From assembly GCA_038874215.1 (NCBI GenBank), contig JAVZCV010000006.1, positions 1 through 46,697 on the forward strand: a stretch of 46,697 nt of DNA, in the 5' to 3' direction. The position numbers and the translations under genes were made by a program. The notes under the pieces were generated by a model that made no database searches, was not told the DNA's origin, and was given only the letters and a program-made list of their open reading frames with translations. Shown one piece after another: positions 1 through 46,697 of the stretch. Numbering within the stretch: position 1 is the stretch's first letter; each line of letters begins with the position of its first letter. This DNA comes from Candidatus Micrarchaeia archaeon (GTDB lineage: Archaea; Micrarchaeota; Micrarchaeia; Burarchaeales; JAVZCV01).

Positions 1-475
1 TTATGCCTACAAGTGATTGATGAATATTCGCAATTTGCGCTAAGCCAGCCAAAGGCGAAAACCCCCAACCCCATCCCCCTGGGCCAACCTGGATATAAAT
101 GCTGCTAAAAAAATCTTCCATTCCACGTACGATCATAAGTTTCTGGATAGTTTTCATTAAGCTCTGCTGCAATTCACCCAGATAGTCGTCAGCTAACTTG
201 AATGGGTCTGTACCGCTAGTACCAACCGGTGTTTTGCTGACAAGCGCGTCGGAAAGAATACCAACCAGCCCTACGAAGAATGCTATATTTACTATTATTA
301 TCAATGAAATAAGGACTTGATTGGCTTCGTATCGTGCCCACGCTTCCCATTCTGGCTTGTTAAAAAATCTTGAAAGCATGAAAACAATGGAAGCTATGAA
401 AATCATAATCAGAACTGTTATCGCAACTGACCCATACCATCCAATCATGAAGGAACTAAAAAAATCAAAAGCCAT
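1..475 (-). CDS. Multi-pass membrane protein (partial, runs off window), paralog of 475..1686
   Basis: ATG at 475 overlaps the TGA of the upstream gene (TGATG). Open to the window edge: MAFDFFSSFMIGWYGSVAITVLIMIFIASIVFMLSRFFNKPEWEAWARYEANQVLISLII...; shares the TM-'W-x-K/R-x-E'-TM pattern with its neighbour. Not in ORF track. Confidence 0.8.
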   Translation of the reverse strand, partial: MAFDFFSSFMIGWYGSVAITVLIMIFIASIVFMLSRFFNKPEWEAWARYEANQVLISLIIIVNIAFFVGLVGILSDALVSKTPVGTSGTDPFKLADDYLGELQQSLMKTIQKLMIVRGMEDFFSSIYIQVGPGGWGWGFSPLAGLAQIANIHQSLVGI

Positions 476-1686
476 CAAATCACCTTAGCCATACCAAGTA
501 TTTGCACTTCACCACCGAGTGTTGGCGAAAGGCTTCTGACAAACGTAACTACTATTATGATGTTGATTATAGGGAATGTTGCAACAAGTACAAAAAAAAC
601 TAAGCCTCTCGTAAGATACGCTATCAACTTCTCATAGATGGTAATAACATAACTAGGACCACCCCAAGCTTTTAACAAACTAACAATTTTTGTTGCTAAT
701 CCCTCGGGTTTAGCTCTTACCTGCTTCCCATATTCGTCCTCCTCGTTTCTTATACTCCTCCCTGTTTCTTGTTGCCCTCCATTCTGATTTTTGAGCACCT
801 TCTCTCTTCTCCTCTCTAATTCCTCAGCTTTCGCTTTACTATCTGCTCTAATATCATCTACTTCAGATTTTGATAATGGCAAAGTGGGGGTGTTCTCAGC
901 CTCTATGAGGGATTGTAGAATTCTTTCCCGTCCGCCCCCAGGCCTATTCCAGAAGTCCGCATACATTGCCTTTTCCATTAGGATGCAAAGCGGATATACC
1001 ACATAGAGTGCTACTGCTATGGCTATTACTGTTGAGCCGAGCCGCCTTGTTAACGCAAAAGTTCTGAGCACAACCCCAAACGGTAGAAAAAATGAAAACA
1101 TTGTTTGTGATATGAAATACAGGGCCGTTTCCTGAGCGGCATTTGCTATGTGGCCCAACATAACCGTATCAAGAACTGTTACATATGCATCAGCAACAGG
1201 TGCGAATCCCCCAAATGGCTGTATTGCTATACTAATTTGAGCGAGAGTTCCACTTAAGGGTATCGTCAATCCCGTACTTATACCCGAAAGCAGAGACGTA
1301 AAAAAGTCAACCATCATCCCAATGCAATAGAATGCGATTACATCGTCAGAAACTAATTTTAGGAACTCCATCGCTTCATATTGGTAAGCAGGCATATAGT
1401 CCCCAGTACCTGGAATGTTATGAAATCCCGAAGGTATTCCCGTTATGGCGGAAACAAGCATGTCAATAGTTGCAACAGCAAAAAATAGCATACCCACTAT
1501 AAGCGTTGATACTATGATCTCCCACATCTCATTCTTTATCCATGCATCAAGCTCGGCAGATCTCAAAACTTGGGATAGCATGTAAGCAAGGGCGAAGACA
1601 AAATACGATATCAAAAGTCCGAGTGTAGCATAGGAACCCCATGCACTCCAATGGTCTATCACAAGCTGTTCTATCGGAGTTGCCAC
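475..1686 (-). CDS. Multi-pass membrane protein, possibly CedA/VirB6-like
   Basis: 403 aa with several hydrophobic helices, motif FLPFGVVLRTFALTRRLGSTVIAIAVALYVVYP and a charged soluble loop. The family call is inference. Confidence 0.6.
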   Translation of the reverse strand: MATPIEQLVIDHWSAWGSYATLGLLISYFVFALAYMLSQVLRSAELDAWIKNEMWEIIVSTLIVGMLFFAVATIDMLVSAITGIPSGFHNIPGTGDYMPAYQYEAMEFLKLVSDDVIAFYCIGMMVDFFTSLLSGISTGLTIPLSGTLAQISIAIQPFGGFAPVADAYVTVLDTVMLGHIANAAQETALYFISQTMFSFFLPFGVVLRTFALTRRLGSTVIAIAVALYVVYPLCILMEKAMYADFWNRPGGGRERILQSLIEAENTPTLPLSKSEVDDIRADSKAKAEELERRREKVLKNQNGGQQETGRSIRNEEDEYGKQVRAKPEGLATKIVSLLKAWGGPSYVITIYEKLIAYLTRGLVFFVLVATFPIINIIIVVTFVRSLSPTLGGEVQILGMAKVI

Positions 1687-1782
1687 ATACTCACCATAGA
1701 GTGCGCGAAGATAACATTATTTCATATCTTCTTCCCCCATCTATTTAAATTTGTTAGAGATACTCTTCTTTACGGTGATTGG

Positions 1783-4572
1783 GTGAATGCAGAAATAGAG
1801 CGGAAATGGCAGGAAAGGTGGCAACGCGCAGGAGTTTTTGAATCAAATCCAAAAGAAATAAAAAAATTCTATCTCACGGCTGCTTTCCCCTACCCGAATT
1901 CCCCACAGCATATAGGCCATGCAAGGACGTATACGACAACAGATGTTTATGCGAGGTACATGCGGCTTAAAGGCTTCAATGTTCTTTTTCCAATGGCATT
2001 TCACGTTACGGGCACCCCGATACTCGCAATGGCAAAGAGGATAGCGGCGAAGGATAGCGAAATTCTTGATGTGTTTGAGCAGATATACAAAATACCACGC
2101 TCGGTGGCAGAGAGCCTAAAGGATCCTGTTGAGCTCGTCATGTTTTTCAGCAGGGAGATTGAGGCGGGAATGAAAGAAATGGGCTTTTCAATAGACTGGC
2201 GGAGAAAATTCTACACTTTTGACAAGCCCTTCAACGCTTTTATCCAGTGGCAGTTCAGAAAACTGTACGAGAAAAAACTCTTAAAGAAAGGTGCTCACCC
2301 CGTGCCATGGTGTCCATCATGTAAAAACGCGATAGGAGCGCACGATACAAAAGGAGATGTTGATCCCGAAATAGGCGAGTATGTGCTGATAAAATTCGCC
2401 TATAAAGACGGATACCTACTCGCAGCAACATTCAGACCAGAAACAGTATATGGCGTTACAAACATGTGGCTAAATCCTAATGCAACATATGTTAGGTTCC
2501 GCTCAAAAAACGGCGAGATATATTTCATATCAAAAGAAGCGGCAGGAAAGTTCGCTCTTCAGGGAAAAGATGGGGAAGTTCTTGAAGAGCTATCTGGCGC
2601 CGTTTTCATAGGAGGTGAATGCACCAACCCCATAACGGGTGAAACTGTAAGGATACTCCCAGCGACTTTTGTTGAACCGAAAAACGGCACCGGCGTTGTA
2701 ATGTCTGTTCCAGCCCATGCACCGTATGACTATATAGCGCTTAGAGACCTGAAAGGCACGGAATACGAATATAAGGGCGAATTCAAGCAGGTTCTCCGAA
2801 TAGATGGTTATGGTAATTTTCCTGCTATGGAGATAGTTGAAAAAATGGGCATAAAGAACCAAAACGACGAACTTCTTGAAAACGCCACATCCGAAATCTA
2901 CTCAAAAGAGGCGCACACTGGGGTCATGGTTGTAGGAGAATATGCAGGAGAACGGGTTAGTATAGCGAAAGAAAAAATAAAGGAGGATATGCTGGCATCA
3001 AACAAAGCTTTGACGATGCACGAGATAGTGAACGGCCCTGTTTTCTGCAGATGCGGTACTCTTGGTGCAGTCAAACTCGTGACAGACCAGTGGTTCATAG
3101 ACTATGGAAATGAAGAATGGAAGGAGCTTGCAAGGGAATGTCTCTCCTTAATGCGCATCATCCCATCGCAAACACGCCAGGAATACGAATACACTATTGG
3201 TTGGTTGCGTGAGAAGGCATGCACGCGTGCATCAGGTCTCGGTACCCGTTTCCCATTTGATGAGAAACAAGTCATAGAATCCCTTTCTGACTCCACGATA
3301 TACATGGCATTCTACACCATAGCGCACTACATAAGAGAACTGAAAGAAAGCGAGCTTTGCGATGAGCTCTTTGATTATGTCTTCCTAGGTATTGAGACTG
3401 AAAAAGCGAACAGCAAAAATCCAACATACAAGAAAATGCGCGACGAATTCCTCTACTGGTATCCCCACGATTCGCGCCACTCTGGCGCAGACCTCGTGCA
3501 CAACCACCTCACCTTCTTCATTTTCAACCACTGCGCAATATTTCCCCGTGAGCTTTGGCCAAGAGGCATAGTCACAAACGGCTTTGTTCTGATGGAAGGA
3601 AAGAAGATGAGCAAGAGCATGGGGAACATACTCCCGCTTCGTGAGGCTATAAAAAAATATGGAGCTGACGTTGTCCGCTTCTCGGTGGTTTCTGGCGCAG
3701 ACCTTGCAGTTGATGCCGATTTCAACCAGACGATGGCAGACGGTATAGCAAACAGGCTACGCTTTATACTTTCGCTTCTTGAAAGCCAGAACGAGAATGT
3801 TGGCGGCAGGCCGATAGATGTTTGGTTTATCTCCCGAATGAACAGGAGAATAGCGCTCGTGGATGAGCATCTTTCAGCCCTTAGGCTCCGTGATGCCGCC
3901 CAAGAAGTCTTTTACAATACAGTGAATGAATTACGCTGGTACCTCCGCCGTGCGAAGCCGAGCGAAAGAGTAATGCGCGAGTTTTTTGAAAAGTGGTCAA
4001 TAATGATTTCGCCATTCATGCCACATATCGCAGAGGAAATATGGGAAAAGCTTGGAAAGAAAGAGTTCGTTGAGAACGCTACCTTTGTTTCAATTTCAAA
4101 TTTCCCTGTTGCGGATGAAAAAAAGATAAACGAGCGCGTTGAGTTTGGCGAGAAAATCATAGAACAGACGCGTGGCGACATAGAAACGATAATCTCACTA
4201 ATAGGGAAAAAGAAAAGGATTCGCATTTTCGTTGCAAGCGAGTGGAAGCGAATTTTATACGCAATAGCCTACGAGGAGAAATCCTTTGAAAAAGCCATGA
4301 AGAAGGCGATGTCGCTGCCAGAGATAAAAGCGCACGGAAAAGAAGCGCAAAAAGTTCTAATGCACTTCATAAAAAACATAAACGAGCTCTCGCCACTGCT
4401 TCTTAGTGAAAGCGAAGAACTAAGCTTCCTTTCTGATGCCATTGGTTTCTTTGAAAAGGAATTCGGCACGGAGATTAGCGTTGAAAAGGAAGATGATGCC
4501 ATAGGAAACGATTTTGTTGTTAAAAAGGCGTCGCAGGCACTTCCGCACAAGCCCGCAATACTGCTAGAATAA
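1783..4572 (+). CDS. leuS: Leucine--tRNA ligase (archaeal type)
   Basis: AFPYPN..HIGH and KMSKS motifs, CP1 editing motif GTGVVMSVPAHAPYD. GTG start at 1783 after a GGTGA RBS is preferred over 1651. Confidence 0.97.
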   Translation: MNAEIERKWQERWQRAGVFESNPKEIKKFYLTAAFPYPNSPQHIGHARTYTTTDVYARYMRLKGFNVLFPMAFHVTGTPILAMAKRIAAKDSEILDVFEQIYKIPRSVAESLKDPVELVMFFSREIEAGMKEMGFSIDWRRKFYTFDKPFNAFIQWQFRKLYEKKLLKKGAHPVPWCPSCKNAIGAHDTKGDVDPEIGEYVLIKFAYKDGYLLAATFRPETVYGVTNMWLNPNATYVRFRSKNGEIYFISKEAAGKFALQGKDGEVLEELSGAVFIGGECTNPITGETVRILPATFVEPKNGTGVVMSVPAHAPYDYIALRDLKGTEYEYKGEFKQVLRIDGYGNFPAMEIVEKMGIKNQNDELLENATSEIYSKEAHTGVMVVGEYAGERVSIAKEKIKEDMLASNKALTMHEIVNGPVFCRCGTLGAVKLVTDQWFIDYGNEEWKELARECLSLMRIIPSQTRQEYEYTIGWLREKACTRASGLGTRFPFDEKQVIESLSDSTIYMAFYTIAHYIRELKESELCDELFDYVFLGIETEKANSKNPTYKKMRDEFLYWYPHDSRHSGADLVHNHLTFFIFNHCAIFPRELWPRGIVTNGFVLMEGKKMSKSMGNILPLREAIKKYGADVVRFSVVSGADLAVDADFNQTMADGIANRLRFILSLLESQNENVGGRPIDVWFISRMNRRIALVDEHLSALRLRDAAQEVFYNTVNELRWYLRRAKPSERVMREFFEKWSIMISPFMPHIAEEIWEKLGKKEFVENATFVSISNFPVADEKKINERVEFGEKIIEQTRGDIETIISLIGKKKRIRIFVASEWKRILYAIAYEEKSFEKAMKKAMSLPEIKAHGKEAQKVLMHFIKNINELSPLLLSESEELSFLSDAIGFFEKEFGTEISVEKEDDAIGNDFVVKKASQALPHKPAILLE

Positions 4573-5148
4573 TCATCTTCTGAAAAACCTGCCTATAAAA
4601 TCCAAAATTCCTTTTTTCACACTATCAAGTCTATCCTCCGTCGATGTTATAGCGTTCCTATACCCAGCAATCCTGTGGGGCGTCTCCATTAATTCGGCTT
4701 TGCCAAAATGCTCTGATGCATCCTTCGCATCGTCCCAATGCCGTTTAATATCTTTCGTCTCTGTAGAATTTTGCTCAGAAGTTGTACCGCCTGTTCCATG
4801 CAGCTCCCTAGCGACTTCTGATTCATAAACTCTCTTTTCCCCAACCCGCTCTCTCTCAATAGCTATCTCTGTTTCTTTTCTGGCAGCTTCCCTCCTTTCA
4901 ATGTCCTTCCTTATTCTTTCCTTCATCCATTCCTCCTCTTCTTGAAGTTCGTTAAAACAATATATGCAATACATTCTCGTATGCAAGTACCTAACTTCGT
5001 GCCGTGGTATTCTGAAGCCGCACCTCTGGCACGGCACTATGTCCTCTGCCTCATCATGATGTGCTGAATAACAGCCCGTGCAGATGGGCATTCCTGATAG
5101 ATAATGAGGCTCATGCTTTATCTCTGCACCACAGAGAGCGCATCTCAA
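4573..5148 (-). CDS. Hypothetical protein with N-terminal double zinc finger (4 CxxC) and charged coiled coil
   Basis: CALC..CTGC..CQRC..CIYC followed by an E/R-rich helix. TTG start preceded by GGTG. Confidence 0.7.
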   Translation of the reverse strand: MRCALCGAEIKHEPHYLSGMPICTGCYSAHHDEAEDIVPCQRCGFRIPRHEVRYLHTRMYCIYCFNELQEEEEWMKERIRKDIERREAARKETEIAIERERVGEKRVYESEVARELHGTGGTTSEQNSTETKDIKRHWDDAKDASEHFGKAELMETPHRIAGYRNAITSTEDRLDSVKKGILDFIGRFFRR

Positions 5149-5207
5149 ACAAACACCTGTGAACTACCCTTGCTTAATATAATTTCTCTTATATTCTATA
5201 TATTCAT

Positions 5208-6227
5208 ATGCCAATCTGTGCAAAAGTGCGAAAAGTTGATGCAGAGCGTGTAAGAAGAGAGCTCATCGGAATATCTGCGTTAGACTTCTCCTACTCGCCA
5301 GACAGAAATGGCGAATATGTTTATTTTCCGCTCAAGCGCGAAATAGTCGGATACAAAACAGTTGAGCGGGAGCTCAAAAAACGCGAAATCCCTGCTCATT
5401 CTCTGCATGATTACCTACGTGTTTTTCTGAATGAAGAAGAGCTTTCTTTAGTTTCCAAGTCATTTGACATTATAGGGGATATAGCAGTCATAGAAATAGA
5501 TGATGCGCTCGGAGAAAAAAAGAGAATCGTTGCCGATGCGCTGATGCGGATGCACAGAAACATACGGGTTGTCGCAAGAAAAACAGGTCCGATGGGGGGC
5601 ATTTTCCGCACGCGTCCGCTTGAGATAATAGCGGGAGAGAATAGAACGGAGACTCTGCACAGGGAGAATGGATGCGTCTTCAAACTTGATGTTGCAAGCG
5701 CATACTTTTCACCAAGGCTCTCACACGAGCGCGAGCGCATCGCCTCGCTCGTTGGCGAAAACGAAAAAGTATTCGCGCTGTTTGCGGGCGTAGGGCCCTA
5801 TCCAATACTAATTGCGAAAAGACAACCAAAGACGAAGATATATGCTATTGAGCTAAACCCGCATGCCTTCCGCTATCTTGAGCAGAACATACGGCTAAAC
5901 GGGGTAGGTGCAAACGTTATTCCCCTCCTCGGAGATGTTGGAGAAGTTCTTCCGAAAATAAAGGAAAAACCCGACCGTGTCCTTATGCCTCTGCCGAAAG
6001 GTGCTGAAAACTTTTTGGGTGCGGTTCTCAGATGCGCTAAAGAGGGGACTGTAATTCACTTCTATACCTTCTCAGGCAGCGAAGAACTTTTTGAAAAGCC
6101 GCTTTCACTCGTAAAAAGCACCGCAACCAAGATGGGTTGGAACGTTGAGATTCTATATAAAAAAATCGTCCGCCCGTATGCGCCGCATGTTTTTCAGGTT
6201 GTTTTGGACTTTAGAGTTTTTCGCTGA
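5208..6227 (+). CDS. trm5: tRNA (guanine37-N1)-methyltransferase, Trm5/Met10+ family
   Basis: SFDIIGDIA, YFSPRL..ER, FAGVGP SAM motif, ELNP, MPLP. Confidence 0.9.
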   Translation: MPICAKVRKVDAERVRRELIGISALDFSYSPDRNGEYVYFPLKREIVGYKTVERELKKREIPAHSLHDYLRVFLNEEELSLVSKSFDIIGDIAVIEIDDALGEKKRIVADALMRMHRNIRVVARKTGPMGGIFRTRPLEIIAGENRTETLHRENGCVFKLDVASAYFSPRLSHERERIASLVGENEKVFALFAGVGPYPILIAKRQPKTKIYAIELNPHAFRYLEQNIRLNGVGANVIPLLGDVGEVLPKIKEKPDRVLMPLPKGAENFLGAVLRCAKEGTVIHFYTFSGSEELFEKPLSLVKSTATKMGWNVEILYKKIVRPYAPHVFQVVLDFRVFR

Positions 6228-6267
6228 TGCGAAAGTGTTATATTCGTGTAAATAGACAAGTGTAGCG

Positions 6268-6999
6268 ATGGAAACAGGAATAGAATTAGAGAACATAGTA
6301 GCGCAACCGACGTGGAAAGAAGTACTCATAGACCTCGTTTATTCTGAAAAGCTTGACCCTTGGAATATAGACATAGTTGAGATAACAGAGCGCTACATAG
6401 AGAAAATAAGCAAAATGCAAACTCTTGACCTCCGCATACCCGCAAACCTCGTTCTCGCTGCGTCAATACTCCTTCGCTTCAAGAGCGATGCCCTGAAACT
6501 TGAGGAAGAGGAGCAGGTTGTAGAAGAAGAGACATATATAGAAATGGATAAACCCCCGATTGAGGTCCCAATTCTCTCCATAAAAACCAGAATACCGCCA
6601 AGAAGGAGGCTGACGCTCGCCGAACTTGTGATGGCGCTTGACGAAGTATTCCAGACTATGAAAAAGCGCATGGAAGAGCGCGTTATACCAGAAGTTAACC
6701 TGCCGCCGATGCAGTTCAAATTGCCAGAATATGACATAGAGGAAAAAATGAAGGAGATTCTGGAGAAATCAAAATCTCTTGCTGACACCGAGGGGCTCCT
6801 TACCTTCTCCTCATTACTGAAAGAAAAAACTGCAAGCGAGATAATACTCACGCTTCTGCCAGTTTTGCATCTAGCACAGAAACGGCTGATTTCAATAACG
6901 CAGGAGGAATTTTACGGAGAAATCTTCATATTGCTAAATAAGGAAGAAATAAAAAAGCATGAAGAAAAAATAGGAAAGAAGAAGGGCTTGGCGGCATAG
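6268..6999 (+). CDS. scpA: Segregation and condensation protein A (kleisin)
   Basis: LDPWNIDIVEIT, ASILLRFKS, C-terminal winged helix ITQEEFYGEI. Confidence 0.92.
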   Translation: METGIELENIVAQPTWKEVLIDLVYSEKLDPWNIDIVEITERYIEKISKMQTLDLRIPANLVLAASILLRFKSDALKLEEEEQVVEEETYIEMDKPPIEVPILSIKTRIPPRRRLTLAELVMALDEVFQTMKKRMEERVIPEVNLPPMQFKLPEYDIEEKMKEILEKSKSLADTEGLLTFSSLLKEKTASEIILTLLPVLHLAQKRLISITQEEFYGEIFILLNKEEIKKHEEKIGKKKGLAA

Positions 7000-7007
7000 G
7001 GGATCAT

Positions 7008-7628
7008 ATGTCCGAAGAGCAAAAAAACGCTCTTACCAACGACATAAACAGGCAGAATACAGAAGCCAAAGCAACCGTTCAGACTGCCCCGCAATTCTCC
7101 ATAGATAATGAGGGGAAAATAGGAAGCCTATCGCGTGAGGAAATGGAGGCGCGCGCAAGAAAGGAAGAAGAAGGGGAGTTACCCCCAAAGAATCTCATAG
7201 AAGCAGCGCTTTTCATGAGCTCAAAGGCTCTATCAATAGAAGATTTCTCAAAGCTGACGGGAGTGCAGGCGCCAGGGTACATAAAACAACTGGTAACAAC
7301 ACTTATGGGGGAATACGATGCACGAAACAGCCCGATAGTAATAGCAGAAGAAGACGGAAAATATATAATGCGCCTTCGTGCGCCTTATATCCGCAGAGTT
7401 GGGGATTTTGCGCAGGAAGCAGAGCTTTCAAAAGGCGCCCTGCGCCTTCTCGCATACATCTCCCAGAACGAAGGCATATCCCAATCGCAGGTTGTTAAAA
7501 CTCTCGGAACCATTGTATATCAATATAAAAAAGAACTCCTCGACAACGGCTTCATAACCGCCGAAAAAAAAGGTAGGACGCAACTACTCCGAACAACAAA
7601 AAAATTCCGAGACTACTTCGGCATCTAA
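7008..7628 (+). CDS. scpB: Segregation and condensation protein B
   Basis: IEAALFMS, ELSKGALRLLAYI, GRT..L.TTKKFRDYFG; directly follows scpA. Confidence 0.92.
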   Translation: MSEEQKNALTNDINRQNTEAKATVQTAPQFSIDNEGKIGSLSREEMEARARKEEEGELPPKNLIEAALFMSSKALSIEDFSKLTGVQAPGYIKQLVTTLMGEYDARNSPIVIAEEDGKYIMRLRAPYIRRVGDFAQEAELSKGALRLLAYISQNEGISQSQVVKTLGTIVYQYKKELLDNGFITAEKKGRTQLLRTTKKFRDYFGI

Positions 7629-7732
7629 ACATCCCAATATAAAAAAGAACTCCTCGACAACGGCTTCATAACCGCCGAAAAAAAAGGTAGGACGCAACTA
7701 CTCCGAACAACAAAAAAATTCCGAGACTACTT
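7521..7732 (+). repeat. Exact 98-bp direct repeat of the scpB 3' end (7521-7618 and 7635-7732)
   Basis: caatataaaaaagaactcc...ccgagactactt occurs twice, offset 114 bp, identical by inspection. Confidence 0.95.
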
Positions 7733-7743
7733 TGATGCCTTTA

Positions 7744-9441
7744 TCATTCTCCGTTCATTTCGTTGTCCGTCCCGCTTGTTGCGACCAGGTCCTCAATAGA
7801 TTCTTTAAGCGCCACATACTTTTTATTGAACTCTTCTTCTCCTGCTTTTATTCCCTCTATTTTTTGTTTTATTAACTCCATTTTTTTAGTGCCATCTTTA
7901 CTACCTGCTATATCCTCTCGTACTTCTACTAAAACCCTCTCTACTTGCTTGACTATCATCTTGCGTTCCTCTTGCATTCGTGATATGCCCTCTTCTATCT
8001 TTTCCTTCTTTTTTAGCAACGCCTCAAAACTCTTTACTACGCCCTTTATCTCCTCAAGCTCCCTACCCAAATTTCTTCTGCTCTCCTCCATTTCAAGTCT
8101 TGTAAAATTCTCAGCCTTCTCTAAGTTTGCGAGTTCCTGTTCATATTTTCTCTTTGTATCTGAAATAAATGCTTCATATCTTCGAATAAGTGCAGTGCCA
8201 TTATCTTTAAACCCATTAAGTAATCTGTATTCCATCTCTTGTTCTTCTATATCCTTTATCATATCTCTGACGCGTCCAAGTAGAATTTTATTTCCCTTAT
8301 AAACTTCATTTACTGTCTCCCAAAGTTTTCCCGTGTCTTCTCTAATGCTCTTGATCTCGTCTCTTACGCCTATAATTTTCGCATAGACGTCCTCCTGGTC
8401 TACTAATGATTCTTTCACCCTATTATAACTTTCAGTGATTTCACTAAGCATTTTTTCAATTTCCACTTTCATTTTTTTTGTCTGCTCCACCTCATTTTCA
8501 ATAAGGCTTGTTGTCGCCCTAATGCGCCCTATTTCTCCCACCAGCGCATCATACTCCCTAATTTTTTTCTTAATCCCCGCTTCTTTATCGTAAATTTCAG
8601 CCTCAATCTTCTCGGCATGCTTTCTCATTTCCGGAAGTTTTTTTACTTCGGATTCTAATGCTTTCAACCTTGTACCAACTCTCTCAGCAATTTCCAAAGT
8701 TTCTAAAAGCCTCCCCTCACCAACTTCTATCTTTCCTACTATGGTCCCTACCTTCCGATTCATCTTCTCAAGCATCGCAAGGCGTTCAGCGTAAATTCTT
8801 TCATTCTCTTTTTCAAGTTCTTTAATAGCATCCATTCTACGTCTCATTCTCTCTAGTCTTGGGTCAATCATCCTTGTGATTTTATCAAAATCCTGTTGCA
8901 TACCGATAAGTTCCTTCTCTTTAGAGCTCATCCTCTCAAACATAGAGCTGATTTCCCTGTTCAATATCTCTCTTTTTTCCCTTGCTTCACCAACACCCAC
9001 TACCTTCTCGCTGCCTTTCCCCATCCAAACAAGGTAGAGCTTTGTCAATTGATACTCTATCTTTATCTTTCCTTCCTTCTCAAGTAGACGAGCCCATTCT
9101 TCAAGAGTAATGGGTGAAATTTCAAGTTCTCCCGCCGCTTCCTCAACCTCAACTCGCCCCCTCTTTTGGATTAGCTGGATTAGCGCGTCAATAGCGGTGC
9201 TTATTAATACTTTTCCAAAATGTCCTGACTCCGTTTGTTGATTCTCTTCAGGGGTTTTCAAAACTATCGCACCTTCCCCAAGCCCTGGTACAATTTCACC
9301 AACATTTTTTTCAATAAAAGCCTGCCCCACAGTCCCATCCTTTGCTCTCAGTGATTTCTTCATAGGTGAGCTCAGCGCGACGCTCGTGACTTCAAATGTA
9401 CTTCCTTCCCATGTATTTTTTTCCTTTTTTTCTTCCAACAC
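7744..9441 (-). CDS. Winged-HTH plus long coiled-coil protein
   Basis: IDALIQLIQKRGRVEVEEAAGELEISPITLEEWARLLEKEGKIKIEY (wHTH-like) followed by about 400 aa of E/K-rich heptads. No Walker A motif. Confidence 0.75.
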   Translation of the reverse strand: MLEEKKEKNTWEGSTFEVTSVALSSPMKKSLRAKDGTVGQAFIEKNVGEIVPGLGEGAIVLKTPEENQQTESGHFGKVLISTAIDALIQLIQKRGRVEVEEAAGELEISPITLEEWARLLEKEGKIKIEYQLTKLYLVWMGKGSEKVVGVGEAREKREILNREISSMFERMSSKEKELIGMQQDFDKITRMIDPRLERMRRRMDAIKELEKENERIYAERLAMLEKMNRKVGTIVGKIEVGEGRLLETLEIAERVGTRLKALESEVKKLPEMRKHAEKIEAEIYDKEAGIKKKIREYDALVGEIGRIRATTSLIENEVEQTKKMKVEIEKMLSEITESYNRVKESLVDQEDVYAKIIGVRDEIKSIREDTGKLWETVNEVYKGNKILLGRVRDMIKDIEEQEMEYRLLNGFKDNGTALIRRYEAFISDTKRKYEQELANLEKAENFTRLEMEESRRNLGRELEEIKGVVKSFEALLKKKEKIEEGISRMQEERKMIVKQVERVLVEVREDIAGSKDGTKKMELIKQKIEGIKAGEEEFNKKYVALKESIEDLVATSGTDNEMNGE

Positions 9442-9584
9442 ACCACCTCAATTAGAATCGGGGGGAATCATTAGAATCCATCATTCGCTTCTCCACCCCA
9501 AATAAGTATGTATTACTTATGCCGCCCTCCATTTATATTACTTCCTAATTTTGTGGCTTGCAGAAGCCGTCCTATAAAGAAATA

Positions 9585-9600
9585 GGAAAATATATAAATT
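9585..9600 (+). promoter_or_regulatory. BRE/TATA promoter of the ribosomal superoperon
   Basis: ggaaaa-tatataaatt about 110 nt upstream of rpl3. Confidence 0.6.
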
Positions 9601-9623
9601 CTCCCCGTCATATCTATCCCACC

Positions 9624-9709
9624 GACGCTTTTTCAGAAGCGTTCATCATATAGACACCTTAGACTGCGCTCACGAATTACTCGCTGGGCGTAAATGGGGT
9701 CTGTTTATG
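9624..9709 (+). promoter_or_regulatory. Structured 5' leader of rpl3 (two hairpins; the second covers the RBS/start codon)
   Basis: GACGCTTT/AGAAGCGTT (9624-9643); ATAGACACC/GGGGTCTGT enclosing TGCGCTCA/TGGGCGTA and CGA/TCG (9647-9709). Confidence 0.5.
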
Positions 9710-10669
9710 GGAAAGAGAAGCAAACACAGGCGAGGTTCTCTCGCATTAAGACCAAGAAAACGGGCACTAAGCCAATCGCCAAGAATGCGGACGTGGCCCA
9801 AAAGCCACGATTTGGCTATTTTGGGCTATGCCTGCTATAAGGCAGGGATGACGCATGTAACAATGGTTGATGATACGCCAGGCTCTCCATCAAAAGGCAT
9901 GGAAATTTTCGTGCCAGTTACAGTTCTTGAATGTCCACCACTTCACATATTTGGCGTAAGACTTTACGGTACTGATACATACGGTAGAAAAACACTCCGA
10001 GAGGCATACGAGGGTGAAGTACTTAAGAAGATTAGTTTAAAGCAGAAGCCTACTTCAGAAGTAGAAAAGCTCTTAGATTCCGCAACAGATGCTTCTGTTC
10101 TTGCAGTAGTTTTTCCACCTTCCTCAACGGGTAAAAAAACCCCCGATATACTTGAAATATCGGTGGGCGGGAATGGGAAGAGCTTGCAGGAGAAATTCGA
10201 GTTCTGCAAATCACTGCTTGGTAAGGAGATCCATGTTAGCGATGTGCTTCGTGCTGGGGATTATGTTGATACAATAGCAGTAACAAAAGGAAAGGGATGG
10301 CAGGGACCTGTTAAGCGTTTCGGGGTGGCAAAGCAGAGGAGAAAGGCAACGGGTAAAGTAAGACATGTTGGAACTCTCGGCCCGTGGCATCCTGCTCGTG
10401 TCATGTATACTGTTCCGCAGGCAGGACAGATGGGCTATCACAGAAGAACAGAGTATGGGAAAAGAATAATAAAAATTGGAAAAGCAGGCGAAAACATAAC
10501 ACCCGTTGGCGGTTTCCCGCACTACGGAGTTGTCAAAAACGATTTCATACTTCTAAAAGGGTCTGTTCAGGGACCTCAAAAAAGGCTTATCAAGTTGCGA
10601 AAATCTTTGAGACCCAAACCCGTAATGGAGCCGGTTGTATCCTATATATCTTTAACAAGTAAGCAGTGA
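9707..10669 (+). CDS. rpl3: 50S ribosomal protein uL3
   Basis: RRGSL..RPRKRA, YKAGMTH, TKGKGWQGPVKRFG, QAGQMGYHRRTE. Confidence 0.98.
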   Translation: MGKRSKHRRGSLALRPRKRALSQSPRMRTWPKSHDLAILGYACYKAGMTHVTMVDDTPGSPSKGMEIFVPVTVLECPPLHIFGVRLYGTDTYGRKTLREAYEGEVLKKISLKQKPTSEVEKLLDSATDASVLAVVFPPSSTGKKTPDILEISVGGNGKSLQEKFEFCKSLLGKEIHVSDVLRAGDYVDTIAVTKGKGWQGPVKRFGVAKQRRKATGKVRHVGTLGPWHPARVMYTVPQAGQMGYHRRTEYGKRIIKIGKAGENITPVGGFPHYGVVKNDFILLKGSVQGPQKRLIKLRKSLRPKPVMEPVVSYISLTSKQ

Positions 10670-10674
10670 TTGTT

Positions 10675-11469
10675 ATGAGAACAGTTCCTATCTACGGTAT
10701 TGATGGTAAAAAGAAAGGAGAGATTGCTATCCCAGTCATATTCTCCGAGCCAGTCAGAGAGGAGATAATAAGAAGAGCATTTATTGCCGAGCAAACGCTT
10801 CTCTATCAGCCAAAGGGCACTATGCCAATGGCAGGCATGCGAACAACAGCAGAGTACATAGGAAGAAAAGAGTCATACAGGGCTATTAAAAACAGGGGCA
10901 TATCTCGGCTCCCGAGAGAAAAGCTCCCAAAAGGAAGGTTTGGCAGAGTCAGAATGGTTCCACATTCTGTTGGAGGAAGAAGGGCGCATCCACCGAAACC
11001 AGAGAAAAAACTGATTGAGCTTATCAATAGAAAAGAATACATGAAGGCTCTAAGGAGTGCAATAGCCGCAACTGCTGTGAAAGAATGGATAACTGCAAGA
11101 GGCTATTCCCACGATCTAGAAGTACCGATAGTTCTTGATAACAAATTTGAAGAAATGAAGAAAACAAAGGAAGTTGCCGAGACTTTGCGTTTGCTTGGCT
11201 TGGATGGAGAAATCAAAAGGGGCTCTATAGTAAAAGCGCGCTCGGGCGTTCGTAAGAGAAAAGGAGGAACAAAAAGACCAAAAACAGTTCTCATAGTTGT
11301 TTCTGAAGACAAAGGCATTTTGAAGGCGGCAAGAAACATCGCAGGCGCTGATGCATCCCTTGTGAAAGAACTAACAGTTAGCACTCTCGCACCAGGAGGA
11401 GTCCCAGGTAGAATAACCATCTGGAGTGAGGGTGCAATAAGATATTTGAGTGAGGCGTATGGCTCTTAA
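10675..11469 (+). CDS. rpl4: 50S ribosomal protein uL4
   Basis: GGRRAHPPK, ARNIAGAD, LAPGGVPGRITIW. Confidence 0.97.
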   Translation: MRTVPIYGIDGKKKGEIAIPVIFSEPVREEIIRRAFIAEQTLLYQPKGTMPMAGMRTTAEYIGRKESYRAIKNRGISRLPREKLPKGRFGRVRMVPHSVGGRRAHPPKPEKKLIELINRKEYMKALRSAIAATAVKEWITARGYSHDLEVPIVLDNKFEEMKKTKEVAETLRLLGLDGEIKRGSIVKARSGVRKRKGGTKRPKTVLIVVSEDKGILKAARNIAGADASLVKELTVSTLAPGGVPGRITIWSEGAIRYLSEAYGS

Positions 11470-11707
11470 ATATCCAATAACAACGGAAAAGGCTATCGCG
11501 CTGATAGAATTACAGAATAAAATGCTTTTTGTTGTTGATAAGAATGCTACTAAGAAAGAAATAAAGGAGGAGTTTGAGAAGACTTATGGCGTGAAAGTTG
11601 AGAAAGTTACAACATACATAACCACAAAAGGAGAAAAGCGGGCATACATAAAACTTTCAAAGGAACACTCGGCTGATGAGATAGCAGCAAAATGGAAGAT
11701 TGCGTAA
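11459..11707 (+). CDS. rpl23: 50S ribosomal protein uL23
   Basis: YPITTEKA, NKMLFVV, KRAYIKL; ATG at 11459. Confidence 0.96.
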   Translation: MALKYPITTEKAIALIELQNKMLFVVDKNATKKEIKEEFEKTYGVKVEKVTTYITTKGEKRAYIKLSKEHSADEIAAKWKIA

Positions 11708-11717
11708 TGGTGAGGAT

Positions 11718-12440
11718 ATGGGGAAGCATCTAAGACAGCAAAGGCGCGGCAAAGGCTCACCAACATACCGAAGGCCATCACACAGGTTCGTTAGCGATGC
11801 GAGATATAGGAAATACGATGCATTAGAGAAAGAGGGCTCGTTTTTAGGGTATGTGCGGGATTTTGTTGATGACCGTGCAAGGGACCCATTGCTTATGGAC
11901 GTCGTTTTAGAGAATGGAGAAAACCTCATGCTCATAGCGCCCGAGGGCATAAAAGCGGGCGATACCATAGAGATGGGAATTAAGGCAAAGCCAACGCTCG
12001 GGAGTGTTTTGCCACTTGCAGCGATACCTGACGGCCTTCCTATATACAACATTGAGTTGAACCCTGGTGATGGCGGAAAATTCGTTCGCTCTGCAGGGGC
12101 ATGTGCGTATGTTGTATCCCACGAGGAAAACGGCGTTACGATAATGCTTCCATCAAAAAAAATGAGGAACTTCAACCCTCTTTGCAGGGCACAGGTAGGC
12201 GTTATATGTGCTGGTGGAATGAAAGAGAAACCAATCATGAAAGCCGGGAAGAAGTTCTACATGATGAAGGCACGTAATCTGGACTATCCCTGTGTTCGTG
12301 GTGTTGCCATGAATCCAGTTGCACACCCGTTCGGAGGAAAAGAGCACCACAGGGGAAGGTCCTCTTGCGTTTCTCGTAATGCACCGCCAGGACGAAAAGT
12401 TGGCCATCTTGCTGCCAAGAGCACTGGAAGGAGGAAATGA
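11718..12440 (+). CDS. rpl2: 50S ribosomal protein uL2
   Basis: QQRRGKGSP, VRGVAMNPVAHPFGG, PPGRKVG. Confidence 0.98.
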   Translation: MGKHLRQQRRGKGSPTYRRPSHRFVSDARYRKYDALEKEGSFLGYVRDFVDDRARDPLLMDVVLENGENLMLIAPEGIKAGDTIEMGIKAKPTLGSVLPLAAIPDGLPIYNIELNPGDGGKFVRSAGACAYVVSHEENGVTIMLPSKKMRNFNPLCRAQVGVICAGGMKEKPIMKAGKKFYMMKARNLDYPCVRGVAMNPVAHPFGGKEHHRGRSSCVSRNAPPGRKVGHLAAKSTGRRK

Positions 12441-12449
12441 GGTGTTGGG

Positions 12450-12851
12450 ATGCCAAGAAGGTTAAAATTCAGAGGGAAAACTCTTGAAGAACTAAAGATG
12501 CTCACGATAAACGAGTTTGCAAAATTCCTAGATGCACGTGCACGGAGGTACATAAAAAAAGCACCCGTCTCATACCGTAATCTTATAGAAAAAGTGAAGC
12601 GGATTACAGAGCGAAAGCAAGAAGGAAAAGAGAAAATAATAAAGACACATGTGCGCGAGGCAGTCATACTCCCGAGCTGGGTTGGTCTCAAATTCGGGGT
12701 TCATAATGGAAAAGAGTTCAAAGTCTTTGAGATAACTTTTGATATGGTTGGGAGAAGGCTTGGCGAGTTCTCGCATACAACGGGCAGGGTAATACACTCT
12801 GGGCCAGGCGTTGGAGCAACACGTGGTAGCAAGTTCATACCCTTGAAGTGA
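12450..12851 (+). CDS. rps19: 30S ribosomal protein uS19
   Basis: IKTHVRE, HNGKEF, GPGVGATRGSKFIPLK. Confidence 0.97.
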   Translation: MPRRLKFRGKTLEELKMLTINEFAKFLDARARRYIKKAPVSYRNLIEKVKRITERKQEGKEKIIKTHVREAVILPSWVGLKFGVHNGKEFKVFEITFDMVGRRLGEFSHTTGRVIHSGPGVGATRGSKFIPLK

Positions 12852-12855
12852 TATC

Positions 12856-13365
12856 ATGCCGGAATACGGTTATTCCTACAAAACAAATGGCCTTTGTGCG
12901 AAGGCGCAACTTTACGACATAGACGCATCTTTTAAGGACCTCTCGCAAGTTTGCAGCGCAATAAAGGGAAAACCCACAGATGTTGCTTTGAAGTTTTTGA
13001 ATGATGTAAAAAAGATGGAGAAACCCGTAGTGTATAGAAAGTTTAACAAAAAGCTCGGGCACAGAAGCGAGCTCGGCGGTAAAAAAGGCAGATATCCTAA
13101 GAAAGCTGCAGGCATAGTCCTACAGGTTCTGAAAAATGCGATCGCAAACGCAGAGTTTATGGGCATAGTGCATCCCTATGTCAAGCATGCGTGTGCAAAT
13201 AAGCAGAGCATTTTCTATCGCATCGCCCCAAAGGGAAGGCTGATGCGCTCAAACTATGAAACAGCTCGCGTTGAAATAATCTTGGAAGAGATGCCAGAGG
13301 ATATGCTAAAAAAACTTGAGGCTAAAAAAACAAAAAAACAAGAAAAAAAGATACGCGGTGAGTGA
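12856..13365 (+). CDS. rpl22: 50S ribosomal protein uL22
   Basis: GRYPKKAA, LKNAIANAE; operon position. Confidence 0.96.
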   Translation: MPEYGYSYKTNGLCAKAQLYDIDASFKDLSQVCSAIKGKPTDVALKFLNDVKKMEKPVVYRKFNKKLGHRSELGGKKGRYPKKAAGIVLQVLKNAIANAEFMGIVHPYVKHACANKQSIFYRIAPKGRLMRSNYETARVEIILEEMPEDMLKKLEAKKTKKQEKKIRGE

Positions 13366-14037
13366 ATGGCCGTAGAAAGAAAATTCATAGAAGGTGCGAT
13401 AAGCAAGCATCTTGTAGCGCAATTCCTAGAGCAGGAGCTTGACAAGGCTGGCTTTTCAACCGTTGAAATACAGAGAACTCCTATGGTTACAAGAATTGCG
13501 GTTGCTGTTTCAAATCCAGGACGCGTTATAGGGAGAAAGGGCAAGGCAATCAAAGACCTTACAGAAATCGTCCAGAATAAATTTGGAATAGAGAATCCAC
13601 AGATAAGCGTTGTTGAGGTATCCACACCAGAGCTGGAGCCTCGGCTAATGGCGAAACGTGTTGTAAAGCTTATAGAAATGGGTAAGAACATTCGCCGAGT
13701 TCTGCATGCAAACCTGAAGGCAATAATGGATGCAGGTGCGCTCGGCGCTGAGATAATCGCAAGCGGCAAAATCGTCGCAAAGGGAGGCAGGGCAAAAAGC
13801 CTCCGCGTTGCAGCGGGCTATATCCCAAAGGCAGGTGAGCCCGCAAGGCTTGTCCGAGAGGCGCACATAACAGCTTATCCAAAGCCTGGCGCAATAGGCG
13901 TTCTTGTAAGAATCGTGCCGCCTGGGACTCTCTTCCCAGATAAAATAAAACTGCATCGCGTTGAGCTTCCACGTGTTATAAGTTCTGCTGATGAGGCAGA
14001 ACTTGACAAGGAGCAGGAAGATTTGGGTGTTTCATGA
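13366..14037 (+). CDS. rps3: 30S ribosomal protein uS3
   Basis: KH domain PGRVIGRKG, AGALGAEI, GAIGVLVRI. Confidence 0.97.
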   Translation: MAVERKFIEGAISKHLVAQFLEQELDKAGFSTVEIQRTPMVTRIAVAVSNPGRVIGRKGKAIKDLTEIVQNKFGIENPQISVVEVSTPELEPRLMAKRVVKLIEMGKNIRRVLHANLKAIMDAGALGAEIIASGKIVAKGGRAKSLRVAAGYIPKAGEPARLVREAHITAYPKPGAIGVLVRIVPPGTLFPDKIKLHRVELPRVISSADEAELDKEQEDLGVS

Positions 14038-14276
14038 TGGCAATACTGCGTTCTAACGAAATAAGGGAAATGAGCAGAAAGACAAGAGAAGAGAAAATTC
14101 AGGAGCTTAAAAGAGAGCTCAACCAAGAGCTGAGCCTCGTCGCAGCGGGCGGAAGAGCATCAAATCCGGGCAGAATAAGGGAGATACGGCGAACGATCGC
14201 ACGCATACTCACGATAAATAGAGAACAAGACTCATTGGAAGAAAGCCCAAAATCAAAGGATGGAGGTGAAAAATAA
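14034..14276 (+). CDS. rpl29: 50S ribosomal protein uL29
   Basis: NPGRIREIRRTIARILT. Confidence 0.96.
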   Translation: MMAILRSNEIREMSRKTREEKIQELKRELNQELSLVAAGGRASNPGRIREIRRTIARILTINREQDSLEESPKSKDGGEK

Positions 14277-14278
14277 AG

Positions 14279-14584
14279 ATGCCCGACATATGCCCTAAGT
14301 GTGGGTTGCCACAAGACATCTGCGCCTGTGAAGCTCTTGAAAGAGAGGAGACGCAGAGAGTGAAGGTCTATACCACTAAGAAAAAATTTGGTAAGTTGGT
14401 CACCGTTGTGGAAGGGATAGACAAGCACGATATTGACAAGATAACGAAGGAGCTGAAGAGAAAACTCGCATGTGGTGGAACGGTTAAGGAAGGCATGGTG
14501 ATACTGCAGGGTGATCACAAAGAGAAGATGAAAAGCCTGCTCGTAGCTATGGGGTATCCTGAGGAGCGCATCTCCGTCATATGA
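14279..14584 (+). CDS. sui1: Translation initiation factor aIF1/SUI1
   Basis: ICPKCGLP..IC.C, LKRKLACGGTVK, LQGDH. Confidence 0.96.
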   Translation: MPDICPKCGLPQDICACEALEREETQRVKVYTTKKKFGKLVTVVEGIDKHDIDKITKELKRKLACGGTVKEGMVILQGDHKEKMKSLLVAMGYPEERISVI

Positions 14585-14604
14585 TGTGCACTTTCAGTGA
14601 TGCC

Positions 14605-14871
14605 ATGAATCTCAGAAAAAAGTTTCTAAGAGCGCATGAGTTGATAGGGCTTGAGGTCAATGTTGTGAGAAGCACATGCAGGCACATGAACGTTAATGGA
14701 AAAGTCGTTGATGAGACGAGCAACATGCTCATGATAGAAACACGGGGTGGCGTGAAGAAGATACCTAAAAAAACATCGCTTTTCGCATTCAAGGTTGATG
14801 GTGATACTGTGCTCATAGATGGGAGAGATATACTATACGCTCCTGAAAACAGAACGAAGAAGGCAATATAG
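14605..14871 (+). CDS. rnp1: RNase P protein component 1 (Rpp29/Pop4)
   Basis: HELIGLEV, GKVVDETSNML, IPKK; conserved position between sui1 and rps17. Confidence 0.93.
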   Translation: MNLRKKFLRAHELIGLEVNVVRSTCRHMNVNGKVVDETSNMLMIETRGGVKKIPKKTSLFAFKVDGDTVLIDGRDILYAPENRTKKAI

Positions 14872-14879
14872 GTGTTTTG

Positions 14880-15179
14880 ATGGTTGATTGCAGAGATAAA
14901 AATTGCTTTGTGCATGGCTCGGTAAAGACGCGTGGGAAGGTTACCGAAGGGCTTGTAGTGAGCGCGAAGCCAAAGAGGACGGTGATAGTGGAGAGAGACA
15001 CCGTGAAATACATACCGAAATACGAGCGCTTCGCACGTTCAAAATCAAGGATAGTTGCCCATAATCCAGACTGTATAGGGGCAAAAGAGGGCGATATTGT
15101 CCGCGTTGCAGAGTGCCGCAAAATAAGCAAGACAAAGGCATGGACTGTCGTAGAAATAGTAAAGAAAGGCGGTGAGTAA
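14880..15179 (+). CDS. rps17: 30S ribosomal protein uS17
   Basis: [26 protein letters not shown]. Confidence 0.97.
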
Positions 15180-15181
15180 GC

Positions 15182-15580
15182 ATGAAAGCACTTGCTTCAA
15201 GAATACCCCGCGCACTGACGACGGGCTCGCAGCTCGTCTGCGATGACAACAGCGGTGCGAAGGTTATCCAGATAATAGGCGTAATTGGCTGGAAGGGTAG
15301 GCGGGGGCGTCTGCCACGCGTTGGAATAGGCGATGTTGTAATAATCTCGGTAAAGAAAGGAACCCCGAAGATGCGCAAAAAAATAGAGAAGGCAGTAATA
15401 ATACGGCAGAAAAAGGAAATACGCAGGGCGAACGGCATGCGGGTGCAGTTTGAGGACAACGCGGCAGTGCTGATAGACGACGAGGGTTTGCCAAAAGGGA
15501 CAGAGATAAAGGGCGCAATAGCCCGTGAAGTTGCAGAACGATTTCCTAAGGTAGCGGCGATAGCATTTGCGGTGGTGTGA
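15182..15580 (+). CDS. rpl14: 50S ribosomal protein uL14
   Basis: [25 protein letters not shown]. Confidence 0.98.
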
Positions 15581-16144
15581 ATGACAGGAGTCATATCCGA
15601 AATAAAGGCAAAGGTGCGTGCGCACCAAAAGCAGGTAGTGCCAAGAAAGCCGCGAACGCAGAGAAAAGTACGCTACAACGCACCCATGCATAAGAGAAGA
15701 AAGTTCCTGGGTGTGCATATTTCTGAGGACCTAAGGCGTTCCCTGAACATAAAAACCCGTTCTATCGTAGTTAGAAAAGGGGATAGGGTTAAGATACACT
15801 CGGGCGAGCATAAGGGTAAAACTGGAAAAGTACGCCGCATAGACCTGAAAAGATGCAAGATATTCATTGAAGGCATATCAATAACAAAATCAAAAGGAGC
15901 CGAAAAACTTCTTCCAATAGACCCGTCAAACGTTTCAATAGTTGAGTTTTACACAAAGGACAAGAAGCGAAAATTGCCAGCAGGAGTAGTAAAAGAGGTT
16001 TCAAAAGAAGAAAAAACCGAAAGCGTAGCTACGCCAGAAGCTGCCAAAACTCCACAGGTTTCCAGGGAGACCAAACCGATTCAAGAAAAAGCCTCTCTGG
16101 CAGCTCAAGAACAACCGAAAAATAACGTAAAATCGGAGGGATAA
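15581..16144 (+). CDS. rpl24: 50S ribosomal protein uL24 with N- and C-terminal extensions
   Basis: PRTQRK..YNAPMH, VRKGDRVKI KOW motif, IDPSNV; low-complexity tail. Confidence 0.95.
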   Translation: MTGVISEIKAKVRAHQKQVVPRKPRTQRKVRYNAPMHKRRKFLGVHISEDLRRSLNIKTRSIVVRKGDRVKIHSGEHKGKTGKVRRIDLKRCKIFIEGISITKSKGAEKLLPIDPSNVSIVEFYTKDKKRKLPAGVVKEVSKEEKTESVATPEAAKTPQVSRETKPIQEKASLAAQEQPKNNVKSEG

Positions 16145-16145
16145 G

Positions 16146-16844
16146 ATGGCAAAAAAAGGAGGCTCGTCTCACTTAAAAAGAGTCGCGGTTCCCCGTGCTG
16201 TTCACATAAAACGAAAGACAACAGTATGGAGCGCAAAGCCCGTAGCTGGACCGCACAGAGCGGAGGAGGCAATACCTCTTATAAGCGTTGTTAGAGACAT
16301 ACTGCAACTCGCAGATAATGCGCAGGAGGCTAAAACAATAATCAAAACTGGCAGCATTCTCGTTGACGGTAGGCGCGTGAAGAGCGTGAATTTTCCAGTT
16401 GGTCTTATGGATATAATATCGGTCCCCGCCCTTGACAAATACTACCGCGTAACGATAGATAAAAAAGGCAGGCTAAAGCTTGATGAGATAAAGAAGGATG
16501 ATGCATCATTTAAGCTATGTAGAATTGAAAGGAAAATAACGGGAAAGGGAGGGGTTATTCTGCTCGGCCTACATGATGGCAGGTCACAAATCGCAGACAA
16601 CACATATCATGTCGGAGACACGCTGAAAATTTCAATACCCCAGCAGAAAATAATCGCAAAGTATGCTTTGGAGCCAGGGATGCGCTGTCTCATAACGGGT
16701 GGTAAACACACAGGCGATTTTGCTATCATAGAGGAGGTATTGCGAGGCACGCAAACAAGAGAAAGCGAGACAAAGCTGAAAACAGAGAACTCTACATTTA
16801 CGACCGTTACAAGATATGTTTTTACAGTCGGTGATGCGCTGTAG
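16146..16844 (+). CDS. rps4e: 30S ribosomal protein eS4
   Basis: HLKR, GPH, VDGR..FPVGLMD, ITGGKH.G. Confidence 0.97.
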   Translation: MAKKGGSSHLKRVAVPRAVHIKRKTTVWSAKPVAGPHRAEEAIPLISVVRDILQLADNAQEAKTIIKTGSILVDGRRVKSVNFPVGLMDIISVPALDKYYRVTIDKKGRLKLDEIKKDDASFKLCRIERKITGKGGVILLGLHDGRSQIADNTYHVGDTLKISIPQQKIIAKYALEPGMRCLITGGKHTGDFAIIEEVLRGTQTRESETKLKTENSTFTTVTRYVFTVGDAL

Positions 16845-16852
16845 GTGTTTTC

Positions 16853-17404
16853 ATGGAGCAAGTGCAAACAGAGGTAAAAATAAAGGGAAGAGATGGCAAT
16901 CCGATGCGCGATATACGCGTAGAAAAGCTTACGGTGAATATTGGAGTCGGTGAAGGCGGGAAGAAGCTTGAAAACGCCCTCAAACTTATAGAGAAAATGA
17001 CTGGAAGAAAAGGAGTAATCACAAATGCGCGCGTTAGGAACCCAACTTTTAAAATAAAGAAGGGGGATCCGATAGGCGCGAAAGTGACACTGCGTAAAGG
17101 CGCAGCTGTTGAGTTTTTGAAGAAAGCGTTCCAGGCAGTTGACAACAAAATAAAGAGCTCATCGTTTGATGTTTATGGAAACTTTGCTTTTGGAATCCAT
17201 GAGTACATAGATTTTCCAGGAGTAAAATACGACCCCGAAATAGGAATAATAGGCTTTGATGTTTGCGTCACGCTTTGCAGAAAGGGATTGCGCGTGGCAA
17301 AGAGAAGAGTAGCAAGAAGAGCATTGGATAAAAAGCAGAGAGTGACACGGGAAGAAGCTATCGCATTTGTACAGAATAATTTCAACGTGAGTGTGGTTGA
17401 TTAA
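16853..17404 (+). CDS. rpl5: 50S ribosomal protein uL5
   Basis: NPMRDIRVEKLTVNIGVG, GNFAFGIHEYIDFPG..YDP. Confidence 0.98.
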   Translation: MEQVQTEVKIKGRDGNPMRDIRVEKLTVNIGVGEGGKKLENALKLIEKMTGRKGVITNARVRNPTFKIKKGDPIGAKVTLRKGAAVEFLKKAFQAVDNKIKSSSFDVYGNFAFGIHEYIDFPGVKYDPEIGIIGFDVCVTLCRKGLRVAKRRVARRALDKKQRVTREEAIAFVQNNFNVSVVD

Positions 17405-17584
17405 ATGGCCGAACGAAAAAAGAAAAGTGAGGTAAAGGCACTTCTGCTGAAATTCAGAAAAAGGGGATTGAGAAAATGCCGATTTTGCGGAAATGCGCGC
17501 GGCGTGATCCGCAAGTATCGGCTCTACATATGCAGGAGATGTTTCAGGGAAACTGCCGAGTCCCTCGGGTTTAGGAAATTTTAG
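17405..17584 (+). CDS. rps14: 30S ribosomal protein uS14 (zinc-binding)
   Basis: Missed by the ORF track (59 aa): MAERKKKSEVKALLLKFRKRGLRKCRFCGNARGVIRKYRLYICRRCFRETAESLGFRKF*; CxxC/CxxC; lies between rpl5 and rps8. Confidence 0.96.
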   Translation: MAERKKKSEVKALLLKFRKRGLRKCRFCGNARGVIRKYRLYICRRCFRETAESLGFRKF

Positions 17585-17592
17585 GTGGTTGA

Positions 17593-17982
17593 ATGGCGAA
17601 CGACCCTCTCGCAGATGCGCTGAACGTCATAAAAACGCACGAAATCGCAGGCATAAGCGAATGCACAATAAGGCCTGCATCAAAGCTTATACGCGAAGTG
17701 CTATGCATTTTCCAGAGGTGCAATTACATAGGGGATTTTGAGTTCATAGATGATGGGAAATCCGGCTCCTTCAAAGTTCAACTACTTGGCAATATAAATA
17801 ACTGTGGAGTCATCAAGCCGCGCTTCGCAGTCAAGAAAAACGAATGGGTAAAATGGGAACAGCGTTATATACCAAGCAAGGACTTCGGCCTACTTATCGT
17901 ATCAACACCCCACGGCCTTATGACAAACTCTGAGGCAAAAGAACGCGGTATAGGGGGGAGACTTATCGCCTACATATACTGA
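17593..17982 (+). CDS. rps8: 30S ribosomal protein uS8
   Basis: DPLADAL, INNCGVIKPRF, STPHGLM, GGRLIAYIY. Confidence 0.98.
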   Translation: MANDPLADALNVIKTHEIAGISECTIRPASKLIREVLCIFQRCNYIGDFEFIDDGKSGSFKVQLLGNINNCGVIKPRFAVKKNEWVKWEQRYIPSKDFGLLIVSTPHGLMTNSEAKERGIGGRLIAYIY

Positions 17983-17989
17983 TGGTGGT

Positions 17990-18487
17990 ATGATGATAAC
18001 GATCACGGTGCCTTCTGGTGTTAAAGCCCAAGTCTCAGAAAACGAAATTATAGTAGAAGGACCGAAAGGAAAAGTCTCCAAGTCTTTTAATCCACACCAA
18101 ATTTCAATAGAAAAAAGCGAAGAAGGGCTTGTGCTTAAATCTGAGGATATCTCACTTCTGAATACGTTCAAATCTCATATATATAACATGATAAAAGGAG
18201 TTACTGAGGGACACACAGCAAAAATGCGCGTTGTCTACTCTCACTTCCCAATAAACTTGGAAGTTCGGGATGGTGTTTTGGTAATAAAAAATTTCCTTGG
18301 GGAGAAAGTGCCAAGAAAGGCTAAAATAGTTGGCAACACCAAGCTGGATATAAAAGGTCAGGAGATATTCATTTCGGGGACAAATAAGGAGCATGTCGGC
18401 CAGACAGTCTCAAATATACGCGCGGCAGTTCGCATACCCGGAAAAGACTGCAGGGTTTTCCAAGATGGGATATATTTAGAAGGGTAA
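17990..18487 (+). CDS. rpl6: 50S ribosomal protein uL6
   Basis: VEGPKG, YSHFP, NFLGEK, RVFQDGIY. Confidence 0.97.
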   Translation: MMITITVPSGVKAQVSENEIIVEGPKGKVSKSFNPHQISIEKSEEGLVLKSEDISLLNTFKSHIYNMIKGVTEGHTAKMRVVYSHFPINLEVRDGVLVIKNFLGEKVPRKAKIVGNTKLDIKGQEIFISGTNKEHVGQTVSNIRAAVRIPGKDCRVFQDGIYLEG

Positions 18488-18491
18488 TCAC

Positions 18492-18842
18492 ATGGTTTCA
18501 AAATCGGCAAAAAAGAGAAAACATCCAAAATTTGTTCCGATGAATTTTGGCAGGCGAGGGAGCAAATGTGTTAAGGATAGGTGGAGGAAGCCACGCGGTT
18601 GCGACAACAAAAAAAGGCAGAAGGTTCGTTATGCTGGGAAGATGCCGAATAAAGGCTGGCGCAACCCAAAAAATCTGCGCGGGGTTCATCCATGCGGATA
18701 CAAGGAGGTTCTAATATCAAACATAAAACAATTGGATGGTGTTGGGAAGGAGTGTGCTATTCGCATTTCGGCTACGCTGGGTGAACGAAAGAGATCCGTA
18801 ATACTAAAGAAGGCAAAGGAGTTGGGTCTTAAAGTCTTGTAG
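18492..18842 (+). CDS. rpl32e: 50S ribosomal protein eL32
   Basis: WRKPRG.DNK, RGVHPCGYKEV. Confidence 0.96.
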   Translation: MVSKSAKKRKHPKFVPMNFGRRGSKCVKDRWRKPRGCDNKKRQKVRYAGKMPNKGWRNPKNLRGVHPCGYKEVLISNIKQLDGVGKECAIRISATLGERKRSVILKKAKELGLKVL

Positions 18843-18850
18843 GTGTTTTT

Positions 18851-19318
18851 GTGGGAGTAAAGACAGTTCGCAGGCTTGCTGCCGATATTCTCGGTGTCGG
18901 TGAGAAGAGAATATACATAGATCCCGAGTCAATGGATAGAGTTAAAGAGGCGCTTACACGGGACGATGTCAGGGCACTGATAAAGGAGGGTATAATAACA
19001 AAACGCAAGATACATGGAGTATCGCGAGCACGCGCAAGAAGGCTTCATGAACAGAGAAAAAAAGGAAGGCGAAGGGGACGAGGCAGCATAAGAGGTAAAA
19101 AATACTCAAAGGTGAAGAGGAAGCGAATATGGATGAACAAACTTAGGGCACAAAGAAAATTGCTTAAACTTTTGCGGGAGAAAGGCGCAATAAAGAAAGA
19201 CGTGTACAGACGTCTATATGGTATGGCGAAAGGAGGAGCATTCAAGAGCAAGTCCGCACTCCTCACATATCTTCAAGAACACGGCCTGGCTAAGGAGGCA
19301 TCAATAAAATTGAAGTGA
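18851..19318 (+). CDS. rpl19e: 50S ribosomal protein eL19
   Basis: RRLAADILGVG, TRDDVR, GRRRGRGS..G, AKGG.F. Confidence 0.97.
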   Translation: MGVKTVRRLAADILGVGEKRIYIDPESMDRVKEALTRDDVRALIKEGIITKRKIHGVSRARARRLHEQRKKGRRRGRGSIRGKKYSKVKRKRIWMNKLRAQRKLLKLLREKGAIKKDVYRRLYGMAKGGAFKSKSALLTYLQEHGLAKEASIKLK

Positions 19319-19322
19319 TGGT

Positions 19323-19850
19323 ATGGGCAAATCAACAGGACCTACGTATAGAGTGGCTTTCAAAAGGAGAAGGCTTGGGCTTACCAACTACAAAAAGAGG
19401 TTTGCGCTTCTAAAGTCTGGCAAGCCAAGGTTTGTAGTCAGAAAAAGCCAGCGGAACATCATCACGCAGGTTCTTGACTACGATACAAAAGGCGATCGCG
19501 TTCTGGCATCTGCCCATTCATGTGAGTTGAAGAAGTTTGGTTGGCCTGTGAGGTCCAACACACCAACAGCATACCTAACAGGTCTGCTCGCAGGTTTGAG
19601 GGCGGTAAAAAACAAGGTGATTGATGCGGTGCCCGATATTGGCCTTAACAGAGCAACGCGTGGCTCTGTAGTTTTCTCTGCGATAAAAGGCGCGATTGAT
19701 GGGGGCATGAAAATAAGCATGGACCCCGCAATGGTTTCTGAAAACAGAATAAAAGGGGAGCACATTGCCGGATACTCAAAATATCCAGAAGCGAAAAATA
19801 TTGTGGAGTTATTTGAAAAAGTTAAAGAAGAAATTATACGTTCAGTCTGA
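19323..19850 (+). CDS. rpl18: 50S ribosomal protein uL18
   Basis: FKRRR.G.TNY, PRFVVRKS, NTPTAYLTG. Confidence 0.97.
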   Translation: MGKSTGPTYRVAFKRRRLGLTNYKKRFALLKSGKPRFVVRKSQRNIITQVLDYDTKGDRVLASAHSCELKKFGWPVRSNTPTAYLTGLLAGLRAVKNKVIDAVPDIGLNRATRGSVVFSAIKGAIDGGMKISMDPAMVSENRIKGEHIAGYSKYPEAKNIVELFEKVKEEIIRSV

Positions 19851-19859
19851 GGTGAAGAG

Positions 19860-20585
19860 ATGGCCGAGGAAGAAAGAGAAGAACAATGGGTTCCCAGAAC
19901 AGAAATAGGAAAAAAGGTTGCTGCTAAAGAAATAACATCAATAGATGAGATATTTTTCCTTGGCAAGCCCATCCTTGAGCATCAGATAGTTGACATGCTA
20001 CTCCCAAACCTCAAAGCAGAAACTCTTGAAATGTCTGTAACCCAGCGCATGACTGATTGTGGCAGAAAGTCGCAGTTCAAAGCAATAGTAATCGTCGGAG
20101 ACGGGAACGGTCATGTTGGCATTGGTGTAGGGAAAGCTGAGGAAGCACGGCCTGCAATAATATCTGCAGAAAGAGACGCGAAAAGAAACATAATTTCCGT
20201 ACCGCTTGGCTGTGGTTCTTGGGAGTGCGGGTGTGGCGGGGAGCATTCACTGCCAATTATTGTTAAGGGAAAAAGCGGTAGCGTTGAACTGACTCTTAAG
20301 CCGGCACCAAAGGGGCTTGGAATAGCAGCGAACGAAGTCGTGAAAAAAGTCCTATCAATAGCTGGCGTAAAGGACGCATGGAGCTTTTCAAGAGGCCATA
20401 CCGAAACCGTTTATAACACGGCGATGGCAACATACGATGCCCTGAACAGCCTGAACAGATTAAAGCTAAAGGGTTCTTTTGTAAAAGAAAAAGATGTGAA
20501 GAAAACAGATAGCGAACCCTCACCTACGGAAGTAGCAAAAACAGAAAAGAAACCGAAACAGGATGAGGAAAAAAATGAGAAATAG
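19860..20585 (+). CDS. rps5: 30S ribosomal protein uS5
   Basis: WVPRT.IG, QRMTDCGR, GCGSWECGCG..HS, PAPKGLG. Confidence 0.98.
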   Translation: MAEEEREEQWVPRTEIGKKVAAKEITSIDEIFFLGKPILEHQIVDMLLPNLKAETLEMSVTQRMTDCGRKSQFKAIVIVGDGNGHVGIGVGKAEEARPAIISAERDAKRNIISVPLGCGSWECGCGGEHSLPIIVKGKSGSVELTLKPAPKGLGIAANEVVKKVLSIAGVKDAWSFSRGHTETVYNTAMATYDALNSLNRLKLKGSFVKEKDVKKTDSEPSPTEVAKTEKKPKQDEEKNEK

Positions 20586-20594
20586 GTGTGTTTA

Positions 20595-21014
20595 ATGCCA
20601 AAGCTTATGGCGGTTATACGCGTCAGAGGTTCTTCGGGCATACCGCCCAAGGTAAGGTCTACACTTGCAATGCTCAATCTCTGCGCAGTAAACAACTGTG
20701 CTCTTGTAGATGACAGACCATCATACAAAGGTATGCTAAAACTATGTAAGGACTATATAACGTGGGGCGAGATAAATGGGCAAACCCTCATGAAACTCAT
20801 GGTGAAGAAAGGGGGCATTGACGAGAAAAAGGCAGAGGAGCTTGCAAAAAAGCTTCTGAATCTTGAGATAAAAACAGAGGAGTGCAGTCTGCCTGCTGTA
20901 TTCAGGTTGCACCCGCCGAGGAGAGGATACAAGCATGTAAAAAAGGCATTCCCACATGGCGCTCTCGGATACCGAGGTGAAAAAGTAAATGAACTAATAA
21001 TGAGGATGTTGTAG
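20595..21014 (+). CDS. rpl30: 50S ribosomal protein uL30
   Basis: AVIRVRG, KDYITWGE, FRLHPPRRG, GALGYRG. Confidence 0.97.
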   Translation: MPKLMAVIRVRGSSGIPPKVRSTLAMLNLCAVNNCALVDDRPSYKGMLKLCKDYITWGEINGQTLMKLMVKKGGIDEKKAEELAKKLLNLEIKTEECSLPAVFRLHPPRRGYKHVKKAFPHGALGYRGEKVNELIMRML

Positions 21015-21017
21015 GTG

Positions 21018-21458
21018 ATGTTCTTGGTAAGGCGTCATAAGAAGAAAATAACAAAATACCGCGGAAGCCGAACATGTGGCGGGGGAAATGTGAAGAACAG
21101 AAGAGGGAAGGGAAACAGAGGCGGGAAGGGTTTTGCGGGGTCAAAAAAACACAGGAAATCATTCATAATAACATATATGCCAGGCCATATAGGCAGCAGG
21201 GGTTTCACGCCTCTTACGAGAGAAAAGAATGCGATAAACCTACGTGATATATCTTTAATGGTTGAGAAAGGAATGCTTCAGAAGGACGGCGACACGTATG
21301 TTTTTGAATTCCACGGAAAGATACTCGGCAAGGGAGATATTGATGTGCCATTGAGGGCAAGGGCTATCTCCTTCTCTCAAAGTGCGAAAACCAAGATAGA
21401 GAATGCAGGCGGGGAGGTCCGGTTGCTCAAGCCTATTTCTCCAGATGGTGATACATAG
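21018..21458 (+). CDS. rpl15: 50S ribosomal protein uL15
   Basis: RGSRTCGGG, RGGKG.AG, KILGKG, KIENAGG. Confidence 0.97.
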   Translation: MFLVRRHKKKITKYRGSRTCGGGNVKNRRGKGNRGGKGFAGSKKHRKSFIITYMPGHIGSRGFTPLTREKNAINLRDISLMVEKGMLQKDGDTYVFEFHGKILGKGDIDVPLRARAISFSQSAKTKIENAGGEVRLLKPISPDGDT

Positions 21459-21467
21459 CGTGATTGC

Positions 21468-22952
21468 ATGGGCCTTGAAGTTTTTGAGCCAATAATAAAT
21501 GTTCTCCCCGAGGTGAAGCCTCCTTTGCGGGCACCTCCGCTTCGTGAAAAGTTATTTTGGACTGCAACAGCACTCATACTTTTCTTCATAATGTATCACG
21601 TATATCCGATAGGCGTCATACGGGTTTCTGGGCATTTTGAATTTCTGCAGATGATAATGGCAAGCAAAACAGGGACGATAATAACGGCAGGCATAGGTCC
21701 GATAGTTCTTGCTTCAATATTCCTCCAACTATTTGTAGGCTCTAAAATAATAGAGATGGACCTATCAGATCCGCGCCAGAAAAGGATTTTCACGGGAACG
21801 CAGAAGCTACTCGCAATAGTTCTGTGTTTCATTGAGCCAGCCATGTATGTTATATCGGGCTATGTGCGTGTTTATGGCATGCCCGACCCCTTAACGGGCA
21901 GTGTTTTATACCCCCCTCTTCTTGGCAGCCTGCATTTCACTATGGCAATTGTTATACTCCAAATGGCTCTTGGCTCAATAATACTCCTCTATCTTGATGA
22001 GCTTGTTTCGCGCTATGGAATAGGGAGCGGGATAAGTCTCTTCATAGCCGCAGGCGTTTCTCTTGCAATAGTCCAGGGTACGCTTTCCCTTCTTCTGCCA
22101 GGTGCAATATCCCAGCTGAAAGAAGGGGGTGCAAATGCCGTTGCAAATGCGCTCCTCTCCTTCCTTCCTCTCGTCTTTACTCTTGCAGTATTTGCTGCAT
22201 GCGCATATGCGGAGGGCATGAAAGTTGAAATTCCGCTTGCTTTTGAGAGGGCGCGTGGCGTCGGGGGGCGCTTCCCCATAAAATTCCTTTACGTTTCAAA
22301 CATCCCTGTAATACTCGCATCTGCCCTCATGCTTAACATACAGCTCTGGGGAAGAATGATAGCTAGCACGCAGTTCTATATAGGCGGTGTCAACATAATT
22401 GACTACATAGTGCGCAGTGATGGCAATACTATCCGCGACGGATTTCTCTATTTTATAACACCGTCATTTCCAAACCCGATTATAATTGGTACAACAGATA
22501 GTGGATTCAATTCGGTCAAAGGCTATACAACATACCTCGCCATGCTTTCTGGGACAACACCGTATACGAATATACCTGAATTGTTCCATGTTATAACGTA
22601 CGCAATTACAATGGTTATATTATGCGTTATTTTCGGATGGTTCTGGATAGACACTACGGGCATGGGGCCTAAAGATGTTGCAGAGCAACTAAAGAAATCA
22701 GGTCTCCAGATACCGGGTTTCAGGAGAGACCCGCGCGTTATTGAGAAAGTTCTTGAGCGCTACATACCTGTGATAACTATACTTGGCAGTGCGTTTGTAG
22801 GCATACTTGCGGTTTTCGCAGACCTCACTGGGGCTCTTGGCACGGGAACAGGCGTTCTGCTTACCGTAGGACTTCTTTTCAGAATGTATGAGGACCTAAG
22901 CGCACAGCATCTCTTTGATCTATATCCAGAATTTAAAAACATCCTCTCGTGA
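21468..22952 (+). CDS. secY: Preprotein translocase subunit SecY/Sec61alpha
   Basis: GIGPIV, GIGSGISLFIAAGV, FLYVSNIPVIL, QIPGFRRD, GTGTGVLLTV. Confidence 0.98.
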   Translation: MGLEVFEPIINVLPEVKPPLRAPPLREKLFWTATALILFFIMYHVYPIGVIRVSGHFEFLQMIMASKTGTIITAGIGPIVLASIFLQLFVGSKIIEMDLSDPRQKRIFTGTQKLLAIVLCFIEPAMYVISGYVRVYGMPDPLTGSVLYPPLLGSLHFTMAIVILQMALGSIILLYLDELVSRYGIGSGISLFIAAGVSLAIVQGTLSLLLPGAISQLKEGGANAVANALLSFLPLVFTLAVFAACAYAEGMKVEIPLAFERARGVGGRFPIKFLYVSNIPVILASALMLNIQLWGRMIASTQFYIGGVNIIDYIVRSDGNTIRDGFLYFITPSFPNPIIIGTTDSGFNSVKGYTTYLAMLSGTTPYTNIPELFHVITYAITMVILCVIFGWFWIDTTGMGPKDVAEQLKKSGLQIPGFRRDPRVIEKVLERYIPVITILGSAFVGILAVFADLTGALGTGTGVLLTVGLLFRMYEDLSAQHLFDLYPEFKNILS

Positions 22953-22961
22953 GGTGGTGCG

Positions 22962-23513
22962 GTGATAATCGTTCTAGGGACACCCGGGGCAGGAAAAACA
23001 ACAATACTAAATGAGGCTAAGAAACGTCTTTCTTCTGATTGGGTTTTCATAAACTACGGGGACCTGATGTTTAAACTTGCAAGTGAAGAGAATTTCGTTA
23101 AGCACCGCGACGAGATGCGTTTACTTCCATTAAGCGTGCAGAAAAAACTTCAGGCAAAAGCAGCAGAAGAATTGCAAAAAAGCGGGGAAAAAACAATACT
23201 GGATACTCACTGCTCAATAAAAACACCCAACGGCTATCTCCCTGGCCTTCCTTTTGAGCTTCTCTCAAAAATGCGTGTTGAGAACCTTATTCTCATAAGC
23301 GCCCCGATAGAGGATATAATGAGGAGGAGGGTTGCAGACACCACAAGGTCACGGGATAAAGAGAAGATAGAGGAGCTTGAGGAGCATATGGCAATAAACA
23401 AGTTTCTCCTCTCAACATATTCTGTAATAACGGGCGCCCCATTCCTAATAATTGAGAACCGCGATGGCTCTCTCAAAGAGGCTGTTGAAAGATTCCTATC
23501 CGTAGTTAAATAG
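22962..23513 (+). CDS. adkA: Archaeal adenylate kinase
   Basis: GTPGAGKTT, NYGD.M, RDEMR.L, DTH, GYLPGLP. Confidence 0.95.
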   Translation: MIIVLGTPGAGKTTILNEAKKRLSSDWVFINYGDLMFKLASEENFVKHRDEMRLLPLSVQKKLQAKAAEELQKSGEKTILDTHCSIKTPNGYLPGLPFELLSKMRVENLILISAPIEDIMRRRVADTTRSRDKEKIEELEEHMAINKFLLSTYSVITGAPFLIIENRDGSLKEAVERFLSVVK

Positions 23514-23523
23514 CGTGGTTCAC

Positions 23524-24291
23524 ATGATTGACAGCGCCCTCGCCCCATATTTCATTATCTCCTTCGCTATTCTCTACTCCTTAATTTCCTCGCTCATAAC
23601 ATTCAGGTTTGGGGGTAGAAAACGGCTAAAGGAAATACAGGAGGAGATAAACCAGCTTAAAAAAGAAATGGAGGAGGCAATAAAAAGCAACGACAAGCTG
23701 AGGAGAAAAAAGGCTGAGAAGAAACAGCACGAGCAGCTTCCCAGGCTTACCTCTGAGATGATGAAAATCTCAATGACCTCAATGCTCCTGATAGTACCCT
23801 TCTTCTTTGCTTTCCTATGGGTCATGAATTCAATGGTGCCAGGCTCAAGCGATGATATACGGCTCATACCAACCAACTCTTCCGCGTGTGCGGGCGTTGA
23901 TGTTGCATGCGCTACATACCAGCTAAAAGATACCGATACTGAAGGACTTTGGGTTGCTCTTGCAAAATCGCCAGAAAGCGAAAATGCAACAACATTCTAT
24001 GTGGGGAACACAAGCACGCTAATGCCAGAACCGAGGTACAATGAGCATGGAAATCTGATAATAAAGGCAGACAAAAATCTCTATTCAAAAGGAGAAAACA
24101 TAACGATTTTGGTCCAAGGCAACAACACAAACAATACACAGATATTCCTTGACAGGGGAACTCGCTTTTACTTTGTGCTTCCGTTTTCAATACCTTTTGC
24201 TGGCAACACCCTTGATGCATCTGGTCTTTTCATATCATGCGTTCTCATAACAAGCATAATTTTATCTCAGGTGATGCAGAAGTTCATTTAG
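23524..24291 (+). CDS. DUF106 (EMC3/TMCO1, Oxa1-superfamily) membrane protein with extracytoplasmic insertion
   Basis: TM1-coiled coil-TM2 ... LPF.IP-TM3 architecture; conserved position after secY-adk. Confidence 0.8.
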   Translation: MIDSALAPYFIISFAILYSLISSLITFRFGGRKRLKEIQEEINQLKKEMEEAIKSNDKLRRKKAEKKQHEQLPRLTSEMMKISMTSMLLIVPFFFAFLWVMNSMVPGSSDDIRLIPTNSSACAGVDVACATYQLKDTDTEGLWVALAKSPESENATTFYVGNTSTLMPEPRYNEHGNLIIKADKNLYSKGENITILVQGNNTNNTQIFLDRGTRFYFVLPFSIPFAGNTLDASGLFISCVLITSIILSQVMQKFI

Positions 24292-24299
24292 GTGCGGCT

Positions 24300-24821
24300 A
24301 TGAAGGCAAAACCCATAATATGCATATCCGGCTTCTCGGCTAGCGGCAAAACAACAGTCGGGAAAAAAGTTGCGAAGCTACTCGGTTTAAAGCACATCCA
24401 CTACTCGTTCAAGCATATCGCAAAGAAAAAAGGAGTTTCTCTCATGCATATCCAAAAAATTGCAGAGAAAGATAAGAAGCTTGACCTTGATTTTGATGCG
24501 AGAGTCGTTGAGTCTGCGAAAGAAGGCGGCTGCGTAGTAACCACATGGCTCTCTCCATGGATGGTTAAGAATGCAGACCTTCGCGTATGGCTTGAGGCAA
24601 CAGAAGAGACCCGCGCGCGGAGGCTTGCTGGCAGGGAAAAAACATCCTTCAAAAGCGCACTCAGACACATAAGAGAGAGGGATGCGAGCAACATACGGAG
24701 ATACATACGATACTATGGGATAGATATACGAGACCATTCAAACTTTGATTTGATCATAAATTCGGAGCGCTTCTCACCCGATACGATAGCAAGGATAATA
24801 AAAGCATCAATGGAGGTTTGA
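24300..24821 (+). CDS. cmk: Cytidylate kinase (archaeal)
   Basis: ISGFSASGKTT, ADLRVWL.A..E.RA.R, RY..YYGID, DLIINS; ATG at 24300. Confidence 0.93.
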   Translation: MKAKPIICISGFSASGKTTVGKKVAKLLGLKHIHYSFKHIAKKKGVSLMHIQKIAEKDKKLDLDFDARVVESAKEGGCVVTTWLSPWMVKNADLRVWLEATEETRARRLAGREKTSFKSALRHIRERDASNIRRYIRYYGIDIRDHSNFDLIINSERFSPDTIARIIKASMEV

Positions 24822-24825
24822 TAAC

Positions 24826-25053
24826 ATGTTTGAGAAAGGGACTGTTTGCATAAAGCTCTGCGGAAGGGACGCAGGCTCGCGCTGTGTTGTAGTTGGCAAA
24901 TCGGGGAAATTTGTTGAAGTAGCGTGCCCAGAGCGTAAAAAAATACGGCGATGCAATCCAGCCCATCTAAAAATAACTGGTGAAAAGATAAATGCCGAGG
25001 AGTTCCTGCAATCCATGAAAAAAGAAAAAGGCAAGGGTGTCTCCAATTCCTGA
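24826..25053 (+). CDS. rpl14e: 50S ribosomal protein eL14
   Basis: GTVCIKLCGRDAG..CVVV, RRCNPAHL. Confidence 0.93.
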   Translation: MFEKGTVCIKLCGRDAGSRCVVVGKSGKFVEVACPERKKIRRCNPAHLKITGEKINAEEFLQSMKKEKGKGVSNS

Positions 25054-26038
25054 GAAAAATCCATCCGCAAATTTTCTTGAAATACCATTTCTCATACGGG
25101 ATGCAAAAACAGACTACTCGTACGGTAAGCCGCCTTCAGAGAGGACGATAGATGAATTACTTGATTCCTCTGTTGTTGTAGTTGATAAGCCCTGCGGACC
25201 GTCAAGCCATGAAGTGACAAAATGGGTGGGGAAGATACTCGGAGTGAAAAAAACGGGGCACGGCGGCACTCTTGACCCAAATGTTTCGGGTGTTCTCGTG
25301 GTAGGCTTGAACAGGGCGACGAAGGCTATGGTATTCTTTTCAAAAAGCGAAAAAGAGTATGTCGGAATAATGCGATTCCACAGAGAAATAAGCGAAGAAA
25401 GCGTGAGGCTTCTCTTCCAAAAATTCACGGGAGAGATAGACCAGCTGCCTCCTGTAAAATCGGCAGTCAAAAGGAGAGTGCGCACGAGAAAGATAAATGC
25501 ACTTGAACTCGTTGAAATGCATGGAAGAGACGTTTTATTCCGCGTGGAGTGCGAAGCTGGCACGTATATCAGAAAGCTTTGCCATGACATAGGTAAAGAA
25601 GTAGGAGGCGCGCACATGGTGGAATTGAGAAGGACGAGGGCAGGCAGTTTTTCAGAGAAAAACTGCGTAACACTCCATACGCTTTCTGATGCATACTGGC
25701 TCTGGAAAGAAAAAGGGGACGAAAAGATGCTGAGAAAATTTCTGATACCTCTTGAAAGCGCGCTCAACCTCCCAAAGCTTTATATAAACGATGGAGCGGT
25801 TGATGCGATATGCAGCGGCGCACAGCTTGCCGCGCCTGGCGTTGTAGGTGGTGATAGATTTAAAAAAAATAGCATCATAGCAATCACCACGCTCAAGGGC
25901 GAGCTCGTCGCCGTAGCACTCGCGCTTGAAGATATAGAAACAATAGCGAAGATGGAGAAAGGATATGTCGCAAAGACCCTCCGCGTTTTCATGAAGGAGG
26001 GCACATACCTACGCGTGTGGGGTAGGAGAAGAGAATAA
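25037..26038 (+). CDS. cbf5: H/ACA RNA-guided pseudouridine synthase Cbf5 (TruB family)
   Basis: DKPCGPSSHEV, GHGGTLDP (catalytic Asp), QLPPVKSAVKR, EAGTYIR, C-terminal PUA domain. Confidence 0.96.
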   Translation: MSPIPEKNPSANFLEIPFLIRDAKTDYSYGKPPSERTIDELLDSSVVVVDKPCGPSSHEVTKWVGKILGVKKTGHGGTLDPNVSGVLVVGLNRATKAMVFFSKSEKEYVGIMRFHREISEESVRLLFQKFTGEIDQLPPVKSAVKRRVRTRKINALELVEMHGRDVLFRVECEAGTYIRKLCHDIGKEVGGAHMVELRRTRAGSFSEKNCVTLHTLSDAYWLWKEKGDEKMLRKFLIPLESALNLPKLYINDGAVDAICSGAQLAAPGVVGGDRFKKNSIIAITTLKGELVAVALALEDIETIAKMEKGYVAKTLRVFMKEGTYLRVWGRRRE

Positions 26039-26067
26039 AAATTTACTCATCCAAAAGTATAGCCACT

Positions 26068-26323
26068 GCCGGGGTGGCAGAACCTGGTAATGCGTACGGC
26101 TGGAGACCGTATGGCTCTTTTGAGCCTTATGGGTTCCCGCCCCTTTTTTCTTCGCAAAAAGGGGAAGAAAGGCGGTGCCGTTTTCAGGGCATATGTCTCT
26201 CTCCAGAGAGATGCACGATACATTTATGCAGCACTGGACAAGATGAAATCGTGCTGCTTTTACTAATCACCGCCTCTTTCCTATGAAGAAAGAAAGGGCG
26301 GCCTAGAAATCCCATCCCCGGCG
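26068..26323 (+). tRNA. tRNA-Ser(GGA) with a 170-nt intron at position 56/57
   Basis: Acceptor GCCGGGG/CCCCGGC-G; anticodon arm TACGG-CTGGAGA-CCGTA; long variable arm GGCTC-TTTT-GAGCC. T arm ATGGG-TTC|AAAT-CCCAT is restored by removing 26137-26306. Confidence 0.93.
26137..26306 (+). other. tRNA-Ser T-loop intron (BHB type)
   Basis: Central helix GGGT/GCCT, bulges TC|C and AG|A, long closing stem. Confidence 0.85.
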
Positions 26324-26337
26324 TTTGAGGTGTTCAG

Positions 26338-26877
26338 TTGGAAAAGGGAAAAACTGTTGGGAAAGAGTCACCATCGGAGATACGTGGAATCGTAAGAATA
26401 GCGGGAAAGGACATTAAAGGAACGATGAGGCTTACCCGTGCGTTATATCAAATAAAGGGAATCGGAATTAGATTAAGCAGGATACTGGCAGATGTTGCGA
26501 TACGGGAGATGCGTCTCCCAGAAGACGTGATGCTCGGGCAACTCACAGAGGAGCAGAGCGATAGGCTTGAAGAGATTTGCATGCACCCAGAAAGATATGT
26601 TCCGCCTTATCTGCTAAACAGGCAAAAAGACATTGAAACAGGAGAAAGCATCCATTTAATAGGGAGTGACCTAACATTCAGAGTTAAGCAGGATATAGAG
26701 AAAGAGAAGGAGATTCTCTCATGGCGTGGTTTCAGGCACACGTATGGCAAGAAAGTGCGCGGTCAGAGAACGAGAACAACAGGAAGGAAAGGAATGACCG
26801 TTGGAGTTATAAGGCGTGCAGTAGCTCCTAAACCAGGCGCTGCTGAAAAGAAAGAAGAGAAAAAGGAAAAGAAATAG
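26338..26877 (+). CDS. rps13: 30S ribosomal protein uS13
   Basis: IVRIAGKDI, IKGIG, LNRQKD.ETG, SWRGFRH..GKKVRGQRTRTTGR; TTG start after GAGGTG. Confidence 0.97.
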   Translation: MEKGKTVGKESPSEIRGIVRIAGKDIKGTMRLTRALYQIKGIGIRLSRILADVAIREMRLPEDVMLGQLTEEQSDRLEEICMHPERYVPPYLLNRQKDIETGESIHLIGSDLTFRVKQDIEKEKEILSWRGFRHTYGKKVRGQRTRTTGRKGMTVGVIRRAVAPKPGAAEKKEEKKEKK

Positions 26878-26886
26878 CGTGGTTTT

Positions 26887-27399
26887 ATGGGGGACCCAAG
26901 AAGGCTGAGAAAAAAATACGAGACTCCGCGAAAAACATGGGATGCTGCGAGGATTGAGGAGGACCGCAACCTCCTCATAGAATATGGTCTTAGGAGTATG
27001 CACGAACTCTGGACGATGGAGTCCGAGCTAAAAAAGCTAAGGCGCTCTGCAAGAAGGCTTCTCGCTTTGGGAGCAAGCGGTCAGAAGGAAGCGCAGCAAA
27101 TTCTTGATAAAGCAACTCGGCTTGGCCTTCTCAAAAGTGGCGCCTCCCTTGACGATTTGCTTTCACTTTCTGTTCGCGACGTTCTTGAAAGAAGGCTGCA
27201 AACACTCGTTTTCAAGAAAGGACTTGCGCTTTCAATGAAGCAGAGCAGACAGCTCATAACACACGGCTTCATATCCGTAGCAGGTAGAAAGGTAACATCG
27301 CCCAGCTATCTGGTTGGAACTGAAGAAGAAAACCAAATTTCCTACTATAAAGCTTTTGATTTTGGTGGTTCAATTGGCGGAGGAAAGCAGGCAGGATAA
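26887..27399 (+). CDS. rps4: 30S ribosomal protein uS4
   Basis: MGDP....KKYETP, EYGL, LERRLQT.V, RQLITHG. Confidence 0.97.
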
Positions 27400-27817
27400 A
27401 AAGGCTCCCGAAGCCGAGAGAGAGACGAGACTTGGCGATAAGATCGGGATAGTGCACGTCTACTCTTCAAAAAACAACACGATAATTACTCTTACAGACC
27501 CCAGCTGTGCTGAAACGATAGCGAAGGCGAGTGGTGGAATGATAGTAAAAGCCGATAGGGAAAAAGGCTCCCCATACGCTGCTATGCAGGCAGCATTCAT
27601 GGTTGCAGAGAAGGCAAAAGAAAGGGGCATAGGCAGAATACACATAAAGATAAGGGCACCCGGAGGGCACAAATCAAAAACCCCAGGACCAGGTGCGCAG
27701 GCTGTTGTTAGAGCCCTTGCCCGATCTGGTTTAAGAATAGGAAAAATAGAGGACGTGACACCAATCCCGACGGATACCACCAAGAGACCGGGCGGGAAGA
27801 GAGGCAGGCGTGTGTAG
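27374..27817 (+). CDS. rps11: 30S ribosomal protein uS11
   Basis: [33 protein letters not shown]...[10 protein letters not shown]; in-frame TTG at 27374 after GGTGG. Confidence 0.96.
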
Positions 27818-27826
27818 GGTGTTATA

Positions 27827-28405
27827 ATGAAACTTGAAATAACAAAGCGTGATGAGAACGAGTGCGATTTCGTCCTTAAGGGCGTTAGCACATCATTCGC
27901 AAATGCGATAAGGCGTAGCGTTATGGGAAAGGTTCCCATTCTTGCGATAGATGTGGTTACATTCTACGAAAACAGCTCTGCCCTCTTTGATGAATTTATC
28001 GCAAACAGGCTCGGCCTGCTCCCAATAATCACTCCTGAAGACTACACGGAAAAAGACGAAGTGGTTTTCATGCTTGATAAGGAAGGCCCATGCACAGTTT
28101 ATTCGGGCGATTTGAAGAGCACGGACAAAAAAGTCCGCTGTGCATACGATAACATACCGATAATAAAACTCCTTGAAGGCCAGAGGCTGAGGCTTGAGGC
28201 GAAGGCGAGGCTTGGGTTAGGCAGAAAGCATGCGAAGTTCCAGCCCGCCCTCATCTCCTACTCATACGATGAGAAGAATGAAACGTATCAGTTCCATGCA
28301 GAGTCATTTGGCAACATGCCTATAGAAAAGGTCATCATGCGTGCTGTTGATATTCTTGAGAAAAAGTGCGATTCTTTTATTAAGGAGGTGGAGGAAATCG
28401 CGTAG
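27827..28405 (+). CDS. rpoD: RNA polymerase subunit D (Rpo3), short form without the Fe-S domain
   Basis: FANAIRR, ENSSALFDEFIANRLGLLP, GRKHAKFQP; 192 aa. Confidence 0.95.
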   Translation: MKLEITKRDENECDFVLKGVSTSFANAIRRSVMGKVPILAIDVVTFYENSSALFDEFIANRLGLLPIITPEDYTEKDEVVFMLDKEGPCTVYSGDLKSTDKKVRCAYDNIPIIKLLEGQRLRLEAKARLGLGRKHAKFQPALISYSYDEKNETYQFHAESFGNMPIEKVIMRAVDILEKKCDSFIKEVEEIA

Positions 28406-28413
28406 CTACGCAT

Positions 28414-28578
28414 GCGGGGGTGGCAGAGCCTGGTCAATAACTTCCCTTTGGGATACCAAGGCAAAGTTGGCCAAATGTGCAGGACTGAGGCTCCTGTGCC
28501 TTTAGTGGCTGCGTGGGTTCTCGCCCCTTCCAAGGAAAAAAAGAAGATGGTGGCGGCCCAAAAATCCCACCCCCCGCA
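28414..28578 (+). tRNA. tRNA-Leu(GAG) with two introns (21/22 and 56/57)
   Basis: Acceptor GCGGGGG/CCCCCGC-A; anticodon arm CAGGA-CTGAGGC-TCCTG. Introns 28438-28474 (helix GGTC/GGCC, bulges AA|T and AA|A) and 28521-28561 (GGGT/GCCC, TC|T and AA|A). Confidence 0.93.
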
Positions 28579-28595
28579 TTTCTCTCGGTGGTTCA

Positions 28596-28943
28596 ATGAT
28601 AAAAGGACCTGAAAACGAACATAAGCGCACCCTCATCATAACCCTGCGCAGGAGCAAAAGCCCTTTTTGGAGAGCAGTGGCTCGGCATCTGAGCAAGCCT
28701 GCAAGAAAATCCGTTGAGGTAAACCTGCTAAAAATAAACAAACTGACAAAAATAAACGACACTGTAATCGTGCCTGGGAAGGTACTCGGCTATGGCGCAT
28801 TATCGCACCCAATAACCGTGGGCGCATTTTCGTACTCATCGCAGGCGAAGGCGAAAATAGAAATGGCAAATGGGAAAGCTTTTAGCATAGAGAAGATATA
28901 CGGGGAAAACCCATCTGGAAAAGGGTTGATGTTGCTTACGTAA
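28596..28943 (+). CDS. rpl18e: 50S ribosomal protein eL18
   Basis: FWRAVA..L, VNL.KI, VPGKVLGYG, NPSG. Confidence 0.96.
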   Translation: MIKGPENEHKRTLIITLRRSKSPFWRAVARHLSKPARKSVEVNLLKINKLTKINDTVIVPGKVLGYGALSHPITVGAFSYSSQAKAKIEMANGKAFSIEKIYGENPSGKGLMLLT

Positions 28944-28954
28944 TGGTGTGTGGC

Positions 28955-29398
28955 ATGGAAAGCGAAAAGTTTGACATAGTCATAGATTGCTCCGATTGCG
29001 TTGTAGGAAGGATCGGCGCACACGTTGCAAAAAAACTTTTACTGGGATATAAAGTCGCACTTCTAAATGCCGAGAGGGCCCTATTCAGCGGCAGTTTAAG
29101 AAACCTGAAAGAGAAATACCAGACGAGAAGGAGTTTGAAAAACAAGGCGAATCCAGAATTCTCACCAAAATGGCCGAGAAGACCTGACCTGCTCGTTAAG
29201 AGGATAATAAGGGGCATGCTTCCTTGGGGAAGCGCGAGGGGAAGGGATGCCTACCACAACCTGCGCGTTTATATTGGAAATCCCAAAAACATGAAGCCCA
29301 ACAAGGAGTTCGGTAAAGTGGGGGATAAGACTAAATATGTTTCCGTTGAAAAACTCTGCTTGCAGCTGGGCTACGCCCCAAAAGCAAAAGGTGGATAG
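28955..29398 (+). CDS. rpl13: 50S ribosomal protein uL13
   Basis: GRI...VAKKLL, NAE, PRRPD..VKR.IRGMLP; start could alternatively be 28943. Confidence 0.96.
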   Translation: MESEKFDIVIDCSDCVVGRIGAHVAKKLLLGYKVALLNAERALFSGSLRNLKEKYQTRRSLKNKANPEFSPKWPRRPDLLVKRIIRGMLPWGSARGRDAYHNLRVYIGNPKNMKPNKEFGKVGDKTKYVSVEKLCLQLGYAPKAKGG

Positions 29399-29833
29399 AT
29401 GGCGCAGAAAAAAGAAGAAAAAAAGCCAAAGAAAGAGGTAATCGTTTTCGCACGGGGAAAGAGAAAAGAAAGCGTAGCTCGTGTTAGGCTGAAGAAAGGC
29501 ACCGGGAAAATACGGTTCAACGGTTTTGATGTTAATACGCTTGAAAATAACTACATGCGCCAGATTCTTTTAGAGCCCCTTGAACTGGCGGGCGATGTTG
29601 CAGGAGGAGTTGATATAAGCATAAACGTAAGCGGCGGTGGACCGATGGGCCAGATAGAGGCTGCAAGGCTTGCAATAGCAAAGGCCGTAGTTGAGTATAC
29701 GGGAGACCAATCCATAAAAGAGAGGATGCTTGAGCAGGATAGGCACCTGCTTGTTGAGGATAGCAGAAGGGTTGAGCCGAAGAAATACCGTGGCAGGAAG
29801 GCGAGGGCGAGGTTCCAAAAATCATACAGGTGA
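29399..29833 (+). CDS. rps9: 30S ribosomal protein uS9
   Basis: [33 protein letters not shown]. Confidence 0.97.
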
Positions 29834-29837
29834 TGCT

Positions 29838-30035
29838 GTGATAATACCGATAAGATGTTTTACATGCGGTGCTGTGATAGCGCACAAATATGAGGAATAC
29901 AAGGAGCGCATAAGAAACGGCGAGAAAGCAGCAGATGTGCTGACCGACTTGGGGATAAAGCGCTACTGCTGCAGGCGCATGTTCCTGAGCCATGTGGATT
30001 TAATAGATGAAGTTGCAAAATATGGTAGGTTTTAG
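29838..30035 (+). CDS. rpoN: RNA polymerase subunit N (Rpo10)
   Basis: [26 protein letters not shown] start at 29838. Confidence 0.97.
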
Positions 30036-30195
30036 GGGGCCGTAGGGTAGCCTGGTCATCCTTCCGGCTGGGTTCTCTTTTGGAAAGGTAACCAAAAGAA
30101 AACCTCCGGTCTGGGGATGGCCGCCAGAATGCCGGCGACCCGAGCAACCCTCCCTTCTCAGGAAGGGTGCGGGAATTCAAATCTCGGCGGCCCCA
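30036..30195 (+). tRNA. tRNA-Pro(GGG) with three introns (about 32/33, 37/38, 53/54)
   Basis: Acceptor GGGGCCG/CGGCCCC-A; anticodon stem CCGGC/GCCGG; T arm CCGAG-TTCAAAT-CTCGG. Introns 30070-30111, 30117-30129 and 30145-30175, each with a 4-bp central helix and NN|N bulges. Confidence 0.9.
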
Positions 30196-30212
30196 TTTTA
30201 TTCGGTGAGAAG

Positions 30213-30989
30213 ATGAGCGAACTGTTGGTCCCGCAGGAGAACTACCTTGAAGCAGGAATACACATAGGCACAAAGCTGAAAACACCATACACAAGACAAT
30301 TCATATACAAGGCGAGGCAGGATGGACTATACGTTTTAGACCTTAAGCAGGTTGATGAGCGGATAAGAACAGCAGCGAAGCTCCTTGCAAGGTACAACAG
30401 CGAGGATATCCTTGTAACCGCATCGCGGACATACGCAGCAAGCGCTGCGATGAGATTTGCCCAGCTTACAGGATGCAAAGTTAAAACTGGAAGGTTTATA
30501 CCCGGTTCTTTTACAAACCCAAACAGGGAGGATTTCATAGAGCCCAAGCTTCTTCTCGTTTCAGACCCAAGAGGAGAATGGCAGGCCGTCGTTGAGGCTT
30601 CTCAGATAGGCATACCAGTAATAGCGCTTTGCGATACGGACAACTCAGCAAAATTCGTGGATTACGTAATACCCTGCAACAACAAAGGGCGCAAGTCCCT
30701 TTCCCTTGTTTATTACCTCCTCGCAAGGGAGATGCTTAGGGAGAAAGGAAAGCTTGACGATTCATTCCCGTCTTTTGAGAAATTTGATGAAGGGCAGGAG
30801 CAGGAGAGCGGAGAGGAGAGTGCAGTTGTTGAAAAAACCGAGCCTGCATCCCAACCCCAGAGCGCCGAGCCCCAGAAGGAAGAAGTAAAAGCGGAAGCCG
30901 AAGAAAAGGGGGAAGAAAAGGCAGAAAAGAAAAAATTGGGCAGAAAAAAGAAAGCGAATAAAGAAGAGAAGAACGCTGAAGGGGCTTAA
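30213..30989 (+). CDS. rps2: 30S ribosomal protein uS2 with acidic/Lys-rich tail
   Basis: YLEAGIHIGT, GRFIPGSFTNP, IALCDTDN, PCNNKG; ATG at 30213 after GGTGA. Confidence 0.97.
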   Translation: MSELLVPQENYLEAGIHIGTKLKTPYTRQFIYKARQDGLYVLDLKQVDERIRTAAKLLARYNSEDILVTASRTYAASAAMRFAQLTGCKVKTGRFIPGSFTNPNREDFIEPKLLLVSDPRGEWQAVVEASQIGIPVIALCDTDNSAKFVDYVIPCNNKGRKSLSLVYYLLAREMLREKGKLDDSFPSFEKFDEGQEQESGEESAVVEKTEPASQPQSAEPQKEEVKAEAEEKGEEKAEKKKLGRKKKANKEEKNAEGA

Positions 30990-30994
30990 TCTTC

Positions 30995-32143
30995 CTATCC
31001 TCCCGCATTTCTTACGCACAACTGTTTTGTTAAGTAATACTCTATCTGCTCGCAGATGCTCGCATTCTTATTTAGAACCGCATTTTCATAATAGCAGTGG
31101 TCCTTCCATGTGGGGTTTAAAACTCTCCCGCATGCTTCAGCATCGTACTTGTATTGCCTCGTCAGTATTATCGTCCTATAGCACGTGTCCCTCCAAACGT
31201 TGTTCTCAAGGTAATTGCAGACTGAAGGGTCATTCCTGCTTTTTGCTATATCAAACCTGCAAAGGTCCCTCTCCACATCCCTCTTTATGTTAGCGCAAAC
31301 GCTGACATTTGTTACGAATGCAACCGCCCTATAACAATCATCGTTATCCTTCTCTCTTTCTGGCTTTGCACACAGTGATGGTTTCTTCTTTGAAACCGCA
31401 AGGTTCATGTAGCACGGAACGCTGTATGTTGATGTCAGAATCTTATCGCAGAGACTTTCGTTAAGCGTCTCCTCAGCGAATTTCTCATAGCAGAAATCCC
31501 TCTTCATGTATTCTAAACCATCACAGGCAGTGATGTTTCCCAAAATGCTCAGGCAGACATGCCTGAAAACGTCATTGCTTATCTCCCCGCATATTGAAGA
31601 GTTGCTGTTATTCAACGCAACCTCATAATAGCATGAATCAATTTTCGCACCAGCTTCCTCACATTTGCCGATGTCCCCGAGCGATGCAAGGCAGACTATC
31701 CTTTCATAACCTTCAAGCTCTTTGCAAGGGGGTTCTACAAACCTTTCAATACACTTTGCCCTGAGCACCTCATTCCCTATTCCTGAGCAGTAAGAAGAGT
31801 CGTTCAGCCTAATTGCGGCATCCATCATGCACGAATCTCTCCTGCTTGCGTTTGAGAGCGTGTCGCAGAGCTTCGGGTCCTTCTCCGCAAAAGTATATAT
31901 GCAATTATCCCTAAGGGAGGCGTTGTCTATTTTACCGCATTCCTCCACCGCGCTTTCATCTCTTGCCTTCAGTAGATAGCAGTAGTCCCTGTTTATCCCG
32001 CTCTTCGCCTCGCAGCCTTCCAAAATCGTCGCATTCTGCGTTGCATTCATAACGATTATTACGGGCGTCGGCTTCTTTTCCTCCTTTTGCATACAGCCAG
32101 CAAGCAAAATTAGAATAAGCAACAAAATTCCGTATGACCTCAA
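30995..32143 (-). CDS. Putative lipoprotein with about 14 Cys-pair repeats
   Basis: Lipobox-like LLAGC after a hydrophobic stretch; repeats C-x(9-11)-C with an RD-x-CY...A consensus; several N-x-S/T sequons. Confidence 0.8.
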   Translation of the reverse strand: MRSYGILLLILILLAGCMQKEEKKPTPVIIVMNATQNATILEGCEAKSGINRDYCYLLKARDESAVEECGKIDNASLRDNCIYTFAEKDPKLCDTLSNASRRDSCMMDAAIRLNDSSYCSGIGNEVLRAKCIERFVEPPCKELEGYERIVCLASLGDIGKCEEAGAKIDSCYYEVALNNSNSSICGEISNDVFRHVCLSILGNITACDGLEYMKRDFCYEKFAEETLNESLCDKILTSTYSVPCYMNLAVSKKKPSLCAKPEREKDNDDCYRAVAFVTNVSVCANIKRDVERDLCRFDIAKSRNDPSVCNYLENNVWRDTCYRTIILTRQYKYDAEACGRVLNPTWKDHCYYENAVLNKNASICEQIEYYLTKQLCVRNAGG

Positions 32144-32236
32144 CAGACCACCGACACTTTATAACCAAAATATTTTATAAATAGATAGCTCAAAAAATTC
32201 TTTTTAGTCTCTACTATGTATTGGCGAGGTGGAATT

Positions 32237-33310
32237 ATGGCAAAATTGCGGGTTGGAGTTCTCGGAGCGACGGGCATGGTTGGCCAGAAGTTCATAACAC
32301 TGCTTGAAAACCATCCTTGGTTTGAGGTTGTAGCAGTTGCGGCATCGCCCCGCTCTGCTGGGAAGAAATACTCTGAGGCTGTTGAGGGCAGGTGGTACTC
32401 CAAAAACCCAATTCCTGATGGAGTAAGCGACCTTGTAGTTTCAGACGTAAAAGAGATTGACAAAATGAAGGGCAATGTGGATTTTGTTTTCTCAGCCCTT
32501 GATATGCCAAAAGACGAGATAAAGGCTCTTGAAGACAAGTACGCCGAGAATGATATCCCCGTAGTTTCAAACAACTCAGCCCATAGATGGACAAAAGACG
32601 TCCCGATGATAATGCCCGAGATAAATCCCCACCACATAGCTCTGATAGATATCCAGAGAAAAAACCACGGATGGAAAAAGGGCTTTGTTGTAGTCAAACC
32701 GAACTGTTCCCTTCAGAGCTATCTGCCAGCAATCGCTCCACTTATGGACTTTAAGCCGAACAGGATGATTGTATGCACGATGCAGGCTGTTTCGGGAGCT
32801 GGGAAGACTTTTGAGACATTCCCCGAGATAGCAGACAACGTAATACCTTTTATAAAAGGAGAGGAAGAGAAATCAGAGCAGGAGCCGCTCAAAATTCTCG
32901 GCAAAATAAAGAATGGCGAGGTTGTGAATTTTGATGGAATTAAGATATCTGCACACTGCAACAGAGTCCCTACATCAGATGGACATATGGCGGCCGTTTC
33001 TGTCGGTTTTAGGAAGAAGCCAACGAGAGAACAGATTCTTGAGCTCTGGAAGGACTACAAGCCTCTCCCACAACAGCTAAAGCTTCCGAGTGCCCCCGAC
33101 CCCGTTCTCATATACCATGAGGACGAGACAAGGCCACAGACGAGGCTTGATAGGGATAATGGAAACGGAATGGCGATAACCATCGGAAGGCTTCGCGAGT
33201 GCTTCGTGCTTGATTACAGGTTTGTCGCCCTTTCGCACAACACCGTGAGGGGAGCGGCTGGGGGAGCAATTCTAACAGCAGAGTTGCTGAAAGCCAAGGG
33301 CTACCTATAG
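32237..33310 (+). CDS. asd: Aspartate-semialdehyde dehydrogenase
   Basis: GATGMVGQ Rossmann motif, catalytic PNCS, QAVSGAG, CNRVP..DGH, SHNTVRGAAG. Confidence 0.93.
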   Translation: MAKLRVGVLGATGMVGQKFITLLENHPWFEVVAVAASPRSAGKKYSEAVEGRWYSKNPIPDGVSDLVVSDVKEIDKMKGNVDFVFSALDMPKDEIKALEDKYAENDIPVVSNNSAHRWTKDVPMIMPEINPHHIALIDIQRKNHGWKKGFVVVKPNCSLQSYLPAIAPLMDFKPNRMIVCTMQAVSGAGKTFETFPEIADNVIPFIKGEEEKSEQEPLKILGKIKNGEVVNFDGIKISAHCNRVPTSDGHMAAVSVGFRKKPTREQILELWKDYKPLPQQLKLPSAPDPVLIYHEDETRPQTRLDRDNGNGMAITIGRLRECFVLDYRFVALSHNTVRGAAGGAILTAELLKAKGYL

Positions 33311-33321
33311 CATATGGTTCC

Positions 33322-34470
33322 ATGCCTTCACTGCGCTTTTATGCAATCGCATTCTCTGCTCTTCTCTTTTTCGTATTTTTTATCCTATCCCTTTACTATA
33401 ATTACTCTCTCAAAACTTCGCTTGATAAAACCACGCACGAGCTTGAGGCAAAATCGCGTGCTCTTGCAGAAGCCGAAACAAACATGAGCCGTCTTAATGG
33501 GAAATTGGCAGAAAGAGATGCACAGCTTTCTATTCTAAAAAGGGACATGGAATCACTTTCCTCAGAGTATAATAGAACAAAAGAGGAGCTCAGCGTATGC
33601 GAGTCGGAGCTTTTTGCGGCAAAAAGAGAGATAAACGAAACGAAGAGTAGGCTAACAGAAACAAAATCAGAGTTCCAAAATCTTCTAGCAGAACTTCTGG
33701 GGATAGAGGAATCGGTCAACTCGTCAATTCAGTGGTTCAGGGATAACTCCGTTTTTACGCCTTCAATGCAAAGCCTCCGTACCTCAATCTCAAGCAGGTG
33801 CGTGCAGGATTCAAAGCTAAACCTTGCATGCATTCCCTACGTTCTTGAGAAATATCGCAACTTTAGGTATGTTTCAGAAGAGCCAGACCGCCTCTATCCG
33901 CTTGAAGAGATGCTTAATAGGGGAGGGGACTGCGAGGACTTCTCGCTTCTGCTGAAGGCGTTCCTGAACACTATGAAGCAATCTGGCGCGAATCTAAAAG
34001 TTGAGGCGTGGAAGGAAGACCCACATTCAACATATACAATCTACGAAACAGATGTCGGATATGTTTACTATGATAATGCCATACCGCATAGTCTGGGATA
34101 CCTGAACTCAATTTATCCAATTGTCATCTGCTACACAACAGTCTATGCACCCCCTATTTCTGAAGGGCATTGCATAGTCGCGCTCGCAGAAAAAGAGCCC
34201 TCCTCTGTGCAGCAACTATACGGACTTGAAGGTGCCGAGACGTTTGAGCCTCAAACTGGTGAATACAAAGGGAGGATAGGGTGGGATTTTTTCATATGCC
34301 ATGAAGGCGATAGAGAATGCGAGAGAACGATAAACGGCATAACCTTTGTAATCACCAATAGCGATCTCTTCACCTTCACTGATGGGGAATGGAAGAGCTA
34401 TTCTATGTACCAGGACCGTCTCGTAGCACTGGAAGAACGCCTGCGCAGAGCGCTTGAAGGAGAAGACTAA
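33322..34470 (+). CDS. Membrane-anchored coiled-coil protein with a transglutaminase-like (papain-fold) domain
   Basis: N-terminal TM, about 100-aa coiled coil, GGDCEDFSLL (Cys), EGHCIVAL (His), FEPQTG (acid). Confidence 0.75.
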   Translation: MPSLRFYAIAFSALLFFVFFILSLYYNYSLKTSLDKTTHELEAKSRALAEAETNMSRLNGKLAERDAQLSILKRDMESLSSEYNRTKEELSVCESELFAAKREINETKSRLTETKSEFQNLLAELLGIEESVNSSIQWFRDNSVFTPSMQSLRTSISSRCVQDSKLNLACIPYVLEKYRNFRYVSEEPDRLYPLEEMLNRGGDCEDFSLLLKAFLNTMKQSGANLKVEAWKEDPHSTYTIYETDVGYVYYDNAIPHSLGYLNSIYPIVICYTTVYAPPISEGHCIVALAEKEPSSVQQLYGLEGAETFEPQTGEYKGRIGWDFFICHEGDRECERTINGITFVITNSDLFTFTDGEWKSYSMYQDRLVALEERLRRALEGED

Positions 34471-35522
34471 TTTTTCAAATTAATCAGATACTCCTTCCGT
34501 CTTTCAGGGTCTGAAAAAATCTTCGCTTTTTCTATCTTGTCTTCTATCTCCCTGATCAAAGGCGCGCACAATTGTCGATACCCTTCCAAAATGTTTGTTT
34601 CATTCTCATTAAAACTCCTCGCAAGATTCATTGCGCTTCGAAGAGCAAAGCTTATCCCTTCACCCGTAGTCGGGCTTATAAAACCAGCACTTTCACCTAC
34701 AAGAAAAATGTTATCTCTGCCAAGAAAAACTTCATCTGTTTTCATAGGTCTAAAAATCAAAGCCGCCTCCATCATACCCCCGACCTCTTTTCCTAACCTC
34801 TTTTTTATTAAGTTTTTGAACATTTCAAACTTTTTTTCTGCTACTGGAATCTCTACCGCAGTCCCAACAACAGTCTCTGTCGTTTTTGGGATAATCCAAG
34901 AATAGAAATCGGTTATTGAGCTCTCATATACGAATAGAACACAATCATACATATTCTCGGGCAACCTGCTTTGAACGGCAATATACTGTTTTATATCACT
35001 CCCACCCATTCTTCTTCTCACAAAAGCAGCGGCACCATCCGCGCCTACCAGATAGCGTGTTCTTACAATCTCTTGTTTTTTACCTCTCAGCTTAACTCTT
35101 ATTTCTTTACCTGCCTCAAAACCAATCGCCTTAGTTTCAGAAACAAATCCTATATCCCTATTTTCAAGAAGATTGAAAAACCACCAATCAAATCTTTCTC
35201 TTGAAACATTCCATAATCTCTTTTCTCTGGATCTAACGTTTATGTTATTCTCAAAATCCGCATATTCCAACGCTACTTGCTTAGGCGATGCAAAAATATG
35301 GGAGGGCGGTTTTAATTTTCGTATTATCTCTTGGCTTTCTTCAACAAGCAATCCACCGCACGGTTTTGTGCGAGGAAAAGGTTTTTCATCAACCAACAGC
35401 ACGTCATATCTATCTGAGAGGTTATAAGCCAAAAAGCAGCCTGCAGGTCCAGCGCCAACAATCACAACATCATATACCTCTTTTATTTTTGCATTCTTAA
35501 TTTTTTCATGTTCGTAATGCAT
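34467..35522 (-). CDS. FAD-dependent oxidoreductase, geranylgeranyl reductase/CbrA-like family
   Basis: GAGPAG, KPCGG, RERFD, VGADGA, YSWIIPK, GESAGFISPTTGEGISFA. Confidence 0.85.
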   Translation of the reverse strand: MHYEHEKIKNAKIKEVYDVVIVGAGPAGCFLAYNLSDRYDVLLVDEKPFPRTKPCGGLLVEESQEIIRKLKPPSHIFASPKQVALEYADFENNINVRSREKRLWNVSRERFDWWFFNLLENRDIGFVSETKAIGFEAGKEIRVKLRGKKQEIVRTRYLVGADGAAAFVRRRMGGSDIKQYIAVQSRLPENMYDCVLFVYESSITDFYSWIIPKTTETVVGTAVEIPVAEKKFEMFKNLIKKRLGKEVGGMMEAALIFRPMKTDEVFLGRDNIFLVGESAGFISPTTGEGISFALRSAMNLARSFNENETNILEGYRQLCAPLIREIEDKIEKAKIFSDPERRKEYLINLKN

Positions 35523-35587
35523 GCTGTAAAAAATAAAAATAGTTATATTTATTATTTACTGAAAATTACTGAAAATGTGGTGGTTTT

Positions 35588-36451
35588 ATGGTTGAGCGTC
35601 TGGCACAATTTTATGAAAAGACTGTTGAGCAAAATTTGAACTATCTATATAAGGTTGAGAAGGAACTCTTCAGCGATCCTCTTCTTGCCTCTACCTTCCC
35701 GAACATACTTTCCTCCTCATCAAAAAACATTGCGAATAAATGGCGAAATGAACGCAAGTATATACGGACTAAATTCGTGGTTGATGCGCTTCCGAACTAT
35801 CCTCAGGAAATCCTTGCGCTCTCCGTTTCAATAGATGCCACCGTTAATATACTTGATGACATTCTTGATGAGACTTTATCAAAAGAAGAAAAGGGACTGT
35901 ACCTTGTGGAATTAATACGTGCAATATCATTACACAATTTAAGAAACACACCTGCAAGAATAAGGAAAGCAATTTTCAATTACTTCAATAAAATTCTAAT
36001 CGTTGCAATGTCTGAAATGTACTTCTTGGGTTGTTTATCTAAACAAGAAAATGAAAACGACTTGATAAATTCCGCATGCAGGTACTACCACGGTAGAAGT
36101 CTTGATATTGATATATTCGCAGAGCTACCGTTATTACATACCCGTATGGCAAAAAAAGACCAGCAAGCAGTCCTGAATGCTGCACGGGCTTTTAGAATTA
36201 TGAACTTGGTTAAAAAAGACCTGAAGGATTTTGAAAGAGATGTTTCCTGTAATATCCAAACTGCTCTCACCGTTCTCCATGCGAGAAAAAAGCTCACCCC
36301 GAATCTCTTTGATGGAATATATAATTATTCATTGAAGCTGTGCGATACTAAAACGGATAAAACTGCCACCATCGTTGAAAACTTCATATCAATGCTAAAA
36401 AAAGAGAAACAGGAGGTAGATAAACTCATACGTCTTTTACCCGCTCAATAA
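35588..36451 (+). CDS. Class I isoprenoid synthase (terpene synthase/prenyltransferase) fold protein
   Basis: DDxxD motif (NILDDILDE), GRSLD (GQxxD-like), second acidic motif DLKDFERD; predicted all-alpha. Confidence 0.65.
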   Translation: MVERLAQFYEKTVEQNLNYLYKVEKELFSDPLLASTFPNILSSSSKNIANKWRNERKYIRTKFVVDALPNYPQEILALSVSIDATVNILDDILDETLSKEEKGLYLVELIRAISLHNLRNTPARIRKAIFNYFNKILIVAMSEMYFLGCLSKQENENDLINSACRYYHGRSLDIDIFAELPLLHTRMAKKDQQAVLNAARAFRIMNLVKKDLKDFERDVSCNIQTALTVLHARKKLTPNLFDGIYNYSLKLCDTKTDKTATIVENFISMLKKEKQEVDKLIRLLPAQ

Positions 36452-37088
36452 GCTCCTCAAGTAGTTCCCCCTCCTTTCCCTCCTCATATCTATTCACAAA
36501 CTCCTTCTGTAGCGGGTAGATATACTCCAACTTGTATCTTCTGCATACCTCATCCCACAAGCCTCTCCTTTTCAATTCTTCTTCTGTTCCTGTTAAAAAA
36601 TCGCATTTTGCATCTCCCTTAGCCTTACACGATGTTTCAATATTCTGGCATATTGCATTATGAACAAAGCACCCTCCCCCGCCCATGCAACCAGAGATAA
36701 AGTAATCAATCGGTTCTTTTATCTTCTTACAATCCACATATCGTAAAAACGGGTTATTTTCTATAATAAAATGTGTGTAGCGCCCTGCAGAATACTCGTG
36801 TGTCTTATACAGGCCTATACCCATCGCTTCACCAAGGTCCATACCCAATGAGTAGATCTCCTCAGGTTTTTTAAGCAAAAATTTCTCCTTAATCTGTTTC
36901 ACTAGCATGTATCCCCAACACCATGATATAAAGTAAAACTGTGGGAGGCGCTGCGCTTCATAAAAATACTCTGTTAGCTCCCCTATAAAAAATGCCGGTA
37001 CTAACGTCACCGGGGTATCTTTTAAAGTTATAAGCCCGTTCTCAAATTTTATTTGTTTCGTCATAAGTAGTTTAGCCAAAAGCGCCAT
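36426..37088 (-). CDS. V4R (4-vinyl reductase) domain ligand-binding protein
   Basis: AMGIG, NNPF, PIDYFISGCMGGG....IETSCKAKGDAKCDF V4R pattern; start could be 37103 or 37094 (GTG) or 37088 (ATG). Confidence 0.8.
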   Translation of the reverse strand: MALLAKLLMTKQIKFENGLITLKDTPVTLVPAFFIGELTEYFYEAQRLPQFYFISWCWGYMLVKQIKEKFLLKKPEEIYSLGMDLGEAMGIGLYKTHEYSAGRYTHFIIENNPFLRYVDCKKIKEPIDYFISGCMGGGGCFVHNAICQNIETSCKAKGDAKCDFLTGTEEELKRRGLWDEVCRRYKLEYIYPLQKEFVNRYEEGKEGELLEELIERVKDV

Positions 37089-37103
37089 CACCACAGCAAC
37101 CAC

Positions 37104-37871
37104 CTACTTCAACACAACAGTACTTTCTTCACCAACCATAAAACCCTCATTCGTTATCAAAGTGGGATACAATCCATGCTTATGATTTGTACTTCTCATC
37201 TTTCTTATTTCCAGAGTACCGAAACTCTCCCCACCTATCGTAGTATAGCGTAGAACCACAACACCATCCGCTAAAAACTCCGAAATTGTATCTCTAGACA
37301 ACCATACTGTCTCCTCGGCAAGTTCCGAAATAAAAATTCCTGTAACACCCGTTTTCTTAAACTTCCCAAAAACCCACATCATCGCTTTTCTAGTTATTGC
37401 TTCACCCGATATTCCGATCCTATCTGATGTTTTTATGTCAAGCATCTCAGTTATTTCAACACCACCAAAAATACCAGCATATATACCCACTATCGCTAAC
37501 GAATCAATGACGAGCCTGGCGGGTTTAAAATCTACTACGGTATTATAAACTCCCTCAATTATATTTGCGATACTTGCATCAGTGAGTTCTAAGCACTCCA
37601 GTTTTATTTGCCCATTTTTCTCAAGATCCTCCAAATTCCATCCGAATCTATTAGCCTGCATTATAATGTCCTCTCTCTTTTGCTCGAAACTTACGTACAT
37701 ACCTTTTTCACCATACTCCATCGCCCCCTTTACTATATACTGCAACCCAAATATCGTTTTTCCAGCCCCTGCTTGGCCAGATAGAAGTACAAGTGCACCT
37801 CGAGGTATTCCACCCTCTATAAGCTTATCTAATCCAGGTATGCCTGTTTTCACCCTCTCTACTACATTCAT
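37104..37871 (-). CDS. KaiC-like (RecA superfamily) single-domain ATPase 1
   Basis: RVKTGIPGLD, Walker A GQAGAGKT, SFEQ, Walker B LVIDS, SEFLADGVV, RKMRS. Confidence 0.9.
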   Translation of the reverse strand: MNVVERVKTGIPGLDKLIEGGIPRGALVLLSGQAGAGKTIFGLQYIVKGAMEYGEKGMYVSFEQKREDIIMQANRFGWNLEDLEKNGQIKLECLELTDASIANIIEGVYNTVVDFKPARLVIDSLAIVGIYAGIFGGVEITEMLDIKTSDRIGISGEAITRKAMMWVFGKFKKTGVTGIFISELAEETVWLSRDTISEFLADGVVVLRYTTIGGESFGTLEIRKMRSTNHKHGLYPTLITNEGFMVGEESTVVLK

Positions 37872-38603
37872 CTACTCACCAACTACTATGCCTTCCTCAG
37901 TTATCTCAATAGTTTTTGGCAGGAAATCATGCTTCGTACCCCTCATCTTCTCTATTGTAAGCGTCCTCTTGCCAAGCGCCTCTATCTTCTGCAACTTTAT
38001 CACCCCATCGCATGCAAACTCTGAAACCGTGTCCCTGCTCAGCCATTGCGTGTTCTGCGGAAGCTCCGAGATGACGATGATTGATGCATCGCTCTTTCTC
38101 AGCCTCCTGAATATCTCCATAACAGTTCTGCGCATAACTGCATCCTCTGAAGGGGCGAATTTAAGCCCACGCATACCTATTGCATCAGCAGTCGCCTCGC
38201 TCATTCCGATTACCTCCGCGTATACCCCATACGTGGAGATTGAATCAAGCACGAGCCTGGCTGGCTTGTAGTCGTTAATAGTATTCTCTATCTCTTTAAT
38301 TGCCTGCGTTATATCAACCGACCCGAGGTCAATCTCAAGCACCTTTATCAGGTCCATCTCTTCAAAATCCCTGAAATCCCACCTAAAGTTTGAAGCCTGA
38401 CTTTCAAGCTTCCCCCTGCTCTCATCAAACGTTATATACAATCCTCTCTCGCCGTTTCGTGCGCCCTTTACGAGAAACTGCATCCCGAATATCGTCTTTC
38501 CAGCGCCAGCCGTGCCAGTCACGAGAACGATTGATTTCTCAGGTATACCGCCACCTAACAAGTTGTCAAGCCCCGCTATCCCCGTCGGCACTCTTTGCTG
38601 CAT
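37872..38603 (-). CDS. KaiC-like single-domain ATPase 2
   Basis: RVPTGIAGLD, GTAGAGKT, TFDE, LVLDS, SEFACDGVI, EKMRGTKH. Confidence 0.9.
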   Translation of the reverse strand: MQQRVPTGIAGLDNLLGGGIPEKSIVLVTGTAGAGKTIFGMQFLVKGARNGERGLYITFDESRGKLESQASNFRWDFRDFEEMDLIKVLEIDLGSVDITQAIKEIENTINDYKPARLVLDSISTYGVYAEVIGMSEATADAIGMRGLKFAPSEDAVMRRTVMEIFRRLRKSDASIIVISELPQNTQWLSRDTVSEFACDGVIKLQKIEALGKRTLTIEKMRGTKHDFLPKTIEITEEGIVVGE

Positions 38604-38821
38604 TCTGCATCACTTTCGCGTACGGAATCAACCCCGCCTACTTTGTTCCATCCTCTATCTCTATGCCGTTCGGACCTATCACTATCATCCTTGGCAGGAA
38701 ATCATGCTTCGTCCCCCTCATCTTCTCTACCGTAAGCGTCCTCTTGCCGAGCGCCTCTATCTTCTGCAACTTTATCACTCCATCGCATGCGAACTCTGAA
38801 ACCGTGTCCCTGCTCAGCCAT
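37916..38821. repeat. Near-identical 131-bp segments shared by KaiC-like genes 2 and 3 (37916-38046 and 38691-38821)
   Basis: ttggcaggaaatcatgcttcgt...ccctgctcagccat; 6 mismatches counted by eye. Confidence 0.9.
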
Positions 38822-39390
38822 GCGCTTCCAGCCTGCAATTCTGACGTTAGGATTGTTGTTACTTCAAGAGCCCTTATCCTCTCTATAAGGTTCATAACAG
38901 CACGGCGGGTGACCACGTCTCCGATAATGGGTGGGATAAAAGCCTCTGTTTTTATCCCCATCATCTCAAATGTCTCAACGTCGGCAGCTACTTCACTGTA
39001 TATTGCGAGTGTTGAGAGCGAATCAAGGACGAGGCGCTGCGCATTGAATTTTTTTGTGAGCTCCTCCACTTCGCAGATAACCTTCTCAACATGGCTATGA
39101 AGCGTTTTAAGGCTTACAACTCTAACGAGGTTGTCCTTCTCATATTTCTCTAAATCCCAGCCAAACTGCAAAGCCTGCATTCTTATGCTATTCGCAATCT
39201 GCTCAAACGTTATATAAAGGCCGCGCTCTCCGCTTCTTGCACCCTCAACTATAAATTGTAGCGAGAATATCGTTTTTCCCGCGCCAGGGGTGCCTGAGAC
39301 GAGAATTACCGAATTCTTAGGAAATCCACCTTCAAGCAAATCATCCAATTTCGCAATACCTGTTTTTACTCTTTGCAAGCGAACACCCAT
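38638..39390 (-). CDS. KaiC-like single-domain ATPase 3
   Basis: RVKTGIAKLD, GTPGAGKT, TFEQ, LVLDS, SEFACDGVI, EKMRGTKH. Confidence 0.9.
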   Translation of the reverse strand: MGVRLQRVKTGIAKLDDLLEGGFPKNSVILVSGTPGAGKTIFSLQFIVEGARSGERGLYITFEQIANSIRMQALQFGWDLEKYEKDNLVRVVSLKTLHSHVEKVICEVEELTKKFNAQRLVLDSLSTLAIYSEVAADVETFEMMGIKTEAFIPPIIGDVVTRRAVMNLIERIRALEVTTILTSELQAGSAWLSRDTVSEFACDGVIKLQKIEALGKRTLTVEKMRGTKHDFLPRMIVIGPNGIEIEDGTK

Positions 39391-39441
39391 CTAATTATCT
39401 CATTTCTATATTTAAGCCTTATTATCTACAATATGTGCAGT

Positions 39442-39553
39442 AGCCCCGTGGTGTAGTGGCCAAGCATGGCGGGCTTTGGTCTGCCCTCCTTCTCAAAAGC
39501 TATTTGGGGCAGGAAGAAACCCGCAGACAGAGGTTCAAATCCTCTCGGGGCTA
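39442..39553 (+). tRNA. tRNA-Gln(TTG) with a canonical 37/38 intron (39480-39518)
   Basis: A1-U72 acceptor AGCCCCG/CGGGGCT-A; GCGGG-CTTTGG|A-CCCGC; BHB CTTT/GAAG with bulges GG|T and AA|A; T arm AGAGG-TTCAAAT-CCTCT; upstream TTTAAG box. Confidence 0.95.
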
Positions 39554-39582
39554 TTTTTAAATATGGGTGGAGGCATCCTATT

Positions 39583-39840
39583 ATGACAAAAAGCAGAACT
39601 TTCTCTTTGAGGTGCAAGTGCGGCACAACGCTTGAAGCAGAGTTTTACGAATCCATAGATCTCTCCACGCATCCATACATGGAAGAGGATGTTCTGATGG
39701 GAAACATAAACTCATTCAAATGCCCGAAGTGCAATCGGGTTATAGTCTGCAAGCCTCCTGAGGTAAAAAATCAGAGAACGGGTGAAAAGGAAACCAGATA
39801 CTATGTAGTTGTTGGCGATGAGCTTATTACCAAATCATAA
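39583..39840 (+). CDS. CpXC-like zinc-ribbon protein
   Basis: C-K-CG....AEFYESID...P.....LMGNINSFKCPKC pattern. ATG at 39583 after GGTGGAGG; the longer ORF call overlaps the tRNA. Confidence 0.75.
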   Translation: MTKSRTFSLRCKCGTTLEAEFYESIDLSTHPYMEEDVLMGNINSFKCPKCNRVIVCKPPEVKNQRTGEKETRYYVVVGDELITKS

Positions 39841-39842
39841 TG

Positions 39843-41237
39843 CTAATAGCCCTTCGCAAGAAAAACCTCAAAACCATCAGCGCCGCAAACTATACACTTT
39901 CTTTTGCGCGTTTCTTTCCCATACTCTATGCCTCTTACATCAATCGTCTTTTCATTCTTCAATTCATCCGCACATTCCGTAGAACCGCACCAACCAGCCC
40001 TGAAAAAGCCGTTTTCTCCAAGCTCCTCAATCCTCTCCACGTTCTTTATCGCTTCTTCAAGCGATTTTTTTGAATTCTCAAAGAGCTTTTCACGAACCTC
40101 ATTAAATGCCGCCAGAATAGACTGGCAGAGGTCTTCCATCAGTATCGTTTTTTTTCCTCCAGTCCTAAGCGCAATGACAACGGTGTTGCTCTCCACTTCT
40201 TTTGGGCCAATCTCCAATCTAATAGGCACCCCCTTGCATTCCCATTTGTAGAACTTATCCCCAGGCCGTGCATCACTCTCATCCACATAGCATCTTATCC
40301 CACATTTGGAGAGTTTGGCTGCAACCTCCCTGCATCTATCAATAACTCCCGCGCCTTGACGGTATAGTATCGGCACTATGATTGCCTGAATAGGCGCCAC
40401 ATCGGGAGGGAGGATAAGGCCCCTGCTGTCCCCATGAATTGATACTATTGCAGCGAGGCAGCGCATGCTTATCCCATAGCTGGTCTGGTATGCATACTGT
40501 TTATCCCCCTTCTCGTCTGCAAAGCAGACCTCATAGACTTTTGAGAAGTTTTGGCCCAAGTTGTGGATAGTCCCAACCTGAAGAACCCTGCCGTCTGGCA
40601 TAAGCGCCTCCAAGGCAATTGAGTAGTCCGCACCCGCAAACTTATCATGCTCAGGCCTTTTTAGCGCAAGCGTTGCAATTCCCAGCTTTTCGTAAAATTC
40701 TTTGTATATGCGATATGCTTCTCTTATTTGCTTCTCGGCATCTTCCTTGCTTGCATGGGCAGTGTGTGCTTCGTTCCAGTATACCTCCCTTCCACGTATC
40801 AGGGGTTTTGTTGCCTTCGTTTCATTTCTATAAACGCATACCGTCTGATGCACTTTGAGAGGCAGATCGGCATGAGAACGAATCCAAAGGGAGAACATCG
40901 GATACATAACGGTCTCAGAAGTCGGCCTTACTGCAAGCTTTCTCTCAAGCCTGCTCAATCCTGCATGCGTTGCCCATAGAACCTGATCCTCAAAGCCTTT
41001 TATATGCTCCCCCTCTTTCCCAAATATATCCTCGGGTATAAGAAGGGGAAAGAGCATCTGCTCATGCCCCGTTTCATCAAGCACATTCTCAAGGATTTCA
41101 AAGCAACGCCTCATTATGCTAAAACCCCATGGGCGATATACGGGCATTCCCTTCACGGGGTATCGTATGTCTATTATATCTGCTTCGTAAAGGACGGTGT
41201 TGTACCATTCTGAAAAGTTGGATTTGTCTACTTCCAT
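39843..41237 (-). CDS. proS: Proline--tRNA ligase (archaeal/eukaryotic type)
   Basis: FSEWY, VRPTSET, YRNETK..PLIRGRE, LGQNFSK, QTSYGIS.R, LPPDVAPIQ. Confidence 0.97.
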   Translation of the reverse strand: MEVDKSNFSEWYNTVLYEADIIDIRYPVKGMPVYRPWGFSIMRRCFEILENVLDETGHEQMLFPLLIPEDIFGKEGEHIKGFEDQVLWATHAGLSRLERKLAVRPTSETVMYPMFSLWIRSHADLPLKVHQTVCVYRNETKATKPLIRGREVYWNEAHTAHASKEDAEKQIREAYRIYKEFYEKLGIATLALKRPEHDKFAGADYSIALEALMPDGRVLQVGTIHNLGQNFSKVYEVCFADEKGDKQYAYQTSYGISMRCLAAIVSIHGDSRGLILPPDVAPIQAIIVPILYRQGAGVIDRCREVAAKLSKCGIRCYVDESDARPGDKFYKWECKGVPIRLEIGPKEVESNTVVIALRTGGKKTILMEDLCQSILAAFNEVREKLFENSKKSLEEAIKNVERIEELGENGFFRAGWCGSTECADELKNEKTIDVRGIEYGKETRKRKCIVCGADGFEVFLAKGY

Positions 41238-41296
41238 AAAAAACCTATCTACTCTATTGATAAAAATATATAATGATTTATTGCAGATATCAGGTT

Positions 41297-41617
41297 ATGC
41301 TCTCCGAACTTGAAAAGGAATTCAAAAAGGTTCTCGCAAGAATACTGAAATATAAGAAAAGAGAAGATAGAAGGGATGCGCTTATTGAGCTGAGCGCCGC
41401 ACTGCAAAAATATGTAAGGCATACCGAGGAAGAAATCCTTAAATGCGAAAGGAAAAAGAGCGATGTTGATTATGTGGAGATATCGGACGAGAGGAGCGCT
41501 TCATTGGCCGTGCGGATAGACGGCCTGCCTATAAAGAAACTTCCCCTCATGAGAAAGAAGTTTAAAGCGTTTGCGAAATCGCTTCAAAACTCTAAACATC
41601 AAGAAGAACGCGAATAA
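41297..41617 (+). CDS. Hypothetical protein
   Basis: Compact charged ORF divergent from proS with an AT-rich promoter region. No recognisable motif. Confidence 0.55.
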   Translation: MLSELEKEFKKVLARILKYKKREDRRDALIELSAALQKYVRHTEEEILKCERKKSDVDYVEISDERSASLAVRIDGLPIKKLPLMRKKFKAFAKSLQNSKHQEERE

Positions 41618-42017
41618 TCCACCCATCTTTACCCTCTTTCACCTCAAGCTCGTGGAACGTAACTGCCTTAACGTCTCCTAGTGCATTCTCGGGTTTTTTT
41701 CTCTCCCCCCACGCTTCTCCCTCCACAAAATATTCGTTCTCCTTCCTGTCAAGCTTCTTCACCTTAAAACTTTTGAAGAAAAGGCCTCTCGCATCACTCT
41801 CGCTTAGAAGCTCGCTTAGTGTAAAAACCACCAACTCGCCCAAATCACTTGCTTTGACACGAATGCTAATCCTCTCTTCTTCCGTAAGTTTGCCAACATC
41901 AGCCATAGCAGAGAAAAGAGCAAGCCCCGCGTTTTCAATGCTCTCAGAGAGTGTCTTGCCATAAGCCTCAAAGAGCATATCTGCTTTATGTTCAAGGAAC
42001 CTGAATTTTTTACGCAT
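41592..42017 (-). CDS. Archease (RtcB tRNA-ligase cofactor)
   Basis: FLEHKAD..FEAYG, DVKAVTFH, VLLDV C-terminus. Confidence 0.94.
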   Translation of the reverse strand: MRKKFRFLEHKADMLFEAYGKTLSESIENAGLALFSAMADVGKLTEEERISIRVKASDLGELVVFTLSELLSESDARGLFFKSFKVKKLDRKENEYFVEGEAWGERKKPENALGDVKAVTFHELEVKEGKDGWIIRVLLDV

Positions 42018-42018
42018 T

Positions 42019-42291
42019 TCAATCCTGCTCTATTGCTACCTCTGTTCCAAGTGCCTGACCAGGCAACCCTCTCTCAAACCTTGCAACCAAGCTCCCCTTA
42101 TTCCCATGAGTCCCTGTAATTTTTCCGCTTATCACATTCCCACCACTCGTCCTCCACCTTATCGTTTTGCCAACGAGCCTTTCTGCCTCACTCTTTTCCT
42201 TCACGCCTTCAACCACGATGATGAACTGGTTTAGGTGCTCTGTGTGTTTTCCCCTTCTGTAATTCGCTATTCTCGCCTTAAGTTCAGCCAT
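42019..42291 (-). CDS. rpl35ae: 50S ribosomal protein eL33 (L35Ae)
   Basis: NYRRGKH....NQ, GKITGTHGNKG...ARF..GLPGQALG. Confidence 0.95.
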   Translation of the reverse strand: MAELKARIANYRRGKHTEHLNQFIIVVEGVKEKSEAERLVGKTIRWRTSGGNVISGKITGTHGNKGSLVARFERGLPGQALGTEVAIEQD

Positions 42292-42350
42292 ACAACCACC
42301 GCCTTTTTCTCTCAGATAAAATTATTATTTATACCCCACATTTCTACCTT

Positions 42351-43661
42351 ATGAAGGGGCTCGTTCTCCTTTCAGAAGAACAGGATAAAAGGAGTGTATC
42401 TTATATAACTGACGGGCGAAGGCTGTATAGATTAAATACTGAGAGGCTGGAAGAAGGAGCTTCCGTGGAGTTAGAAAAGAAAAGCGGCAATTTTGTAATT
42501 AAACGGGTTCTGGAAGAGAGTTACCTTCCACAGTACTACACCAAAATACACGCATACAAGGGAAAAGACTCAGTCATACGGGCCCTCAGAAAAAAAATGG
42601 AGCCAATAGCAAGGGAAATTCTCCTCTCAGTTTTCTCGCTGAAGCAGATTCATGTTCGGTTTCACGAGGATGCTGACGGCGCATGCGCTGCCCTGTGCAT
42701 AAGAGGTGCAATCGTGAACCGTGCGGCTGCATATGGCTATGATGAACAGCTTATCAATAAAATGTTCCGATTTGAGCAAATAGGCTCGGCAATATACACC
42801 GAGCACGATGCATTTCACGATTTGCCAAAAAGTTCCCGTTCATCTATCTTTCTCCTTCTTGATTTCGCCTCTAACGAAGAAAGCAGATACGGAATACAGA
42901 TACTTAAAAGGGCGGGCATGCGCGTGGGGGTTATAGACCATCATCCCCCGCCGTGGGACAGCAATTTTGAAAAATTGCTTGGTGTTGATTTTTTTATCTC
43001 CCCATGGGCGTGTGGAGGCGACTCCTCCCATACTGCTGGGGTTATATGTGGAGAACTTGGAAAAATGCTCGGTGCTAAAGGTTTGGCAGAGCTTCAAAAA
43101 ATCTCTGTCGCTGGTGATAGGAGTAGTTTAATTAAATTCTCAGAAAAACACAAAAATTCCGCTCTTCTCCTTGACTTTGCGCTTTCAAAAAAAATGTCGC
43201 TTTTGACATGCGCTGAGGCGCTTAATAATCCACAGGTTTTTTCCCCCTTACTCTCAGAGGCAAAACTCGTTTTGGAAGAGGCTTTGGAAGAAGCGCTTGC
43301 CAAAACGCAGGTTTTCAGTACGGGTGCCTTTACGCTCGCAGTTATTGCAATAGACAAATTAGCAACGAGGCCTTTCCCCAAGAAAAGCCTTCTATGCACT
43401 CTCATACATGAGAAAATCGGTAAAAATGCGATTACTGTTGGATACGGGAAGAAGCTATTCATAATTCGTGTGAGTGAGGAAGCGGTTAAGAATGGATTTG
43501 ACGCAAACAGGTTTGTTTCCGACGCTAAAAATGAATTCCGCGATATAATAATAGCGGGCGGTGGCCATTCAAAAGCAGCGAGCATCAGGCTAACGGGTTC
43601 CTCCCAATGCATAATGGAGCATCTGAAAAAGACTTTGATCCGCCTAACTACTAGTAAATAA
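42351..43661 (+). CDS. DHH/DHHA1 phosphoesterase (RecJ-like)
   Basis: HEDADG (motif I), LLDFAS, IDHH, C-terminal GGGHSKAAS. Confidence 0.85.
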   Translation: MKGLVLLSEEQDKRSVSYITDGRRLYRLNTERLEEGASVELEKKSGNFVIKRVLEESYLPQYYTKIHAYKGKDSVIRALRKKMEPIAREILLSVFSLKQIHVRFHEDADGACAALCIRGAIVNRAAAYGYDEQLINKMFRFEQIGSAIYTEHDAFHDLPKSSRSSIFLLLDFASNEESRYGIQILKRAGMRVGVIDHHPPPWDSNFEKLLGVDFFISPWACGGDSSHTAGVICGELGKMLGAKGLAELQKISVAGDRSSLIKFSEKHKNSALLLDFALSKKMSLLTCAEALNNPQVFSPLLSEAKLVLEEALEEALAKTQVFSTGAFTLAVIAIDKLATRPFPKKSLLCTLIHEKIGKNAITVGYGKKLFIIRVSEEAVKNGFDANRFVSDAKNEFRDIIIAGGGHSKAASIRLTGSSQCIMEHLKKTLIRLTTSK

Positions 43662-43696
43662 TAAAAATAAGGACGGCATAATACTCTACGAGTATT

Positions 43697-44374
43697 ATGA
43701 TAAGAAAGATTGCATTTGTGGTTCTCCTCCTATTCCTTCCCGTGTTTCCCGAAGAAACAGGCTATAACATAACAAATAATACGTGCATAACGACTGCCGA
43801 CTGCAAAATTGGTTATTGCCTTGGTGGCGTATGTGTCCTTCCCCCAGAAACATTTTGCGATAAACCTGCCTCCGTCCCAGTCGGTGGAGAATGCAATGCA
43901 ACATGCCAGTGTGTAGAGGGTTATTGTGTTGGGGGAAAATGCTCTCTCCAACCAGTTGTTGAGTGCAAGGATATAAACAACTCCTGCACTGCAACAAGCG
44001 AGTGCTGCATCCCCCTTGTATGCATTGAATATAGGTGCACGTCCGCACCAACTAAAACCGGTGGTGAAGTGATATCACCCATAAACATAGGGGTGAAGTC
44101 AGGATGCATGGGAATCGCGGAATGCACTGGCGGTATCGGTTGCTTCATTCTGTGTAATTTCTTCTATGTCCTTCTTGTTGCTCTCTCCATTGTTGCGGGC
44201 TATATTTATTATATACGGGACAAGAGCAGAAATAGGTTCATACCGATTCTTCTTGTCGCTATCCCTATTGTGATAGGGGCTCTTACCTATACGCTTATTG
44301 GAGACATATTTGCCCTTCTCATAATAATCTATGCGCTCGTTTCTGGAGAAAGCAAGCAAGAAATAGAAATATAG
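43697..44374 (+). CDS. Cys-rich membrane protein with signal peptide
   Basis: N-terminal signal; three C-x5-C..C-x4-C repeats (CITTADCKIGYCLGGVC etc.); C-terminal TM helices. Confidence 0.75.
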   Translation: MIRKIAFVVLLLFLPVFPEETGYNITNNTCITTADCKIGYCLGGVCVLPPETFCDKPASVPVGGECNATCQCVEGYCVGGKCSLQPVVECKDINNSCTATSECCIPLVCIEYRCTSAPTKTGGEVISPINIGVKSGCMGIAECTGGIGCFILCNFFYVLLVALSIVAGYIYYIRDKSRNRFIPILLVAIPIVIGALTYTLIGDIFALLIIIYALVSGESKQEIEI

Positions 44375-44416
44375 GTTTATTAATTTTAACAGGCACATAA
44401 AAGCCGCGGTGCTTAT

Positions 44417-44965
44417 ATGTCGTTTTACAAATACATCACACAGGCATTGCGTCAAGAATATGCAGAGAGAAGCGAGACATACAGAAAGCGTTTGGTTGAA
44501 TGGAGGAAGTCCCCACCCGTAATGCGCGTTGATAAGCCGACGAACCTTGCACGTGCGAGGACGTTGGGCTATGTGGCAAAGCAGGGGATGATCATAGCTC
44601 GCGTGCGTGTTCCTCGGGGAAAAAGAAAGAGAAAAAAGCCAGCAGGTGGAAGAAAGCAATCAAAGTCTGGCAGGTTCTTCTCGCGCAAAAAATCTCTGCA
44701 GCTGATAGCAGAAGAAAGGGCAGCGTCAAAGTACTCAAACATGGAGGTCCTAAACTCCTACTGGGTGGGGGAAGATGGGAATTACAAATATTTTGAGGTT
44801 ATACTGTATGACCCTTCACACGGGAATTTTGGGCATATGGAGCAACATGGAAGAGTTTACAGAGGACTGACAAGCGCAGGGGTAAAATCACGTGGTTTAC
44901 GCAAAAAGGGGAAAGGATCTGAAAAATCAAGGCCAAGCGTGCGCAAAAAAATACGCAATTTTTGA
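44417..44965 (+). CDS. rpl15e: 50S ribosomal protein eL15
   Basis: KPT.LARAR.LGY.AKQG, IAEERA, EVLNSYWVGEDG.YKYFEVIL, RGLTSAG. Confidence 0.97.
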   Translation: MSFYKYITQALRQEYAERSETYRKRLVEWRKSPPVMRVDKPTNLARARTLGYVAKQGMIIARVRVPRGKRKRKKPAGGRKQSKSGRFFSRKKSLQLIAEERAASKYSNMEVLNSYWVGEDGNYKYFEVILYDPSHGNFGHMEQHGRVYRGLTSAGVKSRGLRKKGKGSEKSRPSVRKKIRNF

Positions 44966-44979
44966 ATTTAGGGTATTTC

Positions 44980-45525
44980 ATGCCGCGTTTCTTTGACCTG
45001 AATGTCAGATATCGGGCACGAGCAAAAGATTGGAAAGAGCTGGGATATGCGGGCGTGCTGGTTTTTCCGGATGAGGCGCACATAGCGCATATTAGCAAAA
45101 TGCCGAAGAGTGGTTTCATAGCGGTGTCTGAAAAACACGAAATACTCCGCTCCTGCGTAAGGAAGTTCAGAGTAATATGCAACCAGAACTACATATTAGA
45201 TAGGGCGCTCGTGCGTTCTGTTGCAACATATAAGCGTGCGTTTGAGATACCGATAGACATGCTTCTTTCAACATGCGGTGTTGAAAGGGCAGTGCTCATA
45301 TCAAAGATGCGTTCTTTCCTAAACCTCTGCAATAAATTTGGCGCTGATTTTGCACTCACAAGCAGGGCGAGAAGCAAATGCGACATGCGCTCACCATCCG
45401 AGATGGTTTCAATCGGCTACCTATTGGGTCTTACGAGGGAACAATCTATTCGTGCCATTAGTACAGTTCCAGAGCGGATTATAAAAGAATCAAAGGGGTT
45501 TTTGTGGCAAGGCAGAAAACATTGA
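44980..45525 (+). CDS. rnp3: RNase P protein component 3 (Rpp30), shortened
   Basis: FFDLNV start, FEI, LTSRA....DMRSP.E, GLT...SI.AIS..P; position between rpl15e and pop5. Confidence 0.8.
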   Translation: MPRFFDLNVRYRARAKDWKELGYAGVLVFPDEAHIAHISKMPKSGFIAVSEKHEILRSCVRKFRVICNQNYILDRALVRSVATYKRAFEIPIDMLLSTCGVERAVLISKMRSFLNLCNKFGADFALTSRARSKCDMRSPSEMVSIGYLLGLTREQSIRAISTVPERIIKESKGFLWQGRKH

Positions 45526-45836
45526 GAATAGGAAGACGCTACATCCGTTTTGAAATCATATCCAACTATTCACCATCCAAACGAGAACTTGAGAAGTTAA
45601 TACAGAACGCAGTTCTTACCCTTTTTGGCGAATACGGATATTCCCAAATAATGCCAAGGCTGATAACATGGGATGACACAAGTAGAAGCGGTATAGTAAG
45701 ATGCGCAAGAGGAGAAGAAGAAAAATTGAAGGCAGCTTTTGCACTATTGCCCAATTTAGGCGGAGAAAAAGCACATGTTAGAATATGGGCGGTTTCCGGC
45801 ACGTTGAGAAAGCTCAGGCGTGGGCAACATATATAA
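45504..45836 (+). CDS. rnp2: RNase P protein component 2 (Pop5/Rpp14)
   Basis: LR..RRYI.F, LFGE.G, GIVRC.R, VSGTLRK. Confidence 0.92.
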   Translation: MARQKTLRIGRRYIRFEIISNYSPSKRELEKLIQNAVLTLFGEYGYSQIMPRLITWDDTSRSGIVRCARGEEEKLKAAFALLPNLGGEKAHVRIWAVSGTLRKLRRGQHI

Positions 45837-45845
45837 ATTTTTTTA
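45828..45845 (+). promoter_or_regulatory. Probable TATA box for psmA-SBDS
   Basis: atatataaattttt about 35-40 nt upstream of GGAGAGGTG-ATG. Confidence 0.45.
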
Positions 45846-45871
45846 ATCGTAATAGTTGGAGAGGTGTGCTA

Positions 45872-46588
45872 ATGTATCAGGCTGTTTCTCCACAGGCATA
45901 CGACCGTGCCATTACGGTATTCAGCCCTGATGGCAGGTTGTTTCAGGTGGAGTATGCAAAAGAGGCAGTAAAGCGCGGCGCTACAGCTGTCGGGGTAGTC
46001 TGCACTGACGGCGTTTTGCTCGTAGCATCAAAAAACATAACCTCCTCACTACTCGTACCTGAATCCATGAAGAAGATATTCAAAATTGATGAGCACATAG
46101 CTGCAACGGCATCAGGCCTTATTGCGGATGCACGGAGGCTTGTTGAAATAGCAAGAGTTGAGGCACAGAGGCACAGAGTTGCATACAACGAGCCCATAAC
46201 TGTTGAGTTTCTTGCAAAGCATCTCTCCGATATGATGCAGATATACACACAATACGGGGGAATAAGGCCTTTCGGCGTATCTTTGCTGATAGCTGGAGTT
46301 GACAACATACCTCGGCTTTATGAAGCAGAGCCGAGCGGTGCTCTCACAGGGTATAAAGCAGATGCAATAGGAAACGGAAAAAAAGAGGTTGAGGAGTTCT
46401 TTGAGAAGCACTACAAGGACAACATTGACCATCACGCAGGCATAATACTTGCGCTCAAGGCGCTTAAAGAGGTTACCGACACAGAGCTAAAGCCAACGAT
46501 GATAGACATCGCGGTTCTTTATTCTGCAGACAAGAGGATGAAAGTACTGAGTGATGCAGAAGTCGGCGAATATATCTCAAAAATATAA
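45872..46588 (+). CDS. psmA: Proteasome alpha subunit
   Basis: YDRAITVFSPDGRLFQVEYA, SGLIADAR, TQYGGIRPFGVSLL; ATG at 45872. Confidence 0.98.
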   Translation: MYQAVSPQAYDRAITVFSPDGRLFQVEYAKEAVKRGATAVGVVCTDGVLLVASKNITSSLLVPESMKKIFKIDEHIAATASGLIADARRLVEIARVEAQRHRVAYNEPITVEFLAKHLSDMMQIYTQYGGIRPFGVSLLIAGVDNIPRLYEAEPSGALTGYKADAIGNGKKEVEEFFEKHYKDNIDHHAGIILALKALKEVTDTELKPTMIDIAVLYSADKRMKVLSDAEVGEYISKI

Positions 46589-46598
46589 CGGTCATCAT

Positions 46599-46697
46599 AT
46601 GGTTGACCTTGATAAGGCGATAATCGCAAGGTTAGATGTTAAGGGGGAGCATTTTGAAATATTAGTAGACCCCGACCTTGCGTATATGTACAAGCAG
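46599..46697 (+). CDS. Ribosome maturation factor SBDS/Sdo1 (partial)
   Basis: MVDLDKAIIARLDVKGEHFEILVDPDLAY...; canonical position after psmA; runs off the window. Confidence 0.92.
   Translation, partial: MVDLDKAIIARLDVKGEHFEILVDPDLAYMYKQ

Follow-up and report, generated by a model that had tools for sequence, protein, structure and literature searches.

A 170-nt T-loop intron in a Micrarchaeota-like tRNA-Ser(GGA) gene, probably an enlarged representative of a conserved intron family at position 56/57

The tRNA-Ser(GGA) gene and its genomic context

The window analysed in this work is a stretch of 46,697 nucleotides (46.7 kb) of archaeal DNA. It contains a ribosomal-protein cluster of typical archaeal type, with the gene order SecY, adenylate kinase, membrane protein, cytidylate kinase, Cbf5, tRNA-Ser, S13, S4, S11, RpoD, L18e, L13, S9 and RpoN. 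The tRNA-Ser(GGA) gene occupies positions 26068-26323 and is interrupted by a 170-nt insert (Table 1). When the insert is excised in silico, ARAGORN recognizes a perfect 86-nt cloverleaf with all seven acceptor pairs formed, a long variable arm, the T-loop TTCAAAT and the discriminator G73. The insert is placed between tRNA positions 56 and 57, because a shift of its boundaries by +1 or -1 alters the T-loop sequence. Its removal restores a canonical tRNA, as expected of an endonuclease-dependent intron, and the same is observed for the orthologous genes of two related genomes described below. The insert is real and of unusual length, and it is very probably a protein-spliced T-loop intron. The cloverleaf obtained after splicing agrees with an earlier note on this DNA, which had described a 170-nt, highly structured intron at 56/57 in tRNA-Ser(GGA).

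Upstream of the gene, the A/T-rich element AATAAAAATTTACT resembles the A/T boxes in front of tRNA-Gln and other first genes, and is a candidate promoter of tRNA-Ser. Downstream, the S13 gene starts with a TTG codon at 26338, 14 nt past the tRNA gene, and is preceded by a Shine-Dalgarno-like GAGGTG. Similar GGTG motifs stand before S19, S3, L14, L24, L5 and S8, as well as before L19e, S5, Adk, RpoD, L18e and S9. Since S13 carries such a motif in the same way as many internal operon genes, the transcript probably runs through tRNA-Ser into the S13-S4-S11-RpoD operon. A T6 run inside the intron (26144-26149) could hinder archaeal transcription. The predicted archease gene, whose product is the cofactor of the RtcB tRNA ligase, shows that the window encodes a component of the enzymatic route to splicing; no gene for the splicing endonuclease (EndA) or for RtcB was found within these 46.7 kb.

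Table 1. Positions of the tRNA-Ser(GGA) gene, the elements of its intron, and related features of the window
Feature	Position	Strand	Description
tRNA-Ser(GGA) 5' exon	26068..26136	+	69 nt, tRNA positions 1-56; ARAGORN on spliced product, pairing table
tRNA-Ser(GGA) intron, relaxed bulge-helix-bulge type	26137..26306	+	170 nt, position 56/57
tRNA-Ser(GGA) 3' exon	26307..26323	+	17 nt, positions 57-73, discriminator G; ARAGORN
Hairpin module 1 (5' arm)	26137..26177	+	CCGCC, pyrimidine run, purine run, GGCGG
Core, lineage-specific	26178..26268	+	~91 nt
TTTT	26181-26184	+	in core
Core hairpin	26195-26212	+	
Competing core helices	26213-26219/26248-26254 vs 26228-26234/26251-26257	+	
TTTAT	26223-26227	+	in core
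Hairpin module 2 (3' arm) and intron 3' end	26269..26306	+	
A/T-rich AATAAAAATTTACT, candidate TATA/BRE promoter	26034..26047	+	21-34 nt upstream of tRNA-Ser
Shine-Dalgarno-like GAGGTG of S13	26327..26332	+	4 nt after tRNA-Ser
tRNA-Leu(GAG)	28414..28578	+	D-loop intron of ~37 nt (ambiguous boundaries) and 41-nt intron at 56/57, 28521-28561
tRNA-Pro(GGG)	30036-30196		introns of 43, 13 and 31 nt
tRNA-Gln(UUG)	39442-39553		canonical intron, 39 nt
Archease gene (cofactor of RtcB tRNA ligase)	41592..42017	-	Pfam PF01951, E = 3e-35

Interrupted tRNA genes in the window

Applied to the whole unspliced window, ARAGORN reported no tRNA genes, and Rfam, used with gathering and E-value thresholds, returned a single tRNA (39442-39553), which corresponds to tRNA-Gln(UUG). 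An Rfam scan of the region 26060-26330 at E <= 10 gave a partial tRNA match at 26068-26142, with 21.7 bits lying below the gathering score of 29, and, besides it, three chance-level matches only. The tRNA-Pro and tRNA-Gln genes were found by a T-loop motif scan and tRNA-Leu(GAG) by inspection of the gap between RpoD and L18e; in an acceptor-stem scan for additional tRNA genes false positives were overwhelming. Altogether, the window contains four tRNA genes, all of them interrupted, with a total of seven introns, and one of the introns in tRNA-Pro(GGG) is located at 53/54. The six introns outside tRNA-Ser measure 13-43 nt, which matches the earlier estimate that the tRNA-Ser intron is 4-13 times longer than the others.

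Three of the four genes (tRNA-Ser, tRNA-Leu and tRNA-Pro) are missed by both ARAGORN and the Rfam tRNA model. According to passages of a published study, the incomplete tRNA sets of DPANN archaea point to unrecognized disrupted genes (PMC5829648), and the tRNAs of this window are concrete, checkable examples of why these sets look incomplete. The main value of the locus lies in DPANN tRNA annotation and in a natural length series for relaxed splice-site recognition.

A conserved intron family at position 56/57 of Ser and Leu tRNAs

Relatives were collected by one genome scan with the S13 protein, which provided 11 loci. A tRNA-Ser(GGA) gene lies directly upstream of S13 in two of the 11 fetched loci, L001 from a Candidatus Micrarchaeota MAG and L002 from the uncultured archaeon LFW-35, and these are also the only two that share the order Cmk-Cbf5-tRNA-Ser-S13. 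Among the 11 loci, these two are also the nearest in sequence: for ten neighbouring proteins, the best match is found in L001 in nine cases and in L002 in one, at 41-80% identity (37-80% across both loci). The orthologous tRNA-Ser(GGA) genes are both interrupted at 56/57, the intron measuring 116 nt in L001 and 34 nt in L002; each gene has a second intron in the anticodon loop (33 nt in L001 and 132 nt in L002), and the spliced products are again tRNA-Ser(GGA). The mature tRNA-Ser of the window is identical to the two orthologues at 70-71 of 86 positions, and the interiors of the introns are unalignable. Paralogous introns at 56/57 were found in tRNA-Leu(GAG) of the window (41 nt) and of L001 (61 nt); the L002 tRNA-Leu is uninterrupted. 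The combination of the T-arm GGGTTCAAATCCC with a hairpin-module intron is common to the Ser and Leu tRNAs.

At the splice site of the window tRNA-Ser, exon positions G51-U54 (GGGU, 26131-26134) are able to pair with the intron GCCU (26301-26304), forming a 4-bp central helix. This helix is flanked by the 3-nt bulges U55 C56/C and A26305 G26306/A57, where the slash marks the predicted cut after the second bulge base, and a G+C-rich intron helix h' of 5 bp (26138-26142 with 26296-26300) adjoins the 5' bulge. The exon-side helix h is absent, a single pair being followed by mismatches, and the site thus departs from the strict hBHBh' form. The central helix contains two G-U pairs, compared with one in each of the other four family members. 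With the rest of the cloverleaf fixed in RNAfold, the bulge-helix-bulge (BHB) conformer has -104.5 kcal/mol versus -107.2 kcal/mol for the optimum, in which an intact T-stem is lengthened by UUC/GAA; the gap of 2.7 kcal/mol corresponds to a weight of ~0.012. Of the BHB geometry previously called correct, the 3-4-3 spacing and the strong intron helix are retained, whereas the one-pair exon-side helix, the two G-U pairs and the suboptimal conformer do not fit this description.

The same arrangement is present in all five members of the family. The helix between G51-U54 and GCCY has four of four pairs, the bulges read UC/N and AR/A, and the intron helix comprises 3-8 bp. In a MAFFT alignment of the five 56/57 introns with their flanks the short introns have their 5' ends beneath module 2, which leaves the intron-helix columns out of register, and pair tables were scripted instead. 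The first intron-helix pair is C-G, C-G, A-U, G-C and G-C across the five members, and the second and third pairs likewise swap between G-C and C-G. Five sequences are a small sample, but compensatory changes of this kind are expected of a structure under selection.

The absence of helix h from all five members indicates a relaxed motif that would require a broad-specificity enzyme. The 170-nt intron is best read as an expanded member of a conserved 56/57 family, which is distributed among Ser and Leu tRNAs of Micrarchaeota-like archaea. The five introns represent a natural series, from 34 to 170 nt, on a conserved relaxed splice motif, which is useful for learning the true needs of a broad-specificity endonuclease and how such introns grow.

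Structure and modular composition of the 170-nt intron

In the minimum-energy fold of the intron, 32 arm pairs (four of them G-U) join positions 26137-26177 with 26268-26301 into an interrupted rod, close to the ~30-bp interrupted stem claimed before; the innermost arm pair is formed by C26268 and G26177. The fold has an energy of -67.5 kcal/mol (z = -5.37), and none of 200 shuffled sequences was as stable. Each arm also folds locally, at -16.5 kcal/mol for module 1 and -12.6 kcal/mol for module 2, as the earlier note had anticipated for its locally foldable arm units. Within the core, the hairpin and the two mutually exclusive helices that it had listed are all present. The minimum-energy structure adopts GCACGAT/ATCGTGC and the centroid adopts GCAGCAC/GTGCTGC, the two being nearly equal in energy. 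The core taken alone (26176-26269) is marginally structured, with z = -1.90 and 9 of 200 shuffles as good, and therefore it is the rod, not the core, that constitutes the exceptional structure of this intron.

Module 2 aligns to the entire 34-nt intron of L002 and to the window tRNA-Leu intron, with 0 of 1000 shuffles as good in both comparisons. For module 1, the alignment with module 2 was equalled by 3 of 1000 shuffles and that with the window tRNA-Leu intron by 4 of 1000; MAFFT, unaided, likewise aligned the short introns with module 2. In the module, two G+C clamps enclose a pyrimidine run and a purine run, with a loop between the runs. Judged from these alignments, the 170-nt intron is composed of two copies of a putative ancestral hairpin module around the ~91-nt core. 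Direct duplication of a hairpin yields copies that are also complementary to each other, which explains at once the 32-bp rod and the self-folding of each arm.

The similarity of the core to the L001 tRNA-Ser intron is at chance level (318 of 1000 shuffles as good). BLASTN searches with a word size of 7, in which the intron, the core and the arms were compared with the window and the 11 loci, revealed no second copy, and the sole recurring word was AAAGAAAGGGCG, in the L001 tRNA-Pro intron. A degenerate arm pattern allowing 3 mismatches gave no matches in a search at fixed spacing, which missed even the arms themselves. Among local alignments of five long introns, significance was reached only between L001 Ser and L001 Pro (0 of 300 shuffles as good), owing to purine and pyrimidine runs; for the window intron against the other long introns, 13 to 112 of 300 shuffles were as good. 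The relatives are distant (~50-60% protein identity), so that the comparison of the core covers distant kin only.

Proposed splicing route and alternative explanations

We favour, with a probability of roughly 0.7, the interpretation that the locus is a working tRNA-Ser(GGA) gene, spliced in cis, from a Micrarchaeota-like (DPANN) archaeon, and that its insert is an expanded member of the conserved 56/57 family of protein-spliced introns. According to this model, the tRNA-Ser gene would be co-transcribed with the downstream S13 operon, and the intron ends would zip into the 32-bp rod, which would simply keep the splice sites together. A broad-specificity splicing endonuclease, of the kind known from ARMAN-2, would cut both bulges, and RtcB with archease would join the exons and circularise the intron. 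The extra length could have arisen through duplication of an ancestral hairpin module of ~35-40 nt and the gain of the lineage-specific core of ~91 nt, for which a function of its own would be unnecessary. Excised archaeal introns are circularised through RtcB ligation, and circularisation of the excised tRNA-Ser intron is likewise expected; there is no sign that the circle has a function, and nothing found shows the 170-nt intron doing more than being excised. The description of the intron in the earlier note has thus largely held, whereas the three functional readings offered with it (a non-coding RNA, a switch and split halves) gain little from these results.

We regard it as rather unlikely that the core has a role at all, be it in an excised circle with its own job or as an internal promoter of a nascent split tRNA that drives the S13 operon. 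The first of these possibilities, in which the excised rod survives as a stable RNA circle whose core functions as a guide, decoy or regulator, is an unlikely one. The rod is indeed very stable and, as a long stem, would carry the core hairpins at its tip, and the core is retained though the four other family members manage with 34-116 nt. There are established precedents in the circularised archaeal introns and in the tRNA-Trp intron, which carries a C/D box guide RNA. The tRNA-Ser intron resembles the latter in being archaeal and longer than 100 nt, and its excised form could persist as well, but it differs in the tRNA, in the position, and in having neither a C/D box pair nor an Rfam match. 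On the + strand there is no CUGA for a D box, and two C-like heptamers, each with one mismatch, were the only candidates for the C box (RUGAUGA) with which a D box would form a kink-turn. The core, besides its marginal structure, is unalignable to the L001 intron and has no second copy in the window or the 11 loci. An embedded non-coding RNA, as proposed initially, is therefore disfavoured by the lack of an Rfam family, of a C/D pair and of a core homologue in the orthologous introns, together with the marginal structure.

Separate transcription of two adjacent tRNA halves that are trans-spliced via the arms, or an internal core promoter that also feeds the S13 operon, appears quite improbable. 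A precedent is known from Aeropyrum pernix, where the '121-nt intron' of tRNA-Asp(GUC) was resolved into two adjacent transcripts by Chan, Cozen and Lowe; sections of their paper describe a stem of 14 bp beside the splice motif and a strong BRE/TATA promoter within the insert, verified by Northern blot and RT-PCR (PMC3218864). In both loci the inserted sequence is longer than 100 nt, near or above the upper end of the range of 11-129 nt given in that paper for archaeal tRNA introns, and both have no C/D RNA and a long stem beside the splice motif. In contrast, the A. pernix insert, with its strict motif and strong promoter, lies at 37/38, whereas the insert analysed here lies at 56/57 with a relaxed motif and a chance-level TTTAT only, and its cis-spliced orthologues are as short as 34 nt. 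The cues originally cited in favour of split halves do exist, a TTTT after module 1 and a TTTAT ~25 nt before a plausible start, and S13 has no room for its own promoter after the tRNA. However, TTTAT and TTTT occur on the + strand at 1.63 and 8.5 per kb, respectively, so that one of each in 170 nt is the chance expectation, and as an A/T box the TTTAT is inferior to those in front of tRNA genes. Compared with folding separately, the putative halves would gain 19.1 kcal/mol by cofolding, which applies equally to a cis intron. The arms fold on themselves, whereas the leaders of known split tRNAs are unstructured, and for the introns of 34-61 nt in the orthologous and paralogous genes cis-splicing is the only option.

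A conformational switch, in which the arms would fold locally, abolish the splice motif and so control the maturation of tRNA-Ser, is very improbable. Each arm does fold alone, the two core helices compete at near-equal energy, and a kinetic trap is conceivable, as module 1 is transcribed first and the direct-path barrier that the two-hairpin state must cross to reach the rod is estimated at ~18 kcal/mol. Nevertheless, the two-hairpin state lies 10.8 kcal/mol above the rod at 37 C, and its deficit remains at ~10.7-11.3 kcal/mol between 25 and 80 C. Its equilibrium weight is ~4e-8 versus 0.95 for the rod, which speaks against the switch as first suggested. Moreover, the Rfam scan and a motif search revealed no ligand- or protein-binding motif, the self-complementarity of the arms is an automatic product of module duplication, and the two-state design is absent from the relatives examined.

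Finally, it is scarcely credible that the locus is a pseudogene, an assembly artefact or a mobile-element insertion, with a second intact tRNA-Ser(GGA) doing the work: standard finders do miss the gene and the intron has inverted-repeat ends, but the exons are intact and agree with the orthologues as given above, the splice-site geometry is conserved in all five family members, the gene occupies its ancestral syntenic place between Cbf5 and S13, and no other copy of the insert was found in the 46.7 kb and the 11 loci.

Self-splicing introns and dispersed mobile elements were also considered and rejected. A self-splicing group I or II intron is not matched by Rfam beyond chance level in 26060-26330 (E <= 10), and 170 nt would be too short for it. 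A miniature inverted-repeat mobile element would be expected in several dispersed copies with terminal inverted repeats, and neither the 46.7 kb of the window nor the 11 loci contain a second copy.

Intron length and comparison with known systems

The length range of archaeal tRNA introns reported in 2011 is 11-129 nt with a median of 15 nt, as stated in a section of PMC3218864, which also mentions tRNA introns carrying C/D RNAs. In the three genomes compared here we delimited 16 introns in ten tRNA genes, five of which have at least 91 nt (91-171 nt). The upper limit of 129 nt is exceeded by three introns, namely those of the window tRNA-Ser (170 nt), the L001 tRNA-Pro (171 nt) and the L002 tRNA-Ser (132 nt). 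Long introns are thus a habit of this lineage. A literature search found no description of such long T-loop introns in this lineage, which does not prove that none exists, and no archaeal tRNA intron length statistics newer than 2011; excerpts of PMC4090602, PMC4033280, PMC6125680, PMC8450103 and 10.64898/2026.10.13.758758 contain nothing further on intron length.

The closest enzymatic parallel is provided by the epsilon2 endonuclease of ARMAN-2 (Candidatus Micrarchaeum acidiphilum), which, according to portions of two papers, cleaves relaxed motifs, T-loop introns included (PMC3239211, PMC12397907). The 53/54 intron of the window tRNA-Pro(GGG) has a counterpart in ARMAN-2, as can be seen from the legend of Figure 1C in PMC3239211. 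In contrast, the ARMAN-2 introns covered as test substrates in these portions have 25 and 13 nt, with T-loop sites at 53/54 and 59/60, whereas the intron described here has 170 nt and lies at 56/57. The two systems otherwise have much in common, both belonging to DPANN archaea of Micrarchaeota-like affiliation and both having heavily interrupted tRNAs, T-loop introns and relaxed motifs.

In Thermoproteales, intron families common to different tRNA genes have reportedly been described and read as evidence of intron transposition. The family analysed here is similar in that related introns occupy one position in different tRNAs (Ser and Leu), and differs in belonging to another phylum. Since the Ser/Leu family is kept across genomes with ~50-60% ribosomal-protein identity, much of it looks inherited, not recently moved.

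Apart from its intron at 56/57, the L001 tRNA-Leu contains a 52-nt insert in the anticodon region, which is a putative intron.

Long introns in related tRNA genes

All three tRNA-Ser(GGA) orthologues compared (the window, the Candidatus Micrarchaeota MAG locus L001 and the uncultured archaeon LFW-35 locus L002) contain one intron of more than 100 nt, but not always at the same site: in L002 the long intron occupies the anticodon loop, its T-loop intron being short. The T-loop intron of L001 tRNA-Ser shows significant similarity (0/300 shuffles) to that of L001 tRNA-Pro(GGG), which contains many CCCTTTTCTTTC and GAAAGAAAGGG runs and whose position is ambiguous between 56/57 and 60/61.

The tRNA-Leu(GAG) gene of the window was missed by every tool and was recognised on inspection of the gap between RpoD and L18e. 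Its 56/57 intron is homologous to the two hairpin modules that flank the core of the window tRNA-Ser intron, and the 56/57 intron of L001 tRNA-Leu(GAG) is a member of the same family as these window introns. The L001 gene carries a further 52-nt candidate insert in the anticodon region.

After splicing of its three introns, the window tRNA-Pro(GGG) is called by ARAGORN as tRNA-Pro(ggg). The S2 ORF as listed, starting at ATG 30117, overlaps this gene, and the true S2 start is therefore probably located further downstream. Run with the intron option, ARAGORN misplaced the intron of tRNA-Gln(UUG) and named the gene 'tRNA-Stop(tta)', a miscall that might be misread as evidence of a suppressor tRNA.

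Coordinates of tRNA genes, introns and other features (window unless L001 or L002 is named)
Feature	Position	Strand	Details
tRNA-Leu(GAG)	28414-28578	+	
D-loop intron of tRNA-Leu(GAG)		+	~37 nt, boundaries ambiguous
56/57 intron of tRNA-Leu(GAG)	28521-28561	+	41 nt
tRNA-Pro(GGG)	30036-30196	+	introns of 43 nt near 26/27, 13 nt near 38/39, 31 nt at 53/54
tRNA-Gln(UUG)	39442-39553	+	one canonical intron, 39480-39518, 39 nt
L001 tRNA-Leu(GAG)	8251-8449		
L001 tRNA-Leu(GAG) 56/57 intron	8372-8432		61 nt
L001 tRNA-Pro(GGG)	11350-11629		T-loop intron, 171 nt
L002 tRNA-Ser(GGA) anticodon-loop intron	5582-5713		132 nt, z = -4.25
L002 tRNA-Pro T-loop intron	10136-10226		91 nt
S13 Shine-Dalgarno-like motif	26327-26332	+	
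Trm5/TYW2	5208-6227		
KaiC-like ATPases (three)	37104-39390	-	~245-255 aa each
Prolyl-tRNA synthetase	39843-41237	-	
Archease	41592-42017	-	E = 3e-35
RNase P p30 subunit	44962-45525		

Genomic context

Shine-Dalgarno-like motifs (GGTG/GAGGTG) are located 5-9 nt upstream of many internal operon genes (gene starts in 12400-29400). The S13 motif begins 4 nt past the 3' end of tRNA-Ser, an arrangement in the sequence that suggests a common precursor transcript for this tRNA and the S13 mRNA.

Genes for archease, the cofactor of the RtcB ligase, and prolyl-tRNA synthetase are located near tRNA-Gln, and neither a splicing endonuclease gene nor one for RtcB was found within the window. Genes for Trm5/TYW2 and RNase P p30 are also present, as are three tandem genes for KaiC-like ATPases (Pfam PF06745, E ~1e-55 each).
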